From assembly GCA_963668595.1 (NCBI GenBank), contig OY764876.1, positions 3,923,554 through 3,987,553 on the forward strand: 64,000 bases of DNA. Reading direction: 5' to 3'. The DNA is from Prolixibacteraceae bacterium. GTDB taxonomy: Bacteria > Bacteroidota > Bacteroidia > Bacteroidales > Prolixibacteraceae. Below are positions 1 through 64,000 of this stretch, piece by piece. The position numbers and the translations under genes were made by a program. The notes below the pieces were generated by a model. That model did not search any database. It saw only the letters and a list, made by a program, of their open reading frames with translations, and had not been told where the DNA came from. Positions within the stretch are counted from its first letter, which is position 1. Each line of letters starts with the position of its first letter.

Positions 1-8
1 ACTCTATT

Positions 9-446
9 ATGAAATTACATAAATCGAATTCCGTTGAAAAAGAAAATAAAAGAACAGACAGAAATATTTTAGAAGAAATTCTTGAACTAACGAGAAGACA
101 AGGTAATTTAATAGCCGAAAGGAATCAACTCAGTAATTCTTTGAACGATAAATCCATTCCTATTGACATTTCTGATTTTAGAAACGATACCACGATAATT
201 ATATCCATTCACGACAATTTGAATTTCAGGGATTTTTTAGATAAAATATATTATAAGATTCATGAATATGTCTTGCCGTTTACTTATGAATATGATTGGA
301 TTTTAGTTAATGGAGTGACAGGTAGAAAGATATTTAGTACAGTAAAATCAATGAATATTCCGAGAGAATCAATATTCACAGATAATAGAAGTCTCTATGA
401 TGTTGGGATAGAGCCAGGAATGTTACTTATTGCAAAAAAGATATAA
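9..446 (+). CDS. hypothetical protein; frame is open to the window edge, so it may be N-terminally truncated
   Basis: 145-aa ORF in an AT-rich patch. There is no stop between position 3 and the ATG at 9. No motif recognised. Confidence 0.4.
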   Translation: MKLHKSNSVEKENKRTDRNILEEILELTRRQGNLIAERNQLSNSLNDKSIPIDISDFRNDTTIIISIHDNLNFRDFLDKIYYKIHEYVLPFTYEYDWILVNGVTGRKIFSTVKSMNIPRESIFTDNRSLYDVGIEPGMLLIAKKI

Positions 447-600
447 ATGCTTATTGATAGTTGTTATTATTTGATGAACCCAAATTGTTGAAGCAATCCA
501 CCAGCTAGTGCTGATTTTTAATCAATATTTTTTTACATAAGATTGAATCGTGTGAAAATAATTTGTCGTAAATTGAGAACAATCAGAAGAGATTGTTTTT

Positions 601-621
601 ATGCTGATTGTAAATCTGCAT
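601..621. repeat. hairpin of the ATGCTGATT-N3-AATCAGCAT family (one mismatch)
   Basis: atgctgatt-gta-aatctgcat lies 49 nt upstream of the ORF starting at 670. Related copies are at 1230-1252 and 58773-58795. Confidence 0.6.
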
Positions 622-669
622 AAGCAAAGATAATTAGACACAGTTATTACTAACAAAACGAATTAACCC

Positions 670-1089
670 ATGAATTTAAAATTATTGATTTCCCTTATTG
701 CGATCGTTATTATCGCAGGATGTAGCAGTAAAAAAGAAAGCACTCCTGATTTGAACGGAGCCTGGCAATTAGTATCGTATCAGTATGGTCACTCGTCGGA
801 AAAAACAGTCGGAGAAAATCTGAAAAAAATCAAATTAATTACCGCAAATCATTTTGTGTTTGTTCATTATGGAACCGATGACAAAATGCTAACAAGTACT
901 GCAGGTGGTCGGATTAGCTATGATGGAAAAACATATATCGAAACGATCGATTTTGCTGATAATACCATGAAAAACTATTTAGACAATAAGCAAACATTTG
1001 TCGTAAAACTTGATAATGATAAAATGTTTCTGGAGGGGCAGTTGTCTGACGGTTTAAAAATTAAAGAAGTTTGGCAGAAGTTAGAATAG
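670..1089 (+). CDS. small lipoprotein, possibly lipocalin-like
   Basis: Signal peptide with lipobox (LISLIAIVIIAG-C-SS). The beta-rich mature part (NGAWQLVSYQYG...) resembles lipocalin-like Bacteroidota lipoproteins. Confidence 0.6.
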   Translation: MNLKLLISLIAIVIIAGCSSKKESTPDLNGAWQLVSYQYGHSSEKTVGENLKKIKLITANHFVFVHYGTDDKMLTSTAGGRISYDGKTYIETIDFADNTMKNYLDNKQTFVVKLDNDKMFLEGQLSDGLKIKEVWQKLE

Positions 1090-1140
1090 GTGTGATCGCA
1101 CCGAAAAAGAACAGATTGTTTCACTCTCTTTATAGCTTTC

Positions 1141-1173
1141 ATTTATCGGACGACTTCGAGTCGTCCGATAAAT
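1141..1173. repeat. REP-like perfect hairpin, TTATCGGACGA family
   Basis: ATTTATCGGACGACT-tcg-AGTCGTCCGATAAAT forms a 15-bp perfect stem. Related copies are at 9121-9153 and 55857-55887. Confidence 0.8.
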
Positions 1174-1191
1174 AAACAGACCACCCAATCG
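1168..1191 (+). repeat. 24-nt perfect direct repeat, copy 1
   Basis: ataaataaacagaccacccaatcg is identical to 1795-1818. Confidence 0.9.
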
Positions 1192-1193
1192 TC

Positions 1194-1255
1194 CCCTCGC
1201 TCCTTGAAATATCCCCGTTCTCAGCCGCTAATGCTGATTTGCAATCAGCATTTTT
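1194..1255 (+). repeat. ~62-nt repeat containing a hairpin plus T-run; inverted copy at 58770-58830
   Basis: The reverse complement aligns to 58770-58830 with about 8 mismatches in 62 nt, judged by eye. It contains AATGCTGATT-tgc-AATCAGCATT (1230-1252) followed by TTT. Confidence 0.8.
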
Positions 1256-1330
1256 AAACGCAGGATTTTTAATCCTGCACCACAACCGACTGATAAAACG
1301 AAAATGCAAAACGAATACTGAATATAATTT

Positions 1331-1792
1331 ATGACGACAACGAGTAAAAGACGAATATTAAAGACTTTATTCTGGATAATATTTGTCATTATCGGTACTA
1401 TACCATTTGTTGACTGGGTTAGAAAAAATAAAGTTTATAATGAATTTATAGATATTGAGTCTTCTATATATGAAGCAATGCCCAATGAGAATGGTGGAGA
1501 TATTGCATTATATCTCTCGTATTGTGATACGGTAATTCAATATATAAATTGCCATCCAATTGAACTCGATTTTAATATTGATTGCCCTGATTATTCGTTC
1601 GGGAAAGATACAATGAGTAATGGAAATAATTTTATTAAGCAAGTTCAAATCATTGACAGTAAATATCGAGAGTTGGGACGAAGAGCAAAGTATTTATTTT
1701 TCGCTGTAATGATTATCGGTCATATTTTATTAGCATTATCGAAACATTTTGTTGACAGAAAATTTAAGACCGTTGAAAAAGATGCAGATTAA
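1331..1792 (+). CDS. hypothetical membrane protein
   Basis: 153-aa ORF with an N-terminal TM segment (LFWIIFVIIGTIPF) and a C-terminal one (LFFAVMIIGHILLAL). The region is AT-rich. Confidence 0.5.
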   Translation: MTTTSKRRILKTLFWIIFVIIGTIPFVDWVRKNKVYNEFIDIESSIYEAMPNENGGDIALYLSYCDTVIQYINCHPIELDFNIDCPDYSFGKDTMSNGNNFIKQVQIIDSKYRELGRRAKYLFFAVMIIGHILLALSKHFVDRKFKTVEKDAD

Positions 1793-1794
1793 TA

Positions 1795-1818
1795 ATAAAT
1801 AAACAGACCACCCAATCG
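1795..1818 (+). repeat. 24-nt perfect direct repeat, copy 2
   Basis: Identical to 1168-1191. Together the two copies bracket the ORF at 1331-1792. Confidence 0.9.
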
Positions 1819-1865
1819 CCTCCGAATTGTCAATAGTAAATAATTGAATGGTAAATGGTTTTCAT

Positions 1866-3887
1866 TTACTTCCCGCCTTTTTCTTTCAGAATTTCCTGAA
1901 GTCGGAACATCTCGTCGCGAAGCTGTGCTGCGGCAATAAAATCGAGTTCTTTGGCCGCGGCCTGCATTTCTTTTTTCACTTTTTCGATGGCTTTTTCGAG
2001 TGCCGGAATACTCATGTACTGCACCACCGGATCGGCTGCCACATCGGGATGCGAAGCCCCGCCTGAATAGCTTTCCGTTTTGTCGCTGCGGAATTCGTAG
2101 CCAATAATTTCGCGGGTAGGTTTCACTATCGCTGTCGGCACGATATTGTTTTCCTCGTTGTATTTTAACTGCCTTTCGCGCCGGTAATTGGTCGAATCAA
2201 TGGTCTTTTGCATCGAGTCGGTGATTTTGTCGGCGTACATAATTACGCGGCCATTCAGATTTCGGGCAGCGCGCCCTGCTGTCTGCGTGAGCGAACGTTC
2301 CGAGCGCAGGAAACCTTCTTTGTCGGCATCCAGAATAGCCACCAGCGACACTTCAGGTAAGTCGAGCCCCTCGCGAAGCAGGTTGATTCCTACCAGCACA
2401 TCGAAGATGCCTTTACGCAGGTCTTCCATAATTTGTACGCGTTCCAGCGTGTCCACATCCGAATGGATATAGCGGGTTTTTACTCCGAAATTCAGAAAAT
2501 ATTTGGTGAGTTCTTCGGCCATGCGTTTGGTGAGCGTGGTCACCAGCACCCGCTCGTTTTTTTCGGTTCGCAGCGAAATCTCGTGCATCAGGTCATCAAT
2601 CTGGTTCTCGCTGGGGCGCACGTCGATAATCGGGTCGAGCAAGCCTGTTGGGCGGATGATTTGTTCCACCACCACACCTTCCGATTTTTCCAATTCGTAA
2701 TCGGCCGGCGTGGCACTTACAAAAACCGTTTGCCCTGCCAGCGATTCAAATTCTTCGAAACGCAGCGGACGGTTATCGATGGCTGCCGGAAGCCGGAACG
2801 CATATTCAACCAGATTAATTTTGCGCGAATGGTCGCCGCCGTACATGGCCCGAATTTGAGGAATAGTAACATGACTTTCGTCGATGATGGTCAGAAAATC
2901 TTTTGGGAAATAGTCGAGCAAACAGAAAGGGCGAGTGCCTGCGTCGCGTCCGTCGAAATAGCGCGAGTAGTTTTCAATACCCGGGCAATAGCCCAGCTCG
3001 CGCATCATTTCCATATCGTATTCCACCCGTTCCTGAATTCGTTTGGCCTCCTGAAATTTGCCTGCCGAGCGGAAAAACTCAATCTGTTTTACCAAATCGT
3101 CCTGAATTTGCCGAATGGCTTGTTGCATACGTTCCTTGGTGGTCACAAAAATATTGGCCGGATAAATTACCACATGTTCATGTTCTTCAATTACTGCGCC
3201 ACTGGCCGGATCGAATGAGTGAATTTCCTCAATTTCGTCGCCCCAGAAAATGATTTTGTAGGCAATGTCGGCATAAGCCGGAAACACATCAACCGTGTCG
3301 CCTTTTACCCTGAAATTGCCTCGCTGAAACTCAATCTCGCTGCGCGAATAAAGTGCATCAACCAGCTTGCGCAGAAACACATTGCGGCTAACGGTTTCGC
3401 CTTTCAGTACTTTGGTCACGTTGGCATGAAAATCTTCCGGATTGCCAATTCCATACAGGCAGGATACCGATGAAACCACAATCACATCGCGTCGTCCCGA
3501 CAAGAGGGCAGAGGTGGTGCTGAGTCGCAGTTTTTCAATATCCTGATTGATCGATAAATCTTTCTCTATATAGGTGTCCGAAGACGGAATATACGCTTCG
3601 GGCTGATAATAATCGTAATACGAAACGAAATATTCTACTGCATTGTTGGGGAAGAATTGTTTCATTTCGCTGTAAAGCTGGGCGGCCAGTGTTTTATTGT
3701 GACTCAGAATCAGCGCTGGACGTTGTGTCGTTTCGATTACATTGGCCATGGTAAATGTTTTCCCTGAACCAGTTACACCAAGTAGCGTTTGGAACGGCAC
3801 ATCCTGATAAATGCCTTCCGACAGTTGCCGAATGGCTTCAGGTTGATCGCCGGTGGGCTTGTAATTCGAAACAATTTTAAAATCCAT
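1866..3887 (-). CDS. uvrB: excinuclease ABC subunit B
   Basis: 673 aa. Walker A GVTGSGKTFT, a DESH box, helicase C motifs, and a C-terminal UVR domain (AAQLRDEMFRLQE). Confidence 0.97.
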   Translation of the reverse strand: MDFKIVSNYKPTGDQPEAIRQLSEGIYQDVPFQTLLGVTGSGKTFTMANVIETTQRPALILSHNKTLAAQLYSEMKQFFPNNAVEYFVSYYDYYQPEAYIPSSDTYIEKDLSINQDIEKLRLSTTSALLSGRRDVIVVSSVSCLYGIGNPEDFHANVTKVLKGETVSRNVFLRKLVDALYSRSEIEFQRGNFRVKGDTVDVFPAYADIAYKIIFWGDEIEEIHSFDPASGAVIEEHEHVVIYPANIFVTTKERMQQAIRQIQDDLVKQIEFFRSAGKFQEAKRIQERVEYDMEMMRELGYCPGIENYSRYFDGRDAGTRPFCLLDYFPKDFLTIIDESHVTIPQIRAMYGGDHSRKINLVEYAFRLPAAIDNRPLRFEEFESLAGQTVFVSATPADYELEKSEGVVVEQIIRPTGLLDPIIDVRPSENQIDDLMHEISLRTEKNERVLVTTLTKRMAEELTKYFLNFGVKTRYIHSDVDTLERVQIMEDLRKGIFDVLVGINLLREGLDLPEVSLVAILDADKEGFLRSERSLTQTAGRAARNLNGRVIMYADKITDSMQKTIDSTNYRRERQLKYNEENNIVPTAIVKPTREIIGYEFRSDKTESYSGGASHPDVAADPVVQYMSIPALEKAIEKVKKEMQAAAKELDFIAAAQLRDEMFRLQEILKEKGGK

Positions 3888-3911
3888 GGTTATCTGTTTT
3901 CCGCCTTGTTG

Positions 3912-4916
3912 CTATCGTGTTTTTAAAACAAAATATACCGGAAAATGATCACTCACTCCGCCGTAATAATTGGAGCCTCCGTATGTTCTGTTTGGCGAAG
4001 TTTCTCCTTTTTTGCTGGTGAACTCCATCCATTTTTTTCTGAAGATATAACCGCGTGCTCCGTCCACTTCGCAGCCTTTGCCGTTAATGAGTGAGCGCGA
4101 AACCACTAAATTATCGAGCATGTTCCAGTTTCCCCGATAAAAATAAGTGCCTAGATTTTGCTCGTCGAGCGGAAGCATCAGGTTTACCAGTGGAGCATTG
4201 CTGCCCGGAGCTTTGGCTCCCAGTGTTTCAATCAAACTTTTATTCAGCGGTTCGTCATTCATGTCGCCCATGATGACAATATTGGCTTTGGGATTTTGGG
4301 CAAGCACTTCGTCAACTTTGCTTTTCAGAATCGAGGCAACCTGCATGCGCTTGGCTTCTGTTTCCTCTTCGCCGCCAATGCGCGAAGGCCAGTGATTCAC
4401 AAAAACATGAAAAGTTTCTTTGCCAATTTTTCCTGAAACATGTAAAATATCGCGGGTTTTCCATTTGGGTTCGTCGGCAAAACCAACCGGAATGGCTTCC
4501 GAACTGCTGATTTTGAAAACTGACGGACGGTACAGCAACGCCACATCAATGCCGCGTGGATCGGGGCTTTCGAACTGGGTAATGGCGTATTTCCCTGCCT
4601 GCAAATATTTGTTTGCAACCAGATCGTTGAGAACCTGACGATTTTCAATTTCGCACAATCCGATTAATGCGGGGAGCGCAACAGTATCGATTTCGGATAA
4701 CACCCGGGCAAGATCAGATTGTTTTTTCTGATAACGGGCAAGGTCCCATTTTTTTTCGCTGTCGGGCAAAAACTCGTTGTCGTTGATGTGCGGATCATCC
4801 TGGGTGTCGAACAGATTTTCCGTGTTATAAAATGCTACAGTCAGCGATTGCTGGCTCTTTGTACAGGCACCAAGTGATGCCAGTACGATTACTGCTATCC
4901 AGAAAAAATGCTTCAT
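3912..4916 (-). CDS. endonuclease/exonuclease/phosphatase (EEP) family lipoprotein
   Basis: Signal peptide plus Cys (LASLGACT). N-terminal FYNTENLFD and C-terminal SDHFPV are typical EEP motifs. Confidence 0.8.
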   Translation of the reverse strand: MKHFFWIAVIVLASLGACTKSQQSLTVAFYNTENLFDTQDDPHINDNEFLPDSEKKWDLARYQKKQSDLARVLSEIDTVALPALIGLCEIENRQVLNDLVANKYLQAGKYAITQFESPDPRGIDVALLYRPSVFKISSSEAIPVGFADEPKWKTRDILHVSGKIGKETFHVFVNHWPSRIGGEEETEAKRMQVASILKSKVDEVLAQNPKANIVIMGDMNDEPLNKSLIETLGAKAPGSNAPLVNLMLPLDEQNLGTYFYRGNWNMLDNLVVSRSLINGKGCEVDGARGYIFRKKWMEFTSKKGETSPNRTYGGSNYYGGVSDHFPVYFVLKTR

Positions 4917-4928
4917 TTTATTTTCAGA

Positions 4929-5543
4929 TTAAAATAGTTGTTTCCCGATACTAACTTCATAATAATCGCGTACATCGGTAATCATCATGCCAACCGATTG
5001 TGCTGCCTGAATACCCAAAATACCATCTTCGAAAACCTCGCAGAATTCGGGTGCAACCTGCATCTGTTCGGCGCATTTCAAAAAGGTCTCGGGATGAGGT
5101 TTGAAATTAGTGACATCTTCGGAACAAACCAAAATCTGGAAATAATCTTTTAGTCCGATAATCTCAAGTGTTTTCAGCGCCAGGCGGCGGGCACTTCCGG
5201 TTCCGATTGACATGGGGAGCTTCCCGTGATATTTTTTTACCAGATTTACAACTGGTTCAATTGGTTGGGTCAGGTGCATATTGGCCTCGAATTCGGTTTC
5301 TTTTGCATCGCCCATTTCTTTTGGGTCGATATTTTTGTTGAACATCTCGTTCAGTTTCTCTACTGTTGGGTAAAGCGGAATACCTGCCAGTTGCGCAAAT
5401 AATTCAACGGTAAAGTCAATGTCGTAGCGGGCCGCCGCATTGCGCCATGCAATAAAATGGATGGGCATGGTATCAGCCAGTGTTCCGTCGAGATCAAAAA
5501 TGAGTGCTTTTGCCTGAGATTGAATATCTAATTCGTTCATCAT
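4929..5543 (-). CDS. HAD-superfamily hydrolase, beta-phosphoglucomutase-like subfamily
   Basis: Motif I is DLDGTLADT. A later GTGS and an ED.ILGIQAA-type motif follow. Length 204 aa. Confidence 0.85.
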   Translation of the reverse strand: MMNELDIQSQAKALIFDLDGTLADTMPIHFIAWRNAAARYDIDFTVELFAQLAGIPLYPTVEKLNEMFNKNIDPKEMGDAKETEFEANMHLTQPIEPVVNLVKKYHGKLPMSIGTGSARRLALKTLEIIGLKDYFQILVCSEDVTNFKPHPETFLKCAEQMQVAPEFCEVFEDGILGIQAAQSVGMMITDVRDYYEVSIGKQLF

Positions 5544-5662
5544 TTTTACATTGCAATTTTAATGAACGACAAAAGTAACCATGTAAATGGGAGTACCAAT
5601 AAAAGCACTTTTTTCTTTAAGGAAAAATTAACACTTTTGCTGTTCATTTTTTATGAAGTATC

Positions 5663-6046
5663 ATGAGCCAAAACCTTTTAGTTACGTTTACCAGTTCGGC
5701 CCAATTTGGGATATTCGGTGCGATTGTGCTGATCATTTTTGGCTGGGTGGATAAGAAAGACCGCTTTACCGACATTGGCCGGTTTTTGTTTATGGCACTG
5801 GGCATTTATGCATTGTGGGTCATTTTGACGGGACAAATTCATGTGCCCGAAGTTGCGGTTGGTGAAATCTCAAAAGAAATGCGGATTATTTCCTTTTTCA
5901 AAGGCTTGGTGCTGTGCGGCGGAATTTCTTTGCTCTCGTACGTGCTGAAATTAATGCATGTGCGTTATTACCGGCTGGTTACAATTTTGTGTATGGCTCT
6001 GGCTTTGTTCCTGTTTTTTACGGTGAATAATATTCAGCAAGCCTGA
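5663..6046 (+). CDS. hypothetical integral membrane protein
   Basis: 127 aa with four hydrophobic segments. Confidence 0.5.
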   Translation: MSQNLLVTFTSSAQFGIFGAIVLIIFGWVDKKDRFTDIGRFLFMALGIYALWVILTGQIHVPEVAVGEISKEMRIISFFKGLVLCGGISLLSYVLKLMHVRYYRLVTILCMALALFLFFTVNNIQQA

Positions 6047-6054
6047 TTTTTAAA

Positions 6055-6127
6055 TCCTTTTCCGTCTTCCCTTTTTCTGTCTCCCTTTCTCCGTTCTTCC
6101 TTTTCCTTTCTCCGTTCTCCCTTTTCC
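6055..6127 (+). repeat. polypyrimidine (CT-only) tract with a degenerate ~21-nt unit
   Basis: By eye, 73 nt contain no A and only four G on the plus strand. The unit tttctccgttcttccttttcc / tttctccgttctcccttttcc is repeated. The tract lies between convergent genes. Confidence 0.85.
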
Positions 6128-6138
6128 GGAGCCCGTTT

Positions 6139-6603
6139 TTACCTTTTTGCCAGACCGTTTTCGAAAAGAATGCGTTCCAACTCGGTATTAATTTGCTCTA
6201 CCTCTTTTTTACTAAGACCAGTGAGACTCACGGTTGGATAGTCGGCAACTCCGCGTTGCGTTTTTACAGTTAAAGTAAGTTCGCGCAACGGAAATCCTTT
6301 CAGTAATTTATATCGAAAAAGCAATTCGTGAGGAAAATCGATAGAACTGTATTCGCGACCAAACAACGTAATCAGCGAGTAGTAACGCAGCGTTACTTTT
6401 CCCCGTTCCGATTTGAACGACACATAACTAAAGTTGAGGAAAAAACACAAAATCAACAGAACAAGCAAGCCTAGTCCGAGGTAGATGGCATAAATATCTT
6501 GCTTCTTCCAGATAAAGAAAAGGGCTGCAAGAATAAATGCCAGCACTATCAGATTGAAGCTCCGCTTGATGGTTTTTGCCCGTTTTTGATTACTTATCTC
6601 CAT
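6139..6603 (-). CDS. hypothetical membrane protein (two TM segments plus a small cytoplasmic beta-rich domain)
   Basis: 154 aa. Two adjacent TM helices are followed by a soluble ~90-aa domain. Confidence 0.5.
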   Translation of the reverse strand: MEISNQKRAKTIKRSFNLIVLAFILAALFFIWKKQDIYAIYLGLGLLVLLILCFFLNFSYVSFKSERGKVTLRYYSLITLFGREYSSIDFPHELLFRYKLLKGFPLRELTLTVKTQRGVADYPTVSLTGLSKKEVEQINTELERILFENGLAKR

Positions 6604-6703
6604 AAAATTTTAACGAATCGTAAAAAAAAGTACTGCATTTCTTTCTGCGCCGGGTCTCTGTCGAAAATAGTTTAACTTTGATGTTTTCATAAACAGACGG
6701 CCC

Positions 6704-7768
6704 ATGACCGAATCAAAAATACATGCAAATATTGTCTTTTCACAACAATCGGTAAAAGAACTGGCATTGTTGGTTGAAAAGTATCCCGAAGGAAAGGTTT
6801 TTTTACTGACCGAAACACAGGCGGCTGGCTTTTGCCTGCCAGCAGTGGCTGAATTGCTCGAACAGAAAAACATCCGCAAGATGGAAATTGAACCGGGGGA
6901 AGAAAATAAATCGATTCGCTCGGTCGAAAAAGTATGGCAGTTTTTGTCTGAAAATGGTGCCGACCGAAAATCGTTGCTCATCAATTTAGGAGGCGGAATG
7001 CTTACCGATTTGGGCGGTTTCGCTGCATCGACATTCAAACGGGGTCTCGATTTTGTGAATATTCCCACTACTTTGTTGGCGCAGGTGGATGCTTCGTTGG
7101 GCGGCAAAACAGGTTTCAATTTCAATGGTTTGAAAAATGAGATTGGCGTGTTTCAGGAACCCGTAGCAGTGCTGATTGATACAACATTTCTGAAAACCAT
7201 TGACCGGAGCAATTTTTTGTCGGGTTACGCCGAGATGATCAAACACGGCCTGATAAAAAGCCGCGAACATTGGGACGAGTTGCAGCACTTCGATTTTGAA
7301 TCGGTTAATTATGCAGCACTTCAGCAAATGATTGCCCACTCGGTAGCCGTAAAAGAGTGGTTTGTGATGAACGATCCGACGGAGAAAAATATTCGCAAAG
7401 CGCTTAATCTGGGACACACTGCCGGACACGCCTTCGAAAGTTATGCCATGAAAACGGGTCGCCCGATGTTGCACGGCTATGCGGTGGTGTATGGAATCAT
7501 CGTCGAATTATTTCTTTCAGTGAATAAATGTGGGTTCGACGCGGCTTTGTTACAGCAGATAAGCCGATGGCTCATTGATTTATACGGCAAATTTGACATT
7601 GCGGAAAGCGATTTTGATGCTTTGTTCGAACTAATGACTCATGATAAGAAAAATGAGGCTGGACGTATTAATTTTACACTGATTCCCGAAATTGGTCAGT
7701 TTGCAATTGACCAGCATTGCAACAAGGATGAAGTTTTTGAGGCACTGAATTTCTATCGCAATTTGTGA
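6704..7768 (+). CDS. aroB: 3-dehydroquinate synthase
   Basis: 354 aa. Glycine-rich NAD site LGGGMLTDLGGFAASTFKRG, metal-binding His region (LNLGHTAGHAFE), and adjacency to aroA. Confidence 0.9.
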   Translation: MTESKIHANIVFSQQSVKELALLVEKYPEGKVFLLTETQAAGFCLPAVAELLEQKNIRKMEIEPGEENKSIRSVEKVWQFLSENGADRKSLLINLGGGMLTDLGGFAASTFKRGLDFVNIPTTLLAQVDASLGGKTGFNFNGLKNEIGVFQEPVAVLIDTTFLKTIDRSNFLSGYAEMIKHGLIKSREHWDELQHFDFESVNYAALQQMIAHSVAVKEWFVMNDPTEKNIRKALNLGHTAGHAFESYAMKTGRPMLHGYAVVYGIIVELFLSVNKCGFDAALLQQISRWLIDLYGKFDIAESDFDALFELMTHDKKNEAGRINFTLIPEIGQFAIDQHCNKDEVFEALNFYRNL

Positions 7769-7826
7769 AGTCGTTATCAATCCTAATCCTGATTTGGAAT
7801 TTGGATTTTAAAATTTGGAATTTCTA

Positions 7827-9056
7827 ATGAAGTATATTGTTTCGAAACCTGAAACTTCGCTAAAAGGAAGCATCAAACTTCCGGCATCGAAAAGTGTTGC
7901 CAACCGGGCACTGATTATTCATGCTCTGAGTTACAGCCCGTATCCGCTTGACAACATTTCCGACAGCGACGACACCCGCGTGATGCAACAGGTATTCAAC
8001 TCGAATACCAATGTTTTCGATATTGGTCACGCAGGAACCGCGATGCGTTTTCTTACTGCATTTTTGGCGAAAATTGTGGGCGAATGGACGCTTACCGGAT
8101 CGGAACGCATGAAACAACGACCCATCGGTATTTTGGTGGATGCGCTGGTGCAACTTGGTGCCCGCATCGAGTACCTCGAAAACGAAGGTTTTCCTCCTTT
8201 GAAAATATTTGGTTCGCACCTTAAAGGCGGTATTATCGAACTCGATGGAAGTGTGTCGAGCCAGTATATTTCGGCTTTGCTGATGATTGCCCCTGCGGTG
8301 GAAGGTGGATTGACGCTTCGTTTGAAAAACAAAATTATGTCGCGCTCTTACATCGAGCTAACTTTAAAGTTGATGGAACAATTTGGGGTGAATCATGTCT
8401 GGAAAGGCAACGAAATTCGCATTGCCGAGCAAGCTTATCGTCCGATTGCTTACACGGTGGAAGCCGACTGGTCGGGTGCTTCGTATTGGTACCAAATGGC
8501 CGCTCTGGCTGATGAGGTGGATGTATTGCTCGAAGATTTGAAACTGGACAGCCTGCAGGGCGATTGCGCCATTGCCAAATGGTTCGAAGCCTTTGGCGTG
8601 CTTTCCGAAGAAACTGAAAAAGGAGTTCGCCTGAGTAAAACAGAAAGTCGTTTACCTTCGGTGCTGCAACTCAATTTTATTGAAAACCCCGATGTAGCGC
8701 AGTCTTTTGCCGTATTGTGTGTGAAGAAAAATATTCCTTTCCATTTCACCGGACTTGAAACCCTGAAAATAAAAGAAACCAACCGCATTGAAGCTTTGCA
8801 GATTGAGCTGGCAAAGTTTGGCGCAACACTTACCGAACCCACGCATGGCGAGCTAAAATGGGATGGCAAACTTGTCGAGGTGACTGAAATTCCTTCGGTA
8901 GCAACTTACAAAGATCATCGCATGGCCTTGGCATTTGCCCCAGCCTGCCTGGGCAGTACGTCCGTTGCCATTGAAGAGCCGATGGTGGTCACCAAATCGT
9001 ACCCTGCCTATTGGGAAGATTTGAAAAAAGTGGGCTTCTCGGTGGAGGAATTGTAA
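7827..9056 (+). CDS. aroA: 3-phosphoshikimate 1-carboxyvinyltransferase (EPSP synthase)
   Basis: LPASKSVANRALI and GHAGTAMRFL motifs. ATG at 7827 is preferred over the TTG at 7815 given in the ORF track. Confidence 0.93.
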   Translation: MKYIVSKPETSLKGSIKLPASKSVANRALIIHALSYSPYPLDNISDSDDTRVMQQVFNSNTNVFDIGHAGTAMRFLTAFLAKIVGEWTLTGSERMKQRPIGILVDALVQLGARIEYLENEGFPPLKIFGSHLKGGIIELDGSVSSQYISALLMIAPAVEGGLTLRLKNKIMSRSYIELTLKLMEQFGVNHVWKGNEIRIAEQAYRPIAYTVEADWSGASYWYQMAALADEVDVLLEDLKLDSLQGDCAIAKWFEAFGVLSEETEKGVRLSKTESRLPSVLQLNFIENPDVAQSFAVLCVKKNIPFHFTGLETLKIKETNRIEALQIELAKFGATLTEPTHGELKWDGKLVEVTEIPSVATYKDHRMALAFAPACLGSTSVAIEEPMVVTKSYPAYWEDLKKVGFSVEEL

Positions 9057-9120
9057 GCACAATAGGGCGCAATAGAAAAATAATTATTTACTGAACGCGC
9101 AGCCGCGTGTTCGTATTGTT

Positions 9121-9153
9121 ATTGATCGGATGAACCCAAGTCATCCGATCAAT
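9121..9153. repeat. REP-like hairpin, TTATCGGACGA family variant
   Basis: ATTGATCGGATGA-acccaag-TCATCCGATCAAT. It shares the loop ACCCAAG with the copy at 55857-55887. Confidence 0.75.
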
Positions 9154-9320
9154 AAGATATAATTTTTCTTTCCATTTAATTCAAACTTTTGCCTTTTTAC
9201 TTTATCCTTTCTTCTTTGATTATATATCTTTGGGAAAGACCAAGACGAATAAATTTTTAATAGGGAAGACCGAAAAATATTCATCTTTAGGATCTAGTAT
9301 ATAATTAAATCGATTATAAA

Positions 9321-9443
9321 ATGACTATAGGGAAAAGCATTCGAATTTATCTAAAAGAAGGAAGTGTTACTGGTATTAAATTCGCAGAATTGGTTAATCA
9401 AACAATTCAAGCATTTTCCTGTCCTAGAAGATCCACTCCGTAA
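9321..9443 (+). pseudogene. 40-codon relic resembling the conserved N-terminus of GIY-YIG/DUF4357-type nuclease proteins
   Basis: MTIGKSIRIYLKEGSVTGIKFAELVNQTIQAFSCPRRSTP* matches the recalled pattern 'IRI[FY]L.[DE]G...GI...E..N.T.QA...PR'. The ORF stops after 40 aa and no nuclease domain follows. Confidence 0.4.
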
Positions 9444-9591
9444 AATTCACTAACTGGTAGCCTGTTTAATAAGCTAATTTGACGAATGAAATATTCGGAG
9501 AAGAAATGAATATAGGACTGATTACAACTTTAAAATAGTTTTAGATTGATTGGATTAATACCAATTTTAAAAGGACGCTACATTAAACATT

Positions 9592-10149
9592 ATGAGAACG
9601 ATAACTTTCTGTTTTTTTATATTACTGTCAATCCCAGTATTCTCAAGGATTGGTATGAATAGAAATTATACCATAATTTCTCAAAACGATTACGATGCAA
9701 ATTTGGCTAAAGGGAAAGATGTAATTCTAAAAAGATATATTGTTGTCCCAGATTTTAATAAAAACTACAAAGAAATTATCAACGTAAATGACCCAGATGA
9801 GATTCTTTCGATGTTTTCATTTATGCTTAGCAGAGGAAAGAGTAAAGAAATCTCTCAATACATATTAAGTTGTAATAAATCAAACGATATTGAATTGTTA
9901 ATACATGGATTATTCTGTTTTTCCAACAATCAATATTATCAATCAATAAAATATTTAGAGAAAATTGAAAATATGCAATTCGCTTTTCTTCGAAGCTTAT
10001 TAATTGCCGATTGCCGTTATGAAACGCTAGTTGATAAGAAAAATTATAATTCGATTTTACAGTTTTATCAAATTTCATTAGACTTGGCAAGAACCGAACA
10101 ACAAAAATTAATTATTAAGAATCGTATAAAGTTTATAAAATATAGATAA
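9592..10149 (+). CDS. hypothetical secreted protein
   Basis: 185 aa with an N-terminal signal-like segment. AT-rich. The stop overlaps the next start (TAATG). Confidence 0.5.
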   Translation: MRTITFCFFILLSIPVFSRIGMNRNYTIISQNDYDANLAKGKDVILKRYIVVPDFNKNYKEIINVNDPDEILSMFSFMLSRGKSKEISQYILSCNKSNDIELLIHGLFCFSNNQYYQSIKYLEKIENMQFAFLRSLLIADCRYETLVDKKNYNSILQFYQISLDLARTEQQKLIIKNRIKFIKYR

Positions 10150-10889
10150 TGAGAAACTATTCAATCTTACTCGCCTTTACGGGATTATTATTTCTAGCAA
10201 GTTGTACTTCGACTAGAGTTATTGAGAAAAACATGAATTCGGACAGATATTCATTAAGCTATTTAAGAGATTCTAAGATTTCGAAAAATAAACTGGATTT
10301 CAATGTGTCAATTGATTCTGTTGTATTTGCAACACCAATGAATATTACCACAACAGTAACCAGATTAAAGGGGTGGTTCATTCCTCTTGCTCTTGTGAAT
10401 ATTTGGAATTCGCAAAATGAATGTATTCAGGGAAAATCAATGTTTGAAGAGGACATCCCAACTTTCCTGCGCACATCCTTGATTGAGGAAATTAATCGCT
10501 CAGGTAATTTTAATTATAATTCGTTTAATGATTCTGAATATCAGCTTGATATTTCAATCGATGGAATAAGTACCAAGGGACCATATGTAAGCAAAGGCTT
10601 TTTCTATTTTGCATTTTTTGCATATGGATATTCTTATGCAGATATTGCGGGGCCAGCTATTTCCAATATGGAAATTTCGTATAAGCTAAAAAAAGGAGAT
10701 AGAGTATTAAAGAGCAATTCATTCAGCTCTGAAAAAATTGCAGAGCAAATCGATAAAAGATATTCAAACAATAAAATGCTCCAACAAGATTATGCAATAA
10801 GTATGGTTGAAGCAGTTTCGCTTAATTTCAAGAATGTTATTGAACTCATTGTTGCAGATTTAAACGATCATTTTAATAAAACGAAATAA
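10149..10889 (+). CDS. hypothetical lipoprotein
   Basis: Lipobox LFLASC-TS. 246 aa. Translationally coupled to the upstream ORF. Confidence 0.55.
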   Translation: MRNYSILLAFTGLLFLASCTSTRVIEKNMNSDRYSLSYLRDSKISKNKLDFNVSIDSVVFATPMNITTTVTRLKGWFIPLALVNIWNSQNECIQGKSMFEEDIPTFLRTSLIEEINRSGNFNYNSFNDSEYQLDISIDGISTKGPYVSKGFFYFAFFAYGYSYADIAGPAISNMEISYKLKKGDRVLKSNSFSSEKIAEQIDKRYSNNKMLQQDYAISMVEAVSLNFKNVIELIVADLNDHFNKTK

Positions 10890-11015
10890 CAACAGACGTT
10901 ATTCATTTTATTAAATGAAGTTTTTCGGGGTATATCAGCTACTGCTTTTAATATATTTTATTTGCCGCTGCTGGTTCTCCGACTATACTTTTATTTTCGT
11001 ATGTATAGCAATTGT

Positions 11016-12701
11016 TTAGTTCAAAGATTTTATGTTTATTGTTTCATAAAACCAGAATCTCTTCTCATTATACTGTGCAAGTTTTATTAAATGTAGAATT
11101 TCCCCTGATTTGTCGATAAACATATAAACAACGTTTATAGAGGCAACTTTAAATTGCCCTTTGTCTTGAAAAACATAGTCATCTATAGTATATGTATTTT
11201 TTGTATCATATCCCACTTCATCTATTCTTGTTAGTATTGTATTTCTTGTAGAATAGTCTTCTTTTATATATGTTGCAAATATCTCTTTGGTGGCACTACT
11301 TTGATCCAGTGTTAAAATATCTTTATTCAAAAGAGGTAATTCTCCCGAAAACTCAGGCTTGAATGAATAATAATTGAGGGAGGAAGAATAATTGAAGACT
11401 TTATATATTTTCCCATTGGAACAAAATATTCGGGTAAAATCATCGGCAATCCAGAATCTTCTCGATCCCAGATTTACTTCCTTTATTTCATTATTAATTG
11501 GACCTTCAGATATGTTGAAAACAGAGAGATAAGATGAATATTCCCTACTACCATATAGGACACCTTTGTTGGGAACTTTCTTTAAAAGATAATTGCCATT
11601 ATATATTTCGCCAGTAGTAACTATCTCTCCTGTAGTCAAGTTAACACTTTTGAATTTACGAGAGGAATCAGCTGATCGGGGAGATAAATAGACCCATTCA
11701 TTATTTCCCCAATTCACATCAGATGCAATCATTCCGGATTGATAGTTTTTTAAAATAGTCTTCTGTTCCACATCGATAAGTGAAACATCTGTATTTGTAA
11801 AATTAGCAACCAATGCATCTCCGTTTTCATTAAGACAAATACAAACGGGAACTTTTTTGGGTTCCATAACAGACACTGGTTCCCCTGGTCTGTAAAAATA
11901 AATCTGATCTGGTTGTTTTGTAGCTATTACCAGTAAACCGTTCTTTTTACAAAAATCTGCATCAACAACATCTCCTTCAATCTGGATATTACTTCCGGAA
12001 ATGGAGGGGTATTCGATTTTCATTGAAACTTTTATCATTTTGATTTCTTCAACCATATTTGTTGACACAACGATTCGTCCAGTGTAGTCGCCTTTATCTA
12101 GATTATCCCTTATTACAGAAATGCCAATATCTTCGGATTCACTTGGATATAAAGCACCTTTTTTCTTTGACGCTTTTATCCAGGATGGCAATTCTATTAA
12201 TTCCCAGGTCAAGATGCCTGGTCTATCCGTATTCTCTATGGTAATAGTTGAAAAATATTGATTGTCCAATACTAACTTATTTGGTAGAATAGATCCGACC
12301 GGAGTGCCATACTCAAAATAGCTTAAAGGATAAATTATCAATCCGATGCCTTCAACATCAAATGTCACAGATCTGTTCTGAATTCCAACGATAGAAACGC
12401 CATAGGGTGATTGTATTTTTTTTAATTTAATAACCGATTTTCCATCGATAAATTCACCTTTTTTAGGTTCAATATCTATTAATCCTGGAGATTGAAACAA
12501 TGACCATTTCGCGTTTTTTGCAGAAGATAATCGAAGTTCGTATTCAATTTCAGGATCAATGCTAGATAGTTTTATGGTATCCTCTGATCCTTCAACTAAA
12601 TAATACTCTTTATTCAGAAAATCATTATTACAACCAAACAGAAATGCTATAAGGATAAGAAGCAAATGAAAGTTTGCTATTTTGGAAATATTTTTTTTCA
12701 T
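11016..12701 (-). CDS. hypothetical surface lipoprotein (Ig/BACON-like N-terminal repeats and a possible beta-propeller C-terminus)
   Basis: Lipobox FLFGC-NN. 561 aa. It starts 1 nt after the upstream barrel gene ends. Confidence 0.55.
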   Translation of the reverse strand: MKKNISKIANFHLLLILIAFLFGCNNDFLNKEYYLVEGSEDTIKLSSIDPEIEYELRLSSAKNAKWSLFQSPGLIDIEPKKGEFIDGKSVIKLKKIQSPYGVSIVGIQNRSVTFDVEGIGLIIYPLSYFEYGTPVGSILPNKLVLDNQYFSTITIENTDRPGILTWELIELPSWIKASKKKGALYPSESEDIGISVIRDNLDKGDYTGRIVVSTNMVEEIKMIKVSMKIEYPSISGSNIQIEGDVVDADFCKKNGLLVIATKQPDQIYFYRPGEPVSVMEPKKVPVCICLNENGDALVANFTNTDVSLIDVEQKTILKNYQSGMIASDVNWGNNEWVYLSPRSADSSRKFKSVNLTTGEIVTTGEIYNGNYLLKKVPNKGVLYGSREYSSYLSVFNISEGPINNEIKEVNLGSRRFWIADDFTRIFCSNGKIYKVFNYSSSLNYYSFKPEFSGELPLLNKDILTLDQSSATKEIFATYIKEDYSTRNTILTRIDEVGYDTKNTYTIDDYVFQDKGQFKVASINVVYMFIDKSGEILHLIKLAQYNEKRFWFYETINIKSLN

Positions 12702-12702
12702 C

Positions 12703-13518
12703 TTAAAAATAAAAATTGAGTCCTGTTGTTAGATTTACCCTAGAAATATTTTTAATATCCTTTCTATCAAAAATATTTTCACTCACTTTTTTCCCATTAT
12801 TTATTTTCATTTTGAATAAATAAGATGCTAAATAGGAAGCATTAATATTCCACCCAATACTTTTGGATATCTTTATTTCAAAACCGGTTTGCAGATTTAG
12901 TGCCGGTGTATTACCAGTTAATAAACGATGTAAAATCACATTGTTATATTCATTGCGATAGAAAATCCATCCCATTGATAATGATGTATACCCATTAAAA
13001 ACATCCTTTATTAAGGTGATGTTTCTTTTTAAGGATAATCCGGTATAGTTCGTATATATATTCTCTTTTATTAGTCCATAAAGACGGTCCCAACTATCAC
13101 TATATGAATAATCACCTGCAATATTGTTATTATTCATCAATATTGAACCGGAGATACTACTTTGGGTATAAAAAATCTGGTTTTCAACACCAATCGACCA
13201 TTTAGGATTAATCCTATAATACAAAACTCCTTGTAATAGATATCCTGAATTTAGATCTTCATAATACTTTAATGCCTCAGGATTAGAAATGCCTTGACTT
13301 ATAAGACTAGCTTTATCATCTTTGGTATTCGCGGTTAAATGTCCTATACCTCCATGAATCTGAATACTAAACCGTTTTATTCTTAATTCCGAAGCACTAT
13401 CGATATTGATTTCCTGTGCCTGAATTGCATTGAGAGAGTTAAAACCAATCAATAAAAAAATTATTGCCACTCGAGATGAAATATTCAGAGAAAACAAATT
13501 GAATAATTTTTTGGACAT
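12703..13518 (-). CDS. putative outer-membrane beta-barrel protein
   Basis: Signal peptide ending AIQAQE, alternating beta-strand pattern, and a C-terminal aromatic residue (LNFYF). Confidence 0.55.
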   Translation of the reverse strand: MSKKLFNLFSLNISSRVAIIFLLIGFNSLNAIQAQEINIDSASELRIKRFSIQIHGGIGHLTANTKDDKASLISQGISNPEALKYYEDLNSGYLLQGVLYYRINPKWSIGVENQIFYTQSSISGSILMNNNNIAGDYSYSDSWDRLYGLIKENIYTNYTGLSLKRNITLIKDVFNGYTSLSMGWIFYRNEYNNVILHRLLTGNTPALNLQTGFEIKISKSIGWNINASYLASYLFKMKINNGKKVSENIFDRKDIKNISRVNLTTGLNFYF

Positions 13519-13780
13519 AATTTAAACCAATGGGTTAATTAAAATTAAACAAAAACACGCAAATGTAAATAATATTTGTTATTGTATTTGGGTGTAGTTG
13601 TATATTTGTTCCATATTTTTAATGAGGAAAGTTTTCCTCAAATAGTAATAAACATTTCCTATTGTGGGTATGAAATAAATCGCCAGTCAACACTAAATTT
13701 TCAATCCTTTTTACCCCACATTCCGCACTATTTTATCATGCATTTGTAAAACATTCCATGTAAGTAGCAGAAATAAAAAA

Positions 13781-13816
13781 GCCACTTTATTCTGAGTTAT
13801 CCATGAATAAAGTGGC
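13781..13816. terminator. bidirectional intrinsic terminator hairpin
   Basis: aaaaaa-GCCACTTTATTC...GAATAAAGTGGC-ttttt, between convergent or unrelated transcription units. Confidence 0.7.
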
Positions 13817-13841
13817 TTTTTCTAATAGCTAAATCTATCGT

Positions 13842-14933
13842 CTATAACTTGATAAAAATCTTTTTCCGATAGAGGATCAGCGCAGGGATAAACAGAATGC
13901 CAATATAAAACAAAGCATAGCCAAGGCTGGCTAATTTGGGGCCGCAACCAATTGCTGCAAACAGATCGAGCATGTGTTTGTTAATTGATCCGCCAAAGAA
14001 TTCGACGCGGCGGAAGAAATGCCCCAGTAATCCGGCAAGTACATACACCGCAATGGCATTGGCTCCGAAAATAGTTCCGAGCTTGGTAAAACGGGTCCGT
14101 CCCAGCATATCTACCACGTAAATACTTGCAGCCAGCGTCATCGATGCAAAACCGGCAGTAACCATTACAAACGAACTGCTCCACAGGCTTTTGTTTACAG
14201 GGAAATTCAGGTTCCAGATATATCCGAGGATGCTGGCAGCGAAGCCGGCCAAAAATAACCAGATCACTTTTTTCTGGTCTTCATTTTTGCTTACAATAAT
14301 GTGGCCGACCAACATACCGGCAATTCCACTGGCAATAGCAGGCAGTGTACTCAGCAGACCTTCCGGATCCCAGGTTCCTTGCCACATGCGGCCCGGCAAT
14401 AAAATGCTGTCGATCCATGCAGCGAAATTTTCACCCGGTTCAAGCGAAACCACACCAAAACCCGGAGTTGGAATCAGCACCATGGCCAGCCAGTAGCCAA
14501 TCAGCAACACAGCTCCGATAATTGCTTGCGTTTTCCATTTGGTGGTCAGATACAGAATGGCACACACCAGGAATACAATGGCAATGCGCTGGAGCACTCC
14601 GGCAATGCGTAATTCAGCAAAATTGAATTTTGGAAACAGAGCCAGGAAAATTCCCACCGCAAAAATTTTGATCGACCGGGTGATGATTTTCTTGTACATA
14701 TCTCCTTTGGGAGCCCCGGCATTCAATCGTTTCGAATAAGCCAGCACAATGGAAACTCCCACAATGAAAATGAAGAAAGGAAAAATCAAATCGGTAGGTG
14801 TGAGGCCGTGCCATTTGGCGTGCAACAGCGGCGCATACACGTTCGACCACGAACCCGGATTATTCACCATAATCATTGCTGCAATGGTAAATCCCCGGAA
14901 AGCATCCAAAGAAATGAGTCGTTTCGTTTCCAT
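13842..14933 (-). CDS. membrane acyltransferase, heparan-alpha-glucosaminide N-acetyltransferase-like (DUF1624/DUF5009 type)
   Basis: 363 aa with multiple TM segments. The N-terminal LISLDAFRGFTIAAMIMVNNPGSW is characteristic of this family. Confidence 0.75.
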   Translation of the reverse strand: METKRLISLDAFRGFTIAAMIMVNNPGSWSNVYAPLLHAKWHGLTPTDLIFPFFIFIVGVSIVLAYSKRLNAGAPKGDMYKKIITRSIKIFAVGIFLALFPKFNFAELRIAGVLQRIAIVFLVCAILYLTTKWKTQAIIGAVLLIGYWLAMVLIPTPGFGVVSLEPGENFAAWIDSILLPGRMWQGTWDPEGLLSTLPAIASGIAGMLVGHIIVSKNEDQKKVIWLFLAGFAASILGYIWNLNFPVNKSLWSSSFVMVTAGFASMTLAASIYVVDMLGRTRFTKLGTIFGANAIAVYVLAGLLGHFFRRVEFFGGSINKHMLDLFAAIGCGPKLASLGYALFYIGILFIPALILYRKKIFIKL

Positions 14934-14973
14934 TACTAGTAGTTTAGTTGTTTAGTACTATTAAGTTTGAATT

Positions 14974-15040
14974 GTCATGCTGAACGACGCTACGAATCCT
15001 GAATTTTAAAAGATAGATTCTTTATTTCATTCAGCATGAC
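14974..15040. repeat. long imperfect hairpin of the common Bacteroidota 'GTCATxCTGAACGA...TTCAGxATGAC' REP type
   Basis: GTCATGCTGAA (14974-14984) pairs with TTCAGCATGAC (15030-15040). Inner pairing is GAATC/GATTC. Confidence 0.75.
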
Positions 15041-15055
15041 AAATTGCTTGATTCA

Positions 15056-16234
15056 TTATTCCTGATACAGTTTTATCACCGGCTGATCCGCTGCAATTTT
15101 TACCGATTCTTCTTTCATGTTTCCAGCCGCATCGGCAAAACGGAATACATACGGGGTGTTAATTTTTAGCTTGAATTTCAGAAATTTATTGAGATCGTCG
15201 GTTGTTGCAGGCGAATAACCAAAGTCGGCTACCTCGCAATTATTCAGTACCTCAATTTTTTCTGAAATACGCTGGTCGCCTTCCGTTGAATTGCTTTTGT
15301 AGAGTACCACATCCACAATCACTTCACCTTCTTTTAGTTCACCTCCGGTCAATTGCTGTTGATACAGATTGATGTAGCGATCGGTCACATTTTCAGCCGG
15401 AACATATTTAATGCTTTCATCCCATACGCAAGGAAAACTCAGCCCTGTTGGTTTAAATGAAGTTGCATAAATCCAGTGAATTGGCTTTGACGGATCGGCC
15501 TTGCCTGCATCGGCGAGGAACCAGCTTTTGTTCAACTGGTCAGGATAGTATTCGGTGAAGTACCATTGGCCCTCCATCCACACTTCGCACCAGTTGTGAT
15601 TGCCACGCATGTTGGTCCATAGTGGTGTGCCTGCAATGCGCGACGGAATACCTACCGAACGGAATGCATCGGTGAGTAATACCGACAAGCCGGTGCAGCT
15701 GGCCATGTTTTGTTCCATCGACTCGTACGGACTTTGATCGGCTTTGCGGCGTTTGGTATTGTATTCTACTTTTACAATTTCAAGAATATTTTGATTCACC
15801 TTATAAATCGCTTCTTCCATGCTTTTGCAGCTATCTACCAGCGATGCAAATTTATCGAAGAAGTCTTTGCGCCAGTTGTCGCGGCGTTCGTTCAACGATG
15901 CGTAGGGCAAAACATCATTATAGAAGATTGAATCGGGCAGGTTTTTGCACCAGGCAAATCGTTCGCGTGCGTCAAAAGCAACCTGAGTATTTTCGAGAAT
16001 GAAATCAGCACTCAGACTGGTTAAGTCGCGTTCAGGCATATAGCTAATCAGAAAAGCGACTGCTTCTCGTTGTTCTGCTGGTACTTTTTTCAGTGCACTT
16101 AATAGTTCTGTACGGTTGCTGTCGCTTTTTGCCAAAGCAGCTTCAACGCTTGCTTTGTAGCGCTCCGGAATAGCAGGGCTGCATGCGCTCAGTATCCAGG
16201 CGGCGAGTAAAACAAATACAATGATTCGGTTCAT
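15056..16234 (-). CDS. transglutaminase-like domain lipoprotein
   Basis: Lipobox ILSAC-SP. Cys-nucleophile context MASCTGLSVLLTDAFRSVGIPSR, followed by a downstream His/Asp region (NHNWCEVW). Confidence 0.75.
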   Translation of the reverse strand: MNRIIVFVLLAAWILSACSPAIPERYKASVEAALAKSDSNRTELLSALKKVPAEQREAVAFLISYMPERDLTSLSADFILENTQVAFDARERFAWCKNLPDSIFYNDVLPYASLNERRDNWRKDFFDKFASLVDSCKSMEEAIYKVNQNILEIVKVEYNTKRRKADQSPYESMEQNMASCTGLSVLLTDAFRSVGIPSRIAGTPLWTNMRGNHNWCEVWMEGQWYFTEYYPDQLNKSWFLADAGKADPSKPIHWIYATSFKPTGLSFPCVWDESIKYVPAENVTDRYINLYQQQLTGGELKEGEVIVDVVLYKSNSTEGDQRISEKIEVLNNCEVADFGYSPATTDDLNKFLKFKLKINTPYVFRFADAAGNMKEESVKIAADQPVIKLYQE

Positions 16235-16364
16235 GTGGTTATGATTAAATTTGTATGATGAGTTACAATTTTCAAAGATAAAAATATTTTATAATTGTCT
16301 GGTTGCATACCTACTGGCATTTGTTTCAGTCATTGATAGAGATTGATAGTTATTGGTGTTTGCT

Positions 16365-16494
16365 TTCGGACGGAACTATATACAGTTGGGGATTGCGGGT
16401 TGCTTTCCTGTCGAACCCCAATGCCATTGTTGCGGGATGCGGACTTTGTTGTCCTAACCGAAACCCCAATTGATATATAGTTTTTGTTAGCAAT
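16365..16494 (-). repeat. attC-like imperfect palindrome, element A
   Basis: Stem CTATAT/ATATAG + CA/TG + GTTGGGG/CCCCAAT (16376-16391 with 16464-16480). The core GTTGGGGATTGCGGGTTGCTTTCCTGTC matches element B at 26/28 nt. It ends in TGTTAGCAAT (16485-16494), directly after the stop of the ORF at 16497-17219. Confidence 0.6.
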
Positions 16495-16496
16495 AG

Positions 16497-17219
16497 TTAT
16501 TTGTCAATCAAGTCATTTAATTCATTTATAAATGCTTTCTTATAAGCAGAAAATTCACTGTCTGATTCTATATCCTTAATTCGAATCTTGTTTCTCTCGA
16601 ATAATTTCATGCATAAAAACTGTATTTGTTTATTGTCACTACTGTCAAAACCACAAATAGTTAGTAACGATGTCGGATTTTTAAGTTTTACAAAAAGACT
16701 TTTTTTAATCGAAATCCTATCACTGTATCTTTTCGTTAAAACTAATTGCTCCAGAATATTATTAGCCATTATTACTGTCTGTTTGCTTCGTTTTATTAGG
16801 TTTGTAGCTATTGATTTTATAATATAATAGTCAGTATAGTAGTAGTTTACTTGATAATTATCATCGTCCTTTAATGATGAATTTATATCCATTAAAATCA
16901 CACCACAATCAAAGTATCTACAGAGTCCATTGTCAAACCTCATTAATTCAGCATTTCTGTTATTCGGCAATAAGATTCCTTTATGAATTTCCCATGATTT
17001 AGTTGATGAGTCCAGTCTCGTTTTTATTTGATAGCGACCAATTTTGTCATCGTCGTCAATGACAATATCAAATCCTTCAAAGTCCACATTTGCACTAAAT
17101 ATCTTTAAATGATATTCGCGCTTTGCCGCGGCAATTTTTAAGTCATAGAATAACTTATGATTAAATAATTCTTCTCGAACCAATGTTGCCGAAGCATCTT
17201 TCAAATATTTACTACTCAT
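16497..17219 (-). CDS. hypothetical protein, possible PD-(D/E)xK-fold nuclease
   Basis: 240 aa in an AT-rich stretch. Candidate motif is E16/E17 ... GFD51IVI ... Q64-I-K66. The ORF is flanked by the 10-bp inverted repeat TGTTAGCAAT / ATTGCTAACA. Confidence 0.55.
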   Translation of the reverse strand: MSSKYLKDASATLVREELFNHKLFYDLKIAAAKREYHLKIFSANVDFEGFDIVIDDDDKIGRYQIKTRLDSSTKSWEIHKGILLPNNRNAELMRFDNGLCRYFDCGVILMDINSSLKDDDNYQVNYYYTDYYIIKSIATNLIKRSKQTVIMANNILEQLVLTKRYSDRISIKKSLFVKLKNPTSLLTICGFDSSDNKQIQFLCMKLFERNKIRIKDIESDSEFSAYKKAFINELNDLIDK

Positions 17220-17302
17220 CGAACAAGGCGTTTATAATTATTGCTAACAGATATTTAAATGACAACTGAATGACCATTAATGACCCGTGACTGATTTTTC
17301 TT

Positions 17303-17770
17303 TCATCGTTTCCTTTTAAAGAAGTCAGTCATTAAATCGGCACAGTCGTCAGCCATAATGCCCGAAACAACTTCAGTTTTTGGGTGCAATGCCTGTGGTG
17401 CGAAGCGCGAAAAACCGCGTTTGGGATCAGAAGCTCCGTAAACAAGTCGTCCTAATTGAGCCCAGCCTAGTGCCCCGGCGCACATTACGCAGGGTTCGAG
17501 CGTAACATAGAGCGTGCATTCATTCAGATACTTGGCTCCGAGCAGGTTGGCGGCGGCAGTAATTGCCTGCATCTCGGCGTGAGCCGTTACATCAGTAAGT
17601 GTTTCGGTCAGGTTGTGGGCGCGGGCAATAATACGGTTTTGTGCCACAACTACTGCACCAACAGGTATTTCGTCTTTTTCGAATGCAGCAATAGCTTCAG
17701 CCAAAGCTCGTTTCATAAAGTATTCGTCCGAAAAGTCTTGCATGTTTTTCAATCTTCGATTTCCATACAA
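17303..17770 (-). CDS. tadA: tRNA-specific adenosine deaminase
   Basis: HAEMQAI and PCVMCAGAL zinc motifs. The true start may be the internal Met at 17743 (MQDFSDEYFMKRAL). Confidence 0.9.
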   Translation of the reverse strand: MYGNRRLKNMQDFSDEYFMKRALAEAIAAFEKDEIPVGAVVVAQNRIIARAHNLTETLTDVTAHAEMQAITAAANLLGAKYLNECTLYVTLEPCVMCAGALGWAQLGRLVYGASDPKRGFSRFAPQALHPKTEVVSGIMADDCADLMTDFFKRKR

Positions 17771-17880
17771 AAGTAAAAAGAATGCTTGTTAAACCTTCAA
17801 GGTTTTTAAAACCATAGAAGATTGATTGAAGGTTTCCCCTCGAAACTGACTTTTCCCTGCTTAGATTTGCAAAAACTGCT

Positions 17881-17888
17881 TATTTTTG
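17881..17888 (+). promoter_or_regulatory. candidate Bacteroidota -7 promoter element (TAnnTTTG) for aspS
   Basis: TATTTTTG lies 24 nt upstream of the aspS ATG, and a TTTG is at 17866-17869. This is motif evidence only. Confidence 0.3.
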
Positions 17889-17911
17889 TGGCAAATTAAA
17901 CAGATTCAACT

Positions 17912-19666
17912 ATGTACAGATCGCATACATGTGGCGAATTACGCCTCGAACAACAAGGACAGCAAGTGACTTTGGCCGGCTGGGTACAACGAAAACGTGA
18001 GTTTGGAGGAATGACTTTTGTTGACCTTCGTGACCGCTATGGAATTACTCAATTGGTTTTTGATGAAAATTCGGGTGCGGAAATGGCCGAAAAAATCAAA
18101 AAACTGGGTCGTGAATTTGTTGTTCAGGCAAAAGGTGTGGTTCGGGAACGCAGCAATAAAAATAAAAATATACCAACCGGTGATGTTGAATTGGAAGTGT
18201 CGGAACTGGTTATTCTGAACGTTTCGGAAGTTCCGCCATTTACCATCGAGGATGAAAGTGATGGTGGCGACGACATCCGCATGAAATATCGTTATTTGGA
18301 TTTGCGCCGGAACCCGGTACGCGATACGCTGATTTTGCGTGCAAAAATGGCTCATGCCACTCGTAGTTATCTGAATCAGCACAATTTTATTGAAACAGAA
18401 ACTCCGGTATTGATTAAATCGACTCCGGAAGGGGCACGCGACTTTGTGGTGCCTTCGCGCATGAATCCGGGTGAATTCTACGCTCTTCCTCAGTCTCCAC
18501 AGCAATTGAAACAGTTGTTGATGGTTGCCGGATTCGACCGTTACTACCAGATTGTAAAATGTTTCCGCGACGAAGACTTGCGTGCCGACCGTCAGCCTGA
18601 ATTTACCCAGATCGACTGCGAAATGTCGTTCGTAGAACAGGAAGACGTGCTGAACATGTTTGAAGGATTGACCAAATACATGTTCAAAGAAATTAAAGGA
18701 ATTGAGATTGAAAATTTCCCGCGCATGCCGTATTCCGAAGCCATGGAAAATTATGGTTCGGACAAACCGGACATTCGCTTCGGTATGAAAATCAAAGAGC
18801 TGAGCTCGCTGGCAAAAGGACATGGATTTTCGGTGTTCGACGATGCCGAATACATTGGTGGAATTTGTGCCGAAGGTTGCTCTGAATATACCCGCAAACA
18901 ATTGGATGCGCTTACCGAATGGGTAAAACGTCCGCAAATCGGGGCCAAAGGAATGGTGTATGTGAAATTCAATACCGATGGAACAATTAAGTCGTCGGTA
19001 GATAAATTTTATTCCGAAGAAGAACTAAAGAAATGGTGTGAACTGTTTGGGGCCAAAGCTGGCGACCTGATTTTGGTTCTTTCCGGAGCAAAAGAAAAAA
19101 CACAAAAAGCACTGGGCGAATTGCGTATTGAAGTAGCAAACCAGCTCGGATTGCGCAATAAAGATGTGTTCCAGCCTCTTTGGGTTGTCGATTTTCCTCT
19201 TTTGGAATGGGACGAAGAAACTGCACGTTTTTATGCGATGCACCATCCGTTTACTTCTCCAAAACCAGAGGATATTCCGTTGCTCGAAACCAACCCTGGA
19301 GCTGTTCGCGCTAATGCGTACGACTTGGTTATCAATGGAGTGGAAATTGGTGGTGGATCGGTACGAATTTTCGACAAAGCACTTCAGGCTAAAATGTTTG
19401 GTTTGCTCGGTTTTACTCCCGAACAGGCCGATTACCAGTTTGGCTTCCTGATGAATGCATTTAAATTTGGTGCGCCTCCCCATGCAGGTATTGCATTCGG
19501 TTTCGACCGTCTGACTTCGATGTTTGCCGGTTTGGACAGTATTCGCGATACCATCGCTTTCCCGAAAAACAACTCGGGTCGCGACGTGATGATGGATAGT
19601 CCCTCAACCATTGCTGATGCTCAGTTGGAAGAATTGAACATCAAACTGGATGTAAAAGAGAAGTAA
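17912..19666 (+). CDS. aspS: aspartate--tRNA ligase
   Basis: 584 aa. Class II motifs [25 protein letters not shown] and GFDRL. Confidence 0.96.
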
Positions 19667-19687
19667 TCACTCAGATTGCCAGATATA

Positions 19688-19722
19688 AACAAAGCCTTCC
19701 TGTTTCGCGGGAAGGCTTTGTT
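19688..19722. terminator. intrinsic terminator hairpin after aspS
   Basis: ACAAAGCCTTCC-tgtttcgcg-GGAAGGCTTTGT. Confidence 0.65.
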
Positions 19723-19749
19723 GCTTTTAGCTTTTTAGCAGAACAAATA

Positions 19750-20628
19750 CTATTCGGAAAGAATTTTTTCCCTGATCAGCGCATTGATTTGCCTGTTGAA
19801 AGCAATCATTGTTGCTTTATTTTTTTCTTCTGCCAAAATTCCAGCTCGTTTTATTCCTCCATGATAGGTTTTATTGAATAATCCCAAGCCGGCAAAATAA
19901 CCGGTAATATAGAAATGATTAAACATTTGATAGCCTGCAAAAAACAATACCGTTGAGTTGATGAGCATATTAACAATGCCCTCGCCTGTTTTTCCCGCAT
20001 AAATTTGTCCTGCGCCGGGTAGAAAGCGGGACCAGTTTTCAGCACTGTCAACCGACCGCAAACGGGGAATGTTCTTTTTCGAATAAATCAGCTCTACCGT
20101 TTGTTGCAAATTCGCTTCTTTTTCCTTCGACAAGTGCTGCTCTTGTATATAATCGATAAAACATTCTTTTGCTTCATCCCATTTTCGGGTTTCATTTAAA
20201 CTGAGCAATTTTACGGGCATGAAAAGCAGAAAAGAACTACTATCGCTGCTTTGCCGAAAATATTCATCGATTTTCCAGAGTGCTTTGGCTGGCTCTCCAT
20301 TCAAATAAAAACACAGCGATTGTTCGTAACTTACCAGTCGGTACAACGAATCACTGAAATCGGTCAAATAGATGGATTGAAGTTCCTCTAGCGATCGTGA
20401 AAAATCGTTTATGCGTTTATAGCATAATGCTTTTTTGTATTTGTATTGGTACAGATCGCTGTTTGATTGCGCATAAAAAATTTGCCGTTCATATTCAATC
20501 GCTGCATCTTCGAACTTGCCGATTGAAAATAAACTGTCAGCTTCTGAGACCGATGCATTACTCCTCGAAAAAATTGCGCAAAGGAATATGAAGCTGTAAA
20601 AGAATTTGATTGTGTAAGGCATTTGCAT
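19750..20628 (-). CDS. TPR-like membrane protein, paralog 2
   Basis: 292 aa. Shares the C-terminal motif LPGAGQIYAGKTGEGIVNM plus TM segments with the upstream paralog. Overlaps that paralog by 71 nt as called in the ORF track. Confidence 0.6.
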   Translation of the reverse strand: MQMPYTIKFFYSFIFLCAIFSRSNASVSEADSLFSIGKFEDAAIEYERQIFYAQSNSDLYQYKYKKALCYKRINDFSRSLEELQSIYLTDFSDSLYRLVSYEQSLCFYLNGEPAKALWKIDEYFRQSSDSSSFLLFMPVKLLSLNETRKWDEAKECFIDYIQEQHLSKEKEANLQQTVELIYSKKNIPRLRSVDSAENWSRFLPGAGQIYAGKTGEGIVNMLINSTVLFFAGYQMFNHFYITGYFAGLGLFNKTYHGGIKRAGILAEEKNKATMIAFNRQINALIREKILSE

Positions 20629-21433
20629 AATCTTGTTCGGACACTTTTACTGAAAGTACTGATCCGTAAATATTCGACACGTATGAGGCGACAAAAATGC
20701 CTCCAAAGAGCAGGGTTTTGAAATTTTTAATTCCATTTTTATGATAGTTTTCCCAGGCAATTAGCCCAAATCCGGTAGTAGCAATCATTGATGCAATTCC
20801 TTCGCCTGTTCGTCCTGCATATATTTTCCCCGATCCGGGAAGAATACCAGACATGGTCCCGGCTATCCAAGCCGACTTGGTGCGGTGTTTTTCCTTTTCT
20901 ATTCCAATCTGTTGTAAGGCCTGTATTTGCTGATTTAATACTGCAATGTCCGGATTAATCTTGTTGAAACTATTTTCTGCTTGTTTCTTATCTCCTTCAA
21001 GCATTGATATTCCGCTTAATTCAAAATATTTAAGTGAATGTTTTGTTGCATCTTCGGTATCCAAACTTTCAAGAATCTTTCGGGCATTGGAATACTGTCC
21101 AAGATATGTTTGGTTGTATGCAGCAAAAAAGCGTGACTGGTCATAAAAGACAGAGCTTTCGCTGACTTTTAAAAACGAATGCGAGGCTTCCTCCAGTTTT
21201 TTTAGCGAATAATTTGCCCAGGCAGTGTAAAAATGAAGTGAATCCTTTTGGCTGGGCAGAAAGAAGGACGAATCACGTTCTGTCAGAAAAAGCATTTCAG
21301 CATAATTCCCTTTGTGAAGCAAGTGATTCAGAAACGCAAAATCATTCTTTTTCTGAGAAAAACAATAATTGGCATATAAGCTAAATAAGATGATCCCAAA
21401 ATACTTCATTTGTATTTGCTTACAGGGTCGCAA
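20558..21433 (-). CDS. TPR-like membrane protein, paralog 1
   Basis: 291 aa. Motif LPGSGKIYAGRTGEGIASM plus TM segments. Confidence 0.6.
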   Translation of the reverse strand: MRPCKQIQMKYFGIILFSLYANYCFSQKKNDFAFLNHLLHKGNYAEMLFLTERDSSFFLPSQKDSLHFYTAWANYSLKKLEEASHSFLKVSESSVFYDQSRFFAAYNQTYLGQYSNARKILESLDTEDATKHSLKYFELSGISMLEGDKKQAENSFNKINPDIAVLNQQIQALQQIGIEKEKHRTKSAWIAGTMSGILPGSGKIYAGRTGEGIASMIATTGFGLIAWENYHKNGIKNFKTLLFGGIFVASYVSNIYGSVLSVKVSEQDYANALHNQILLQLHIPLRNFFEE

Positions 21434-21900
21434 AACCGATGCGACTTTGGGTTTAGGTCAATTACATCTAAATCAGTTGCTGCAATTCGGTTACAGCGAT
21501 TTAACCGGTCGAGGGTTAGTAAGCTTCCTTTGATCAGTCCGAATTCTTTTACTGCCTGTTTGCTGAAATCAGAGCAACTGGGATCGTACAGGCAATTCGC
21601 CGAAAAATGTTGAGACAGAAAATTTTGATAGACATAGAGACTACCACCCAATGCCAAGCTTATTGGATTACTGTTTTTAATTGTTTTAGGCTGATCTTTA
21701 TAGATGTACGGACGAATTTTGCTCTGTGGTAGTTGTTTTTCTGCCTGCAAATCAATTAAAAGAAGGTCGGTAATTTGGTCTGTTTTTTGAGCTTTACCTA
21801 TCCACGAAATTCCTATAAGTAGCACGATAATACTACTTGTTTTTATTGCTGCCCAAATATTTTGCATTTTCGGGTATTTTAAAATTGAAATATTTTTCAT
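21406..21900 (-). CDS. yidD: YidD-like membrane protein insertion efficiency factor with a long N-terminal extension
   Basis: The C-terminal half carries YDPSCSDFSKQAVKEFG, a YidD/haemolytic-domain motif. 164 aa is longer than the ~80 aa I recall for YidD. An alternative start is at 21867. Confidence 0.65.
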   Translation of the reverse strand: MKNISILKYPKMQNIWAAIKTSSIIVLLIGISWIGKAQKTDQITDLLLIDLQAEKQLPQSKIRPYIYKDQPKTIKNSNPISLALGGSLYVYQNFLSQHFSANCLYDPSCSDFSKQAVKEFGLIKGSLLTLDRLNRCNRIAATDLDVIDLNPKSHRFCDPVSKYK

Positions 21901-22597
21901 CGGCCGTCGAGGAGATTTTTACATTTGAAAACAAGGTACGGTTAATAACCGAATCACCCGATGGCAGGTAGCTGATTTCAATGATCTTCATTGGCAATCG
22001 GAATTGCGAAAAGTCTTGGTAATTTGTATAGTAGGTCTTTTTGATGATCTTCTTTTTGTTTGCCTTGTACTCCGAGTAAACAGGGATACCTTTTTCAAAA
22101 ACCATTTTAACCGATTCAATTCCTTTTAATACCGATGGTGCTTGCCATTGAGTGATGTAATATTGATTTTCGGTCGAACTTGATACTAACTGAAATCCAT
22201 CGTCAGCCAGCCCAAGATGGTCGGTGAAATTGTTGGCAAAATAATAAATCAGGTTTCTCTTTGATGATAATTCGCTCACTTGCTTGTAATCCACTTCGTT
22301 TTTATGAGGGTAATAGCTTTTTATTTCGCCATACGCGTTTACGGTCATAATAAACTCTGGATTTGAGTGATAAAACTTGGTTATTGTTTGCTTGTTTTTA
22401 TCAAAATACAAATCGATTTCGCTTACAATTTTTTTCTTGTTTTCAAGAATTTCTGAATGTTGTTTCAGCGAAACATAGTTGCCTGTTTGGGCAAACAAGT
22501 TTATACTGAACAGCGAGAACAATAAAAAAAAGAATATTTTTTGAGACGTGACTTTCATAGTATAAAAACAAGGTGTCTGTTTGACAAAAACAGACAC
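21833..22597 (-). CDS. hypothetical exported protein
   Basis: 254 aa with a signal-like N-terminus (FFFLLFSLFSINLFAQ). Confidence 0.5.
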   Translation of the reverse strand: MSVFVKQTPCFYTMKVTSQKIFFFLLFSLFSINLFAQTGNYVSLKQHSEILENKKKIVSEIDLYFDKNKQTITKFYHSNPEFIMTVNAYGEIKSYYPHKNEVDYKQVSELSSKRNLIYYFANNFTDHLGLADDGFQLVSSSTENQYYITQWQAPSVLKGIESVKMVFEKGIPVYSEYKANKKKIIKKTYYTNYQDFSQFRLPMKIIEISYLPSGDSVINRTLFSNVKISSTADEKYFNFKIPENAKYLGSNKNK

Positions 22598-22617
22598 CTT
22601 GGGTTATTGGTGAATAA

Positions 22618-23037
22618 TTACCACATAAAGAATTTCGGATTGTTAACGTAAGGGCTAATGTCTTCATGATCGATGATCAGAACAATAAAGTCCACTAACG
22701 GAACGATTCCAAAGATACCACCGCAAGTCAGAATGTAGCCAATACCAGTCATAGGTTTGGTTCCAAGATAAAAACGGTGAACACCTAATCCTCCCAGAAA
22801 AAAGTCGAGAAGAATTGCAGCTACAGCATCTTTTTCTTTTGCAGCGACCAGGTTTGTCGATGCACTTGAGGTAATTTCACTAATTCCAGGAACATCTGTC
22901 GAAATCATAACTGTTTCGGTAGCGCTATCAAAAAGTTGATCGATAGCCTGCTCGCTTACAGAATAGACTGATGCTCTGGCTTGATTTGCACTGATGGCAA
23001 AAACAAATAATACAAAAACAAAGAGTACTTTTTTCAT
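22618..23037 (-). CDS. TM2 domain-containing protein
   Basis: LLDFFLGGLGVHRFYLG ... GGIFGIVPLVDF matches the TM2 signature. Confidence 0.8.
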   Translation of the reverse strand: MKKVLFVFVLFVFAISANQARASVYSVSEQAIDQLFDSATETVMISTDVPGISEITSSASTNLVAAKEKDAVAAILLDFFLGGLGVHRFYLGTKPMTGIGYILTCGGIFGIVPLVDFIVLIIDHEDISPYVNNPKFFMW

Positions 23038-23102
23038 GAGGCATAAAATTTATTACGTAGCAAATGTATGCATTTAAAGAATTAAAACATTCGTTTTTTC
23101 GC

Positions 23103-23525
23103 TTATTCTGCGAGTTTTCCCATGGTGACAATTTCTTCTCCTTTTCCCCACATAAACTCGGAACCTTTCGACCAAAAGAAATTCCCTTGATTATCTTCAT
23201 ATTTGGCTCCGCTGGCAGCACGTGCCTGTTTTAAAATGTAGGCTTTCCCATGTGTTTCATCTTCTAAAAGCAAGGATTCGGCTTCGTTCCGGTAAATGGC
23301 GCGAAAACGGTACGTGCTGTCGTTCGAAATGAAAATAAACTCGTGACGGATTGCAGTGCTGTCTATCGCATTGGCTGTTTTTGCCGCTTCATCAAAACTC
23401 TCGGAATGGACAATTTTCGTAGTGTTTTGAATACGAAACTTTTGTGTTTGCATTCCGGCAACAAAGCAAATCACGAAACCAATGCCGGTCAATGCATAAC
23501 AGATGATTTTCTTTTTGGATCCCAT
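23103..23525 (-). CDS. MliC-like lysozyme inhibitor family protein
   Basis: SGAKYEDNQGNFFWSKGSEFMW resembles the MliC conserved region. An N-terminal TM or lipid anchor is present. Confidence 0.6.
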   Translation of the reverse strand: MGSKKKIICYALTGIGFVICFVAGMQTQKFRIQNTTKIVHSESFDEAAKTANAIDSTAIRHEFIFISNDSTYRFRAIYRNEAESLLLEDETHGKAYILKQARAASGAKYEDNQGNFFWSKGSEFMWGKGEEIVTMGKLAE

Positions 23526-23569
23526 CTCTCTAATTTTTTATGCGTAAACGAAGGCTCGCTGAGAAATAA

Positions 23570-24337
23570 TTACTGATCCGTCTTTTTTCGCTCGTCGCGT
23601 ATTTGGCGATATTGTTTGTTGGCAAAAACAAACTCTCCAAGCTTGCGGTTTTCGGCATACAGAATTTCTGTTTTACTCCCGGTCCAGCATATTTCTCCTT
23701 CCGAAATAAATACAACCTGATCGCCAATTTCCATTACCGAGTTCATGTCGTGCGTATTCACGATGGTGGTAATATCCAGTTCAACGGTAATTTCATGAAT
23801 CAGTGCATCAATAACCAGCGAAGTTTCGGGATCGAGTCCAGAGTTGGGTTCATCGCAAAACAGGTATTTGGGGTTCAGGGCAATGGCCCGGGCAATGGCC
23901 ACGCGCTTTTGCATCCCCCCTGAAATCTCAGATGGATACAGCTGATTTGCATTGCGGATATTCACGCGTTCGAGACAAAAGTCAACTTGCTTTTGCTTCT
24001 CCGAAACCGACATATTGGTAAACATATCGAGTGGGAAACGCACATTTTCTTCTACGGTAAGCGAATCAAAAAGAGCTCCTCCCTGGAAAACCATGCCCAT
24101 TTCGCGGCGAAGTAATTTGCGGTCTTTTTGTGCCATGCGGGTAAAATCACGTCCGTCGTAAAGAATTTCGCCGCTGTCAACCTCGTGGAGCCCAACAATG
24201 GCTTTCAGCAAAACGGTTTTTCCCGATCCGCTTCGTCCGATAATGAGGTTGGTCTTTCCTTTCTCGAATATAGAAGAGACGTTCTTTAGTACAGACTTCT
24301 CCTCAAACGATTTATATATACTTTTTACTTCAATCAT
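23570..24337 (-). CDS. mlaF: ABC transporter ATP-binding protein, MlaF-like
   Basis: Walker A GRSGSGKT, signature ISGGMQKRVAIARA, Walker B LFCDEP. Adjacent to an MlaE-like permease. Confidence 0.85.
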   Translation of the reverse strand: MIEVKSIYKSFEEKSVLKNVSSIFEKGKTNLIIGRSGSGKTVLLKAIVGLHEVDSGEILYDGRDFTRMAQKDRKLLRREMGMVFQGGALFDSLTVEENVRFPLDMFTNMSVSEKQKQVDFCLERVNIRNANQLYPSEISGGMQKRVAIARAIALNPKYLFCDEPNSGLDPETSLVIDALIHEITVELDITTIVNTHDMNSVMEIGDQVVFISEGEICWTGSKTEILYAENRKLGEFVFANKQYRQIRDERKKTDQ

Positions 24338-24338
24338 A

Positions 24339-25076
24339 TTACAGTAGTAATTGAGTGAGAATCAGGTCGGATACCAATATCATGATGTTGGTGCTTACAA
24401 CGGCGCGGGTACTGGCAGCACCGACTTCAAATGCCCCGCCTTCGACAAAATAGCCGAAATATGAGGGAATGGTGGCAATCAGAAAGCCAATTACCAGCGA
24501 CTTGATAACCGAGTACATCACATAATACGGAACGAACAGATATTGAATTCCGTTCAGGTAATCAGCCGCACTTACGGCCCCAACAGCCGGACCAACAATC
24601 AAGCCGCCGATCAGTCCGAAAAAAACACTCAGAATATACAAGAACGGGAAAATGAGAACGACGGCAAAAATTTTCGGTAGAATGAGATAGGCTGCCGAGT
24701 TAACGCCCATTATTTCAAGCGAATCAACTTGCTCTGTTACTTTCATGCTCCCGATTTCGGAAGTAATATTGGCCCCGATTTTTCCGGCCATAATCAAACC
24801 CATGATGGTGGACGAGAATTCGAGAATCAGTGTGTCGCGGTTTCCCAATCCAATCAGGTAACTTGGCAGGAACGGATTTTCAAGGTTGTAGGCCACCTGC
24901 AAAGTCATGATTCCTCCCATGAACAAAGAGATAATGGTGACAATGCCCACCGAGTTGATTCCCAGTTTTTCGATCTCCTCGAAAATCCGGCGAAAATAAA
25001 TCCGGTGCCTTTCCGGTTTCGAAAAAACGCGGTAAAGCAAAGCAAAATATCTTCCGGTATGATAGAAAAGCTTCAT
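24339..25076 (-). CDS. mlaE: ABC transporter permease, MlaE-like
   Basis: 245-aa polytopic protein placed 1 nt upstream of the ATPase gene. Confidence 0.8.
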   Translation of the reverse strand: MKLFYHTGRYFALLYRVFSKPERHRIYFRRIFEEIEKLGINSVGIVTIISLFMGGIMTLQVAYNLENPFLPSYLIGLGNRDTLILEFSSTIMGLIMAGKIGANITSEIGSMKVTEQVDSLEIMGVNSAAYLILPKIFAVVLIFPFLYILSVFFGLIGGLIVGPAVGAVSAADYLNGIQYLFVPYYVMYSVIKSLVIGFLIATIPSYFGYFVEGGAFEVGAASTRAVVSTNIMILVSDLILTQLLL

Positions 25077-25397
25077 ATTTGGTGCTTTATTGCAGCGTTT
25101 AAAGGTACAATAATTCTAAAACCCGGAAAATAAACGATTGAAAAAGCACATATTCGTCAGCTTCTTTCATTCGATTGTCAAAAAAACGGTTTGTGTCTGT
25201 ATTATTTTCGATATATTTGAAAGTGACGTTCTTTTCAGGAAAGAGATTTCTGGTTTGATAATTTTTGCTGATAATCTTTGTATTGGAAGATTTACTTGTG
25301 GTTTATTCCGAAAAGAGGAAACCCAATGCAACAGAAACGTGATGCAGAAAAAATATAGCCTGAAAATTTTCGTTTCTCAATTACCAAAACATTTTGA

Positions 25398-26489
25398 ATG
25401 ATGAACAATAATTATTGTGTGATTATGGCCGGAGGAATCGGGAGCCGGTTCTGGCCAATCAGCAAATCGTCGAAACCCAAGCAATTTTTGGATATTCTCG
25501 GTGTTGGACGCTCGTTTATTCAGCAAACCTACGACCGGTTTCGGAGTATCATTCCTGCTGAAAATATTTATGTGGTTACCAGCATCGACTATACCGATCT
25601 GGTAAAAGAGCAGTTGCCCGAATTACCCGAAAGTCAGATATTATCGGAACCATTGAGGCGAAATACGGCTCCGTGTATTGCTTATGCAGCGTATAAAATA
25701 CATACTATCAATCCGGATGCAAATCTTATTATTGCTCCGTCTGATCATTTAATTCTGAAAGAAGAAGAGTTTTTACATCAGATAAAAACCGGATTGGATT
25801 TTGTTTCGAAAAATCCGGTGTTGCTGACTTTGGGCATTACTCCTAGCCGACCGGAAACTGGTTATGGCTACATTCAGGTTGATTATGCCGATGGATTGAA
25901 AGAACCAGCCAATTTGCATAAGGTGAAAACATTCACCGAAAAACCGGATGCAAAAATGGCCGAGTTATTTATGAGTAGCGGTGAATTTGTATGGAACTCG
26001 GGGATTTTTATCTGGTCGCTTCGGGCTATTTTATCGGCCTTCGATCAATATCTGGAGGAAGTTTCGTCGCGTTTCAGAAAAGGAATACAATTATACGGAA
26101 CCAGTGACGAACGTGCTTTTCTGAATAAAGCCTACTCGGAATGTCCAAATATTTCGATCGATTATGGGTTGATGGAGAAAGCCAATAACGTATATGTGCT
26201 CTGTGCCGATTTTGGCTGGAGCGATTTAGGAACATGGGGATCGCTATACGAAAATATAGAAAAAGATAAAGAAGGGAATGCTATTTCGGGAGCGAGGGTG
26301 ATGACCTACAATACTTCCAATTGTATTGTCAATTTCCCGGACGAAAAATTGGTCGTTTTGCAGGGGCTGAATGGCTTTGTGGTGGTCGAGTCGGAAGGAA
26401 CGCTGATGATTTGTCGCATGGAAGATGAGCAACAAATCCGTCAGTTTGTTACCGATGTAAGAATGAATGTGGGGGAGAAGTTTGTGTAG
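25398..26489 (+). CDS. manC: mannose-1-phosphate guanylyltransferase (no PMI domain), copy 1
   Basis: N-terminal MAGGIGSRFWPISK. GYGYI motif. 363 aa. Confidence 0.85.
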   Translation: MMNNNYCVIMAGGIGSRFWPISKSSKPKQFLDILGVGRSFIQQTYDRFRSIIPAENIYVVTSIDYTDLVKEQLPELPESQILSEPLRRNTAPCIAYAAYKIHTINPDANLIIAPSDHLILKEEEFLHQIKTGLDFVSKNPVLLTLGITPSRPETGYGYIQVDYADGLKEPANLHKVKTFTEKPDAKMAELFMSSGEFVWNSGIFIWSLRAILSAFDQYLEEVSSRFRKGIQLYGTSDERAFLNKAYSECPNISIDYGLMEKANNVYVLCADFGWSDLGTWGSLYENIEKDKEGNAISGARVMTYNTSNCIVNFPDEKLVVLQGLNGFVVVESEGTLMICRMEDEQQIRQFVTDVRMNVGEKFV

Positions 26490-26527
26490 CCGGAGTATTT
26501 TCAGCTACAAGAATATGAATTGAAAAA

Positions 26528-26567
26528 ATGCTTTGTCGGAGAGATTTTCCGGCAAAGCATTTTTTTT
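26528..26567. terminator. bidirectional intrinsic terminator
   Basis: aaaaa-ATGCTTTGTCGG...CCGGCAAAGCAT-ttttttt. Confidence 0.75.
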
Positions 26568-26575
26568 ACATGAAT

Positions 26576-27115
26576 CTAGTTTGATCCATTTATCATTTCT
26601 TTCCAATTTTTATTTTTCATGAGGTTTATTTGGCTGGCAACCTGATTGAGATTGAAATCACCTTTTACGTAAATCAGCGCATTGTCTGAGCCGCCAGCCA
26701 GAATCAGCAACTCCGAAATGTATTCCTCATTTTTCATCTGGGCCAGAATTTGTATTTCATCGCCGTCTTCTTTTACTGAAAGCAGCGGCTGAAATGAACC
26801 TGGCACATATCTGCTGAATTCTTTACTGAAATTGACTTTGGGAAAGTTTTGCTCTTCCTCGATGGTGAGAATTTTAACCAGCTCCACATGGCGAAGCAAT
26901 TCTTTTTCTTCTGGTTGCAAACCGGCAAACGGGAGGAAAGCTCTGATTGCAAACCCGGGAATGGTCATCGAGGTGACTCCGTCTTTTCCTGAATATTTAC
27001 GAAAAGCAGCATGCACTGTTGGATCACTGGAGCATGCACTCATCAGAATAGCAATGGTGAAGATGAATAAAAAACGTCGCAACATGGTCAGGTAATTTAT
27101 AGTGTTCTTTTCCAT
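26576..27115 (-). CDS. DUF4252-like lipoprotein
   Basis: Lipobox LMSAC-SS. 179 aa. The assignment is tentative. Confidence 0.5.
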   Translation of the reverse strand: MEKNTINYLTMLRRFLFIFTIAILMSACSSDPTVHAAFRKYSGKDGVTSMTIPGFAIRAFLPFAGLQPEEKELLRHVELVKILTIEEEQNFPKVNFSKEFSRYVPGSFQPLLSVKEDGDEIQILAQMKNEEYISELLILAGGSDNALIYVKGDFNLNQVASQINLMKNKNWKEMINGSN

Positions 27116-27153
27116 TGACGTATCAGTTGTAAAAACATTACATGCCGTAAATG

Positions 27154-28989
27154 TTATTTGTCCGGATTGTTTTCAACCCGAAAACCCGGAGTTTTGTAAT
27201 CAGGCGGTAAATAGTCAGAAGGAATGGCGGTTGCATTCCCATCGCGTGCAGCCCGGTAATGCGGCGACATAATTTCAACACCTGCCTCATTAAACGCATC
27301 CTGAATATTCTGATGTAACTCTGAATAAATTGCGGGTTGCAAGGTGGGTTCGTTGGTGGTTGCATTAAGCTGGTACGACACGTAAAAATCGTCGAGGCTG
27401 GTTTGTAATACAAACGGAGGATGCTCACTGCTAATGTATTGGGTTTTTTTTGCGGCTCCAAGCAATAGTTGATGTACTTGCCGCCAGGGAACATCGTAGC
27501 CAATGGTTACGGTGGTGTGCAAAATTATTCCTTCGTCGAGCTTCGAAGTACTGTAATTGATCACATTCGACGATAATATATTGGAATTCGGAATAGTGAT
27601 AAACTCTTTTTTTGGAGTTTTGATACGGGTCACAAACGGCGTTTTTTCTACTACGTCGCCCAACACGTCGCCAATTTTTATGCGGTCGCCAATTTTAAAG
27701 GGACGCATGTAAGTAATAACTAATCCAGCAATCATATTTCCAATAATGGATGAAGAACCCAGCGAGAAAACGATTCCAAGGAATACTGAAACTCCTTTGA
27801 AAACATCCGAGTCGGAACCTGGCAAGTATTGGAAAATGACGATAAAAGCAAACGCAATGACGAAAATTTTTATCAGGTTATAGGTGGTTTTTGCCCAATC
27901 GGGATAAAATCCGGGAATTTTCAGTTTTTCTTCTTCAATTTCGGAAAGCAGAAATCGGATAAATTTTAATACATATCGCGTAACTACCACAATGACAATG
28001 ATTGTCATCAATTCGGGAATGTAATTGATAATGCCAAAGAAAATTGATTTAACCGGGCTAATCAGATACCCAAACATAGTTTCGGCAAATCGGCGTGTTG
28101 GCGGGAAAATGCTGAAAACAATTGGTATTGAGATAAAAAGCTGAACCAGAATCAGTAAATAGCGAATTAAATTTGACAGGAACAGTGCTCCGTTTGTGAG
28201 TCTTTCTGCATCAAGTATTTCGTAATTCCGAACGGAAAAACTTTTGAACCAAATTCCTTTTTTCGATTCGATAAGCAGACGGATTTTTCCTAAAAAAAAA
28301 CGATTGGTAAGCCGAATCAGGAAAAACTGAAGAATAATTACCAACAATGCTAATCCTACTTCTCTCGCTATACCCGAAAAGCTTTTGTCTTTCTTGAATA
28401 TTAAAAGGTTCTCCAGAATTTTTTGTTTGTAGATGGTGGCGATTTCATGTTTGTTTTTTTCGAGCCACATGGCATCGGCTTCGGTAATGCTAACTAATAT
28501 TTGCTCGTTAAACATCAGATCAACGCTTTGTCCGTAGTCAACCAGATGAATGCTGTCGCTTTTCAGAAAGAAATTGTGGTACAATCGTTTTATCCGCTCG
28601 TTGACAATGCGACTGCGCTCTGCTGCGGTTACCGATCCAATACTGGTATAAATATAAAAAAGGGTGTCGCGATAGGGAACAATTGCATAGCCGGGAGTGA
28701 TCATTTTCAATGAATCGACCTCTCGTTTGAGCTGTATTTTTTTTAGCGAATCGTTTTGCGTAAGCAATTGTAATTGCTTACGCAGCTTTTCCCTTTTACT
28801 GGTTTCCGACGAGCGCAGTTCGTCGATTTGCCGAAGCAGAACAATGCGACTAATTGAATCCGCAACACTCAGCGAATCCGATTTCTTCAATAAAAGCAGC
28901 GTTTTTTGAAGCGAATTCTCTACCGAAATCGTATCGGCCTGAGCTGTGAGAAATGCCAAAGCAAACAGAACAAATAGAATACGTTTCAT
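27154..28989 (-). CDS. mechanosensitive ion channel (MscS) family protein with a large periplasmic N-terminal domain
   Basis: 611 aa. MscS TM3/beta-domain region NMIAGLVITYMRPFKIGDRIKIGDVLGDVVEKTPFVTRIKT. Confidence 0.85.
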   Translation of the reverse strand: MKRILFVLFALAFLTAQADTISVENSLQKTLLLLKKSDSLSVADSISRIVLLRQIDELRSSETSKREKLRKQLQLLTQNDSLKKIQLKREVDSLKMITPGYAIVPYRDTLFYIYTSIGSVTAAERSRIVNERIKRLYHNFFLKSDSIHLVDYGQSVDLMFNEQILVSITEADAMWLEKNKHEIATIYKQKILENLLIFKKDKSFSGIAREVGLALLVIILQFFLIRLTNRFFLGKIRLLIESKKGIWFKSFSVRNYEILDAERLTNGALFLSNLIRYLLILVQLFISIPIVFSIFPPTRRFAETMFGYLISPVKSIFFGIINYIPELMTIIVIVVVTRYVLKFIRFLLSEIEEEKLKIPGFYPDWAKTTYNLIKIFVIAFAFIVIFQYLPGSDSDVFKGVSVFLGIVFSLGSSSIIGNMIAGLVITYMRPFKIGDRIKIGDVLGDVVEKTPFVTRIKTPKKEFITIPNSNILSSNVINYSTSKLDEGIILHTTVTIGYDVPWRQVHQLLLGAAKKTQYISSEHPPFVLQTSLDDFYVSYQLNATTNEPTLQPAIYSELHQNIQDAFNEAGVEIMSPHYRAARDGNATAIPSDYLPPDYKTPGFRVENNPDK

Positions 28990-29039
28990 CGGGTGCAGAA
29001 TAAAAAGTTTAAAACAGAAACAGAACTAAATGTAGCCGG

Positions 29040-31856
29040 CTAATATCTATTGGTTTGTCCTTTATCAATAGCCGGAATGCCAAATTTCATCCAGTCGGGC
29101 ATTGGTTTGTCTTGCAGATAATGGTCAAAAAAACCTTTCATTCGGGTTGAAAGATCGACGCGATTACCCCAACTGGTATCTTTCAGGTTGTGTGGTTCTC
29201 CGTTGTAGCTGAGCATCCACACTGGTTTATCTAAACGACGCAATGCGGTAAAAAGTTCAATTCCCTGATACCATGGAACGGCTCCGTCATTGTCGTTATG
29301 CATAATCAATAAAGGAGTTCGCACCTGTGGCGCATAAAACAAAGGTGAGTTTTCGATGTATTGCATCGGCTTTTCCCACAATGTTCCGCCTATGCGACTT
29401 TGCGAATGCTCGTACTGAAACATGCGCGACATGCCCGATTCCCAGCGTATTCCGCCGTAGGCGCTGGTCATGTTGCTAACCGGTGCTCCGGCCATGGCGG
29501 CAGCAAACATATTGGTTTGGGTCACCATCCATGCAGTTTGGTATCCGCCCCAGCTTTGTCCCTGTAAACCAATTTTATGCCGGTTGATAAATGGAAAATT
29601 CTCGGTCAGGTATTGCGTGCCGCTAACAATGGCATCGTAGGCGCTTTTGCCCGGATAGCCTGTGCGGTAGGTAATATCGGGAACGAAAACAATGTATCCG
29701 TTACTGGCATAAAAAGTACGGTTGATGGTTGATCGGCTGGGAGCTGGTTGATAGTGCCGGAAAAGATTTTCAGAATTGCGTTCGTAATAGTAAATCACCA
29801 TCGGGTATTTTTTTTGAGGATCGAGGTTTTCGGGTATATAAAGCAACCCTTCAAGTGTGTCGCCATTAAACGATGTCCATTTTACGAGTGACGACATGGC
29901 CCAAATGTAATTGCTTTGCTGCGCATTGGCCTCGGATATCTTTTTTTGATGATCGAAGCGTAGATTACTTGTCCATAAATCGGGGAAAACGTTCGTGTTT
30001 TCCTTCGTGAAAACTAACAAGTCGCTATTCTTTGCTTTTGTAGGGGTGCCAATTTTCATGTTCTCGGCAATTAAAAGTCGTGGCTCTTTGTAGTTTTCAA
30101 AATCAATCTGGAAAATGCCGCTGGCTTTACTTTTTTCGTCGAACGATGAAGCAAGGTTGGTATTTTTCGAATCAATAAATTCTTCTTCCGGATCAAGTTT
30201 AATATACCGAAGTTGAAGGTGGTTGCGTCGTCCGAAACTGCGGGTTACATTTACTGCAACACGTGTTGCGGTTGGGTCAATCTTCCAAATATCATATCTG
30301 TCGTATATGTAAATGAACCGGTCGTTCTCTGCCCAGCCTGCAATGCCATACGGATTTGGGTAATCGGGCATGTCGTTTTGTTCGTCGCAGAAAATAACCG
30401 GAATTTGTTTGGTCAGCCGGTTGTCGGCTTGACTTTGGATATTTGTGGAACGCGAATAATAACTACTGTCAGCCTGATTGTACCATACGATGAAATTCCC
30501 TTTGGGCGAAAGCCATGCCCGCTCGGTTGCTTGAAGCATTTTTCGTTTGATTCCGGTTTTCAGATCTATTAAATAGTAGTCGGCTTTATTGGCTCCGGTC
30601 CATGAACTTTCCCGTCGGTAAAGCATATTGTCGCGTCCCAGCGCAAAAGCGCCATTGCCTTTTTCGTTAAAATCAACATCTCTGATAATTGGGTCGCCCA
30701 ACTGGATGAACTTCTGCTCGGAAAGATGAAAAACTGCCAGATAGGTTCGTTTCTTTTCCCGGTCGAGATTAATCTTTTGCTGGGGTTGAAGTTCCTTGTC
30801 CTGCCACGACCAAATGTCCAGTCGTGGTTTCTCTTCGTCGGTTAACGAGTCTTTTTTTTCTGGCTCAGGAATCGATGCTGTACCCATAAACAAACGGGTT
30901 CCGTCTTCTGAAAACGATAAATTTCGATTTTCTGAAGGAGCCCATCCAATTGGCATTCCTGGTGTCTCGGAACTTACCATTACAGTGGCTAATTCGTCGG
31001 TGTTTTTTCCGTAAAAAAGATGATAGGTTTTTTGTTTCGTGGTGTCTTGCGAGAATAAGAATGCAAATTGTAATCCCGGGTCATCGGTTGCGAGCTGGCG
31101 CACTGAACCTGGTTTTTCGAGTACTTTGCGCGCTTGTCGGGTCGCTGTTTCAAACAACCATACCCGTGTGTTCTTTAGCGAATCAATATTTTCCTGCGAG
31201 AACAAAATGTACTTGCCTTTTTTCGAGTAAAACAAATCGTTTACCTTTTTATATTGAATGGTATCACCTGTTTTTACGTGAAAGAGAGTGAGTGTGCTGC
31301 TTTTATTTGCTGATTTAGAGTCAGATGAGTCATCGTCTGCGTCTGAGGTGAAGTCACTTTTCTCTTTGGCCTTCTTTTTCTTTTCGCTTAATGGCTCAGT
31401 CAGAAAAGCAATCCATTCGGCATTTTCTTCTGGAATAGAAAACGATTTTATGCGGGGAAATTTGACGATTTTACTGTTCCTGGTGAAAAATATTCCCAGA
31501 CTATCCTGCGGGAATTTGTCTTTGCTTATCTTTTTGATTTTTGCTTGCCGAATTGAATCAAGCGGTTGCTTTATTTTGAAAAGAATAAAGTCGGATTCGG
31601 GTGAGAATACCGGGGCATAGCCGCGGGCAATGCTATCTTCCTGACGGGAATCGTTATGCTTGATGATTAGATGACCATCTCCCTGCTGGGGATTTAATTC
31701 GTAAGTCACATATTTTCCGTTTGCCGACAAGCAGGTGCTTTTTATGGTTTTCCATTTTGCGAAGTCGCTGATTGAAAGTGCTTTTTTCTGTTTCTGCTGT
31801 CCGAATGCTGCAAGAAACAAGCAACTGACAACGAATAACATTACTATTCTCTTCAT
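29040..31856 (-). CDS. S9 family serine peptidase (prolyl oligopeptidase/DPP-like) with an N-terminal beta-propeller
   Basis: Catalytic GLQGQSWGGY, HNDNDGAVP and GEPHNL. The start is moved to MKRIVMLFVV (31856), which provides a signal peptide. Confidence 0.88.
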   Translation of the reverse strand: MKRIVMLFVVSCLFLAAFGQQKQKKALSISDFAKWKTIKSTCLSANGKYVTYELNPQQGDGHLIIKHNDSRQEDSIARGYAPVFSPESDFILFKIKQPLDSIRQAKIKKISKDKFPQDSLGIFFTRNSKIVKFPRIKSFSIPEENAEWIAFLTEPLSEKKKKAKEKSDFTSDADDDSSDSKSANKSSTLTLFHVKTGDTIQYKKVNDLFYSKKGKYILFSQENIDSLKNTRVWLFETATRQARKVLEKPGSVRQLATDDPGLQFAFLFSQDTTKQKTYHLFYGKNTDELATVMVSSETPGMPIGWAPSENRNLSFSEDGTRLFMGTASIPEPEKKDSLTDEEKPRLDIWSWQDKELQPQQKINLDREKKRTYLAVFHLSEQKFIQLGDPIIRDVDFNEKGNGAFALGRDNMLYRRESSWTGANKADYYLIDLKTGIKRKMLQATERAWLSPKGNFIVWYNQADSSYYSRSTNIQSQADNRLTKQIPVIFCDEQNDMPDYPNPYGIAGWAENDRFIYIYDRYDIWKIDPTATRVAVNVTRSFGRRNHLQLRYIKLDPEEEFIDSKNTNLASSFDEKSKASGIFQIDFENYKEPRLLIAENMKIGTPTKAKNSDLLVFTKENTNVFPDLWTSNLRFDHQKKISEANAQQSNYIWAMSSLVKWTSFNGDTLEGLLYIPENLDPQKKYPMVIYYYERNSENLFRHYQPAPSRSTINRTFYASNGYIVFVPDITYRTGYPGKSAYDAIVSGTQYLTENFPFINRHKIGLQGQSWGGYQTAWMVTQTNMFAAAMAGAPVSNMTSAYGGIRWESGMSRMFQYEHSQSRIGGTLWEKPMQYIENSPLFYAPQVRTPLLIMHNDNDGAVPWYQGIELFTALRRLDKPVWMLSYNGEPHNLKDTSWGNRVDLSTRMKGFFDHYLQDKPMPDWMKFGIPAIDKGQTNRY

Positions 31857-32056
31857 CCTACTTTTTTTGAATGTATTGGTATTTCTCGCGAACCGTTTGT
31901 GCGATCCGATATTGTTCTCTAAAAATACGTTTCTTGTTTTAATAAACAAACCACCAAGCAATCAACTACTATTCAATTCTTCATTAATTTGATAATTTTA
32001 TTAACTCTTATTGTTGGCGAATCTGTATTTTTGTAAAAAATCAAAACCTGTATGCG

Positions 32057-33010
32057 ATGAGTTTTCGTATTGGCGTTATATTCGTAATATTGATTGTATT
32101 GGTCGGCTGCAATGCACGGATGAGTCCTGCCGAAGCCGATCGGTCGATGAAAATGCTGAATGGGAACTTGTCGGGCTTTTTAACTACTGCATCTGAAAAG
32201 CCTGAGCTGCAAGCCATGTATTTTTTGTTTCGCGAATCAAGTTCGCCGCTTTGTTTAAAGCAGCAGAGCGATACTGTGCCGGTTTTGCCGGAAAAAAAGA
32301 AAGGCCGATTTTATTGGTCGGCTCAGCGAAAACAGTTTGAAAAACACAGTCCTTCTGATTCAATTGCCTTGTATTTTCCGTTTGATGGGGAGAACGGGGA
32401 CAGTGTATTTTTTTTAATGCCCGACTTTGATGTGCGTTCATGTAAAAGTCGCCCTGATTTCCCGGTACGGGCAAAAGCTTCGTTGCGAGTGGGAGAGCGT
32501 GTTCTTTCGATTGATCATGCTGCTGCAATTGAAGATAATTTGCCGTTAACGATTGATACAGAAGTGAAGGGGAATGATTATTCTGCTGAGTTTTTACTAC
32601 GTCGTAGCAAAAATGGAGAGAATGGGGATTTGGTAACAGATTTCAGCATACAAACCAAAGGGTTTACAGTTGCTTCTGGAGAAATGAATGCGACGATTGG
32701 CTACTCCAGAACCGGCTATTTTTTTCGATTCATTCAGTTTTCGCTTGCATTGATGGATCATCAGATAGAGGGAACCATCGATTATTCAAAGATTGATCCG
32801 ACCTCGTCAGATTATGCGAGCTCATTTAATGCGAATTCAACGATTCGGATTTCTGAATCAGGAGAAGGAGAAGTAGGAACAATCGTCCTGGGGCGTTCGG
32901 GAGAAGGAGAGTTACTCGATTTCTTTGTACGTTATTCCGATGGACAGCAGGTGTTGTTGAGCCAGCACGTTCCTTTACTGAAGAAAGTACTCGATTTTAA
33001 ATATGATTGA
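32057..33010 (+). CDS. hypothetical lipoprotein
   Basis: Lipobox VLVGC-NA. 317 aa. Confidence 0.5.
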   Translation: MSFRIGVIFVILIVLVGCNARMSPAEADRSMKMLNGNLSGFLTTASEKPELQAMYFLFRESSSPLCLKQQSDTVPVLPEKKKGRFYWSAQRKQFEKHSPSDSIALYFPFDGENGDSVFFLMPDFDVRSCKSRPDFPVRAKASLRVGERVLSIDHAAAIEDNLPLTIDTEVKGNDYSAEFLLRRSKNGENGDLVTDFSIQTKGFTVASGEMNATIGYSRTGYFFRFIQFSLALMDHQIEGTIDYSKIDPTSSDYASSFNANSTIRISESGEGEVGTIVLGRSGEGELLDFFVRYSDGQQVLLSQHVPLLKKVLDFKYD

Positions 33011-33029
33011 CCAAAACTTAAATTGATAA

Positions 33030-33647
33030 ATGATGAAAACAAGAAAAAGCATTCTGCTTGTACTGGCTGTTGGGATGATGGCCGGTTTGACGTGTTGCGA
33101 TTGGCTCGATTTTAATAAAGAAGAGACCGATCCGGAAAAGACAATGGGTAAAGTAGATAATTACTGGAAGGCGAGTGCTCCGGGCTATCCGGATGCCAAA
33201 GTAACCATCACTGAAAACAGTAAAGGAAACGTAGTTGCAACGGTCAATTACAATGGGAAAGATTACGAAGTGGAAGGTAAAATTACCGATGAAGGAATTT
33301 ACGATTACGTGTATAGCAATGGAGATAAAAGTAAACCTTTTACCTTGGTGAAATTTGATGCACAGGTGGGCGATAAATGGGAATATAAAATCGGCAACCA
33401 AACCATTACCCGCGAAGTGGTAAAACGTAGTACGACCGATGATACTCCTTATGGCTTCATGTACATAAAAACCATTGATGTTGTGGAAACTATTCCGGCA
33501 GGAGTGCAGGTGCGTGGAGCAGAAAGCCCGGCTAGTTCTATCTTGTGGAAATTCAACCACAAATTTGGCTTTATTTCTGCAACCATTACTCCCAAAAGCG
33601 GAGCGGCCACAACAATTAAACAGTACGATACAAACGCAAGTGAATAA
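33030..33647 (+). CDS. hypothetical lipoprotein
   Basis: Signal plus Cys (MAGLTCC). 205 aa. Preferred over the overlapping antisense ORF at 33018-33800. Confidence 0.55.
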   Translation: MMKTRKSILLVLAVGMMAGLTCCDWLDFNKEETDPEKTMGKVDNYWKASAPGYPDAKVTITENSKGNVVATVNYNGKDYEVEGKITDEGIYDYVYSNGDKSKPFTLVKFDAQVGDKWEYKIGNQTITREVVKRSTTDDTPYGFMYIKTIDVVETIPAGVQVRGAESPASSILWKFNHKFGFISATITPKSGAATTIKQYDTNASE

Positions 33648-33663
33648 GACAGACGAAGGAGGA

Positions 33664-34401
33664 TCAGAAACGAATCCTCCTTTTTTCTTCGTTTTGGTTG
33701 TCGAATATCGGGTGTGCGACCAAGTCACCGGGATAAACCATCCAGCCGCCATTGCTGTCGAGGTCAATGTGCATGATTGTGTAAAAAGCTTGCCATACAA
33801 GCAATGAGCAGTACCATTGATGCTTGTTGGATGCTTGTTGGCAGAAGGATTTCTGGTCGGTACCAGCTGCTCTGAAAAGTTTTTGCGATCGCCAGCAGGA
33901 AATATCGTTGTCTTGCTGCATCACAAACCGGATGATTGAATCCCGCTGTCCATCTGTCATCGGAATGCGCAACCGGTATCGGAATCCTGCATTCTGTTCT
34001 CCAAAGTTTACGTTGGCAAAGCGGTAATCGTTCCCCTGCAAATATCCCGGAGCAGCCCGAAGCTGAAAGGCATCGGGAAGCTGATGTGCCTGAGATTCAA
34101 AAATCCGGGCTTTTCTTAATACGTCTATTGCACTATTCCCCTGTGCCCCTTCAATAACCAGAACTGCATGGCCAAAGCCATTGCCTCCTTCGATCAGCGA
34201 ACTGCCAGGTAGCCAGTTGTGGTTTGGTTTTACAAGAATATCACCAGCTTGCAATTCCGTTAATTCAGAAAGTGGTTCGTTGATAAAATGAGCCTGAACG
34301 ACATCGTTTTTGTCTGCCGAAACATCTTTTCCCTGCTGGTCAAGGCATGAAAATAACCCAATACTAAATGCAAAAATCACAAAATGTGTCGAAACGTTCA
34401 T
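33664..34401 (-). CDS. hypothetical exported protein, possibly a permuted papain-like (YiiX/C92-type) amidase
   Basis: Signal peptide. GFGHAVLV and a late WYCSLLVWQAFY segment fit a His-then-Cys permuted arrangement. This is a weak call. Confidence 0.4.
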   Translation of the reverse strand: MNVSTHFVIFAFSIGLFSCLDQQGKDVSADKNDVVQAHFINEPLSELTELQAGDILVKPNHNWLPGSSLIEGGNGFGHAVLVIEGAQGNSAIDVLRKARIFESQAHQLPDAFQLRAAPGYLQGNDYRFANVNFGEQNAGFRYRLRIPMTDGQRDSIIRFVMQQDNDISCWRSQKLFRAAGTDQKSFCQQASNKHQWYCSLLVWQAFYTIMHIDLDSNGGWMVYPGDLVAHPIFDNQNEEKRRIRF

Positions 34402-34463
34402 GGCTGTATATTTTCAACGCCGGTAAATGCAATTGATTATCTTTCTGATCAGTTCTGTTTTGT

Positions 34464-34847
34464 TTATTTAAAAAGTTCTTCATCCCGAATGGTCATCAGA
34501 ATGGCTGAGTGAGGAAGAATAATGTATTTCTCTTTGTTGAATTCAATTTCGTATCCGCTTTTATTGAGAAATACGGCCAAATCGCCAACCTTTGCTTGTA
34601 GCGGCACATAGCGCACTTCATCGTTTTGCTCTTTCCATGGCTCATCTTCGTCGGTCATTGCCGGAATCGGGTAGCCAGGACCAACTTTTACAATGTATCC
34701 ACTCTGCAACTTCTCATTTTCCTGCACTGTTGGCGGAAGATACAAGCCTGTTTTTGTTTTTCCCTGCGGATTTTTGGGCTTTATCAATACACGGTCGCCG
34801 ACCATGATAAATTTGTCGAAATTTTTTTCTTCTATTGTTAGTGACAT
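34464..34847 (-). CDS. GroES/Cpn10-family co-chaperone-like protein (longer than usual, no groEL nearby)
   Basis: GDRVLIKP...TKTGLYLPPTV mobile-loop-like region. 127 aa. Confidence 0.6.
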   Translation of the reverse strand: MSLTIEEKNFDKFIMVGDRVLIKPKNPQGKTKTGLYLPPTVQENEKLQSGYIVKVGPGYPIPAMTDEDEPWKEQNDEVRYVPLQAKVGDLAVFLNKSGYEIEFNKEKYIILPHSAILMTIRDEELFK

Positions 34848-35241
34848 GATTGCCTGTTTTTATTCCGAAGCAAAGATAAAATTTTCAGTTTTTGTGTACT
34901 AGCAAGGCCTCCGTTATTGGAGAAATGACAAATAGCAATGCAAATAATGATTTTTGCAGCTTGTAATGCGTTGTTTGCCAGAAATGTGCAGATGAAAATG
35001 ATGGTAAAAATCGTTTTTTGTTTTGTGCCAATTCTTTATCTTGATAGATGTCAATTATAATATTGGCAATTCTATTCGACAATTAAAAAACAAATTATAT
35101 TTCGAATGAAACGAGCATGGTTCGAATTATCGCAAAAGGGCATGTATAAACACTGCGAGTTCCACACGGGATTCAAAAGATGTTCAAAGCACTGTTCTTT
35201 GATCCGACAGATATTCAATAACTTAATTTAAATATATACGT

Positions 35242-35682
35242 GTGAAAATCTTGTTTGTAAGTTCCGGCGACGAATTGTGCCGGGCGTTGATTGCCCGGCA
35301 TATTCTTCATCAGCTTGATGAAAAGCTTGAGATTTTTGTTGCCGCAACAGAGCCTGTAATAGAAATCCCATCCTCTCAGTTTGTTGCCATGAAGGCACTC
35401 GGGTTTGATATCGATTCGGAACATTGCTCTAATCTGACAGAACTTTCCGGTGTTTCATTTGACTTCCTGATCACCATTAGCCATGGACTTCATTCGTTAT
35501 TGAAAAAAAATCCTCTCCATTTTAGTCATAAACTTCATATGGAATTTCAGGAAATAAGCAGTACTCAGGAATTACAGAAAGATGAGTTTGATTGTTTGAC
35601 CCGGCTTAGCGACGAGATGCGGGACGAACTCGCGTATTTTTATCATCATTATGTGGAGGAAAACAAGAATACTTTTGTTTGA
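35242..35682 (+). CDS. low-molecular-weight phosphatase/ArsC-like protein with a degenerate P-loop
   Basis: KILFVSSGDELCRALIA aligns to the LMW-PTP P-loop V-C-x-G-N-x-C-R-S, with the nucleophile Cys replaced by Ser. GTG start. Confidence 0.5.
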   Translation: MKILFVSSGDELCRALIARHILHQLDEKLEIFVAATEPVIEIPSSQFVAMKALGFDIDSEHCSNLTELSGVSFDFLITISHGLHSLLKKNPLHFSHKLHMEFQEISSTQELQKDEFDCLTRLSDEMRDELAYFYHHYVEENKNTFV

Positions 35683-35731
35683 TAATTAATAAATTAGATT
35701 GATGAAGAGGATTACAACCGATTGCGGGTGT

Positions 35732-36751
35732 TTAGGGCTTTCGTTGCGATGATTTTCTTACAACTAATTTAGTTTTTAAAATTGATTGAACCGGAGGGGC
35801 TGATGGCATATCAATTTGTCTGAAGAAAAGACGGGCTGCTTCTTGTCCGATTTCAAACGTGGGATGAGTTATTGAAGTCAGGGCGGGATCAACCACCGTA
35901 GCGTGAAACTCGTCGGTAAAACCAATCAATGCAATATCTTCAGGAATACGCAGTCCGCGTCGCTTTATTTCTTTCATGGCAGCAAATGCAACCGTGTCGT
36001 TGATGCCGAAAATAGCATCGGGTCTTTCCGGCAGGTCGAGCAAACGCGCTGTTGCTTGTGTTGCCTCCGATGTGCTCAGGTTGCATTGCTGCAAAAGCAA
36101 ATTATTCGCCGATAAGCCACATTCATGCAACCCTCTTTGGTAACCCTGTATTCGCTGCTGTGAGATGTTGAGCTGTGAAGGACCAGAGATATATGCAATT
36201 TTACGACATCCGTTTTCAACGAAATGACGGGTTATTTGGTATGCAGCTTCTTCGTTGTTCGCAACCACACTTGAAACGCGGTCAGTCATACAAACGCGGT
36301 CGAAAAATACCAATGGCAATTCATTTTTTAGCAGGGGTTCGAAATGTGAAAAAGAAGTAGTTTCCTGTGAAAGACAGGCGATAATTCCTTCAACCCGGGT
36401 ATTCAATAAATTCTGAATTGATTCTTTTTCTTTTTCGACTGACTCGTTTGAGGAAGAAATCAGGATGTAATAACCTCGCTGTTTGGCAATGCTTTCAATT
36501 CCGGAAATAATTGATGAGTAGAAATGAGTAACAAGGTCGGGAACAATTACCCCAATCATTTTGGTTTGCTGCTTTAATAGACCCATTGCCAGTGGATTTG
36601 GCGAATAGTTGCGTTCGCTGGCCAGCTGCTGAATGCGGGCACTAACTTCCGGGCTAATATCCGGATGGTTTTTCAATGCCCGAGAAACAGTAGAAATGGA
36701 AACTCCCAGTTCTTTTGCTAAATCCTTTAATGAAACAGGCCTTTTACTCAT
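35732..36751 (-). CDS. LacI family transcriptional regulator
   Basis: HTH LKDLAKELGVSISTVSRALKN plus a periplasmic-binding-fold sugar-binding domain. Confidence 0.92.
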   Translation of the reverse strand: MSKRPVSLKDLAKELGVSISTVSRALKNHPDISPEVSARIQQLASERNYSPNPLAMGLLKQQTKMIGVIVPDLVTHFYSSIISGIESIAKQRGYYILISSSNESVEKEKESIQNLLNTRVEGIIACLSQETTSFSHFEPLLKNELPLVFFDRVCMTDRVSSVVANNEEAAYQITRHFVENGCRKIAYISGPSQLNISQQRIQGYQRGLHECGLSANNLLLQQCNLSTSEATQATARLLDLPERPDAIFGINDTVAFAAMKEIKRRGLRIPEDIALIGFTDEFHATVVDPALTSITHPTFEIGQEAARLFFRQIDMPSAPPVQSILKTKLVVRKSSQRKP

Positions 36752-36752
36752 G

Positions 36753-36766
36753 TCGAATGCATTCGA
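36753..36766. promoter_or_regulatory. 14-bp perfect palindrome, candidate LacI-family operator
   Basis: TCGAATGCATTCGA lies 2 nt upstream of the lacI-family start codon, in the divergent region shared with the sugar operon. Confidence 0.4.
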
Positions 36767-36978
36767 TTCTCCTACAAATCTAAAGTTTTATTCAATAGCT
36801 ACGATTGAAAAGAGGTCTCTGTTTATGTTTGACAACATTTTTTTCTCTCCGCAATGCTTTGCGGAAACCTTTGCGCAAGTGATCAGAAAATCAGGGTATT
36901 GCGAAGAGTTTTTTTGATTGAGATATTTGCTCAGGAAAGAAAGGAAATATCTGATTAGTAAGAATAAAAAAGGAAAAA

Positions 36979-37953
36979 ATGAAAAGAATAGTTGTTGCAG
37001 GAGCCGGAGGTTTTATCGGCGGGCATTTAGCAAAAAAATTGCAGGAAATGGGTTATGTTGTTCGTGCGGTGGACAAAAAACCGTTGAATCAGTGGTATCA
37101 GGTTCACGAAGGGATAGACAATTTAGTGCTGGATTTAACAAGCAAAGAGAATTGCTACGCTGCATTGAATGGGTACAACGAAGTATTCAATTTGGCTGCC
37201 GATATGGGTGGAATGGGATTCATTGAGACACATAAAGCGGAGTGTATGCTAAGTGTGTTGATTAATACTCATTTGCTAATGGCTGCAAAAGATTTGGGTA
37301 TCACTCGTTTCTTTTATGCTTCATCGGCTTGTGTTTATAATGGCGAAAAGCAGCAAGATCCGAATAATCCGGGTTTGAAGGAAGCAGATGCATATCCTGC
37401 TCAGGCTGAAGATGGTTATGGCTGGGAAAAGTTGTTCTCAGAAAGAATGTGCCGCCATTTCCGCGAAGATTATGGTATTGAAACCCGTGTGGCTCGTTTC
37501 CACAATGTATATGGCCCTTACGGAACTTGGGATGGTGGTCGTGAAAAAGCTCCGGCTGCAATGTGCCGCAAAGTTCTTGAGTCAGAATTGTACGGAAAAG
37601 ATGAAATTAACATTTGGGGAGACGGAGAACAAACCCGCAGCTTCATGTATATCTCTGACTGTGTGGAAGGAATTCTGAAAATCATGTACAGCGATATTAT
37701 TGAGCCGATCAATCTGGGTAGCAGTGAGATGGTTTCAATCAATCAGTTAGTGGATATTGTTGAAGATATTGCCGGAATCAAATTAAAACGTACGTATGAT
37801 TTGAATGCTCCCAAGGGAGTGCGCGGACGCAATAGCGACAATACAATGATTCTTGAATTGCTCGGATGGGAACCTTCGCTTCCGTTAGCACAGGGAATGA
37901 AAGAAACTTACGAGTGGATTCGGACTCAAATGGTTCAAGGCGGAATTAAGTAA
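36979..37953 (+). CDS. gme: GDP-mannose 3,5-epimerase (plant GME type)
   Basis: Rossmann motif GAGGFIGGHL. ASSACVY and YGWEK (YxxxK). FHNVYGPYGTWDGGREKAPAAMCRK and GVRGRNSDN are near-identical to plant GME as I recall it (FHNIYGPFGTWKGGREKAPAAFCRK, GVRGRNSDN). Confidence 0.85.
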   Translation: MKRIVVAGAGGFIGGHLAKKLQEMGYVVRAVDKKPLNQWYQVHEGIDNLVLDLTSKENCYAALNGYNEVFNLAADMGGMGFIETHKAECMLSVLINTHLLMAAKDLGITRFFYASSACVYNGEKQQDPNNPGLKEADAYPAQAEDGYGWEKLFSERMCRHFREDYGIETRVARFHNVYGPYGTWDGGREKAPAAMCRKVLESELYGKDEINIWGDGEQTRSFMYISDCVEGILKIMYSDIIEPINLGSSEMVSINQLVDIVEDIAGIKLKRTYDLNAPKGVRGRNSDNTMILELLGWEPSLPLAQGMKETYEWIRTQMVQGGIK

Positions 37954-38042
37954 ATCTCTTCCAATAATAGAAATACAGGCGGGCTTAGTGGCTTGAAAAC
38001 CAAAGTCCGCTTTTTGTTTATAAACGAGTATTTGTTTTTACT

Positions 38043-39179
38043 ATGAGTGAAAAAAAAGTATTGGTTAGCGGATGTTACGATCTTTTGCATGCCGGACATG
38101 TTGCGTTTTTTAAATCGGCGTCGCAGTACGGGAAACTTTTTGTCAGTGTTGGTCAGGATGAGAATATCTTTGAATTAAAAGGGAAGAAACCTTATTTTTC
38201 ACAGGCCGAACGGGTGTACATGGTTGGTGCGGTAAAATATGTACACGAGGCATTTGTGTCTTCAGGTCAGGGGATGCTTGATTTTGAAGAAGATATGAAG
38301 CGCATCCAACCAGATATTTTCATTGTAAACACGGATGGATATACGGATGGCAAAGCCCGTATTTGTAAAGAAAACAATGTGGAACTTGTGGTTTTGGAGC
38401 GAATTCCGGAAGATGGTCTGCCTGCCCGGTCCAGTTCTTCGTCAAAAAAAGAATTGAAGTTTCCATACCGGATTTGTATTGCCGGAGGCTGGATGGATCA
38501 GCCCTGGGTGTCGGAAATATATCCCGGATCAGTAGTGGTTGCACAAATTTGGCCCAACATCGAATTTAACGATCGCTCCGGCATGGCAACCAGCTCCCGC
38601 GTTGTTGCTCAGGAATTATGGGGTGGCAAAATACCGGAAGGCGATCCGGTAGCAAATGCAAAACTATTATTTGGAGCAGAGAATCCTCCCGGAAGTAAAT
38701 ACATTTCGGGATCACAAGATCAGTTGGGCATTCTGGTTCCTGGAGTTAGTCGTTTGGATTATTCCGGAAATTACTGGCCTTCGCATATCGAAACTACCCG
38801 TCAGCAGGAAATCTGTGAGTGGCTGTCAGAAGTGCTGTATCTGGTTCCTCTTGCTCCTCGTCCTTGTGGTTACGACCCTTTACTTGAACAGCACCTCGAA
38901 AAAGAGTTTGTAAAAGAGTTAGGCGATTCAGGAAAGAAATGCTACGAAGCAATTCTTGCTAAAGACATACGATTGCTGGGGGAGTCGATGACTGAATCTT
39001 TTTATGCATGGAAGAAACTTCTTCCTTATACTGTGCCACAGTGGGTGCTCGAAGAAATGGAAGACAAATATATTGGGAGGTATGCAGGTGCCATTACTTC
39101 TGGTTGTGGTGGCGGCTATGTTGTGGTTGCCTCCGATAAATCTGTTGAAGGGGCAATTCAGATTAAAATAAAGTACTAA
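38043..39179 (+). CDS. bifunctional cytidylyltransferase-like nucleotidyltransferase / GHMP-family sugar kinase
   Basis: N-terminus has GCYDLLHAGH (the HxGH nucleotidyltransferase motif). C-terminus has GHMP motifs RSGMATSS and GCGGGY. 378 aa. Confidence 0.75.
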   Translation: MSEKKVLVSGCYDLLHAGHVAFFKSASQYGKLFVSVGQDENIFELKGKKPYFSQAERVYMVGAVKYVHEAFVSSGQGMLDFEEDMKRIQPDIFIVNTDGYTDGKARICKENNVELVVLERIPEDGLPARSSSSSKKELKFPYRICIAGGWMDQPWVSEIYPGSVVVAQIWPNIEFNDRSGMATSSRVVAQELWGGKIPEGDPVANAKLLFGAENPPGSKYISGSQDQLGILVPGVSRLDYSGNYWPSHIETTRQQEICEWLSEVLYLVPLAPRPCGYDPLLEQHLEKEFVKELGDSGKKCYEAILAKDIRLLGESMTESFYAWKKLLPYTVPQWVLEEMEDKYIGRYAGAITSGCGGGYVVVASDKSVEGAIQIKIKY

Positions 39180-39223
39180 GTGTTTGGTTTCATAGATCTA
39201 TAAATACATGTTAAGAGAAAAAA

Positions 39224-40858
39224 ATGAAGCAATATCTAATTGTCATCTTTATTTCACTAATAGGCTATTCGTACGGACAGGATATTAAGCGAGAACGCCC
39301 CCGAGAATGGGATAATCTTGTTTTCGGCGGAGCATTCATCGATCGATTTTTGCCGATCCCCCCGATAGGCGAACTGACGCATGATACTTGGGGATGTGAT
39401 GCAGTGAAACCTCGTTATGTGGAGAATGGAATCGAAGATCCGGCATGGTCGTATTGGGGGGGGAATATTGTTCGGGGAGACGATAGTTTGTACCATCTGT
39501 TTGTGTGTCGCTGGCCCGAAAATGCCGAAAAGGGACATATGGCCTGGCCCAGCTCTGAGGTGGTTCATGCTGTTTCGTCTAATAGGATGGGGCCCTACAA
39601 AGTAAAAGGCGAAGCTATCGGTAAAGGACATAATCCAGAATTGTTTCGGTTGAAAGATGGCCGCTATGTTATTTATGTTATTGATGGTTACTACATTTCA
39701 AATAGTCTGAATGGTCCCTGGAAAAAAGGGAAATTCCAATTTGATCCGCGGGATAGGAAGATTATCGAGGGTTTATCGAATTTGAGCTTTGCACAGCGGG
39801 AAGACGGATCGTTTCTGATGGTGTGTAGGGGTGGCGGAATTTGGGTGAGCCAAACAGGCTTATCGCCATGGAAGCAGGTGACCAACAAAAGTGTGTACCC
39901 GCCCTACAATGGGCGCTATGAAGATCCGGTGATTTGGCGGACAAATATTCAGTATCACATGATTGTGAACGACTGGTATGGGCGCATTGCTTATTATCTG
40001 AGGTCGGGCGACGGATTCAATTGGATTGTGGAGCCGGGCGAAGCCTATAAGCCGGGAATTGCCCGTTACGAAGACGGGACACTGGAAGACTGGTATAAAT
40101 ACGAGCGAATTAAAGTTTTACAAGATGAAATTGGCCGTCCTGTTCAAGCGAATTTTGCAGTGATCGACTCTTCAAAATGGCATGACTTCCCCAATGACAG
40201 GCATAGCTCAAAAAATATATGTATTCCACTTGCTGTTGAAAAGCAACTTTTAGTTCTGAATACAAAAAAAATAACCGCAAAAACAAAAAGCATTCGATTG
40301 AAGATTTTTGCTGAGCCTGATTTCAATCCACAAACAGATGTTGATTTTGCTTCGTTGCGATTGGGTTCGTCCGAAGAAGTAAATTTTGGGCGGGGATGCA
40401 CTGTTGTCAGAACCGAAAATGAAGGTGATAACATGGTGTTGGAGTTTGATGCAAAGGGCTTTGGTTTGACTAAAAATGAATCTGCTGCAAAATTGATTGG
40501 CAAAACGAATAACGGAAATTTGTTGTTCGGATATGCCCGTTTACCAGAAGTAGAATACGGCCGGGCGGTGCTTTCTTGCTTGAACCCGAAAATATTAACT
40601 TCAGAACTGATGTTGGAGGTGGAAAATTTTGGTTTATCTCCTTCTCGGAAAAGTCTTGTTTGTGTTGAGTTGACAGAAGGGAGTTGTGCTCCGATTGTTC
40701 TGGAAGGCGTTTTGCCCAAAATAATGCCTTATCAGAAAGAAGTAATTCATCTGAAAACGAAAGCCGGTATTTCTGAAAATCGGCAATATCATGTAAAAGT
40801 ATTTCTGAAAAATCAACCAGATGCAATGCCTCTGTGGGATTGTAAAATTGAAAATTAA
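39224..40858 (+). CDS. secreted glycoside hydrolase-like protein (five-bladed beta-propeller, GH43/GH117-like clan) with a C-terminal beta-sandwich domain
   Basis: Signal peptide. Repeated W/aromatic-rich blade pattern (SLYHLFVCRW, GRYVIYVIDG, GSFLMVCRGGGIW, YHMIVNDWYG). The family assignment is tentative. Confidence 0.55.
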   Translation: MKQYLIVIFISLIGYSYGQDIKRERPREWDNLVFGGAFIDRFLPIPPIGELTHDTWGCDAVKPRYVENGIEDPAWSYWGGNIVRGDDSLYHLFVCRWPENAEKGHMAWPSSEVVHAVSSNRMGPYKVKGEAIGKGHNPELFRLKDGRYVIYVIDGYYISNSLNGPWKKGKFQFDPRDRKIIEGLSNLSFAQREDGSFLMVCRGGGIWVSQTGLSPWKQVTNKSVYPPYNGRYEDPVIWRTNIQYHMIVNDWYGRIAYYLRSGDGFNWIVEPGEAYKPGIARYEDGTLEDWYKYERIKVLQDEIGRPVQANFAVIDSSKWHDFPNDRHSSKNICIPLAVEKQLLVLNTKKITAKTKSIRLKIFAEPDFNPQTDVDFASLRLGSSEEVNFGRGCTVVRTENEGDNMVLEFDAKGFGLTKNESAAKLIGKTNNGNLLFGYARLPEVEYGRAVLSCLNPKILTSELMLEVENFGLSPSRKSLVCVELTEGSCAPIVLEGVLPKIMPYQKEVIHLKTKAGISENRQYHVKVFLKNQPDAMPLWDCKIEN

Positions 40859-40859
40859 A

Positions 40860-41942
40860 ATGAAATCAATTCATTGCTTGATTATGGCCGGAGGCTCCGG
40901 TACGCGTTTCTGGCCACGGAGTCGGGCTGCCAGACCCAAACAGTTTTTGAAAATATTCGAGGACGAATCATTGATTCAGTCAACGGTAAGCCGTTTTTCA
41001 CGATTTACTCCAACTGAAAATATTTGGATCGTCTCAAATAAAAATCAGCAACAATTATTAGATGATCAATGTGCAGGACTTCGTCCTGAAAACCTGATTT
41101 ATGAACCCGCAGGACGAAATACCCTGCCCGCAATTGGCTTGTCGTCCATGCTTATTGCCCGGAATAATCCGGATGCGATGATGGTAGTGTCGCCGGCTGA
41201 CCATTTAATTAAAGATGATGGATTGTTTCAGCAAACGATCGAATCGGCCGTTTTGCTTGCCCGCCGGAATGATGCAATTGTTACCATCGGAATTACTCCG
41301 AATGCCCCCTCAACGGGGTATGGATACATTGAAATTAATCAGGAGGTCAATGTTGGCCAGCCAATTCGTTCTTTTTCCGTAACTCGCTTTGTCGAAAAAC
41401 CGGGTTTGGAAACTGCAATGCAATATGTATCATCCGGCCGTTTTTTCTGGAATTCAGGAATTTTTGTTTTTCGTGTCTCTGTTTTTATCGATTCCCTTCA
41501 GAAATATGCTCCCGAAACTTTTGAGAAACTAAAGACTATTGTCCGTTCATTCGGGCAAGAAGATTATGAAACTACCATAAATCAATTATATCCTGAAATA
41601 GAGGCAACTTCTGTTGATTACGGAATCATGGAAAAAGCGGACAATGTTTTTCTGGTTCAGGGAGATTTTGTCTGGAACGATTTAGGTAGCTGGGAAGAAG
41701 TATATAAATACGACACACGAAAGGATGAAAGCCGGAATGTTAGTTCCGGGAAGGTGATTTTGCATGATGTCCGGAATTCGTATGTATTTGCCGAATCCGG
41801 AGTCGTCGCTGTTGTTGGACTCAACGATGTAATCGTGGTTCAGGAAGGAGATACTTTTTTAGTGTGTAAACGCGAAAGTGCAGAAGAAATAAAAAGCGTT
41901 GTAACTAAATTGAAAAACAGAGATATGACGGACTATTTATAA
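40860..41942 (+). CDS. mannose-1-phosphate guanylyltransferase-like sugar-1-phosphate nucleotidyltransferase, copy 2
   Basis: MAGGSGTRFWPRSR and GYGYIE. The ATG at 40860 lies 1 nt after the upstream stop, so it is preferred over 40821. Confidence 0.85.
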   Translation: MKSIHCLIMAGGSGTRFWPRSRAARPKQFLKIFEDESLIQSTVSRFSRFTPTENIWIVSNKNQQQLLDDQCAGLRPENLIYEPAGRNTLPAIGLSSMLIARNNPDAMMVVSPADHLIKDDGLFQQTIESAVLLARRNDAIVTIGITPNAPSTGYGYIEINQEVNVGQPIRSFSVTRFVEKPGLETAMQYVSSGRFFWNSGIFVFRVSVFIDSLQKYAPETFEKLKTIVRSFGQEDYETTINQLYPEIEATSVDYGIMEKADNVFLVQGDFVWNDLGSWEEVYKYDTRKDESRNVSSGKVILHDVRNSYVFAESGVVAVVGLNDVIVVQEGDTFLVCKRESAEEIKSVVTKLKNRDMTDYL

Positions 41943-41961
41943 ACTTTAAACTAAACCAACT

Positions 41962-43461
41962 ATGCGAAAAAAAATTATCGGACTGTTTTGTCTATCATTT
42001 TGTGTATTGACTACAACCACGGGCCAATCGTTACCGAAAAAATTTACAACGACTGATGAATCTCTCAAACAATACCAGTATCCGGAATGGTTCAGAGATG
42101 CCAAATTCGGCATCTGGTCGCACTGGGGGCCACAGGCTGTGCCTCGTCAGGGCGATTGGTATGCAAAACGCTTGTATCAGGAAGGTGGCGATGCATATAA
42201 ATACCATCTGGAACATTACGGGCATCCCTCAAAATTTGGGTATAAGGATATTATTCCCTTATGGAAAGCAGAGCGCTGGAGTCCGGATCAATTAATGAAA
42301 TTGTATAAAAAAGTGGGAGCCCGCTATTTTGTAAGCATGGGTACTCATCATGATAACTTTTTCCTCTGGAATTCGAAGATACACAAATGGAATGCTGTGA
42401 ATATGGGGCCGAGGAAAGACGTGGTTGGTCTGTGGCAAAAAGCTGCCAGAAAAGAAGGTCTGCGCTTTGGCGTTTCGGAACATCTGGGAGCCAGTTATAC
42501 CTGGTTTCAGGTTGCCCGGGGTACCGATAAAAGTGGGTCAATGAGTGGTATTCCTTACGATGGAAATAATGAGCAATATGCCGACTTATATCATCCGGAA
42601 ACTTCGCCGGACGATAACGCCTGGCTCACAACGAATGCAACGAATCATCAAAACTGGCTGGCGAGTATTACTGAACTGATTGATATGTACCAGCCCGATT
42701 TGTTGTACTCGGATAGCGAATTGCCTTTTGGAGAAGTGGGACGAACTATGCTGGCTCATTTCTATAATCAGGATATGGCTAAAAATAATGGCAGACTGGA
42801 GGCGGTTTACAATTGTAAGCTTCGTCCTTCAGAGGGGCGTTGGGTGCAGGATATTGAACGTGGAGCAATGGATTCGATTAGTCCTTTCCCCTGGCAAACC
42901 GATACATCGATTGGTGATTGGTATTACCGAACCGGACAGAAGTATATGACCGGAACCGAAGTAGTGCAAATGCTGGTGGATATTGTCAGTAAAAATGGGA
43001 ATCTATTGCTGAATGTAGTTCAGACCCCGGAAGGCGATCTTGAACCGGATGTGTTGGCAATACTTGATGAAATAGCGCAATGGATGCATACAAATGGCGA
43101 AAGTATCTATGGAACCCGCCCCTGGAAAATATACGGAGAAGGTCCATCCACAACAATGAGGCAGGAAAAAGGTCATTTTGGAGGAGTCAAAGATGTTCGT
43201 CAGTATGAATCTTCAGACATTCGCTTTACAACAAAAGGGGAAACTCTTTATGCTTTTTGCATGACGAAACCGATAGCAAATATTAGAATTCTTTCATTAG
43301 GGAAAAATTCGAAGGTGTGTGGCAAAACGATTGAATCGGTAAAGCTGCTGGGAGGAAGCGAAAAACTGTGTTGGACACAGGGCGGTGAAGCTCTGGTAAT
43401 TTCGAAACCATCCCAATTGCCTTTGGGTGAGGTGTGTGTCTTAAAAATAAAGTTTAAATAG
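41962..43461 (+). CDS. alpha-L-fucosidase, GH29
   Basis: Signal peptide. YPEWFRDAKFGIWSHWGPQAV and YFVSMGTHHDNFFLW are typical GH29 blocks. Confidence 0.88.
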   Translation: MRKKIIGLFCLSFCVLTTTTGQSLPKKFTTTDESLKQYQYPEWFRDAKFGIWSHWGPQAVPRQGDWYAKRLYQEGGDAYKYHLEHYGHPSKFGYKDIIPLWKAERWSPDQLMKLYKKVGARYFVSMGTHHDNFFLWNSKIHKWNAVNMGPRKDVVGLWQKAARKEGLRFGVSEHLGASYTWFQVARGTDKSGSMSGIPYDGNNEQYADLYHPETSPDDNAWLTTNATNHQNWLASITELIDMYQPDLLYSDSELPFGEVGRTMLAHFYNQDMAKNNGRLEAVYNCKLRPSEGRWVQDIERGAMDSISPFPWQTDTSIGDWYYRTGQKYMTGTEVVQMLVDIVSKNGNLLLNVVQTPEGDLEPDVLAILDEIAQWMHTNGESIYGTRPWKIYGEGPSTTMRQEKGHFGGVKDVRQYESSDIRFTTKGETLYAFCMTKPIANIRILSLGKNSKVCGKTIESVKLLGGSEKLCWTQGGEALVISKPSQLPLGEVCVLKIKFK

Positions 43462-43525
43462 ATTTTCAGCAAGATTGCAATTGAGGTTCATGTAGAGCAG
43501 ATCAATAAAACCCAAAACAAGAGAG

Positions 43526-43879
43526 ATGACAACAGCTTACAAAAGGTTTTGTAAAACATTGACATTGGAAGATGATGATTTTCTGATAAGTGAATATAAA
43601 CGGGTACATGCTCCGGGATACGCATGGCCTGAAATAACTCAGGGAATGCGGGAAGTGGGAATCCTGGATATGGAAATATACATTCTCGGTACTCAGTTGT
43701 TTATGATTATGGATACTGTGGCTGATTTTGATCACGATCGGGCCATGGAGGAACTTGCAGATAAACCCCGTCAGTCAGAATGGGAAGCATTTGTCGCGCG
43801 TTTTCAGAAATCAGTAGCGGAGGCCAGTGCTGGTAAAAAGTGGACGCGAATGGAACGGATTTATAAAATGGGAATGTAG
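43526..43879 (+). CDS. L-rhamnose/L-fucose mutarotase family protein (RhaM-like)
   Basis: 117 aa. YKRVHAPGYAWPEI...GILDMEIY pattern of the RhaM/DUF718 fold. Confidence 0.75.
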   Translation: MTTAYKRFCKTLTLEDDDFLISEYKRVHAPGYAWPEITQGMREVGILDMEIYILGTQLFMIMDTVADFDHDRAMEELADKPRQSEWEAFVARFQKSVAEASAGKKWTRMERIYKMGM

Positions 43880-44070
43880 TTTGATTTTTACCGATGAGGG
43901 GTGTAATTGGGAAGTGATTAATGAATTCGAATTAGTCACGATAAGGGATGGAATGACAAATAGCCAGTAAATTATTATTTCTATTTCAATCAGGGAATAT
44001 CATTAACTTTTGTATTTTTAACACCCGGCAATTTGCCTGTAAACCTTAACAAACCAATAAAACAATCAAC

Positions 44071-45369
44071 GTGAACTCAACAATTAAGAAAAAAGTTGTA
44101 TCGGGGGAGGTGTTGGTCCCCTTTATCTTAATCACCAGCCTTTTTGCCCTTTGGGGATTCGCCAACGACATCACCAACCCGATGGTGGCGGCATTTAAAA
44201 CAGTTATGGAAATATCGAATGCAAAAGCAGCTTTGATTCAGTTCGCTTTTTATGGCGGTTATGCAACCATGGCCATTCCTGCCGCATTAATAATTAAACG
44301 ATATTCCTATAAAGTTGGCATCATTGTAGGCCTGTCGCTCTACGCGATTGGAGCCTTAATGTTTTTTCCCGCAGCTCAGTTCGAGATGTTTGGCTTCTTC
44401 CTGCTATCGTTATATATTTTGACTTTCGGATTGGCGTTTCTTGAAACAACTGCCAATCCATATATTTTGTCTATGGGAGACCCGGCAACAGCAACCCGCC
44501 GGTTGAATTTAGCTCAGGCATTTAATCCGATGGGATCTTTATTGGGAATGGTTGTCGCATCACAGGTAATACTTCCTCACCTGATTTCAGATAGGCGAGA
44601 TACTGCCGGAAATTTGATTTTCGACACGTTAAGCGCGGCAGAGAAAGCAAGCATTCGTACGCACGACCTGGCTGTAATCCGAAACCCATACGTAATGCTG
44701 GGTTTTGTTGTCATTGCCATGCTGGTGGTTATTGCTGTTTCAAAAATGCCTAAGCGGGATGACGAAGGACAGGCAGTACGAGCCATTGATTCGGCTAAAC
44801 GACTAGTGAGAAATAAAATCTACCGGGAAGGCGTAATTGCCCAGGTGTTTTATGTCGGCGCGCAGATCATGTGCTGGACATTTATTATTCAGTATGCTGA
44901 AAATTTGGGATTGTCGAAAGCCGAAGCTCAGCGGTATAATATTGCAGCAATGGTAATTTTTCTGCTTAGTCGTTTTGTTAGCACCGGATTGATGAAATAC
45001 CTGAATGCCCGATTTATGCTGATGATTTTTGCAATTGGTGGAATATTAACAACTACGGGAGTTATTCTTATTCAGGGAATGCCCGGATTATATTTGTTGG
45101 TTGCAACCTCTGCATTCATGTCTCTCATGTTTCCAACTATTTATGGTATTGCACTCGAAAATGTAGGTGGCGACGCAACACTTGGCGCTGCAGGTTTGGT
45201 AATGGCCATTGTAGGGGGCGCGTTAATGCCACCGTTGCAAGGACTCATTATTGACCAGGGAAACATTGCATGGTTGCCTGCCGTTAATTTTTCTTTTGTT
45301 CTTCCGCTGATTTGCTTTCTGGTAATTGCGGTTTATGGCTACCGCGCTTATGGAAGTCTGAAAAAGTAG
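44071..45369 (+). CDS. fucP: L-fucose:H+ symporter family MFS permease
   Basis: 432 aa, 12-TM MFS protein. LFALWGFANDITNPMV is the FucP/glucose-galactose transporter N-terminal signature. Confidence 0.85.
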   Translation: MNSTIKKKVVSGEVLVPFILITSLFALWGFANDITNPMVAAFKTVMEISNAKAALIQFAFYGGYATMAIPAALIIKRYSYKVGIIVGLSLYAIGALMFFPAAQFEMFGFFLLSLYILTFGLAFLETTANPYILSMGDPATATRRLNLAQAFNPMGSLLGMVVASQVILPHLISDRRDTAGNLIFDTLSAAEKASIRTHDLAVIRNPYVMLGFVVIAMLVVIAVSKMPKRDDEGQAVRAIDSAKRLVRNKIYREGVIAQVFYVGAQIMCWTFIIQYAENLGLSKAEAQRYNIAAMVIFLLSRFVSTGLMKYLNARFMLMIFAIGGILTTTGVILIQGMPGLYLLVATSAFMSLMFPTIYGIALENVGGDATLGAAGLVMAIVGGALMPPLQGLIIDQGNIAWLPAVNFSFVLPLICFLVIAVYGYRAYGSLKK

Positions 45370-45401
45370 AATTAAATAATCGGGTAGAATGTGATTATTA
45401 A

Positions 45402-45485
45402 CCGGAGTATTCGCCTATTACTATTATAATAGTAATGTATAATTAGTCCGAAGTGTTAAGTTAATCTTATACTCCGGACTAATTT
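45402..45485 (+). terminator. nested palindromes ending in a hairpin plus T-run (fucP terminator or possible attenuator)
   Basis: CCGGAGTAT (45402-10) pairs with ATACTCCGG (45469-77). A 20-bp perfect palindrome ATTACTATTATAATAGTAAT is at 45417-36. AATTAGTCCG (45441-50) pairs with CGGACTAATT (45475-84), followed by TTTT. Confidence 0.55.
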
Positions 45486-45563
45486 TTTAGTAAAAGTTCA
45501 GATTTAATATTGGCGTTACGTTCGTCTGTATTACAAGGGCTATTTTTGGGAAATTTTTTAAAA

Positions 45564-46328
45564 ATGCTGATTGATACTCATTCCCATATTTATTTAGAAG
45601 ATTATTCCGATGATCTCGACCAGGTTATCGAAAGGGCTTATCAGTGCAACGTGCGGAAAATTGTATTGCCGAATATTGATAGTTCATCATTGAAGAGCAT
45701 GATTGATTTGGCCAATGCATATCCGCAGATTTGTTATCCGTTGATTGGTTTGCATCCTACTTCAGTAAATGAAGATTACCAGGATGAGTTGCAATTAGTC
45801 GAGTTCTGGCTGAAAAAGAGAAAGTTTTTCGGAATTGGAGAAATTGGTATCGATTTATATTGGGACAAAACATTTCTTGAAGAGCAAACATTTGTTTTTC
45901 GTCGCCAGCTTCAATTAGCAAAGGAAAGTAATCTGCCAGTGGTGATTCATGTGCGTGAATCGTTCGATCAGGTTTATGAAGCTCTTCTAAGCGAGCTGGA
46001 TGAGAACCTGACAGGCGTTTTTCATAGTTTTACCGGTAATCTGGAACAAGCCAATAAGGTGATTCAAGCCGGATTTAAAATCGGAGTAGGAGGAATTGTG
46101 ACATTTAAGAATTCTGATTTGGCAGCAATGCTTCGTCACCTTGATCCCAAACACCTGGTTCTTGAAACCGATTCTCCCTATTTGACTCCGGTTCCTTTCC
46201 GTGGAAAAAGAAATGAAAGTTCATACCTTATATATACAGCACAAAAAGTAGCTGATATTTACCAAACAACTGTTGACGAAATTGCTCGTATTACAACAGA
46301 AAATGCTGAGAAACTTTTCGGTATTTAA
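45564..46328 (+). CDS. tatD: TatD family metal-dependent hydrolase
   Basis: IDTHSHI, HVRES, HSFTG and ETDSPYL motifs. The start is moved to MLIDTH. Confidence 0.9.
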   Translation: MLIDTHSHIYLEDYSDDLDQVIERAYQCNVRKIVLPNIDSSSLKSMIDLANAYPQICYPLIGLHPTSVNEDYQDELQLVEFWLKKRKFFGIGEIGIDLYWDKTFLEEQTFVFRRQLQLAKESNLPVVIHVRESFDQVYEALLSELDENLTGVFHSFTGNLEQANKVIQAGFKIGVGGIVTFKNSDLAAMLRHLDPKHLVLETDSPYLTPVPFRGKRNESSYLIYTAQKVADIYQTTVDEIARITTENAEKLFGI

Positions 46329-46374
46329 AAATTACTTTGCTTAAATTTGGGGCTCTAATCAATAGCCCGTAAGC

Positions 46375-47406
46375 GTGGAAAAAAAACCTTCGATCCTCAT
46401 TATTTATACAGGAGGAACTATTGGGATGGTGCAGAAAGACTCCGACGGGAGCCTGGTGCCGATGAAATTCGACCAGATTTTGGAAGAAGTACCGGAACTT
46501 AACCGATTGGGATACAATCTGTCTGCAGTAACATTCAATCCGCCGATTGATTCGTCCAACATGACTGTGGCAATATGGACAAAAATTGCCAATACAATCA
46601 AGCGAGAGTATCAGCATTACGATGGTTTTGTGATTCTTCACGGCACAGATACCATGGCCTATACCGCCTCGGCACTTAGCTTCATGTTCGAAAATCTGGA
46701 TAAACCGGTTGTCTTTACCGGCTCGCAGTTACCCATCGGAATTTTACGTACCGACGGGAAAGAAAATCTGATTACATCGATAGAAATTGCTGCTGCTAAG
46801 AAAAATGGCATGGCTATTGTACCGGAAGTCTGCGTTTATTTTGACAATAAATTATTCAGGGGAAATAGAACAACAAAACGACATGCAGATCATTTTAGTG
46901 CATTCGATTCAGTAAATTATCCGCTATTGGCCAAAGCTGGTGTTGAAATCAAATACTATCAGGATGTGATTTATTATCCGGCCAATAAGGGGATATTAAA
47001 CGTGAACTCCAGTTTTGATGAGCATGTGGTGGTTATTAAGATATTTCCGGGAATGAGTAAGGCGGTCTTTGAAAATATGATTGATATTCCAGGATTGAGA
47101 GGAATAGTGCTGGAGTCGTTTGGCGCAGGAAATGTGCCTACTTTTCCTTGGGTAACCAGCCTTATAAAAAAGGCAATTCGGAAGAAAATAGTCGTGCTGA
47201 ATATTACACAATGCCATGGAGGTGCAGTGAATATGGGACAGTATGAAACAAGCTCAGAATTGCTTAAAGCGGGCGTGGTTAGCGGGAAAGACATGACTAC
47301 CGAAGCAGCAGTTACGAAACTTATGTTCCTTTTAGGACAGAGTTTAAGCATGGAAGAATTAAAGATGCATCTCAACAAAAATATGAGTGGGGAAATAAGT
47401 GAATAG
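46375..47406 (+). CDS. ansA: type I L-asparaginase
   Basis: IIYTGGTIGM and HGTDTMAYTA motifs. GTG start. Confidence 0.88.
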   Translation: MEKKPSILIIYTGGTIGMVQKDSDGSLVPMKFDQILEEVPELNRLGYNLSAVTFNPPIDSSNMTVAIWTKIANTIKREYQHYDGFVILHGTDTMAYTASALSFMFENLDKPVVFTGSQLPIGILRTDGKENLITSIEIAAAKKNGMAIVPEVCVYFDNKLFRGNRTTKRHADHFSAFDSVNYPLLAKAGVEIKYYQDVIYYPANKGILNVNSSFDEHVVVIKIFPGMSKAVFENMIDIPGLRGIVLESFGAGNVPTFPWVTSLIKKAIRKKIVVLNITQCHGGAVNMGQYETSSELLKAGVVSGKDMTTEAAVTKLMFLLGQSLSMEELKMHLNKNMSGEISE

Positions 47407-47472
47407 TCCCCCTTGTTTTTCTCATTTTTTTTGTAATTTGCAGCCCTGAAAAAAATAGGTGCCAGACGTTTT

Positions 47473-47560
47473 GGAGAGATGCAGGAGTGGCTGAACTGGC
47501 ACGCCTGGAAAGCGTGTGTACCCCTAAAGGGTACCGAGGGTTCGAATCCCTCTCTCTCCG
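47473..47560 (+). tRNA. tRNA-Ser (anticodon GGA)
   Basis: Hand-folded cloverleaf. Acceptor GGAGAGA/TCTCTCC, 3-bp D stem, anticodon stem CACGC/GCGTG with loop CT-GGA-AA, long variable arm, and T arm GAGGG-TTCGAAT-CCCTC. Confidence 0.93.
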
Positions 47561-47644
47561 CAGGTTTTTTGAAGTTTTGACAATAAAAATCGAGTATAAT
47601 AAATTTAAATTTTTGGAGATTTACTAATTAAAATTAAGACCAAG

Positions 47645-48445
47645 ATGAAAAAACTATTTGCGTTAATAGCAGTTCTCGGGATGCTTTATTTTTCGGCATC
47701 AAAAATTGCAGTTGCTCAGGAAGCAGCAGCAGACTCTACGGCAACTGAACAAGTTGTTGATGTAGCCGCTGATACTGAAGAAGCAACTGCTGCTACTGCA
47801 GAAGAAGGAAAATCACTGCACAGCCAGTTGAAACAAAAATTCATTGAAGGTGGTGCCGGATTTATGTCTTCTGTATTAATCTGTTTGATTTTAGGTTTGG
47901 CTTTTGCTTTAGAAAGAGTTATTTACCTGAATCTTGCAACAACTAATAACAAAAAACTTCTTGCAAAAGTAGAAGAAGCTCTTCAGAATGGTGGTATTGA
48001 AGCTGCTAAAGAAGTGTGCCGCAATACTCGTGGTCCTGTTGCAAGTATCTTCTATCAAGGACTTGACCGTTCTGATGAAGGTATGGAAGTTGTAGAAAAA
48101 ACAGTGGTGGCTTATGGCGGTGTTCAGGCTAGCTTGCTTGAAAAAGGTCTTAGCTGGATCGCTCTGTTTATCGCATTAGGCCCGATGCTCGGGTTCATGG
48201 GAACTGTAATTGGTATGATTGGTGCGTTCGATGCTATTGAAATTGCGGGAGACATCAGTCCTACATTGGTTGCCGGTGGTATTAAAGTAGCGTTGATCAC
48301 AACTGTATCTGGTTTGGTGGTAGCTATTATCCTTCAGATTTTCTACAATTATTGTGTTTCAAAAATCGACAGCATTGTAAATAGCATGGAAGATGCTTCA
48401 ATTTCTCTGATCGACATTTTGGTAAAGCACAATATTAAAAAATAA
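47645..48445 (+). CDS. exbB: MotA/TolQ/ExbB proton channel family protein
   Basis: 266 aa with a signal peptide, an acidic low-complexity linker and three C-terminal TM segments. It is followed by ExbD genes. Confidence 0.85.
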   Translation: MKKLFALIAVLGMLYFSASKIAVAQEAAADSTATEQVVDVAADTEEATAATAEEGKSLHSQLKQKFIEGGAGFMSSVLICLILGLAFALERVIYLNLATTNNKKLLAKVEEALQNGGIEAAKEVCRNTRGPVASIFYQGLDRSDEGMEVVEKTVVAYGGVQASLLEKGLSWIALFIALGPMLGFMGTVIGMIGAFDAIEIAGDISPTLVAGGIKVALITTVSGLVVAIILQIFYNYCVSKIDSIVNSMEDASISLIDILVKHNIKK

Positions 48446-48453
48446 TCAAACCT

Positions 48454-48909
48454 ATGAAAGTTAATAAGTTATTAAATATCGTTCTGTGGGTTGTAATTGC
48501 AGTTTCAGCTGTCTTAATTATATCACTTATATCAAATATTAGTGATAATGACAATGATTCTACAATGGGCACATGGATCAATACCAACTTAACCTGGGCT
48601 TATATTCTTTTGTTTGCTTGTGGTGCAATAGCCTTATTGTTTGCTCTTGTGCAAGTTTTTACAGACAAAGCTGCAATGAAGAATGGATTGGTTACTTTGG
48701 TAGTAATGGGAGTGATTGGGCTTATTTCTTATTCTCTTGCAGATGGAAGTATTCCTCAATTTCATGGAGTTGAAAAATTTGTTGAAACAGGAGATTTAAC
48801 TCCAGCTATTTCAAAATGGATTGGAACCACGCTGTACGGAACATATATTTTGTTCTTCTTTGCCTTGTTGGCAATGGCAGCGTCACCAATTATGAAATTA
48901 TTCAGATAA
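48454..48909 (+). CDS. hypothetical 4-TM membrane protein within the exbB-exbD cluster
   Basis: 151 aa, hydrophobic. Confidence 0.55.
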   Translation: MKVNKLLNIVLWVVIAVSAVLIISLISNISDNDNDSTMGTWINTNLTWAYILLFACGAIALLFALVQVFTDKAAMKNGLVTLVVMGVIGLISYSLADGSIPQFHGVEKFVETGDLTPAISKWIGTTLYGTYILFFFALLAMAASPIMKLFR

Positions 48910-48942
48910 TCTATAGTTGTTTTAACAGGAAAAAATAAAATT

Positions 48943-49521
48943 ATGGCTAAGAAAGTACCTGAAGTACCCGCAGCATCACTGGCAGATATTGCCTTCATGT
49001 TGCTTATATTTTTCCTGGTAACAACCACTATGGATGTGGACAGCGGTTTGGAACGTCGTCTCCCACCTATGCCTCCGGAAGAGCAGGAAAATGACGATAC
49101 TCCTCCGATTAAAGAGCGTAACGTGTTTGTGGTGTTGGTTAACTCAAACGACCAATTACTTGTAGAAAATGAATATATGCCTGTTAGCAAACTTAGAGAA
49201 AAAGCCAAAGAATTTATGGCCAATCCCTATGATGATGCTAATTTGCCTGAAAAAACCATGAAAGATGTACCTTTCTTTGGTGAATGGCCAATTACAAAAG
49301 GCGTAATTTCACTGCAAAACCACGTTGGAACTTCTTACGGAACATATATTGCTGTTCAGAATGAGCTGGTTGCTGCCATTAATGAATTGAGAGAAGACCT
49401 TGCCAAACAAAAATTTGGTAAATCATACGAGAAGTTGGATAAAGATCAGAAAGACGCTATTTCAGAAATTTATCCTTCCAGAATATCTGAGGCTGAACCT
49501 AAAAAAGTAGGAGGAAAATAA
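48943..49521 (+). CDS. exbD: ExbD/TolR family protein
   Basis: N-terminal LADIAFMLLIFFLVTT. Confidence 0.85.
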   Translation: MAKKVPEVPAASLADIAFMLLIFFLVTTTMDVDSGLERRLPPMPPEEQENDDTPPIKERNVFVVLVNSNDQLLVENEYMPVSKLREKAKEFMANPYDDANLPEKTMKDVPFFGEWPITKGVISLQNHVGTSYGTYIAVQNELVAAINELREDLAKQKFGKSYEKLDKDQKDAISEIYPSRISEAEPKKVGGK

Positions 49522-49522
49522 A

Positions 49523-49996
49523 ATGTCAAAATTTAGAAAAAGCGGTTCAAAAGAACTACCTCCAATTTCAACGGCTTCGTTGCCTGATATCGTGTTTATG
49601 CTTTTGTTCTTCTTCATGGTTAGTACGACAATGAGGGAAGTTACAATGCAGGTGAAAATAACATTGCCTGAAGCGACAGAACTTTCTAAATTGGAGAAAA
49701 AATCACTGGTAAGTTATATTTATGTGGGGCCTCCTCACAAACAATACCAGAGAGTTTATGGAGTAGAACCTCGTATTCAGTTGAATGACAAGTTCGCAAA
49801 TACTTCGGATCTTATTGATTATATTGTTGCTGAACGTGAAGCCCGTGATGAGGCTGAAGTTCCATTGATGATTACTTCACTGAAAGTGGATGAATTCACT
49901 AAAATGGGCATCGTGCAGGACATTAAACAAGAACTCCGTAGGGCATCTGCTTTGCACATCAACTATTCTTCCCGTAAAAAGGCGAAATTAGACTAA
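49523..49996 (+). CDS. exbD: ExbD/TolR family protein
   Basis: N-terminal LPDIVFMLLFFFMVST. Confidence 0.85.
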   Translation: MSKFRKSGSKELPPISTASLPDIVFMLLFFFMVSTTMREVTMQVKITLPEATELSKLEKKSLVSYIYVGPPHKQYQRVYGVEPRIQLNDKFANTSDLIDYIVAEREARDEAEVPLMITSLKVDEFTKMGIVQDIKQELRRASALHINYSSRKKAKLD

Positions 49997-50015
49997 TACA
50001 ATTTAGTTAAGATAG

Positions 50016-50046
50016 AAAAAGGGCAGCTTTAGGTTGCCCTTTTTTA
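50016..50046. terminator. bidirectional intrinsic terminator
   Basis: aaaaa-GGGCAGC-tttag-GTTGCCC-tttttt, between convergent genes. Confidence 0.7.
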
Positions 50047-50086
50047 TTGCCTCCCGGAGAAGGCCATTGTTGTATTGTTTGTTTGT

Positions 50087-51055
50087 CTAAAGTTGATGAG
50101 TTTGCTTGTACCAACGCACGAAATTTTCAACTCCCTGGCGAAATGAATACTGTGGACGATACCCGAGAAATTGTTGGGCTTTATCGATGTTGGCAAAAGT
50201 AATATCCACATCACCCGCCTGCATCGGCATTTGTTTAATGTTGGGATTGACTCCGCAAACCTCAAAAATGGTCGCAATCATATCGCGCAATTGTACCGGC
50301 TGATTATTGCCCAGATTGATGATTTCGTACACATTTTCGTGATTAAACAGATAATTGATTGCTCCGATAATCCCGGCAACAGTGTCTTCATAATAAGTAT
50401 AATCGCGAGCTGTACTGCCATCGCCGAACATCGGAATTGCTTTGCCTTCAAGAATCAATCGAGTGAATTTATGAATGGCCAGATCGGGTCGCTGGCGAGG
50501 CCCGAAAACGGTAAAAAAACGCAAGTTGATAATATCTAGTCCATATAAATTGTGGTAGGTGTAATTAATCAGCTCGCCTGCTTTTTTAGTGAATGCGTAA
50601 GGCGAAATCGGATTGTTTACATCCTGTGTTTCGCTAAACGGGGTCTCTTTTGTATTGCCATATACCGACGAGGAAGAAGCAAAAGCCATCTTTTTTACCT
50701 TGTTGGTTCGCATCCATTCCAATATGTTTTGTGTTGCGGTGATGTTGGCGCGAATGTAACCATGCGGATCTTCAATGGATGGGCGAACTCCCGCTTTTCC
50801 GGCAAGGTGAACAACTATGTCGATTGTTTTATCGGAAAGCGCTTGCGAAAGCTCTTCGTATTCAGCAAGATCAAGTTCTGCGAAAGTAAAATCGTTCGAT
50901 TTATTGAGATTCTCCAGATTTCGGAGTTTGACCGATTTGTCGTAAAACGGATCAAAATTGTCGATTCCGACCACCTGATGCCCGTTTGCAATCAATTTCT
51001 CCGATAAATGTGATCCGATAAAACCAGCACATCCGGTAACCAATATCTTACTCAT
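50087..51055 (-). CDS. NAD-dependent epimerase/dehydratase (UDP-glucuronate 4-epimerase-like SDR)
   Basis: VTGCAGFIGSHL Rossmann motif. SSSSVYG and YAFTK catalytic motifs. Confidence 0.85.
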   Translation of the reverse strand: MSKILVTGCAGFIGSHLSEKLIANGHQVVGIDNFDPFYDKSVKLRNLENLNKSNDFTFAELDLAEYEELSQALSDKTIDIVVHLAGKAGVRPSIEDPHGYIRANITATQNILEWMRTNKVKKMAFASSSSVYGNTKETPFSETQDVNNPISPYAFTKKAGELINYTYHNLYGLDIINLRFFTVFGPRQRPDLAIHKFTRLILEGKAIPMFGDGSTARDYTYYEDTVAGIIGAINYLFNHENVYEIINLGNNQPVQLRDMIATIFEVCGVNPNIKQMPMQAGDVDITFANIDKAQQFLGYRPQYSFRQGVENFVRWYKQTHQL

Positions 51056-51076
51056 AAGTTCCGATTTTCAGAATTA

Positions 51077-51766
51077 TTAATTAATCTTTTTCGCTACAGC
51101 ATGAATAATCTTATTCACGAACGGTATTTTCAATCGGTGAAATAAACTCTTCTTATTCATCAAAATTAAAATATTCCGAAGGTAAATAAACATGCTTAAA
51201 CTGTGAGCTGCAAAAAGTACCGGATCGAGACGGAAAACTGCATAGATAAAATTCATTGCAGAACCGGCAATGCTAATCAGCCAGAAGCCCATTGGCAGGA
51301 GCGATTCACTGCGGTTTTCAGAATATACCCACTGGTAAAAGAAACGCGAAATAAAAACGATTTGCGCTGCGATTCCCCAAATCATCAGGAAAAGCGGATT
51401 GTTCTCGTTTTTCAGAAACGTGTCGAGCGTATAATCGGTTTTTGTGAAAAGAAAAACCAGAATGACCGGGGGTGTCAGAAAAATGCCAATACGCAACCAC
51501 AAAGGCATGGTGGTCCAGGCATTTTTAAGTTGAAGGTTGCGGATGTATATAAAATAAACCAACAGTTGCCCGATTAAAATGGCTGCATCGTTGCGCAGAA
51601 TACCGTAAATAAGCATCAGAATAGAACCGGCCAGACTAATTTGCCAAAAAATATTGGGAGAAGTGACTTTGCCTTCTTGTTCTGATTTAAACCATTGAGC
51701 GATGGTGCGGGCAAAAAAAAGTACCTGTGCTCCAAATCCAACCAAATATGTGAGAATGTGTATCAT
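51077..51766 (-). CDS. lipid-A-disaccharide synthase N-terminal domain (LAB_N) membrane protein
   Basis: Two repeats of the Q/W-rich LAB_N-like segment (ARTIAQWFKSE..., SRFFYQWVYSE...). The start is moved to MIHILTY. Confidence 0.65.
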   Translation of the reverse strand: MIHILTYLVGFGAQVLFFARTIAQWFKSEQEGKVTSPNIFWQISLAGSILMLIYGILRNDAAILIGQLLVYFIYIRNLQLKNAWTTMPLWLRIGIFLTPPVILVFLFTKTDYTLDTFLKNENNPLFLMIWGIAAQIVFISRFFYQWVYSENRSESLLPMGFWLISIAGSAMNFIYAVFRLDPVLFAAHSLSMFIYLRNILILMNKKSLFHRLKIPFVNKIIHAVAKKIN

Positions 51767-51899
51767 GAACCTTTTAAATTGACGGCACAAAGATAATAAA
51801 CTTGATTCGCAGCAATAACTTTGCCCGTATTTTCGCGCTTTCGGCAGAAATGTATTAACAATTAATCAGCAAAAGCTGCTTAAAAACTCTTTCTTTTGG

Positions 51900-52604
51900 C
51901 TATAACTGAATGTTGTTTTTTTCGAGAAATACATTGAAATCGTCGCGATAAAATTCGCTGATCGGAATTTTGTCTTTGCCAATGGTAACATGGTTTTTGC
52001 CCAGCGCATCAATTTTTTCAAGCGAAATAATGAACGACCGGTGTACCCGCATGAACTTATTGGGAGGAAGTTCTTCAAGAATGGTCTTCATGCTTTTGTG
52101 GGCAATGATATTGGTGCCATCGCTTTTGCGTATTTTTAGATAATCTTTCAACCCTTCAATAAAAAGTATTTCATCGAAATAAATTTTCACCATCTGGTAG
52201 TTGGCCTTAACAAAAAACGAATCATTTAGATTGATGTTTTTACTGCGGGCATCAACAAGCTCTTTGGCGCGCAAAACCGCTTGCATAAATCGTTCGAACA
52301 GGAAAGGTTTCAGCAGGTAGTCAACTGCGCGGAGATTAAACCCGTCGAGGGCATATTCCGAATAAGCAGTGGTGAAAATCACCAGCGGTTTATTTTCAAG
52401 GCTATTCAAAAATTCAATACCCGTGAGATCGGGCATCTGAATATCGAGGAAAATTAAATCGGGCTTTTCGGTTTGCAAATAATCAATGGCCTTCAGCGCA
52501 CTCGTAAATTGCTGCTGTAAATTCAGAAAAGGCACACGGCTGGCAAAATCGCGGATAATATCCAGAGCCAGCGGCTCATCATCAATTGCAATACATCGAA
52601 TCAT
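51900..52604 (-). CDS. LytTR-family response regulator
   Basis: Receiver domain (IDDEPLAL, FLDIQMPDLTG) plus a LytTR domain (RVHRSFII). Confidence 0.9.
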   Translation of the reverse strand: MIRCIAIDDEPLALDIIRDFASRVPFLNLQQQFTSALKAIDYLQTEKPDLIFLDIQMPDLTGIEFLNSLENKPLVIFTTAYSEYALDGFNLRAVDYLLKPFLFERFMQAVLRAKELVDARSKNINLNDSFFVKANYQMVKIYFDEILFIEGLKDYLKIRKSDGTNIIAHKSMKTILEELPPNKFMRVHRSFIISLEKIDALGKNHVTIGKDKIPISEFYRDDFNVFLEKNNIQL

Positions 52605-53659
52605 GGCTGAAGTTTTAAACTGAAATCAACGGTATATGTTTGCTCACTTTCTTCAATCCGAAGTTTGTATAACCCCGGATAGCGTAAAGTAAGTCGTTTT
52701 TTTAGATTTTCGAGTCCAAAGCCAGAACTTTCGCTTCGTTTTCGCTGAAAAACAGGATTGCTGGTAAACAGGTTCAGACTATCGTTTCGATCGTTGATTC
52801 GTATAATAATTTCAGATGGTTCTTTGTAACTAACTCCGTGTTTAAACGTGTTTTCAATAATCGGGATCAGCAGCATGGGTTCTATCTCCAGCGATTTGTT
52901 GCTCACTTCTTTTTCGTAAATAATCTGCACATCCGAGGCCAGCCGAAGTTTTTGCAATTCAATAAAATTATCGAGGTAGTTGAGCTCCTCGGCCAGACTA
53001 ACTGTTTCGCGGTTGGCCTGGTAAATCATGTAGCGCAGCAGTTCGGAAAGCTTTACAACGGCAACCGGAGCACTTTCTGATTTTTGTACAGTAAGCGAAT
53101 AAATGCTGTTGAGCGAATTGAACAGAAAATGCGGGCTTACCTGCGATTTGAGCAACGATAATTCGGCTTCCAGCTTTTCTTTCTGAGCCTGAGTTTTTTG
53201 TTTTTCTTCGTGTCGCCAGCGCTGGTAAACACACCAGCCGGTACTCATGGCAAAGAAAAAGGTAATCTGGCTGAGATTCCGGAATGTACCCCACATCGAA
53301 AGATGGTAGCCGCGTTCGATAAAACGATGTCTGAAATCGCGCCCGCCGCTATCAAGAGGAGCAGGCGGAAGCAGATGTTTGAATACCCAAATATCGATGA
53401 GCGGTTGAATCAACGAAAACACAGCAAAACACAGCAGGGTAAATATCAGGAACCAAGCAACTCGTTTTTTTTCCAGTGTAGCCGGGATTAATCCGTAAAC
53501 ATTTAAATAGAAATAGGACACAAGTAAAAGCATTTCCTTATTTCTGAAGATGAAACGCGACCATTCGAAAGTTTGTTCGGTGGTCAGATTCGGCAAAAAA
53601 AAGTACAACGACCAGATGGAAAGGTGAAGTAAGATGTTCAGAAAAAGACGTTTGTGCAT
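52601..53659 (-). CDS. LytS/YehU-type sensor histidine kinase
   Basis: TM N-terminus. His_kinase motif SQVSPHFLFNSLNSI. 4-nt overlap with the regulator gene. Confidence 0.88.
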   Translation of the reverse strand: MHKRLFLNILLHLSIWSLYFFLPNLTTEQTFEWSRFIFRNKEMLLLVSYFYLNVYGLIPATLEKKRVAWFLIFTLLCFAVFSLIQPLIDIWVFKHLLPPAPLDSGGRDFRHRFIERGYHLSMWGTFRNLSQITFFFAMSTGWCVYQRWRHEEKQKTQAQKEKLEAELSLLKSQVSPHFLFNSLNSIYSLTVQKSESAPVAVVKLSELLRYMIYQANRETVSLAEELNYLDNFIELQKLRLASDVQIIYEKEVSNKSLEIEPMLLIPIIENTFKHGVSYKEPSEIIIRINDRNDSLNLFTSNPVFQRKRSESSGFGLENLKKRLTLRYPGLYKLRIEESEQTYTVDFSLKLQP

Positions 53660-54003
53660 GCTTGGTCAGAATTTCATGAATACTATTCGGCTTGAGTAAA
53701 AGTACAAGAGCTTTCGTGCTTTCGGAAAAAATATCGATAAAAAAGAAATACTTTTCGACAGTCTGCTGATTTTATGCGAAGGACGTATCTGTTAATCACT
53801 GAATAAAATACACTGTCCTGAGCTGCAACGGAAGAGATGGTTGGTATCGAAAATTGAATATCTTTGCGGAAAATTGAATGAAAGAAGAGTTGCCGGCTTC
53901 CGGAAAAACGGAACTATTGTCCAACCCCGACTGTTCCTTTCTGATGGAGTTTGCTGGATGATGAAAGACTGATAACGTACTTATTTATACTATATAATAG
54001 ACG

Positions 54004-55791
54004 ATGAAGAATATTCGTAATTTCTGTATCATTGCCCATATCGACCACGGGAAAAGCACCCTGGCTGACCGCTTGTTGGAAATGACCAAAACAATCAGCG
54101 AGCGCGACATGACCGCACAGGTACTCGATAACATGGATCTGGAGAAAGAACGGGGCATTACCATTAAAAGTCATGCTATCCAGATGGACTATGAACTGAA
54201 CGGCGAAAAATATGTGCTCAACTTGATTGATACTCCCGGACACGTGGATTTCTCGTACGAAGTATCGCGCTCGATAGCTGCCTGCGAAGGCGCATTGCTG
54301 ATTATTGATGCCTCTCAGGGAATTCAGGCACAAACCATTTCAAACTTATACCTTGCACTGGAGCATGATCTGGAAATTATTCCGATCATGAATAAAATGG
54401 ACCTTCCAAATGCGATGCCCGAAGTGGTGGAAGATCAGATAATCGATTTGATCGGATGCCGTCGCACCGACATTATCCGCGCCAGTGGAAAAACAGGCGA
54501 AGGAGTGGAAGATATTTTGCATCGCATTGTTGAAGTGATTCCTGCACCTCAGGGTGACGAAGAAGCTCCGCTGGAAGCATTGATTTTCGACTCGGTGTTT
54601 AATTCTTTCCGCGGAGTAATCGCCTATTTCAAAATTGTGAATGGCACAATCAGCAAAGGCGATCACGTGAAATTTGTAAATACCAAACACGAATACGATG
54701 CCGACGAAGTAGGCGTTCTTCGGCTCAATATGGAACCGCGTAAAACCTTGAAAGCTGGCGACGTGGGCTACATTATTTCCGGCATTAAAACGGCCAAGGA
54801 AGTAAAAGTGGGCGATACAATTACTCATGTTGAACGGCCTTGCGCAAAAGCAATTGAAGGCTTCGAAGAGGTGAAACCGATGGTTTTTGCCGGTGTTTAC
54901 CCAATTGATGCCGAAGATTATGAAGATTTGCGCGCCTCAATGGAAAAACTGCAATTGAATGATGCTTCGCTTACTTTCGAGCCTGAATCGTCGGCCGCAC
55001 TGGGATTTGGTTTCCGTTGTGGTTTCCTCGGAATGTTGCATATGGACATCATTCAGGAACGACTTGATCGCGAATTCGACATGAATGTGATTACTACCGT
55101 GCCCAACGTTTCGTACCTGGCGCACCTCACCGATGGAAATACGCAGTTGGTGTATAATCCGTCGGGAATGCCGTCGCAAAATGTAATCTCCGAAATTGAT
55201 GAACCTTATATCCGTGCGCAGGTAATTACCAAAACCGACTTCATCGGTCAGGTAATGACATTGTGTTTGGACAAGCGCGGAACACTGATAAAACAGGACT
55301 ACCTGACGACCGACCGGGCAGAGCTGGCTTTCGATCTTCCGCTGGGTGAAATTGTATTCGATTTTTACGATAAACTGAAATCAATCTCGAAAGGATATGC
55401 TTCGTTCGACTATCACCAAATTGGTTATCGTCCGGCCAAATTGGTTCGTCTCGATATTTTGCTGAATGGAGAAATGGTGGATGCTCTTTCAACCTTGATT
55501 CACTTTGATAATGCCTATAATTTTGGCCGTCGCATGTGCGAGAAACTGAAAGAACTGATTCCGCGTCAGCAATTCGATATTGCTATTCAGGCGGCAATTG
55601 GAGCTAAAATTATTGCCCGCGAAACTATTAAAGCTGTGCGCAAAGATGTTACCGCAAAATGTTATGGTGGTGATATTACCCGTAAACGTAAGCTGTTGGA
55701 AAAACAGAAAAAAGGTAAAAAGCGCATGAAGCAGGTTGGTAATGTTGAAGTGCCACAAAAAGCATTTATGGCTGTACTGAAATTGGATTAA
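54004..55791 (+). CDS. lepA: translation elongation factor 4
   Basis: [26 protein letters not shown] and NKMD. C-terminal LepA domain. Confidence 0.97.
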
Positions 55792-55807
55792 ACGAACTAC
55801 ACTATAA

Positions 55808-55844
55808 AAAAGCCCTGTTGAGTAAATCGACAGGGCTTTTTTTT
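55808..55844 (+). terminator. lepA intrinsic terminator
   Basis: aaaaa-AGCCCTGT-tgagtaaatcg-ACAGGGCT-ttttttt. Confidence 0.8.
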
Positions 55845-55856
55845 GCTGTTTGTCCA

Positions 55857-55887
55857 TTTATCGAACGAACCCAAGTCGTCCGATAAA
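55857..55887. repeat. REP-like hairpin, TTATCGGACGA family
   Basis: TTTATCGAACGA-acccaag-TCGTCCGATAAA. Confidence 0.75.
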
Positions 55888-55962
55888 CAGCAAAGAACAA
55901 TAATCTGCTTAACAGATGGCCGCTTTTTTTTCTATATTCATCTCCTGAAAAATATTTACGCT

Positions 55963-56826
55963 ATGAAACCAATCCGGTTGGTACTAATCATCGTCTTGCT
56001 TTTCCCTTTTCTGCTGGCAAAAGCACAAGAAACACAAACCGTAAAAATTAATGGAATCACGCGTTCCTATTTGCTGCATTTACCTGTCAATATGAAAAAA
56101 GATGCCCCATTGGTACTGGTATTGCATGGATACGGAGGTACTGCTGATCCAAAAAAGTATGGCATGAACGAGGTCAGCGACAAATATGGCTTTGCAGTAT
56201 GCTATCCTCAAGGCGAAAAAGACGGGCGTGGAAAAAACTGCTGGAATGTAGGCTATCCGTTTCAGTCGGATATGAAAATTGATGATGTTGATTTTTTGTG
56301 CAAACTGGCTAACTACTTACAGAAAAAACACCTTCTGAGTAAAAAAAATACCTTCTGTACCGGAATGTCCAATGGTGGAGAGATGTGCTATGTTCTGGCC
56401 AGTCAACGGGCCGATGTATTTTCGGCAGTAGCACCAATTGCCGGATTAACCATGGAATGGCTTTATAAATCGTGTCCCTGCCCAAAAAATCCAATTCCCG
56501 TATTCGAAGTTCATGGTACCAAAGATAAAACCTCAGCATGGAACGGTGACCTGCAAAACGCCGGAGGCTGGGGTGCTTACATGCCTGTCCCTATCGCCAT
56601 TAACTTCTGGGTTGCCGCCAACCGATGCACTCAGGAAATCACCGATACGCTTCCCAAACTCAATAATGAGAGCGACCATCTGGTTGTCTCGCATAAGTTC
56701 ATTAACGGAATAAATGGACACGAAGTATGGTTATACGAAATCATTAACGGAACCCATAGCTGGGCGAATAAAGACCTGAATACTGCTGACGAAATTTGGA
56801 GTTTCTTTCAAAAATTTCTGAAATAA
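55963..56826 (+). CDS. secreted alpha/beta-hydrolase esterase (PHB depolymerase/feruloyl esterase-like)
   Basis: Signal peptide from MKPIRLVLIIVLL. LVLHGYGG and the nucleophile elbow GMSNGG. Confidence 0.75.
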   Translation: MKPIRLVLIIVLLFPFLLAKAQETQTVKINGITRSYLLHLPVNMKKDAPLVLVLHGYGGTADPKKYGMNEVSDKYGFAVCYPQGEKDGRGKNCWNVGYPFQSDMKIDDVDFLCKLANYLQKKHLLSKKNTFCTGMSNGGEMCYVLASQRADVFSAVAPIAGLTMEWLYKSCPCPKNPIPVFEVHGTKDKTSAWNGDLQNAGGWGAYMPVPIAINFWVAANRCTQEITDTLPKLNNESDHLVVSHKFINGINGHEVWLYEIINGTHSWANKDLNTADEIWSFFQKFLK

Positions 56827-56888
56827 ACTCAGCAAAACTTTAAACCTTTCTTTTATCGAATCCTGACAAATTATAAAAATCTTTCTCC

Positions 56889-58220
56889 ATGGGCATTATC
56901 ACAACGTCATTGCTGGTTTTATGCAGCATTCTCGCCATCATATTTCTTACTTCAAAGCTGAAGCTGAATGCTTTTATTTCGCTTTTTCTGGTTTCGCTTT
57001 CTCTTGCGTTGCTTACAATTCCGGATGCCAATATTCTGAATATTCTTAAAGATGGTTTCGGTACAACCATGGGGGCTATTGGCTTTCTGATTATATTCGG
57101 AGCGATCATTGCCATTGTTCTCGAAAAAAGTGGAGGGGCTGTAAGTATTGCCAGATATATGCTTTCGAAAACAGGCGAAAAACGGGCTCCGGCAGCTTTG
57201 GGGATTGCCGGTTTTCTAGCCGGACTGCCTATCTTTTGCGATTCAGGATACATTATTCTTAGCGGATTAGCCAAATCGTTCAGTGCCCGCACCAAAATAG
57301 CCATGCCTTTCATTGCCGTTGTGCTGGCATGTTCGCTGTATTCGGTGCATTGTCTGGTGCCAACTCATCCGGGAGCATTGGCGGCTTCGGGTATTATGAA
57401 TGTCAATATCGGAAATCTGATACTGGGAGGTATTTTGTTTGCCATTCCGGGCGCTCTGGCTGCTTTTTTCTGGATACGAAGAATGACCAGCGGAAACACC
57501 TATCAACCAGCAACAGGCGCGCCCGAAAATGAAGAAACAAACGCACAAAATCTTCCATCTCCGTTCTTGTCGCTGTTGCCGGTAGTTGTACCGCTGATTT
57601 TAATCGCCGCTGCATCTTTATTTACTGTAATGGACTGGAAAACTCAAAACTATTTTTTCAAGATAGTCCAATTTATCGGTCAGCCTATTGCCGCCTTATT
57701 TATCGGAATGCTCCTGTCTTTTCTTCTACTGAAGAATATGAACATCAAACGCATTAACGGTGTTTTCGAAACAGCAATTGAAAAAGCAGGAACGATTCTG
57801 ATTGTTACGGCTGCCGGAGGAATGTTCGGGATGGTTATTAAGGAAACAGGTGTGGGGACGGCTGCCGGCGATTTCCTTAGCAAAACCGGATTGGGTTTAG
57901 CTGTTCCTTTTCTGATTGCCTTTCTGATGAAGACTGCTCAGGGATCATCTACTGTAGCGATTATAACTACAGCATCGTTTGTGGCACCCATGCTGTCATC
58001 TCTTGGTCTCGATTCCGAATCAGGGAAATTGCTCGCCACCCTGGCAATGGGGGCAGGATCGATGATGATTTCGCATGCCAACGATTCCTATTTCTGGGTG
58101 ATTACCAAATTTTCCGACATTGACTCGGATACTACATTGCGGATTTTCTCTACTGCCACCATCGTAATGGGAATTACCGTTTTTGCTTGTATCTGGATGG
58201 CCTCTCTGGTTTTGTTGTAA
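56889..58220 (+). CDS. gntP: GntP family permease
   Basis: 443-aa polytopic protein with GntP-like blocks (GFLAGLPIFCDSGYIIL, MKTAQGSSTVA, HANDSYFW). Confidence 0.85.
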   Translation: MGIITTSLLVLCSILAIIFLTSKLKLNAFISLFLVSLSLALLTIPDANILNILKDGFGTTMGAIGFLIIFGAIIAIVLEKSGGAVSIARYMLSKTGEKRAPAALGIAGFLAGLPIFCDSGYIILSGLAKSFSARTKIAMPFIAVVLACSLYSVHCLVPTHPGALAASGIMNVNIGNLILGGILFAIPGALAAFFWIRRMTSGNTYQPATGAPENEETNAQNLPSPFLSLLPVVVPLILIAAASLFTVMDWKTQNYFFKIVQFIGQPIAALFIGMLLSFLLLKNMNIKRINGVFETAIEKAGTILIVTAAGGMFGMVIKETGVGTAAGDFLSKTGLGLAVPFLIAFLMKTAQGSSTVAIITTASFVAPMLSSLGLDSESGKLLATLAMGAGSMMISHANDSYFWVITKFSDIDSDTTLRIFSTATIVMGITVFACIWMASLVLL

Positions 58221-58350
58221 GCCGGATAGCTCTGTTTGCAATCGTCGAGTCTTTTTTGGTCTGTTCATCCCGGCTCCCATCGGTTCGGATACGTTCTGCC
58301 AATCGTGTCTATTATCGGGGTGATTTACTTGGTTGTGTGTAATTCATTTT

Positions 58351-58725
58351 TCAACTTAATACCCATCCTATAGCTGATTCAAGAGTGCTAAATGGCCTGG
58401 AAATATAGCCATCGTCGTCAATTTGAACTAATATTGGAATTACAATATCTTTGGGTTCCTCAGTAAGTACAGCAATTTTCAAGTTCCCGAATATGTCAAG
58501 ATGTTTCTTATAGAATTCCGATATTGCTCTATGTTCGTTAATTTTTATATTAAAATTTGAATTCCGATAATCTAGAATAAATCCTTTTGTTTCTTTCGGA
58601 ATTAAATTATTCGCAAACGCATATTCCCATGAAGACTTAATATCTTCTATATTAGTTGATTCATAGTAGTACTTAAACAAAATACCGATTGAACTATCAA
58701 ATTGATATTTAAATTTCTCTCCCAT
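58351..58725 (-). CDS. hypothetical protein
   Basis: AT-rich ORF. The ATG at 58725 is preferred over the TTG at 58734. No recognised motif. Confidence 0.45.
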   Translation of the reverse strand: MGEKFKYQFDSSIGILFKYYYESTNIEDIKSSWEYAFANNLIPKETKGFILDYRNSNFNIKINEHRAISEFYKKHLDIFGNLKIAVLTEEPKDIVIPILVQIDDDGYISRPFSTLESAIGWVLS

Positions 58726-58769
58726 TAAATTCAAATATAAATATTTTAATAGAAAATCAAGTTTTTTAC

Positions 58770-58830
58770 AAAAATGCTAATTGCAAATCAGCATTAGCCG
58801 CTGCGAGCGGGGATGTCTCAAGGAGCGGGA
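58770..58830 (-). repeat. ~62-nt repeat, inverted copy of 1194-1255
   Basis: Contains AATGCTAATT-gca-AATCAGCATT (58773-58795). On the minus strand it lies about 45 nt upstream of the ORF at 58351-58725, the same relative arrangement as copy 1 and the ORF at 1331. Confidence 0.8.
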
Positions 58831-58847
58831 TGAACGGATTCAAAAAC

Positions 58848-59096
58848 TCAAAGAACTTTCAACCGGGAGATTTCGTCTTTGCTTTCAACCATAATCCGAG
58901 TGTTCATTAAATCTTTACGGTCATATTTTTTTATCCATTCGTTGACCGTACTGCTTTGCAGCCCATAAATGCGGGATAACTCTCTTTTGGAGTATTTTCC
59001 AGTACTAAGTTCGGCTAAAATTTTGAGTTTGAAACTCTCGCTGTAACGTCGGGTTACTTGTTCATTTCTATCATTTAAAATCAATAATTTTTTCAA
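58848..59096 (-). pseudogene. IS3-family transposase OrfA (HTH) remnant
   Basis: RRYSESFKLKILAELSTGKYSKRELSRIYGLQSSTVNEWIKKY is an IS3/IS911 OrfA-type HTH. There is no ATG start and no OrfB, and it overlaps the neighbouring ORF. Confidence 0.6.
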
Positions 59097-59667
59097 TGTC
59101 GATGCTCATGCTGTCAAATGCGTCATTTATTGGTTTAGAAATAATTGCAGAGACAAAAAGTGAGAAAAAATAAATCAATATCATAAGAGTTAAGCCAAAA
59201 ATGATCCTAATAAAAGTATATTTAGCAATTTTAAAACCGGTAATCTTTTCTAACAAATTGAATCTGGTTATTAGAAAACTTATTAGAGTTACTGTTAAGA
59301 CCCAAATTGGAAATACCAATATAGCTCTCCAAATTTCTCTATATGCTAAAAGCCAGTATAGGATTATGCCCAAAACTGAAAAACTTAAAACATTCTCAAA
59401 TAGTATTAATCTCCAAGAAGATGGTTTTGGAGGAAATTTTGTCCATAATTCCAACCAGACTATAATTGTAATTGTCAGAAAGACAAACGACAAAATATTT
59501 CCAATTGGTTTAATTGTCAAGTTATAGGAAAAAACTGTCAGAGCAGTAAAAACTCCTAGTACAGATATGAGTTTACTATTATTCTCAATATAATCCGAAA
59601 GAGAATTTGGCTTTTTAATCTCAGAATCATTTGATTCTACTGAATTGTCGTTGTCTTTTTGTCTCAT
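59071..59667 (-). CDS. hypothetical polytopic membrane protein
   Basis: 198 aa with about five TM segments. AT-rich. Confidence 0.5.
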   Translation of the reverse strand: MRQKDNDNSVESNDSEIKKPNSLSDYIENNSKLISVLGVFTALTVFSYNLTIKPIGNILSFVFLTITIIVWLELWTKFPPKPSSWRLILFENVLSFSVLGIILYWLLAYREIWRAILVFPIWVLTVTLISFLITRFNLLEKITGFKIAKYTFIRIIFGLTLMILIYFFSLFVSAIISKPINDAFDSMSIDIEKIIDFK

Positions 59668-59707
59668 TTCCAGTTTTGAATTATCGTTCGCAAGTTGCGC
59701 TTACACT

Positions 59708-59719
59708 GACGTCTAACGG
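59708..59719 (-). repeat. attC-like element B, left box, separated from the rest by the IS insertion
   Basis: GACGTCTAACGG. GTCTAAC fits RYYYAAC. Confidence 0.6.
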
Positions 59720-61404
59720 CAGTCTGTCTAAAAACCTCCAAATTCAATGCTATTCAATTTGATATTGGGGCTATAAAGCAGCGATTTGAAAGTAGTGATA
59801 AATTTTTATTTTCAGAATAAAAATGCTTGTTGATTTTTGAAATGGTTCAATAAAGCGGTTTTTGAGCCTCAAAAACGATGATAAAACAGATTTGTATGCT
59901 CCAAATACTTTTGTCCCCAGCAAATTGATAATCCGTCGGAGATTGCATGCAGTGAGAACCAGACCGCAATCGGCTTCCGCTCGTTGTTTGTACCTTTTTG
60001 TTATGATATAATTGAATCCCCACTGTCGTTTTATTGTCCCGAAAGGATGTTCAACAATGGCCTGCCTGCGTTTGTATAATTTTTCGCTGTTCTGAACTCT
60101 CTTTTTGTTGTTCTCAATGCTTCCGGCAAACTCGCTACGCCTGACCTGCTTGCCATTGACGGCCGACTTGGTACAACGGGGACGAACCGGACATGTTTTG
60201 CAAAGAGGAGTTGTATAGTTTCTGAATCGGTACGACACCTCTCCTGCGTCGTTTTTTGCCTGGTGCCAGTACCCGGTAGTGGTCAGTGTATGGCCTTGCA
60301 AACAGGTGTAAGTATCTGCTTGGGGATTATAGTGAAAATGCTCTACGTCGTAGTCCGGATCGGGTGCATGTGAGGCTCCTGAGAATGGAGGAATGGCCAC
60401 GATTGCCTGAATGCCCAGAGTATCAGCAATCGCCAGTTCGCTACCGGTATGATAGCCTTTGTCGTAGAGTGCAGTAAACTGATTGTTTCTTAAAATGGTT
60501 TTTGCCCTTCGGAGCATCGGCCCCATGGCCTTTTTATCATTGTTGTTGGTTACCCGATAGTCAATAGGAATATTGTTTTGTGCATCCACCGTGGTTTGAA
60601 GACTGTAAGCTACTTCAGTAATATTGTTGCGGGTAATCATGTGGCGGCTGTCGGGATCAGAGGTAGAGATTTGTGCCTGCCCGGATTGCTTTAACTGCTG
60701 CTCTATTTGCTGATAACCCACCCTTCGTTGCTCGTGTTTGAATATCTCTTTTTTGATCTCTTCCGCGTCTTTGTCGTTTTCGGCTAATGCTTTCTGATAC
60801 TCGGTAAGTTTGTTTTCAATGTATTCCAGATGACGGTCAATCTTCTTCTGGTTGTAATTATTTTTCTTACTGTTTTGTGCTCTGAGTTTAGTACTGTCAC
60901 CGGCCAGTAATTTTCCGCCAATCAGGTTAAAATACTGAGCGATTCTGACCGTTTCGCGGAATACTTTCTTTATTGCCTGCGGATTATCTCTTCGGAAATT
61001 GGAAATCGTATTGTGATCGGGGGTCAAGTTCTTCAAAAGCCATATCACTTCAATATTACGACGGCATTCTTTCTCTAGCTGTCTTGACGAGCGGATACGG
61101 TTCATATACCCGTAAATGAAAAGTTTCAGCAGGTCTCCCGGATGATAAGCAGGTCTGCCGTTCTCGCTGAAATCAATTCGGAATCCCATTTCTGAAAGAT
61201 TTAATTTCTCAACAAACACATCAATCAGGCGAACCTCGTTGTCTTTATCGATTGCCAGATCCAGTGAAATGGGAAATAAATGGGTTTGATTGCGATCTTG
61301 TCCTTGAATATATTTCATGTTTCAAGATAACAATCCCTTCTCGTATTATACTTGCTTTCCCTGATTTGTTTTCAACAATCGAATGTGGGTTTTTAGACAG
61401 TCTG
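59720..61404 (-). mobile_element. IS1182-family insertion sequence, complete copy (1685 bp)
   Basis: Terminal inverted repeats are CAGTCTGTCTAAAAACC (59720-36) and GGTTTTTAGACAGTCTG (61388-404), matching 16/17. A 4-bp direct repeat ACGG flanks it at 59716-19 and 61405-08. Confidence 0.85.
59771..61318 (-). CDS. IS1182-family DDE transposase
   Basis: 515 aa. N-terminal DUF772-type block RPAYHPGDLLKLFIYGYMNRIRSSRQLE. C-terminal IVEHPFGTIKRQWGF. Confidence 0.88.
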   Translation of the reverse strand: MKYIQGQDRNQTHLFPISLDLAIDKDNEVRLIDVFVEKLNLSEMGFRIDFSENGRPAYHPGDLLKLFIYGYMNRIRSSRQLEKECRRNIEVIWLLKNLTPDHNTISNFRRDNPQAIKKVFRETVRIAQYFNLIGGKLLAGDSTKLRAQNSKKNNYNQKKIDRHLEYIENKLTEYQKALAENDKDAEEIKKEIFKHEQRRVGYQQIEQQLKQSGQAQISTSDPDSRHMITRNNITEVAYSLQTTVDAQNNIPIDYRVTNNNDKKAMGPMLRRAKTILRNNQFTALYDKGYHTGSELAIADTLGIQAIVAIPPFSGASHAPDPDYDVEHFHYNPQADTYTCLQGHTLTTTGYWHQAKNDAGEVSYRFRNYTTPLCKTCPVRPRCTKSAVNGKQVRRSEFAGSIENNKKRVQNSEKLYKRRQAIVEHPFGTIKRQWGFNYIITKRYKQRAEADCGLVLTACNLRRIINLLGTKVFGAYKSVLSSFLRLKNRFIEPFQKSTSIFILKIKIYHYFQIAAL

Positions 61405-61531
61405 ACGGTGGCGGTATGAAATCGTTGGGGATTGCGGGCTACTTTCCTGTCAAGTTACACCGAACTTAATGCGTGGTATAACTCTTGGATAACCACCTAA
61501 ACCCCAATGTTTTATACCGCGTGTTATGCGG
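61405..61531 (-). repeat. attC-like imperfect palindrome, element B (main part)
   Basis: Stem GCGGTAT/ATACCGC, AAA/TTT, GTTGGGG/CCCCAAT (61411-61430 with 61502-61520). The core is conserved with element A. It ends in GTTATGCGG (61523-31). Confidence 0.6.
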
Positions 61532-61582
61532 TCGTAGTTTTATGATTTTACAGTCGTTATAGATTCGTCAGGTTTGATAAAT

Positions 61583-61852
61583 TTATTTTTTTGATTTAAT
61601 CTTTTTAATGCCTTGTTCAATTGAAAAAAATGCAACAGAACCTAATGGACCAAAAACACCTTTTACTGTTCCCTTAGTTAGCTGTTTAGCTGCATTAGCT
61701 ATAGGATGTTTTTTCTGCCATTCTTCTTCTTCAATAGCACTTTCACCAATTTTCTGCATAACATCAATATTATATTTTTTCTTTATAGCATTGTTTACTT
61801 TGTCAATTGAATTTACATAGCCATTCACCATTTTTATAAAAAAGTCACTCAT
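61583..61852 (-). CDS. small hypothetical protein P1 (89 aa), distant paralog of P3
   Basis: Shares with P3 an N-terminal F...V...DK..A.K pattern and a C-terminal IA....K...K.FG...(G/A)...I.KIK.K pattern, aligned by eye. Confidence 0.5.
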   Translation of the reverse strand: MSDFFIKMVNGYVNSIDKVNNAIKKKYNIDVMQKIGESAIEEEEWQKKHPIANAAKQLTKGTVKGVFGPLGSVAFFSIEQGIKKIKSKK

Positions 61853-61883
61853 AGTACTAATCTATTTAGTATTAATAAAAAAA

Positions 61884-61935
61884 ATGATTTTTTTCTCTTT
61901 TCTCCGCCACTCTTTACAACCGAGTGGCAGAGAAG
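61884..61935 (-). terminator. hairpin immediately after the P2 stop codon
   Basis: On the minus strand: CTTCTCTGCCACTC-ggttgtaaa-GAGTGGCGGAGAA, then A- and T-rich runs. Confidence 0.4.
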
Positions 61936-61936
61936 G

Positions 61937-62149
61937 TTATTTTTCCCATTCTTTTTCAGCTAACTTCCATTGTTCTTTTGCACTTTTAAGTTGATAATTT
62001 GCAATGATTCTAGCTTGACCTGGATGTATCCGAACTCTCATTGCTCCGGCTGCAGCTGTTATAAGGCCATGACCAGTAACAACACCAACAGCACCACAAA
62101 CACTAGCAACTGCTCTTGCTCCGTGAAAAACAGACTTTAGTTTTGACAT
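61937..62149 (-). CDS. small hypothetical protein P2 (70 aa) with a Gly/Ala-zipper hydrophobic segment
   Basis: GARAVASVCGAVGVVTGHGLITAAAGA is followed by a charged amphipathic tail KSAKEQWKLAEKEWEK. Confidence 0.5.
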   Translation of the reverse strand: MSKLKSVFHGARAVASVCGAVGVVTGHGLITAAAGAMRVRIHPGQARIIANYQLKSAKEQWKLAEKEWEK

Positions 62150-62269
62150 AATAAATTGATTTTATAATTGTTTTCGGTATTTTTTTAGATTCATATGTTT
62201 GGTTACTGAAGTGGAAAGAACTAAAAAAATCAACTTGGAACCAAACTTTTCATTGTCAAATCGAAGATT

Positions 62270-62536
62270 TCATTTGTGTTTAATCTTATCAATTACCTCC
62301 CCGGCTATGTCCCCTAAAATTTCACCCCCAAAAGGTTTAGCTACTGCTTTTAAGGCACTTTTACCTAAATAAGTTGCGATATATTTGCCTGGTTGCTCCT
62401 CAGCCATCTTACGCATTTTTTCTTCCTTGGCTTCTCGTTTTGCAATTCTTTCTGGTTTAAATGCTCCAAGTTTATCTAATCCGACATAAAAAGCATCAAA
62501 TACTTTACCTGCTGCTCTATCAAATTTTTCTCCCAT
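62270..62536 (-). CDS. small hypothetical protein P3 (88 aa), distant paralog of P1
   Basis: See P1. The central part is a Lys/Glu-rich helix. Confidence 0.5.
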   Translation of the reverse strand: MGEKFDRAAGKVFDAFYVGLDKLGAFKPERIAKREAKEEKMRKMAEEQPGKYIATYLGKSALKAVAKPFGGEILGDIAGEVIDKIKHK

Positions 62537-62627
62537 AATTGATTGATTTTAATTGATATTGTTGTATTTAAGTAATAATTCAATTTCAAACTTATTAGTA
62601 AATTTGTTTGACTGTCGTTTTTACTAT

Positions 62628-62765
62628 GCCGCATAACGGTCACTTGCAAGTTGTCGTTGCGGATTTCGAAGAGCGTCAGCGTCCGCAGGACGAAGACGGT
62701 CAAGAAAGGAGCAGAGACAACGCACACCACTGTACCCGCAATGCAATTTGCAATTTGTTATGGCC
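62628..62765 (-). repeat. attC-like imperfect palindrome, element C (intact)
   Basis: GCCGCATAACGG ... GTTATGGCC. Arms pair TTGCAA/TTGCAA, GTTG/CAAT and TTGCGG/CCGCAA with bulges. It is a GC-rich island in AT-rich surroundings. Confidence 0.6.
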
Positions 62766-62796
62766 TGGTTTTTATATTTTTCAATCATACATGTCA

Positions 62797-63300
62797 TTAA
62801 TAGCGAATCAAATTAAATGGTGATAGTTTTTCAGTTGTCTCAATATCTTTTAATCCAAGAGTCTTTGTCAAAAAGTCTGTGAAAATTATTTTTTGTCCAT
62901 TAATCAAAACAATCTCTGTGTAATTGTAAAAAAATGTTGGTAAAGCATAAGTCAAATTGTCCTCGTCCTTTTGACCTTTGTGTCTTACGATTTTGTCTAT
63001 TTCTTTGAATTGAAACTCTTTTTCTAGTTGTCCACTTTTATCAATTCTAACTGTCAATTTTGAATAATTTACCGTTATTTTTTTGTTTCTATCTTTTAGT
63101 TTGTATTGAAGATGTAGAATCAGTTGGGGAACTATCAACAAGAGAAAACCAAATCCAATGAAAAGTCCTAAGTCTTCCTTTTTTAAAAGAAAGTAAACGA
63201 ATCCAAAGATTGACAAAATGTAAAAGAGAACTGATTTTCTAAAAATCTTCCATTCATTTCTTTTGTCAAAGTCAAATTCTATTATAAACTCATTTCCCAT
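62797..63300 (-). CDS. hypothetical membrane protein (two TM segments plus a small soluble beta-rich domain)
   Basis: 167 aa. Its architecture resembles the ORF at 6139-6603. Confidence 0.5.
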   Translation of the reverse strand: MGNEFIIEFDFDKRNEWKIFRKSVLFYILSIFGFVYFLLKKEDLGLFIGFGFLLLIVPQLILHLQYKLKDRNKKITVNYSKLTVRIDKSGQLEKEFQFKEIDKIVRHKGQKDEDNLTYALPTFFYNYTEIVLINGQKIIFTDFLTKTLGLKDIETTEKLSPFNLIRY

Positions 63301-63330
63301 TTATATATTGATTATGTCTTTTTTAAACTT

Positions 63331-63341
63331 GGCCATAACGG
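63331..63341 (-). repeat. attC-like element D, left box only, truncated by IS copy 2
   Basis: GGCCATAACGG is the perfect complement of the right box of element C, GTTATGGCC. Confidence 0.55.
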
Positions 63342-64000
63342 CAGTCTGTCTAAAAACCTCCAAATTCAATGCTATTCAATTTGATATTGGGGCTATAAAG
63401 CAGCGATTTGAAAGTAGTGATAAATTTTTATTTTCAGAATAAAAATGCTTGTTGATTTTTGAAATGGTTCAATAAAGCGGTTTTTGAGGCTCAAAAACGA
63501 CGAAAAAACAGATTTGTATGCTCCAAATACTTTTGTCCCCAGCAAATTGATAATCCGTCGGAGATTGTATGCAGTGAGAACCAGACCGCAATCGGCTTCC
63601 GCTCGTTGTTTGTACCTTTTTGTTATGATATAATTGAATCCCCACTGTCGTTTTATTGTCCCGAAAGGATGTTCAACAATGGCCTGCCTGCGTTTGTATA
63701 ATTTTTCGCTGTTCTGAACTCTCTTTTTGTTGTTCTCAATGCTTCCGGCAAACTCGCTACGCCTGACCTGCTTGCCATTGACGGCCGACTTGGTACAACG
63801 GGGACGAACCGGACATGTTTTGCACAGAGGAGTTGTATAGTTTCTGAATCGGTACGACACCTCTCCTGCGTCGTTTTTTGCCTGGTGCCAGTACCCGGTA
63901 GTGGTCAGTGTATGGCCTTGCAAACAGGTGTAAGTATCTGCTTGGGGATTATAGAGAAAATGCTCTACGTCGTAGTCCAGATCGGGTGCATGTGAGGCTC
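63342..64000 (-). mobile_element. IS1182-family insertion sequence, second copy (runs off the window)
   Basis: Same left end CAGTCTGTCTAAAAACC as copy 1 and near-identical sequence with a few substitutions. The transposase stop is at 63393, the same 51-nt offset as in copy 1. Confidence 0.85.
63393..64000 (-). CDS. IS1182-family transposase, C-terminal part (partial at window edge)
   Basis: Translation matches copy 1 except for a few substitutions (for example TACNL to TAYNL, FLRLK to FLSLK). The frame stays open to position 64000. Confidence 0.85.
   Translation of the reverse strand, partial: ASHAPDLDYDVEHFLYNPQADTYTCLQGHTLTTTGYWHQAKNDAGEVSYRFRNYTTPLCKTCPVRPRCTKSAVNGKQVRRSEFAGSIENNKKRVQNSEKLYKRRQAIVEHPFGTIKRQWGFNYIITKRYKQRAEADCGLVLTAYNLRRIINLLGTKVFGAYKSVFSSFLSLKNRFIEPFQKSTSIFILKIKIYHYFQIAAL

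Follow-up and report, generated by a model that had tools for sequence, protein, structure and literature searches.

Within the window, by which we mean the whole 64,000-nucleotide stretch of Prolixibacteraceae DNA that was analysed, two housekeeping genes, tadA (17770->17303, minus strand) and a transglutaminase-like gene (16234->15056, minus strand), are separated by an AT-rich open reading frame, ORF240 (16497..17219, minus strand; 240 codons), which belongs to an uncharacterised family. Reading along the minus strand from tadA, a window-specific flank of 49 nt (17248..17296) is followed by a unit of 877 nt (16371..17247) formed, box to box, by TTAGCAAT, a 28-nt leader, ORF240 and an attC site that ends ...GTTCCG. 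Beyond this unit there is a second window-specific flank of 78 nt (16293..16370, minus strand; TCCGAAAGC...GACAATT), in which the remainder of a hybrid R' comes first, and then a promoter-proximal block that leads into the transglutaminase-like gene. The unit has the same orientation as tadA and its outer box lies 55 nt from the tadA stop codon; its GC content is 0.32 (0.30 for ORF240 itself) against 0.45-0.48 in the two neighbouring genes. The cassette array of this genome, at 58.3-64 kb of the window, is 41 kb away. At the right end of the window small minus-strand ORFs with palindromes between them are seen, and the array continues past 64000.

A perfect 10-bp inverted repeat had been described around ORF240 in the original prediction, and it is present exactly, as TGTTAGCAAT at 16485-16494 and ATTGCTAACA at 17240-17249. 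With a repeat finder the arms reach as far as 16485-16500 and 17234-17249, and 15/16 of their positions are complementary, which is above the 14/16 given at first. The 9-mer GTTAGCAAT is found at these two places only in the 64 kb, both strands included, with 0.66 occurrences expected by chance, and the probability that chance places a complement of the box within 60 nt upstream of the ORF240 start, given the box on the palindrome side, is about 4e-4. Since further inverted repeats of similar length occur in the same AT-rich 1.2 kb, the weight of this one rests on its position and on its match to an attC box, and not on its length. The inner arm holds the R'' box ATTGCTAAC (16486..16494, minus strand), which starts 2 nt past the ORF240 stop in the layout TAA-CT-nnTGCTAAC and was aligned by the covariance model presented below to the R'' UAAC. 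The outer box (17240..17249, minus strand) forms the 5' junction CTG|TTAGCAAT (17250->17240), in which G17248 is assigned to the target and T17247 is the first base of the cassette. The 5' end of the unit, TTAGCAAT (17247->17240), complements its own R'', ATTGCTAA (16494->16487), at every position, as does the 5' end of any cassette that derives from a circle closed at G|TT.

The palindrome that follows ORF240, element A (16371..16494, minus strand), is an imperfect one of 124 nt in which R'', L'', a central region, L' and CCG can be recognised and the R' half-site is missing; it ends ...TATAGTTCCG at 16371 and continues directly into TCCGAAAGC... Scoring with an attC covariance model had been proposed as a check of its nature, and for this purpose we used R1, a self-built and family-specific model and not the generic one of IntegronFinder. 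R1 was built from 12 attC sites, 10 of them from the cassette array of another contig (L023) and 2 from the window, with element A left out and with element B entered after removal of its IS and of one copy of the target duplication. In a scan of the window with filters off and E <= 10, element A obtained 42.6 bits on the minus strand, which is the ORF strand (E ~1e-10, the E-values being rough), and 9.9 bits on the plus strand, the best background match reaching 10.5 bits. The two sites of the array scored 123 bits (winC, its second intact attC, 62626..62768, minus strand) and 96.8 bits (element B, the reference attC, 61395..61535, minus strand, which shares the subtype of element A and has its R' box interrupted by the IS). 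Among 395 kb of other fetched loci R1 had matches in L023 only, three of them outside the training set, and about 380 kb of other genomic loci, mostly from related Bacteroidota, gave no attC match. The claim that element A is attC-like and of the same family as the array at 58-64 kb is thus borne out by a model trained without it.

The consensus fold of the family joins an R''/R' stem (TAAC/GTTA) to a bulged L''/L' stem, with compensatory changes in 14-15 of the 21 pairs; in a larger, model-fitted alignment 92% of the cells are paired against 30-40% with slid partners, a figure that the fit to the model makes lean towards structure. In the R1 alignment element A retains the pairs of the L stem and has its R pairs flagged as broken, its lower score being due to the absence of the R' half-site. 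The far box had been called degenerate, and indeed it reads ...GTTCCG|TCCGAAAGC (CCG|TCCG), where each of the 12 training attCs, element B without its IS included, has CCG|TTA. Instead of the R' core G|TTRRRY, element A has G|TCCGAAAG, and the R''/R' pairing is broken; joining to a non-att site is expected to leave a broken R', which therefore counts against current mobility and not against a cassette origin. The exact 14-mer TTGGGGATTGCGGG, inside a conserved core of ~30 nt, is common to elements A and B, and the subtype core GACARGAAAGnARCCCGCAATCnnCCAnC is shared by both of them and by the L023 attC no. 1. Element A is a true member of the attC family of the array, in cassette orientation and with one half-site replaced. 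At the other end of the unit the triplet before TTAGCAAT is CTG, at a position where CCG is invariant in 12/12 training attCs, and R1 finds no attC in the 55 nt of the tadA side even with filters off and E <= 10, in agreement with the earlier observation that no palindromic element lies next to tadA. A search of Rfam at 16200-17400 returned nothing even at E <= 1, which leaves element A outside the described RNA families.

The contig L023, a metagenomic contig of 5.9 Mb, carries ~19 co-oriented small genes between elements of 130-145 nt of the form nnnnTAAC...CCG|TTAnnnn, with 13 attC matches, and the first bases of its cassettes complement the box of their own element, the textbook cassette rule. 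A homologue of ORF240 (P0003, 67% identical) sits in this array, and the ends of its cassette match those of the unit in the window (G|TTAGCAcc ... TAACTnnTGCTAAC). It is bounded by CCG|TTAGCACC and TAACTGGTGCTAAC and spans 880 nt, compared with 877 nt in the window; the cassette starts CCG|TTAGCACCAATTAAAAAACCAATG and ends in TAACTGGTGCTAAC followed by its own attC and CCG|TTATAGCC. The leader and the spacing from stop codon to R'' (TAA-CT-nnTGCTAAC) are identical in both. The boundaries of the unit in the window were set by the R-box logic together with this homologous 880-nt cassette (7980-8859 in L023). We conclude with high confidence that 16371-17247 is a single integron gene cassette outside the array. 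A lone cassette of this type is a SALIN, i.e. a single attC lacking an integron integrase, a kind that has already been described: between 1 and 61 kb R1 finds no other attC with filters off, and no integron integrase was recognised among the selected ORFs of the 64-kb window that were domain-scanned.

The relatives of ORF240 number 21 in a word-indexed search, the best of them being 85% identical (P0001), and a profile search extends the family to 407 clusters at 50% identity, nearly all of 230-280 aa. As a check it had been proposed to see whether the ORF is again followed in other genomes by a palindrome with a matching box; this holds for L023 and fails in five other homologue loci, where no attC lies next to the homologue. 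Two of the attC-less loci, L040 and L024, retain a cassette-type leader. The family thus moves as a cassette, as seen in L023, and by other routes, as seen in the homologues without attC. In L026 the homologue belongs to a tightly packed group of genes and has HamA and DEAD-helicase domain genes nearby, neighbours that look Hachiman-like, and the neighbours of the L023 cassette include AbiJ/Abi_C, Fic and DUF4145 cassettes. On account of these neighbours in L023 and L026 a role in defence may be considered, and by this analogy ORF240 is possibly defence-related.

Sequence searches of Pfam, PADLOC, NCBIfam, PHROGs and PDB gave nothing past threshold for ORF240, and the plasmid and phage collections contained no relatives of it. 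The AlphaFold2 model (pLDDT 87, pTM 0.88) has as top PDB matches in Foldseek exclusively PD-(D/E)xK proteins (EcoRV, HincII, Hjc and DpnI), with weak values (E ~1e-2, TM ~0.3), and below-threshold matches to PDDEXK_5 of Pfam cover residues 45-70, the region of the motif. The invariant residues of the family are E16, D46, D51, D55, D56, Q64 and K66; in the model E16 is placed on helix 1, D51 at the start of strand 2 and Q64-x-K66 on strand 3. The predicted structure weakly suggests a protein with a PD-(D/E)xK nuclease-like fold. Upstream of ORF240 there is no -7 box of the Bacteroidota type (TAnnTTTG). A sigma-70-like promoter match across the 5' junction (17265->17237) was rejected, as such matches occur at chance rate and the Bacteroidota consensus differs. 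ORF240 would then be promoterless and its expression, if any, would depend on read-through from tadA.

In three relatives, located by protein search, the transglutaminase gene comes immediately after aspS/tadA and is itself followed by an HGSNAT-like gene; an empty site with tadA directly before the transglutaminase-like gene was what the original prediction had proposed to look for. Their transglutaminases are 99% (L037), 89% (L038) and 72% (L039) identical to that of the window, with gaps between tadA and the transglutaminase gene of 80, 145 and 85 nt, and at the nucleotide level the identities of the three are 97% (L037, over 3.9 kb), ~82% and ~75%. Neither ORF240 nor an attC is present in the tadA-transglutaminase spacer of L037, L038 or L039. 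Scans of genome and metagenome contigs added relatives of at most 63% identity, with synteny kept in L001 alone, where deoD and an M28 peptidase lie between tadA and the transglutaminase gene. The empty locus in the relatives, together with the GC content of ORF240 (0.30, against 0.45-0.48 in its neighbours), supports a recent gain of the cassette in the lineage of the window, after its split from the 97%-identical lineage.

However, the clean junction that had been predicted, AAATATCTG|TCCGAAAGC, is found in no relative, and the 97%-identical one is also without the flanks of 49 and 78 nt. For an insertion at an attG site the empty allele should equal the occupied one minus the exact cassette, and in L037, L038 and L039 alike it does not. 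L037 aligns in blastn to 18571-17297 and to 16292-13697 of the window, and between these blocks 1004 nt of the window (16293..17296) replace 15 nt of L037; the 1004 nt are made up of the 877-nt cassette, the 49 nt on the tadA side and the 78 nt on the transglutaminase side, and the 15 nt are unrelated to the sequence of the window. The breakpoint at 16292/16293 is sharp, with 0 mismatches to L037 in the next 90 nt, while at 17297, on the tadA side, the adjoining 22 nt of tadA have 6 mismatches to L037. Both flanks, separately and rejoined, gave chance matches only in a short-word BLAST against the window and 41 loci, the rejoined flanks fold like shuffled sequence (z = 0.35), and in a MAFFT alignment the three spacers proved not alignable with one another; the spacers of the empty alleles do not align with that of the window either. 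The conserved block on the transglutaminase side begins ~12 nt upstream of the motif TATCTTTG (16273-16280), which we take to fit the -7 promoter box of Bacteroidota; -7-type motifs (TAnnTTTG) are not enriched in the window. Judging from the sequence, a hairpin overlapping the stop codon of tadA may have its descending arm in the first part of the 49-nt flank. The 78-nt flank holds the pentamer AGCAA, complement of the TTGCT of R'', 5 nt out of register and beside a tandem TCCG TCCG.

The cassette-adjoining flanks being in no relative, the spacer around the insertion must have undergone at least one further change. There are hints that the short spacer of L037 and L038 is the older state, since TCGGGA(T)AG(G)AATA, a short motif common to the two, is absent from the window. 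Either the spacer changed before or after an insertion by the integrase, or the cassette and its foreign flanks came as one event of ~1 kb. Presence and absence alone are thus no proof of mechanism, as the empty site departs here from the predicted junction.

Loot et al. (bioRxiv 10.1101/2022.09.11.507474) showed that numerous genomic attG sites, with the consensus G|WT, receive cassettes through IntI1-3; they further showed that SALINs are common in genomes and that the inserted cassettes can be excised later, an excision that can take neighbouring DNA with it. We propose a reaction of this type, attC x secondary site ('attG'), in the tadA-transglutaminase spacer, in which the integrase would join a free cassette circle, through its folded attC, to the ordinary double-stranded site ...ATATCTG|TCCGAAAGC... 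Crossover at G|T, between the cassette CCG|TTAGCAAT and the target CTG|TCCGAAAGC, would leave the G of the target before the cassette (CTG|TTAGCAAT) and would replace the R' half-site by target DNA (CCG|TCCGAAAGC); without the cassette the flanks would be contiguous, as in the 18-mer AAATATCTGTCCGAAAGC. A non-att target as the source of one G|T would be expected to give just the pair of junctions that is observed, CTG|TTA at the 5' side and CCG|TCCG at the 3' side. Direct insertion also implies that the 78-nt flank must be the target's own sequence, because a circle with one attC always places this attC beside target DNA. In the target so deduced, CTG|TCC, the G and the T at +1 fit G|WT and the C at +2 does not, the consensus being that of IntI1-3 in E. 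coli, which may not be that of the host integrase. We regard direct integrase-mediated insertion at CTG|TCC as plausible and as the best reading of the locus, one towards which we lean slightly. Of the initial proposal that a cassette of the array's family integrated at a secondary site, the attC family and the replacement of R' by non-attC DNA stand, and the weak points are the predicted junction and the target G|TC.

In the hybrid site the recombining strand carries GAC and not the conserved AAC, and 3/6 of the R''/R' pairs are formed. As the R box no longer pairs properly, excision of the cassette is expected to be poor or nil, and a trapped state is a reasonable inference from the sequence.

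The cassette may be real and still have arrived without an integron integrase, within a fragment of ~1 kb (16293-17296) acquired in one step, e.g. by illegitimate recombination or because transformation brought in a variant allele of the spacer. Such a fragment would contain a cassette that had been trapped at a secondary site elsewhere, or that was cut from an array and had a mutated R', and it would add foreign flanks of 28-49 nt and 78 nt; we consider this a possible, though not the preferred, course of events. A single event would cover the whole 1004-nt difference from L037, and the sharp breakpoint that lies 78 nt past the attC, towards the transglutaminase gene, as well as the absence from the window of the spacer motif of L037 and L038, speak for it; furthermore, AGCAA and TCCG TCCG in the flank could be the damaged R' of a following cassette. 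However, no donor of the flanks was found in the window and 41 loci, and the 5' flank has no attC features, so that the fragment must be more than a mere segment of an array. Neither target-site duplications nor terminal repeats are present at 16293/17296, and the divergence from L037 on the transglutaminase side is not raised, unlike that of a tract imported by homologous recombination.

An ancestral cassette that was lost in the relatives, e.g. through excision by the integrase at nearby genomic sites with deletion of the flanks too, appears improbable, because its absence from three relatives at very different distances would require several independent losses, and L001 has other genes at this place. 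Loot et al. (bioRxiv 10.1101/2022.09.11.507474) observed that cassettes inserted in a genome were excised at sites close by and that genomic DNA was deleted with them; this, and the spacer of L037, which is the shortest one, would be in line with such a loss, but the 15 nt of L037 are not derivable from the window by deletion and the base composition of ORF240 is foreign. Almost no credence is given to a small transposable element (16485-17249) carrying ORF240, with element A as an unrelated neighbouring palindrome. The 16-nt inverted repeat (15/16) at both ends of ORF240 could be taken for its terminal inverted repeats, yet the target-site duplication is absent (AGTTTT vs GATATT), ORF240 has no match to any transposase family and the inner arm coincides with the R'' box of an attC that R1 scores, so the R box explains the repeat; the same repeat in L023 is accounted for by cassette structure in the array, and the homologues in L024-L026 and L041 are without such repeats. 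This candidate was rejected. We would give a rather modest chance to a further pair of readings, in which either (a) ORF240 founds an unrecognised family of stand-alone PD-(D/E)xK nucleases, or (b) the 49 and 78 nt record a movement of the cassette together with non-cassette DNA, unlike attC x attG recombination. Under (a) the family, which comprises ~400 clusters at 50% identity, may have a part in defence against phages or plasmids, and defence islands as well as integron cassettes may serve as its vehicles.

Isolated cassettes are generally read as traces that integron integrases leave when they act on ordinary genomic DNA, an idea that rests mostly on experiments in E. coli and on counts of single attCs in genomes. 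The cassette next to tadA is a natural case that can be resolved at the level of bases, with its ends set by the homologue in an array, a half-site visibly replaced and an empty allele in a 97%-identical relative. It extends the phenomenon to a lineage of the Bacteroidota (Marinilabiliales) with its own attC family, and the cargo is a candidate nuclease from an unannotated family. With the PD-(D/E)xK nucleases ORF240 would share an alpha-beta-beta-beta core, predicted by the model, with the invariant E16, D51 and Q64-x-K66 at the expected places; it differs in having Q for D/E in the motif and in having no partner methyltransferase.

Among integron-related structures, the sedentary chromosomal arrays and CALINs, such as those at 58.3-64 kb of the window and in L023, have the attC family, the R-box rule, the orientation of the genes and a homologous cassette in common with this locus, which is unlike them in consisting of one cassette, with no upstream attC or attI and with the R' half-site lost. 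The aadB cassette has been found at secondary sites in RSF1010 and pRAY, cases that are cited in Loot et al. (bioRxiv 10.1101/2022.09.11.507474); as far as they are described there, they are alike in that a single complete cassette lies outside an integron, at a non-att site downstream of resident transcription, and they differ in that aadB is a plasmid-borne resistance gene with a documented parent sequence, whereas the ORF240 cassette is chromosomal. As for the SALIN and attG insertions of the same study (bioRxiv 10.1101/2022.09.11.507474), our case is set apart from them by its Marinilabiliales (Prolixibacteraceae-like) host and lineage-specific attC family, by a deduced target G|TC in place of G|WT and by an empty allele that lacks the exact junction in the nearest relative. 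It agrees with them in having one ORF and one attC far from any other attC, in the junction pattern X-G|TT(cassette)...attC-G|T-Y, and in lying between genes, in a spacer that follows a resident gene of the same orientation.

The position between tadA and the transglutaminase gene that holds the lone cassette is rearrangement-prone. The spacer between the two genes is completely different among the window and the three relatives in which one gene directly follows the other (L037, L038 and L039), and in L001 (3381-5925), the sole distant genome retaining the aspS-tadA...transglutaminase synteny, genes resembling a purine nucleoside phosphorylase and an M28 peptidase separate tadA from the transglutaminase gene.

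The 3' junction of the lone cassette (window 16359-16377) reads GTTCCG/TCCGAAAGCAAAC and includes a tandem TCCG TCCG. The AGCAA found in it is the complement of the TTGCT in the R'' box of the cassette's attC (element A), out of register by 5 nt, and the two motifs pair in the minimum-energy fold. This AGCAA could be a matter of chance (roughly 1-2%), could mean that the integrase prefers targets resembling R', or could be a damaged R'. At the other end, a sigma-70-like TTGTCA-17-AATAAT (10/12) spans the 5' junction (17237-17265, minus strand); its -35 falls in the flank and its -10 lies within the cassette leader. As matches of this kind turn up here at chance rate and the promoters of Bacteroidota differ, it is unlikely to be meaningful.

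Homologues of ORF240, the 240-aa gene of the lone cassette, also occur outside arrays. Those in L040 (850-1620) and L024 (6740-7500) keep a cassette-type leader (acaTTAGTACCAATTATAAAATG and aagTTGGCTTCAATTATAAGAGCATG, respectively) with no attC downstream, and may represent former cassettes whose attC has since been lost. A further homologue, P0007, lies in L026 (4912-12614) within a tightly spaced, co-directional cluster of unannotated genes; a few kb downstream come a pair of genes with HamA domains and a DEAD-box helicase, Hachiman-like in appearance, and the setting looks like a defence-island context.

The attC sites of the window fall in with those of L023, a metagenomic 5.9-Mb contig carrying a cassette array. 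The array attC winC (window 62626-62768) and the second attC of L023 (2097-2239), which come from separate assemblies, differ at about 4 of 127 positions, while element A, the array attC element B and the first attC of L023 form a second common subtype; thus, attC subtypes are common to different genomes. The distal end of the window array (58221-59100), adjoining the GntP permease gene, appears decayed or disrupted: it contains ORF127 (58351-58734) and an 82-aa ORF for an HTH_Tnp_1 transposase fragment (58848-59096), and the attC covariance model found no attC in 58221-59100.

A 1685-bp IS (window 59720-61404; termini CAGTCTGTCTAAAAACC and GGTTTTTAGACAGTCTG), which encodes a DUF772 + DDE_Tnp_1_6 transposase and was judged to be IS1182-like, is inserted exactly in the R' box (CCG/TTA) of element B, where it is accompanied by a 4-bp duplication, ACGG, which on the cassette strand reads CCGT. 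Another copy, sharing 98.9% identity with it and starting at 63342 (window 63342-64000), occupies the same position in a further attC, as do, in three attCs of L023 (approximately 6861-6967, 12124-12230 and 13873-13979), three MITEs that are each about 107 nt long and share the IS termini. Together they look like an attC-targeting IS/MITE family, whose transposase is of another type than that of the IS1111-attC group.

Follow-up and report, generated by a model that had tools for sequence, protein, structure and literature searches.

A locus of a Prolixibacteraceae bacterium (assembly GCA_963668595.1, contig OY764876.1) combines GME, a plant-type GDP-mannose 3,5-epimerase, with genes for the release, uptake, and activation of a sugar. 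This raises the question of whether nucleotide sugars are produced here for glycan synthesis or serve as intermediates of sugar breakdown. The analysis covered a stretch of 64,000 nt (positions 3,923,554 to 3,987,553 of the contig, forward strand), referred to as the window; coordinates are window positions unless prefixed with C1. The locus (35732-45369) consists of a LacI-family gene and, divergent from it, a run of seven co-oriented genes, probably under its control, ending in FucP. All eight genes of the initial annotation were confirmed, as was the assignment of each.

Gene content of the locus

The LacI-family transcriptional regulator (35732-36751, reverse strand) has PF00356 and Peripla_BP_1/3 domains. 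Between LacI and GME, two palindromes of 14 bp each, CGCAATGCTTTGCG and CGGAAACCTTTGCG, overlap and resemble operator sites (36850-36875). Of 36 orthologous LacI-GME intergenic regions that were inspected, almost every one contains the motif CGCAA(A)nnTTTGCG, in many cases as a tandem, and two of the five sites in the whole genome with at most one mismatch to it are those of this pair. The tandem CGCAAnnnTTTGCG pair upstream of GME is a conserved predicted operator, in contrast to the palindrome at 36753-36766 that had been pointed out previously and is not conserved.

The epimerase gene (36979-37953, forward strand, as are all genes described below) matches the Arabidopsis GME structure 2c59 with an E-value of 1.4e-97, compared to only 1.8e-29 for the next-best family, UDP-glucuronate decarboxylase. 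The resemblance to plant GME noted earlier is borne out, the match spanning residues 3-319 and including GVRGRNSDN. Residues C118, Y147, K151, and K190 (C145, Y174, K178, and K217 in AtGME) are invariant in 78 of 78 orthologues linked to the fusion protein described next; YxxxK and the acid/base residues Cys and Lys are kept in all of them. Judged by its sequence, the epimerase is a genuine GME.

The adjoining gene (38043-39179) codes for a fusion of 378 aa, termed NTK, which consists of an HxGH cytidylyltransferase-fold domain (~residues 1-135; PF01467 match on residues 8-133) and a compact GHMP sugar-1-kinase-like domain (~residues 140-378). When the AF2 model (mean pLDDT 90.9) was compared using Foldseek, the N-terminal domain matched TagD, HldC, and Fom1, and the C-terminal half matched the GHMP sugar-1-kinases WcbL, FKP fucokinase (9iip), and BT 3k85. 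NTK carries signature motifs for each of its two domains; HxGH, RSSS, GMATS, SGxQD, and GGGY are invariant in close relatives, and a GHMP_kinases_C domain is matched in NTK relatives. The kinase of FKP takes L-Fuc, D-Ara, and L-Gal (PMC11982464), so that L-galacto-configured sugars suit the kinase type of NTK.

Two glycosidase-like proteins are encoded. One (39224-40858, 544 aa) has a signal-peptide-like N-terminus and, in its AF2 model (pLDDT 85), a five-bladed beta-propeller followed by C-terminal beta-sandwich domains. Sequence searches against Pfam, NCBIfam, and PDB returned no match, and its VIA-align Z-scores of ~20 are tied between GH117, GH62, and GH43. Homologues were found in PULs next to GH95, GH29, and sulfatases, but the gene is present in just 2 of 80 related loci and is clearly a lineage-specific accessory insertion in the operon. 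The other (41962-43461; PF01120, E-value 2e-89) is a GH29 glycosidase with a signal peptide. Its closest solved relative, over residues 35-499, is BpGH29 from a Bacteroides plebeius porphyran PUL (7LJJ/7LNP, "exo-alpha-L-galactosidase", and 7SNK, the same enzyme; E-value ~1e-95), which precedes the next solved GH29 (8e-58) by a wide margin. The operon enzyme thus groups with an exo-alpha-L-galactosidase, even if similarity alone cannot fix the specificity of a GH29 enzyme. A preprint reports two more alpha-L-galactosidases, located in a narrow part of the GH29 tree. BpGH29 acts on desulfated porphyran oligosaccharides within a SusC/D PUL, whereas the putative alpha-L-galactosidase described here comes from a non-marine bacterium, where it is encoded in a small operon for a cytoplasmic pathway.

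Between these two lies a mannose-1-phosphate guanylyltransferase of the ManC type that lacks a PMI domain (40860-41942; PF00483 and PF22640; TIGR01479 with 322 bits over model positions 2-352). Position 40860 (M14 of the ORF, 1 nt past the preceding stop) is more likely to be its start than 40821. It is a dedicated second copy, a 35%-identical paralogue being encoded at 25398-26489. The operon continues with a RhaM-family sugar mutarotase (43526-43879; PF05336, 2e-25), the only PDB sequence match of which is the L-fucose mutarotase 7byu. After a gap of 191 nt, it ends with a FucP-type MFS sugar:H+ symporter (44071-45369; TIGR00885 with 600 bits, the cut-off being 280). FucP from E. coli also carries L-galactose.

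Conservation of the locus

The locus was compared in 80 species representatives, 77 of which have untruncated loci. In every one of these 77, NTK immediately follows GME (median gap 74 nt), so this arrangement is not due to chance. The adjacency is kept in a second, divergent pair present in one genome (48%/44% identity) and in a pair from another genome (47%/42% identity). The pair spans at least three phylum-level groups (Bacteroidota, Ignavibacteria/Melioribacter, and Calditrichaceae), and the operon module is shared by hundreds of bacterial species.

Recurring neighbors in the 80 loci are LacI (49), GH29 (42), ManC (41), FucP/MFS (31), and RhaM (28). In most of the 49 loci with a LacI-type gene, this is an orthologue (59-82% identity) in the same divergent position. 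A second GH29 type occurs in 11 loci; FucI (8), a GH43/32-like protein (7), and GH95 (6) are rarer. One protein (P0249) is a natural triple fusion of RhaM, nucleotidyltransferase, and GHMP kinase, with an MFS transporter and then GH29 encoded downstream.

A predicted route for L-galactose

We favor a catabolic function of the locus, as had been suggested in the initial annotation. Alpha-L-galactose would be freed by the secreted GH29 enzyme and, in this genome, also by the beta-propeller protein, and would be taken up by FucP. The mutarotase would provide the anomer required by the kinase, upon which the GHMP domain of NTK would convert L-Gal to beta-L-Gal-1-phosphate and the HxGH domain would use GTP to form GDP-L-galactose and PPi. 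GME would then epimerize GDP-L-Gal to GDP-D-mannose. This would be the thermodynamically favored direction, the equilibrium of GME being on the side of GDP-mannose. The operon ManC, acting in reverse, would convert GDP-Man and PPi to Man-1-P and GTP. Conversion of Man-1-P to fructose-6-P would be completed by ManA together with a mutase of the PMM family; the genome encodes ManA and two PGM/PMM-family members outside the locus. Overall, one ATP would be spent on each hexose.

Support comes from the invariant GME-NTK pair, from its recurring neighbors (LacI, ManC, GH29, RhaM, FucP), which are catabolic in type, from the RhaM-nucleotidyltransferase-kinase fusion, and from the relationship of the GH29 enzyme to an exo-alpha-L-galactosidase. 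It also comes from the second ManC copy, the conserved tandem operator, the FucI, ManA, and PGM/PMM-family genes of the genome, and the failure to find Gmd or Fkp in it. The window had been described as devoid of fucose isomerase, fuculokinase, and fuculose-phosphate aldolase, and indeed no fucI, fucK-like, or fucA-like match was obtained there; this does not extend to the isomerase at the genome level, where a bona fide FucI is encoded (C1:704024-705781). For a separate L-fucose route, the first enzyme at least is thus available.

Several observations count against the catabolic reading. L-Galactose sources are not obvious in the subsurface, groundwater, and wastewater samples in which the organism occurs. 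ManC is missing from 39 of the 80 loci, where a housekeeping ManC would have to complete the path. Members of the HxGH nucleotidyltransferase family typically use CTP or ATP rather than GTP. Finally, relatives of both NTK and GME are found in biosynthetic surroundings, as detailed below.

Alternative functions

The main alternative is that the locus supplies GDP-L-galactose (or GDP-L-fucose) for glycan synthesis. ManC and GME would make GDP-L-Gal de novo, while GH29, FucP, RhaM, and NTK would add scavenged free L-Gal or L-Fuc to this pool, to be drawn on by glycosyltransferases encoded elsewhere. Glycan salvage is the likely role of the more distant NTK relatives (42-48% identity), which are encoded in LPS/glycosyltransferase clusters (with GT2, GT4, GT9, and lipid A/Kdo genes as neighbors) or lack any GME, and in some proteins glycosyltransferase domains are joined to the GHMP part. 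A 68%-identical GME without NTK adjoins a GT11 gene in another genome, so GMEs of this type can serve biosynthesis. Neither Gmd nor Fkp, nor the Fkp pyrophosphorylase domain PF07959, was found in the genome (99.99% complete), so that NTK would be the only route to GDP-L-Fuc. The "fucose-nucleotidyltransferase" Amuc_1591 from Akkermansia muciniphila, with an adenylyl/cytidylyltransferase N-terminus and a fucokinase-like C-terminus, shares with NTK its architecture and NCBI product name (a comparison by description, not by sequence); it is placed with murJ in one predicted transcriptional unit and has been proposed to feed L-fucose into LPS biosynthesis (Lakey et al., Gut Microbes 2026; PMC13313206). 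In this respect it differs from what is predicted for the GME-linked NTK, and neither "epimerase" nor "GDP-mannose" occurs in the main text of that paper. No glycosyltransferase family recurs beside the GME-NTK pair in the 80 loci, where glycosidases, transporters, the mutarotase, and LacI do; the window flanks contain no glycan-synthesis genes, and GT11 had no match in the genome (in a search that had no positive control). In addition, it would be unusual for de novo synthesis and scavenging to be co-induced under a single sugar-type repressor. We consider a supply function less probable than the catabolic one, but more probable than the other alternatives.

The substrate may instead be another L-galacto-configured sugar (L-fucose or D-arabinose), or NTK may make a CDP- or ADP-sugar, for which the usual CTP or ATP preference of HxGH transferases would speak, with an epimerase adapted to it. 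L-Fucose, for example, might be converted via GDP-L-Fuc to GDP-D-rhamnose. FucP, GH29, and RhaM are nominally all "fucose" families, FKP-type kinases prefer L-fucose (PMC11982464), and genetic data tie Amuc_1591 to L-Fuc and D-Ara (PMC13313206). This is difficult to reconcile with an epimerase that is close to plant GME throughout and keeps all catalytic residues, with a guanylyltransferase in the operon, with the separate FucI, and with the clustering of the GH29 enzyme with an L-galactosidase; also, GDP-D-rhamnose has no obvious catabolic outlet. We regard such a variant as improbable. That neighboring genes have unrelated functions could be argued from the inserted propeller gene and the gap before FucP, but in view of the strict GME-NTK adjacency across phylum-level groups, the recurring accessory set, the conserved operator, and the Rosetta-stone fusion this is hardly credible.

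Comparison with known systems

Fkp from Bacteroides fragilis (bifunctional L-fucokinase/GDP-L-fucose pyrophosphorylase; 9iip, 9iit) combines, as NTK would, two enzymes in one protein: an anomeric kinase of the GHMP type that acts on L-galacto-configured sugars, and a sugar-1-P nucleotidyltransferase. The kinase domains match structurally. However, Fkp has ~950 aa and a PF07959-type pyrophosphorylase domain in place of the HxGH domain, and it functions in glycan salvage with no linkage to GME. The Smirnoff-Wheeler plant ascorbate pathway (D-mannose/L-galactose) shares the GME reaction and a ManC-type step with the locus. In plants, it leads from mannose to L-galactose, L-Gal-1-P being released by the HIT-family phosphorylase VTC2, whereas the flow proposed here would be reversed, with the kinase/transferase fusion replacing VTC2.

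To our knowledge, the oxidative pathway of Bacteroides vulgatus is the only L-galactose catabolic route known in Bacteroidota. It was reportedly described by Hobbs et al. in 2014 and is said to consist of L-galactose dehydrogenase, a lactonase, and L-galactonate dehydrogenase. It acts on the same substrate but proceeds by oxidation to L-galactonate and D-tagaturonate, without nucleotide sugars. A GDP-linked catabolic route for L-galactose had been presumed to be undescribed for Bacteroidota, and our literature search found no paper on one.

The proposed pathway follows the logic of the Leloir pathway for D-galactose and its pyrophosphorylase (Isselbacher) variant (GalM, GalK, UDP-sugar pyrophosphorylase or GalT, GalE). 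There, and as predicted for the locus, a mutarotase and an anomeric GHMP kinase are followed by nucleotide-sugar activation, an SDR epimerase converts the product to a common hexose in its nucleotide-linked form, and the hexose-1-phosphate is released while the nucleotide is recycled. The locus would employ GDP rather than UDP, act on an L-sugar rather than a D-sugar, and rely on a 3,5-double epimerase where the known route has a 4-epimerase. Its kinase is fused to a transferase of the cytidylyltransferase fold, and its predicted product is mannose-1-P rather than glucose-1-P. From gene identities, catalytic motifs, folds, conserved synteny, the conserved operator, natural fusions, and the downstream enzymes encoded in the genome, we conclude with moderate confidence that the locus is probably a LacI-controlled catabolic operon through which L-galactose or L-galactose-capped glycans would be degraded in a Leloir/Isselbacher-like manner via GDP-sugars.

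Gene content of the operon

In the complete 4.6-Mb genome, of which the window represents C1:3923554-3987553, a LacI family gene of the minus strand lies divergent to a run of seven genes on the plus strand, which are spaced 1-191 nt apart (35732-45369). The identities proposed for these genes in the initial annotation were each upheld by Pfam, NCBIfam, and PDB sequence searches. The first plus-strand gene (36979-37953) codes for a GDP-mannose 3,5-epimerase-like protein (GME), the second (38043-39179) for a nucleotidyltransferase/GHMP-kinase fusion (referred to as NTK), and the third (39224-40858) for a 544-residue protein with a signal-peptide-like N-terminus and a predicted beta-propeller fold. 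The last four genes code for a ManC-type guanylyltransferase devoid of a PMI domain, a GH29 glycosidase, a RhaM family mutarotase, and FucP, which exceeds the equivalog cut-off of TIGR00885.

The operon is flanked by genes with Pfam assignments to peptidase S9, MscS, Cpn10, TatD, asparaginase, and ExbB. No SusC/SusD pair was found among the flanking genes, and the operon thus is not a polysaccharide utilization locus (PUL) of the SusC/SusD type that defines such loci in Bacteroidota. An ORF of 146 residues just upstream of the LacI gene (35242-35682) is devoid of a Pfam match at E ≤ 1e-5. The mutarotase and FucP genes are separated by an AT-rich gap of 191 nt (43880-44070). Because the order of the FucP, RhaM, and GH29 genes differs among related loci, FucP may have its own promoter.

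Over residues 3-319, the GME protein aligns with 2c59, the structure of GDP-mannose 3,5-epimerase from Arabidopsis (E 1.4e-97, 330 bits), and is well apart from the best other SDR family (1.8e-29). The blocks SSAC, YGxEK, GGREKAPAA, and GVRGRNSDN are visible in the alignment with 2c59. The NAD-binding motif GxxGxxG (G8) and YxxxK (Y147, K151) are present, and C118 and K190 correspond to the acid/base pair of epimerization (Cys145/Lys217 in AtGME numbering). C118, Y147, K151, and K190 are unchanged in all 78 GMEs that are linked to an NTK. Judged from its sequence, the protein has the features of an extended SDR enzyme of EC 5.1.3.18. Such enzymes interconvert GDP-D-mannose and GDP-L-galactose (and also GDP-L-gulose).

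The operon-encoded ManC matches PF00483 (2e-43) and PF22640 (4e-15). With 322.5 bits it stays below the TIGR01479 cut-off (372.95) because the PMI half of that model is missing from the protein. The earliest possible start of the ORF is at 40821, and the start is more likely at 40860, where a Met codon follows the stop of the propeller gene by 1 nt and shortly precedes the LIMAGG motif. This ManC is a second copy; a stand-alone paralogue with 35% sequence identity (25398-26489), located amid unrelated genes (DUF4252, MscS), presumably is the housekeeping GDP-mannose enzyme.

The GH29 protein has the catalytic domain of this family (PF01120, 1.9e-89) plus a Fucosidase_C domain. Its nearest relative with a solved structure is BpGH29 from the porphyran PUL of Bacteroides plebeius (322 bits, compared to 199 bits for the following GH29), which has been deposited as an exo-alpha-L-galactosidase (7LJJ/7LNP, with 7SNK as a further entry for this enzyme). 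Two more alpha-L-galactosidases, which fall within a small section of the GH29 tree, have been reported in a 2026 preprint.

The 544-residue protein has neither a family match nor a PDB sequence match. In its structural model (pLDDT 85), beta-sandwich domains come after a five-bladed beta-propeller. GH117, GH62, and GH43 structures match it equally well (Z about 20), so that an assignment to one GH family was not achieved. It is also unrelated to the new alpha-galactosidase CAZy family of the preprint, which is a TIM-barrel alpha-D-galactosidase. The family to which the propeller protein belongs has more than 3000 database members, occurs in Bacteroidota and Planctomycetota, is devoid of a Pfam model, and is at most annotated as "glycoside hydrolase family protein". 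Three homologues (loci L117 9001-10611, L118 9001-10662, and L119 9001-10668) are found in PULs, with GH95, GH29, GH2, GH127, or sulfatase genes as neighbors. We consider this family a candidate for an unclassified GH family acting on glycans that contain fucose or L-galactose.

The fused nucleotidyltransferase-kinase

The N-terminal part of NTK matches PF01467 (residues 8-133, 1.6e-13), and about 240 further residues are devoid of a Pfam match. An alignment of 35 sequences, with relatives down to 30% sequence identity, revealed the conserved elements H16-x-G18-H19, (R)SS(T) where the first domain ends, PYRIxLAGGWxDQP, RSGMATS(T)R, SGSQD, and GAGGGGY; among close relatives, H16-x-G18-H19 and R129-S-S-S are invariant. 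These are hallmarks of HxGH nucleotidyltransferases and three GHMP-kinase-type motifs. The GHMP models of Pfam do not match NTK itself, and relatives match GHMP_kinases_C (3.7e-7 and 1.3e-6).

The AlphaFold model (mean pLDDT 90.9) consists of two domains that are connected by a short disordered linker. For the N-terminal domain, Foldseek gives matches with TagD, HldC, and the cytidylyltransferase of Fom1; for the C-terminal one, the matches are anomeric sugar kinases, namely WcbL (a heptokinase), FKP in its fucokinase part (9iip, E 4e-8), and BT 3k85. With both motifs and a modeled Rossmann-like fold, the first domain qualifies as a cytidylyltransferase-like domain of the PF01467 type. CTP or ATP is the usual substrate of HxGH transferases, and we know of no characterized PF01467-type member that uses GTP, which the route proposed below would require.

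NTK and Fkp have a GHMP domain of the fucokinase-like type in common, according to fold match and motifs. However, Fkp has about 950 residues and a PF07959 pyrophosphorylase domain, whereas NTK has 378 residues and a PF01467 transferase domain. A match to PF07959 was not found in the genome. NTK thus is Fkp-like in its predicted mode of working but is not a member of the Fkp family.

One NTK relative (P0249) is a triple fusion of RhaM, nucleotidyltransferase, and GHMP domains, and its gene is followed by those for an MFS transporter and a GH29 protein, which links mutarotase and kinase with each other and with a sugar that a GH29 enzyme sets free. Another relative (P0245, 539 residues; L103/L104 8001-9620), present on many contigs, has two cytidylyltransferase-like domains and a GHMP-like domain. 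It occurs in a neighborhood of the LPS-core type (GT9, LpxD, LpxI, Kdo kinase) and may be an enzyme that activates heptose or another core sugar, replacing HldE. In one genome (G261, C11:44401-45532), the NTK homologue appears to be split, in that two overlapping fragments and an in-frame TAG are seen, and GME is encoded on another contig; this may be a decaying copy.

Conservation of the GME-NTK pair

A pattern search based on the alignment of close NTK relatives, with one genome per species, resulted in at least 563 loci with an NTK relative, the best 80 of which were used for neighborhood analysis. GME is directly upstream of NTK in 77 of these 80 loci (median gap 74 nt), and the other three are contigs that start at NTK. 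When all neighboring ORFs were clustered, the recurrent partners proved to be precisely the gene types of the window: LacI (49 of the 80 loci), GH29 (42, with a second GH29 type in 11), ManC (41), FucP/MFS (31), and RhaM (28). Additional partners are FucI (8), a GH43/32-like protein (7), and GH95 (6). The propeller gene occurs in only two of the 80 loci and thus is a lineage-specific addition. The loci originate chiefly from Prolixibacteraceae, which are also the nearest relatives as judged by NTK, and from other Bacteroidales; Melioribacter/Ignavibacteria-type and Calditrichaceae genomes are represented as well. Carriers available in culture include Tangfeifania diversioriginum (L068), Draconibacterium aestuarii (L071), and Maribellus sp. 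(L067).

Among 401 evenly sampled Bacteroidota genomes, one of them being the genome under study, a GME-like gene was found in 29 and an NTK-like gene in 11. NTKs with at least 62% sequence identity are always preceded by GME. One sampled genome has two GME-NTK pairs, the second with just 48%/44% identity to that of the window, and an adjacent pair of similar divergence occurs in another genome. Five genomes have an NTK with 42%-46% identity and lack GME.

In genome G311 (L109 8686-10598), a GME with 68% sequence identity to that of the window occurs without NTK and adjoins a gene for a GT11 family glycosyltransferase. Both genes lie in a long co-oriented array that resembles a glycan synthesis cluster, which suggests that some Bacteroidota have L-galactose-containing surface glycans.

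Regulation and genomic background

The motif CGCAA(A)nnTTTGCG is present, often twice, in almost all of 36 orthologous LacI-GME intergenic regions. The window has two overlapping copies (36850-36875), which constitute a putative operator. The initial annotation had pointed to a 14-bp palindrome beside the LacI start (TCGAATGCATTCGA, 36753-36766). This palindrome is real and perfect but does not recur in the intergenic regions of the orthologous loci that were compared, and it probably is not the operator. A genome-wide scan with the conserved operator did not reveal convincing additional regulon members; its sole perfect match adjoins another LacI-type gene. A scan for sigma-70 promoters and terminators, using models that are ill-suited to Bacteroidota promoters, gave counts no higher than in shuffled sequences. 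No dataset recorded as RNA was found among the listed holders of the stretch. Four wastewater runs labeled RNA-Seq (the label being a guess, so that they may be DNA) contained short contigs only, scattered over the operon, a pattern that is no proof of a transcript or of induction.

Canonical fucose genes had been reported as absent from the window, with a genome-wide check being proposed. This check located a single FucI above the equivalog cut-off elsewhere in the genome. Also encoded are ManA and two PGM/PMM family proteins, and no Gmd above the cut-off was found in the genome. The equivalog models for fucA and fucK from E. coli proved too narrow, with a Bacteroides control being also below the cut-off. 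GT11 searches gave no match in this genome and none in control genomes, so the negative result says little. In the FucI region (C1:701453-705806; L090 6453-10806), the FucI gene is followed by genes for DUF6786 (PF20583, E 3.5e-165) and for a regulator with GntR-HTH and periplasmic-binding domains, and neither a fuculokinase nor an aldolase gene adjoins FucI. DUF6786 may be an unrecognized partner in L-fucose or D-arabinose metabolism.

A putative route for L-galactose

The strict coupling of GME and NTK indicates that the epimerase acts on the nucleotide sugar which NTK produces, or vice versa, and GME implies that this sugar belongs to the pair GDP-mannose/GDP-L-galactose. Secreted glycosidases together with a permease, a mutarotase, and a repressor are typical of catabolic operons. 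L-galactose would be converted via L-galactose 1-phosphate to GDP-L-galactose, epimerized to GDP-mannose, and channeled via mannose 1-phosphate and mannose 6-phosphate to fructose 6-phosphate. The second guanylyltransferase (ManC) would fit as the releasing step, and the route would recycle GTP and PPi at the cost of one ATP. It would correspond exactly to the Leloir pathway in its Isselbacher form, with GDP as the nucleotide and an L-sugar as the substrate. Candidate genes for uptake, the mutarotase, the anomeric kinase, the sugar-1-phosphate nucleotidyltransferase, the epimerase, and the releasing transferase all belong to a single operon that is linked to LacI and preceded by the conserved operator. 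L-fucose fits less well as the pathway sugar because no outlet is evident for GDP-D-rhamnose, the product of its epimerization, because a separate FucI is encoded in the genome, and because the GH29 protein groups with an L-galactosidase.

A serious rival, which we nevertheless consider rather unlikely, is that the operon supplies GDP-L-galactose or GDP-L-fucose for glycan synthesis. NTK relatives with 42%-48% sequence identity are found among GT2, GT4, GT9, and lipid A/Kdo genes, the GHMP part of some relatives is fused to glycosyltransferase domains, and the GME of G311 is a neighbor of GT11. In addition, Amuc_1591 from Akkermansia muciniphila, which resembles NTK in its described domain architecture, has been proposed as a putative fucose-nucleotidyltransferase for LPS, based on D-arabinose-resistance mutations and rescue by L-fucose (PMC13313206, 2026). 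A supply function is weakened chiefly by the neighborhoods of GME-linked NTKs, as no glycosyltransferase family recurs near the GME-NTK pair across the best 80 loci. From its gene content, we slightly favor the assignment of the operon to L-galactose catabolism through GDP-sugars. We do not go further because HxGH transferases habitually use CTP or ATP, ManC is missing from half of the loci, and members of the wider NTK family clearly serve biosynthetic purposes, with Amuc_1591 and the GME/GT11 pair of G311 pointing in the same direction.

The view in the initial annotation that such a route is undescribed agrees with our literature search: no description of a GME-based catabolic or salvage route for L-galactose in bacteria was found by full-text searches, which left most subscription journals outside, and earlier published work may exist. 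A 2022 review on GME lists biosynthetic roles only (vitamin C, cell walls, LPS, and antibiotics). Known enzyme families and a known pathway logic are involved here; what would be new is the way in which they are combined, the fusion of two activities in NTK, and the direction in which GME operates.

We regard it as evenly balanced whether many Bacteroidota, Ignavibacteria-type bacteria, and Calditrichaceae have an undescribed GDP-sugar pathway of L-galactose catabolism, with a new class of compact bifunctional enzyme as its core, in which a GHMP L-galactokinase is joined to a GTP-using L-galactose-1-phosphate guanylyltransferase of the cytidylyltransferase fold, and with a plant-type GME that runs "backwards" in catabolism. 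If so, the generic label "cytidyltransferase-like protein" would be corrected for thousands of database entries, and the new compact kinase/guanylyltransferase might permit one-pot synthesis of GDP-L-galactose, GDP-L-fucose, and analogues for glycoengineering. The GME-NTK pair would be a marker of L-galactose use in metagenomes. This would be the first catabolic role of a GDP-mannose 3,5-epimerase, and anaerobic bacteria from sediment, groundwater, and wastewater would use the L-galactose of plant, algal, or animal glycans for a single ATP.

Follow-up and report, generated by a model that had tools for sequence, protein, structure and literature searches.

Do the palindromic elements at the end of this window (the whole 64-kb stretch of DNA analysed) bound integron-type gene cassettes, or are they ordinary intergenic repeats? 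The preliminary description had read elements B, C and D as sites of a minus-strand cassette array in the order D, 167-aa ORF, C, P3-P2-P1, B and 198-aa ORF, with a decayed end at gntP. When the window sequence was re-read, the positions and sequences of B, C and D were as first described, and the 9/9 complementarity of their boxes across the gene modules held. The array reading is now supported by a family-wide box rule, 50 other loci, a cassette in Maribellus luteus, and the recombinase and attI-like site of relatives. In the absence of experimental data, we consider it likely that the window contains a real integron-like cassette array, read on the minus strand, of a system widespread in Bacteroidota. 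This system is a non-canonical variant that seems to be undescribed, as judged by a literature search restricted to open-access papers and bioRxiv. The features of the window, named according to this reading, are:

16363..17248, minus strand: solo cassette absent from the preliminary description, with G|TTAGCAAT (17248-17240), a 240-aa ORFan (17219-16497) and an attC-like element (16492-16363)
58221..59096, minus strand: decayed distal array end, adjoining the gntP stop codon (58220)
59071..59716, minus strand: cassette 3, truncated; starts TTAGACGTC; 198-aa membrane ORF at 59667-59071
59708..59719, minus strand: displaced R' box of B, minus-strand sequence CCGTTAGACGTC; cassette 3 begins here
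59720..61404, minus strand: IS1182-family IS copy 1 (1685 bp), which splits element B; terminal inverted repeats CAGTCTGTCTAAAAACC
61405..61531, minus strand: main part of element B, from R'' CCGCATAAC through ...CACCGT; cut by IS copy 1
61406..62636, minus strand: cassette 2 (1231 bp); starts TTATGCGG; P3, P2, P1, then attC-like site B at its end
62536-62270, 62149-61937 and 61852-61583, minus strand: the small ORFs P3, P2 and P1 of cassette 2
62628..62765, minus strand: attC-like element C; on the minus strand R'' GGCCATAAC, a long bulged stem and R' GTTATGCGG
62637..63338, minus strand: cassette 1 (702 bp); starts TTATGGCC; its own attC-like site C at the end
63331..63341, minus strand: 3' remnant of attC-like element D, reading CCGTTATGGCC on the minus strand
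63342..64000, minus strand: IS1182-family IS copy 2, partial, inside the R' box of D and running past the window edge

A covariance model built from related sites, called R1, matched the window on the minus strand at element B (61400-61529, 95.9 bits, E = 2e-18), at element C (62631-62763, 83.8 bits, E = 7e-16) and at a third, solo copy (16363-16492, 52.2 bits, E = 3e-9). It gave no matches between P3, P2 and P1 or in the distal end (58221..59096). The boxes pair across the gene modules: B-right GTTATGCGG is complementary to C-left CCGCATAAC at 9/9 positions, as is C-right GTTATGGCC to D-left GGCCATAAC. In the D remnant the minus strand has G at 63339 followed by TT at 63338-63337, and ATGGCC, the six nucleotides after this GTT, is the reverse complement of the six that precede AAC in C (the remainder of D is past IS copy 2, outside the window). 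The start of cassette 2 is likewise a 9/9 complement of the R'' of B, and that of the solo cassette is complementary to its own R'' (ATTGCTAAC) at 9/9. As random box pairs of the family match at 6/6 variable positions in only 1% of cases, the two box matches of the array would arise by chance with a probability of ~1e-4.

The ORF of cassette 1 (63300-62797, minus strand) encodes a 167-aa membrane protein with a PH_40 domain, and searches of Pfam, PADLOC and NCBIfam gave no matches for P1, P2 or P3. Cassette 3 is missing its own attC, expected to carry GACGTCTAAC; GTTAGAC is absent throughout the window, in which GTCTAAC occurs once, at 59711. The distal end holds the remnant of an IS3-type HTH_Tnp_1 ORF (59096-58848; Pfam PF01527) and a 127-aa ORFan without a Pfam match (58734-58351), beyond which lies gntP (GntP_permease, 56889-58220). 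The solo cassette sits between a TadA-like deaminase gene and a transglutaminase-like gene, and the R' end of its element is decayed (CCG|AAAGC).

Outside the window R1 found 146 co-oriented copies at 50 of 78 loci (Marinilabiliales, Flavobacteriales, Cytophagales and Saprospiraceae). Sites in these loci are 0.3-4 kb apart, each a few nucleotides past the stop codon of a co-oriented ORF, and outside arrays their density is about 1 per 240 kb. The census is biased to one sub-type because the R1 seed consisted of IS-target sites, and some of the "cassettes" are several kb long with antisense genes inside (locus L160). Integrons had been described at the outset as poorly documented in Bacteroidota, in agreement with the IntegronFinder 2.0 paper, the surveys of which found essentially no complete integrons in Bacteroidetes proper (PMC9024848). 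The claim that the boxes read RYYYAAC/GTTRRRY held only in part: YAAC/GTTR alone is conserved across the family, and the spacer of the sites is asymmetric (about 3 nt versus 5-6 nt).

The cassette boundary rule was clearest in neighboring sites of the family. In 46 of 81 consecutive pairs (57%) the six nucleotides that follow GTT in one site are exactly complementary, in reverse, to the six that precede AAC in the next, compared with 1% of random pairs and 2 of 115 comparisons within one site (2%), and the complementarity falls to background level by position 8. This cross-module complementarity (46/81 versus 1%) argues that the elements mark G|TT cassette boundaries and are not REP or MITE repeats. 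The D/C pair, the C/B pair and the solo cassette all follow the rule at 9/9. The remaining 35 of the 81 pairs lack the complementarity, probably owing to intermediate sites that were missed or have decayed, although this explanation is inferred.

The stem is also under constraint. In the family alignment 87.8% of stem cells are paired versus 60.9% in shuffled and 26-47% in slid controls; 682 cells are changed on both sides versus 239 in the control. At least 18 base pairs covary over the whole arm, with mismatches and a 2-4 nt arm asymmetry conserved. Folding as single-stranded DNA, a check put forward in the preliminary description, favored the plus strand of both window elements: element C gave -27.7 kcal/mol (z = -3.55; equaled by 0 of 200 shuffles) and IS-free element B gave -18.8 kcal/mol (z = -2.0; equaled by 6 of 200), whereas their minus strands folded less well (z about -1.2). 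The strand opposite the ORFs gives the more stable fold in B, C and the solo copy and in 87 of 117 family sites (p = 4.5e-9). Where the ORF strand has near-invariant A.C mismatches, the other strand has G.T.

A search of the 64-kb window found neither a recombinase nor an attI-like motif, the window ending at 64000 with one side of the array unseen. Relatives carry a tyrosine recombinase gene immediately upstream of their arrays, in the same orientation. When 80 metagenome loci were centred on the recombinase, R1 matches numbered 0 in 182 kb upstream versus 35 in 187 kb downstream; the 35 came from 18 loci, all on the recombinase strand. Among the closer recombinase loci with at least 1.5 kb downstream, only 11 of 19 had an R1 match. 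Loci L005 and L068 have the same recombinase-then-array layout, and L013, L028 and L065 carry a degraded, frameshifted or partial recombinase, co-oriented and upstream of the first or IS-occupied site. Between the recombinase gene and the first site, 17 of 22 arrays contain an exact 9-mer in which GTT is joined to the reverse complement of the box of that site. This attI-like 9-mer is 41-123 nt past the recombinase stop codon in 15 of the 17, and in most of them a conserved ..ATAC(A)CATAC motif is found 5' of GTT. The attI-like site has a short hairpin only; its ATAC..AC|GTT recurs at the 3' end of the array sites.

The recombinase scored 229 bits against NCBIfam NF040815 (cut-off 220) and 216 bits, in two stretches, against the integron integrase model TIGR02249 (cut-off 265); two full-length head-of-array enzymes, those of L005 and L068, were scanned with TIGR02249 and both fell under the cut-off. 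The best PDB matches were XerA (151 bits), VchIntIA (123 bits) and XerD (95 bits). The catalytic R, K, H, R, H and Y residues are invariant, and there is an extra N-terminal domain of ~70-100 aa. Relative to IntI1 the enzyme lacks 42 residues at the place of the IntI-specific insertion, which is absent from all head-of-array recombinases (L005, L068, L013, L028, L065 and the 18 metagenome loci). By analogy with the arrays of relatives, the window array would be linked to such a recombinase, with gene and attI beyond 64000, upstream on the minus strand. The earlier prediction of attI and intI past this coordinate is consistent with those arrays, but the head enzyme there is not a canonical IntI.

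Movement of a single module, the 167-aa cassette, was seen in another genome, with breakpoints at G|TT. In Maribellus luteus this cassette (75% aa identity) is in a different array between two other sites, and DNA homology with the window extends from CCG|TTATGGCC to GTGAC(C/G)GTTA| with divergence outside. Further copies are found at non-attC secondary sites in one Cytophagales genome and in metagenome contigs.

In the mechanism that we propose, a cassette would be a promoter-poor unit in which TT plus six variable bases are followed by between one and three ORFs of the same orientation and, at the end, by a ~130-nt imperfect palindrome belonging to that cassette, laid out as nnnnnnAAC-A-..stem..variable loop..stem..-ACC-G. 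Cassettes would be joined head to tail by site-specific recombination with crossover at G|TT, the cleavage position being inferred. Given a crossover at this position, the bases after GTT would be those of the next cassette and complementary to that cassette's own AAC box. A dedicated XerA/IntI-like tyrosine recombinase, inferred from related genomes as is its activity, would perform the reaction; its catalytic core would be closest to archaeal XerA and IntI, and its gene is predicted at the array head on the same strand, followed by the attI-like site (..TATACACATAC|GTT). Conservation of structure suggests that, as happens in classical integrons, the sites would be used in folded single-stranded form, with the strand opposite the ORFs the most likely one. 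This enzyme need not recognize folded DNA, as it is without the insertion required by classical IntI to read extrahelical bases.

Could the array instead be a classical integron or its CALIN derivative, with ordinary attC sites and a canonical IntI with the additional domain encoded beyond 64000 or elsewhere in the genome? The AAC...GTT boxes, L boxes, variable loop, cross-cassette box rule, ORFan cassettes and better-folding bottom strand all fit this explanation. Moreover, R1 aligned weakly but over its full length (6.1 bits, E = 2.3) with the aadA2 attC of a class 1 integron, at the exact position and in the right orientation, and lone IntI genes (In0) were reported in Bacteroidetes by earlier surveys (PMC9024848). 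Classical integrons, such as the Vibrio cholerae superintegron, share with the Bacteroidota system a tyrosine recombinase gene, an attI-like site, an array of mostly ORFan co-oriented cassettes, and a cassette-end imperfect palindrome with AAC...GTT, inner paired boxes and a variable loop. Also shared are the G|TT crossover with an R' box chimeric with the next cassette, the better fold of the strand opposite the ORFs, the ~130 nt length of chromosomal attCs, and single cassettes at secondary sites. The window resembles a CALIN in that two or more sites of one orientation lie within 4 kb and its 64 kb contain no recombinase, with a solo cassette elsewhere; however, CALINs are defined by the IntegronFinder attC model, and absence of an integrase is not established for an array with one side unseen. 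We nevertheless regard the classical explanation as very unlikely. Unlike IntI, every head-of-array recombinase lacks the insertion; the enzyme has the extra N-terminal domain, is nearer to XerA, falls under the TIGR02249 cut-off (two stretches, in L005 and L068) and is encoded co-oriented with the cassettes rather than divergently. The sites keep YAAC/GTTR only, yet pair over 9 bp (the effective length of the R boxes), have an asymmetric spacer and show conserved A.C mismatches where L'' would canonically have an extrahelical G. The attI motif, TATACACATAC|GTT, has no relationship to attI1. The near absence of complete Bacteroidetes integrons from surveys would also be odd had the IntegronFinder attC model recognised so abundant a family. 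As the recombinase lacks the IntI-specific insertion and is co-oriented, and the sites depart from the canonical attC consensus, we call the system integron-like and not a demonstrated classical integron.

A different possibility is that the same recombinase acts, in the manner of Xer at dif and pdif, on short duplex core sites (..ATAC..AC|GTT..), and that the palindrome serves another purpose, such as transcription termination or mRNA stabilisation. This view is favored by the similarity of the enzyme to XerA, its closest match, the dif substrate of which is duplex DNA, and by the absence of the IntI domain for reading extrahelical bases. In addition, the attI-like site forms no more than its short hairpin yet shares the core with the sites, which directly follow stop codons, where terminators would be. 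The pdif modules of Acinetobacter plasmids and archaeal XerA/dif, the XerA of which provides the closest solved structures, likewise involve a "simple" tyrosine recombinase of Xer type, associated with separate gene modules that have recombination sites at their borders. However, pdif sites are 28-bp duplexes (11-6-11) in alternating orientation without a long hairpin or dedicated platform, whereas the Bacteroidota sites are structured, 130 nt long, and form polar arrays headed by a dedicated recombinase gene and an attI-like site. A duplex reaction gives no reason for boxes ~120 bp apart on one circular cassette to be complementary, and thus the box rule makes sense only with pairing in a folded strand. 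The 18 or more covarying pairs with conserved mismatches and asymmetry go far beyond the needs of a terminator, no T-run follows the stem, and the better-folding strand is the non-transcribed one. Hence, this explanation is unlikely. All but excluded is the view that these are REP/BIME-like palindromes or MITEs with coincidental complementarity. In its favor, the elements are short GC-rich intergenic palindromes of uniform size, one window copy stands alone between the deaminase and transglutaminase-like genes, and an IS family targets the sites, which recalls IS1397 and ISKpn1. These two elements are known to target REPs. In REP/BIME and MITE elements, however, palindromy or terminal repeats lie inside each dispersed element, whereas here the end boxes pair across a gene module and not within elements (57% versus 2%), and copies are clustered, co-oriented and polar to the recombinase gene (0 in 182 kb upstream), with only ~1 per 240 kb outside arrays. 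Even the solo copy makes up a complete cassette, its start matching at 9/9, one ORF-plus-site unit (the 167-aa cassette) moves between genomes, and no RAYT-type or MITE-parent transposase was seen near the sites.

Within the integron-like array, two IS insertions account for the split sites. Copy 1 encodes a 515-aa DDE transposase (61318-59771, minus strand) that matches NCBIfam NF033551 IS1182 (352.8 bits, cut-off 270) and Pfam DUF772 and DDE_Tnp_1_6, and is flanked by a 4-bp target duplication, ACGG, at 59716-59719 and 61405-61408. Removal of this IS and one duplication copy from element B restored ACCGTTAGAC. Copy 2 has a truncated transposase ORF (63393-63923), an ACGG duplication copy at 63338-63341 and 99% identity to copy 1 over 300 nt. 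With B and D split and the distal end by gntP decayed, the window array is likely to be partly disabled, an inference from sequence alone. The IS1182-family element targets the ..CCGT|T.. box specifically. It recalls the IS1111-attC elements and group IIC-attC introns in its insertion habit: the copies found in B and D, like 53 of 55 relatives, have one orientation and one position within the site, next to the crossover. It differs from them in being neither an IS110/IS1111 element nor a retroelement but a member of the IS1182 family, with a DDE transposase and a target duplication of 4 bp, and in targeting a Bacteroidota-type site. The IS junction in D is identical to that in B, and of 55 related IS copies 53 sit after CGT and 51 give back GTT[A/G] upon removal.

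Upon inspection of the sequence, the coordinates and sequence makeup that the preliminary description had given for the attC-like elements B, C and D (about 130 nt each) held, as did the two 9/9 complementarities it had claimed to run across the gene modules, both of which are exact. Read on the minus strand, the array has the following order, in which P3, P2 and P1 are the three small ORFs of the cassette between C and B.

Cassette array of the window in minus-strand order
63341-63331, minus strand: 3' remnant of element D, which reads CCGTTATGGCC
63300-62797, minus strand: 167-aa ORF, between D and C
62765-62628, minus strand: site C, followed by ORFs P3, P2 and P1
61531-61405, continuing at 59719-59708, minus strand: site B, after P1
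Array tail after B, minus strand, in this order: 198-aa ORF, IS3-type relic, 127-aa ORFan, gntP end

The insertion sequences (IS) inside B (59720-61404) and inside D (63342-64000) are 99% identical copies of the same 1.69-kb element, which has 17-nt terminal inverted repeats and a 4-bp target duplication (ACGG). It belongs to the IS1182 family (352.8 bits with NF033551, for which the cut-off is 270), the DDE transposase, inverted repeats and short duplication all being present. Given an IS in two of the three visible sites, which we infer to be inactivating, together with the decayed distal end, it is likely that the window array is now largely immobile, although this is deduced from sequence alone. 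Upon folding of both strands, a check proposed in the preliminary description, B and C gave long bulged hairpins, and the plus strand folded better (z of -3.55 in C and -2.0 in B, compared with about -1.2 on the minus strand).

Searching with the transposase of the IS as query gave 78 loci from other Bacteroidota at identities of at most 77%. The target of the IS in these loci is nearly uniform, ...CATAnnnnnnACCGT|IS|CCGTTRnnnn..., with insertion after CGT and a 4-bp duplication in 53 of 55 copies, and removal of the IS restores GTT[A/G] in 51 of the 55. The empty sites rebuilt in this way are palindromes of about 130 nt having the layout of B and C. This IS1182 group (the two window copies plus loci L001-L078) occupies ..(C/A)CGT|T.. 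within the R' box, the end box that contains GTT, with a single orientation. It is a functional analogue of the IS1111-attC elements.

A covariance model of the site family, R1, was seeded with 21 rebuilt sites plus B and C, and its structure of 18 base pairs was set by hand from column statistics; RNAalifold run on the raw MAFFT alignment was set aside because register shifts allowed recovery of just 8 pairs. In the window R1 matched B (95.9 bits), C (83.8 bits) and a third copy at 16363-16492 on the minus strand (52.2 bits, E = 3e-9). In 1.0 Mb of loci there were 146 copies distributed across 50 loci, co-oriented and spaced 0.3-4 kb apart, each starting a few nucleotides past the stop codon of a co-oriented ORF, and 130 of the 146 were on one strand relative to the IS.

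The structure of these sites is conserved. Paired cells made up 87.8% of the stem versus 60.9% upon shuffling and 26-47% with slid partners, and two-sided changes were seen in 682 cells versus 239 when shuffled. Because the alignment had been fitted to R1, these figures are somewhat inflated; the slid controls were drawn from that alignment as well. The loop region varies, and the spacer is asymmetric, the 3' arm having 2-4 nt more in over 90% of sites. Certain A and C positions are unpaired and nearly invariant. Of the two strands, that opposite the ORFs (the bottom strand) has the more stable fold in 87 of 117 sites (p = 4.5e-9), and only by inference is it the strand actually used. With IS-interrupted copies left aside, 136-138 of the 146 sites have AAC and 137-138 have GTT, and these triplets are also found in B, C and D. 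The base beside the triplet is Y in 139 and R in 142 of the 146, and the other three consensus positions are mixed in composition. The RYYYAAC/GTTRRRY consensus put forward as an approximation in the preliminary description failed as a full 7-bp rule: YAAC/GTTR alone is conserved in the family, and the window boxes GCATAAC and CCATAAC do not fit RYYYAAC. A strict RYYYAAC...GTTRRRY scan of the window returned only chance hairpins in coding regions and missed both B and C, and hence that pattern is too strict for this site family. Rfam, which has no attC family, gave one tRNA and nothing else on the window at the gathering threshold.

A site sub-type of about 190 nt with an extra internal hairpin was also observed (e.g. 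L052 1330-1524, L053 9734-9927, L055 7731-7924 and L113 4751-4949, L numbers being loci from other Bacteroidota or metagenome contigs). It is common in the Flavobacteriales and Cytophagales loci and has weak R1 scores (27-52 bits). The seed of R1 consisted of IS targets, and sub-types of this sort escape it; as detection of the class is weak, our census undercounts it.

Cassette boundaries were assessed by comparing the 6 nt after GTT of one site with the 6 nt before AAC of the next site in 81 consecutive pairs. The two were exact reverse complements in 46 pairs, versus 1% of random pairs and 2 of 115 comparisons within one site. The mean match of the six positions was 4.37 across a module and 2.18 within a site versus 2.06 at random, and by position the match was about 0.73 at positions 1-6, 0.40 at position 7 and at background by position 8. 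The window pairs and a solo cassette, which carries the third R1 copy of the window outside the main array, obey the rule at 9/9. This cross-module complementarity indicates that each gene module is bounded by TTnnnnnn...nnnnnnAA. Such bounds are well known as the product of integron recombination with a G|TT crossover, a picture familiar from Stokes and Hall and from Mazel 2006. No complementarity was found in 35 of the 81 neighbouring pairs, and the expected R1 signal was absent from 8 of 19 recombinase loci; missed sites probably account for both shortfalls. The 26 cleanest cassettes are 512-3020 bp in length, and in all 26 the longest ORF is on the sense strand.

Solo cassette of the window
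17248-16363, minus strand: G|TTAGCAAT (17248-17240), followed by a 240-aa ORFan, ATTGCTAAC and the remainder of the attC-like site

The neighbours of the solo cassette are genes encoding a TadA-like deaminase (17770-17303) and a transglutaminase-like protein (16234-15056). Its right junction, ..CCG|AAAGC, has no TT, and the crossover is accordingly placed between G and TT. The missing TT also suggests that the cassette was inserted at a secondary, non-attC site.

The protein encoded by the first window cassette (167 aa, PH_40 domain) has 15 homologues. In Maribellus luteus the gene of a homologue with 75% amino acid identity is between two R1 sites of a different array, and the stretch homologous to the window DNA opens at CCG|TTATGGCC, spans the ORF and site, and ends at GTGAC(C/G)GTTA|, after which the sequences diverge. 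The homologue in Lunatimonas (Cytophagales) is a solo cassette, AAG|TTGGCAGC...GCTGCCAAC plus site, and in metagenome contigs the 167-aa cassette, its site truncated, is flanked by an esterase gene and by a GH3 gene (ATAG|TTATGGCC). Hence, the units are modular, bounded at G|TT and present in different contexts. The presence or absence of single modules with G|TT breakpoints had been named beforehand as a check, and the outcome favours the cassette reading. Searches of all fetched loci with the window cassette proteins (tblastn) gave no match, and an all-against-all comparison of the 26 clean cassettes showed nothing in common. PADLOC, Pfam and NCBIfam gave no function for the cassette ORFs, the sole annotation being the precomputed PH_40 domain of the 167-aa protein.

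No tyrosine recombinase is encoded in the 64-kb window; 58 kb is clear on one side of the array, and the other side, beyond 64000, is unseen. In the related arrays of L005 (Draconibacterium) and L068 (Saprospiraceae) a recombinase of 350-390 aa is encoded directly upstream of the first site on the same strand, and L013, L028 and L065 have a copy, also co-oriented, that is degraded, partial or frameshifted and lies upstream of either the first site or the site that the IS occupies. The recombinase family has more than 7,900 homologues at E < 1e-20 and bears the NCBI label 'site-specific tyrosine recombinase/integron integrase'. Metagenome contigs were scanned with an alignment of 27 family members to give 80 loci centred on the recombinase gene. 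All 35 R1 matches in these loci, which came from 18 of them, were downstream and on the recombinase strand (none in the 182 kb upstream versus 35 in the 187 kb downstream), and recombinase and array share a strand in every related case.

In 17 of 22 arrays the stretch between the recombinase gene and the first site contains an exact 9-mer in which GTT is followed by the reverse complement of that site's box, and in 15 of those 17 the 9-mer is 41-123 nt past the recombinase stop codon. The motif ..TATACaCAtAC precedes the 9-mer in most arrays, often with a short hairpin. The 9-mer with its upstream motif is an attI-like site, which is seen only in the relatives; the motif, the reverse complement of which reads ..GTATGTGTATA on the plus strand, is absent from the window. 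The linkage of the arrays to the recombinase gene and the attI-like site in these relatives is polar. The metagenome contigs often end 0.2-2 kb downstream of the recombinase gene (L082, L087, L127 and many short loci), which fits assembly breaks caused by repeated sites; the cassette-array reading, if correct, would account for such breaks.

Recombinases of about 300 aa in L008, L015, L022, L047 and L062 were weighed as candidate array integrases, and the idea was dropped: the N-terminal domain of the family is absent from them, and they are found in either orientation inside or beside arrays. In four of these loci the gene is paired with a second ORF.

Pairs of a recombinase gene (about 300 aa) and an ORF of about 374-406 aa
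L015, 5855-7802
L022, 4060-6074
L047, 13310-15237
L062, 14203-16081

Owing to this pairing they look like a separate mobile element, and it may be that a different element also lands in the arrays.

Within the recombinase family the catalytic residues R, K, H, R, H and Y are invariant, and there is an extra N-terminal domain of about 70-100 aa for which Pfam gave no match. The NCBIfam model NF040815 (XerA/integron integrase) scored 229 bits, above its cut-off of 220, and the XerC and XerD models scored about 190 bits. With TIGR02249 (integron integrase), for which the cut-off is 265, the head-of-array recombinases reached 216 bits, 177 bits or less, the match being in two stretches. The closest solved structures by sequence were XerA (151 and 146 bits), then VchIntIA (123 bits, in two stretches) and XerD (95 bits), and the order by fold was the same. 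Upon BLASTP alignment with IntI1 (the query being a 100% match to annotated intI1), 31 plus 11 residues were missing exactly at the IntI-specific insertion, which in classical integrons is located between patch III and box II and which the head-of-array recombinases of the relatives lack. Smyshlyaev et al. (PMC8138268) described this insertion as 'not fully conserved' in a subgroup of integron-like recombinases. A C-terminal (K/R)SPLD motif past the catalytic tyrosine is common to the recombinase clade (represented by P0003) and IntI1.

The family shares much with classical integrons: imperfect palindromes with AAC/GTT ends, inner paired boxes and a variable loop, a length close to that of chromosomal attCs, the cross-cassette box rule, more stable folding of the strand opposite the ORFs and, in the related arrays, an equivalent of the attI that adjoins the integrase gene and accepts the first cassette. 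The differences are that classical attCs follow RYYYAAC/GTTRRRY whereas the family keeps just YAAC/GTTR, and that the arm sequence of typical mobile-integron attCs is less conserved. The aadA2 attC has an extra base in L'', of which no counterpart was found in the family sites; these have instead two near-invariant A.C mismatches and the longer 3' arm. Classical integrase genes are divergent from their cassettes, with a promoter Pc directed into the array, whereas those of the family are on the same strand, and it is known that a minority of classical integrons are also co-oriented. Applied to the class 1 integron of pFBAOT6, R1 aligned end-to-end with the aadA2 attC at the right place and strand (L159 5003-5062, minus strand). 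The score of 6.1 bits (E = 2.3) is not significant and reflects only a faint architectural likeness. Of the definition of a CALIN (two or more attCs in the same orientation, <4 kb apart, with no integrase nearby), the window sites satisfy the spacing and orientation parts, as judged by R1 rather than the attC model; the absence of an integrase holds only for the visible side of the array.

A classical integron having a canonical IntI is an unlikely explanation, as the consistent neighbour of the related arrays is a non-canonical recombinase. It remains possible that the modules move by a duplex Xer-like mechanism, which would leave the complementarity of the distant AAC box unexplained. Xer/dif-type (pdif) modules have a 28-bp duplex site (11-bp arms and a 6-bp spacer) in alternating orientation, whereas the family sites are structured, about 130 nt long and in direct orientation, and upon sequence inspection no short dif-like site was found to bound the modules. 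That the elements are REP or MITE repeats can be virtually ruled out by the across-module complementarity, polarity and clustering. REP/BIME and MITE elements are self-contained palindromes or terminal repeats that are dispersed without regard to orientation, and the family differs on all these counts.

Under the cassette-array reading, the family recombinase would catalyze attI x attC insertion and attC x attC excision using a folded single strand, probably the bottom strand, as substrate, and either the N-terminal domain or the conserved unpaired bases would take over the part of the IntI insertion in recognition. An IS landing at ..CCGT|T.. would inactivate a site and thereby freeze the neighbouring cassettes. 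These functional statements are all computational, and the recombinase of the window genome is unseen. A bolder reading, which the evidence leaves roughly balanced, is that Bacteroidota have their own phylum-wide integron lineage unregistered by standard tools. It would comprise an integrase clade (XerA/IntI-like with an added N-terminal domain and no IntI insertion), an attI, an attC grammar of about 130 nt, cassettes at secondary sites and an IS1182 element specialised for the crossover box. This lineage might stand as sister or ancestor to the classical integron, which is no more than a possibility.

Integrons are the textbook system of gene capture and shuffling. Published surveys record almost none in Bacteroidetes (PMC9024848), the IntegronFinder 2.0 paper (PMC9024848) giving just lone integrases from the earlier survey (2016) and one complete integron, that of Salinibacter (2022); reviews place Bacteroidota among the phyla with occasional integrons. 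None of the open-access papers and bioRxiv preprints searched was found to describe the arrays, the sites or the IS that targets them. Subscription journals were outside the search, and thus a prior description is not excluded. As current detectors need the IntI-specific domain and the canonical attC model they would miss the Bacteroidota arrays, the evidence on the attC model being only indirect. Hence, if the reading is correct, an abundant platform for cassette capture has been overlooked in a major phylum whose members are marine, sediment and host-associated bacteria, together with a large unexplored pool of cassette genes. The arrays would be a natural experiment on recognition of folded DNA by a tyrosine recombinase without the IntI insertion and would bear on the evolution of integrons from Xer-like recombinases, and under the bolder reading cassette recombination via folded DNA would not need the IntI-specific domain. 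The covariance model and attI motif would be ready for use in annotation of Bacteroidota arrays.

Several minor features were also seen. Past the 127-aa ORF the window sequence 58221-58345 (minus strand) reads ACACAAC-CA-AGTAAATCACCCCG and resembles a site 5' arm. It could represent what is left of the array's last site, decayed and abutting gntP, although R1 gives no match there and the assignment (58345-58221, ACACAAC-CA-AGTAAAT..) is unsupported. Two more low-GC islands, 1-2000 and 9000-13500, have 30-32% GC versus about 42% elsewhere; neither contains an R1 site and their ORFs have no Pfam match. In Maribellus luteus (L160 1866-5967) a 4.1-kb 'cassette' between two sites contains a sense gene of the Eco57I/N6_Mtase type plus three antisense genes, one of which encodes an HTH regulator, and resembles a defence-type module within an array.
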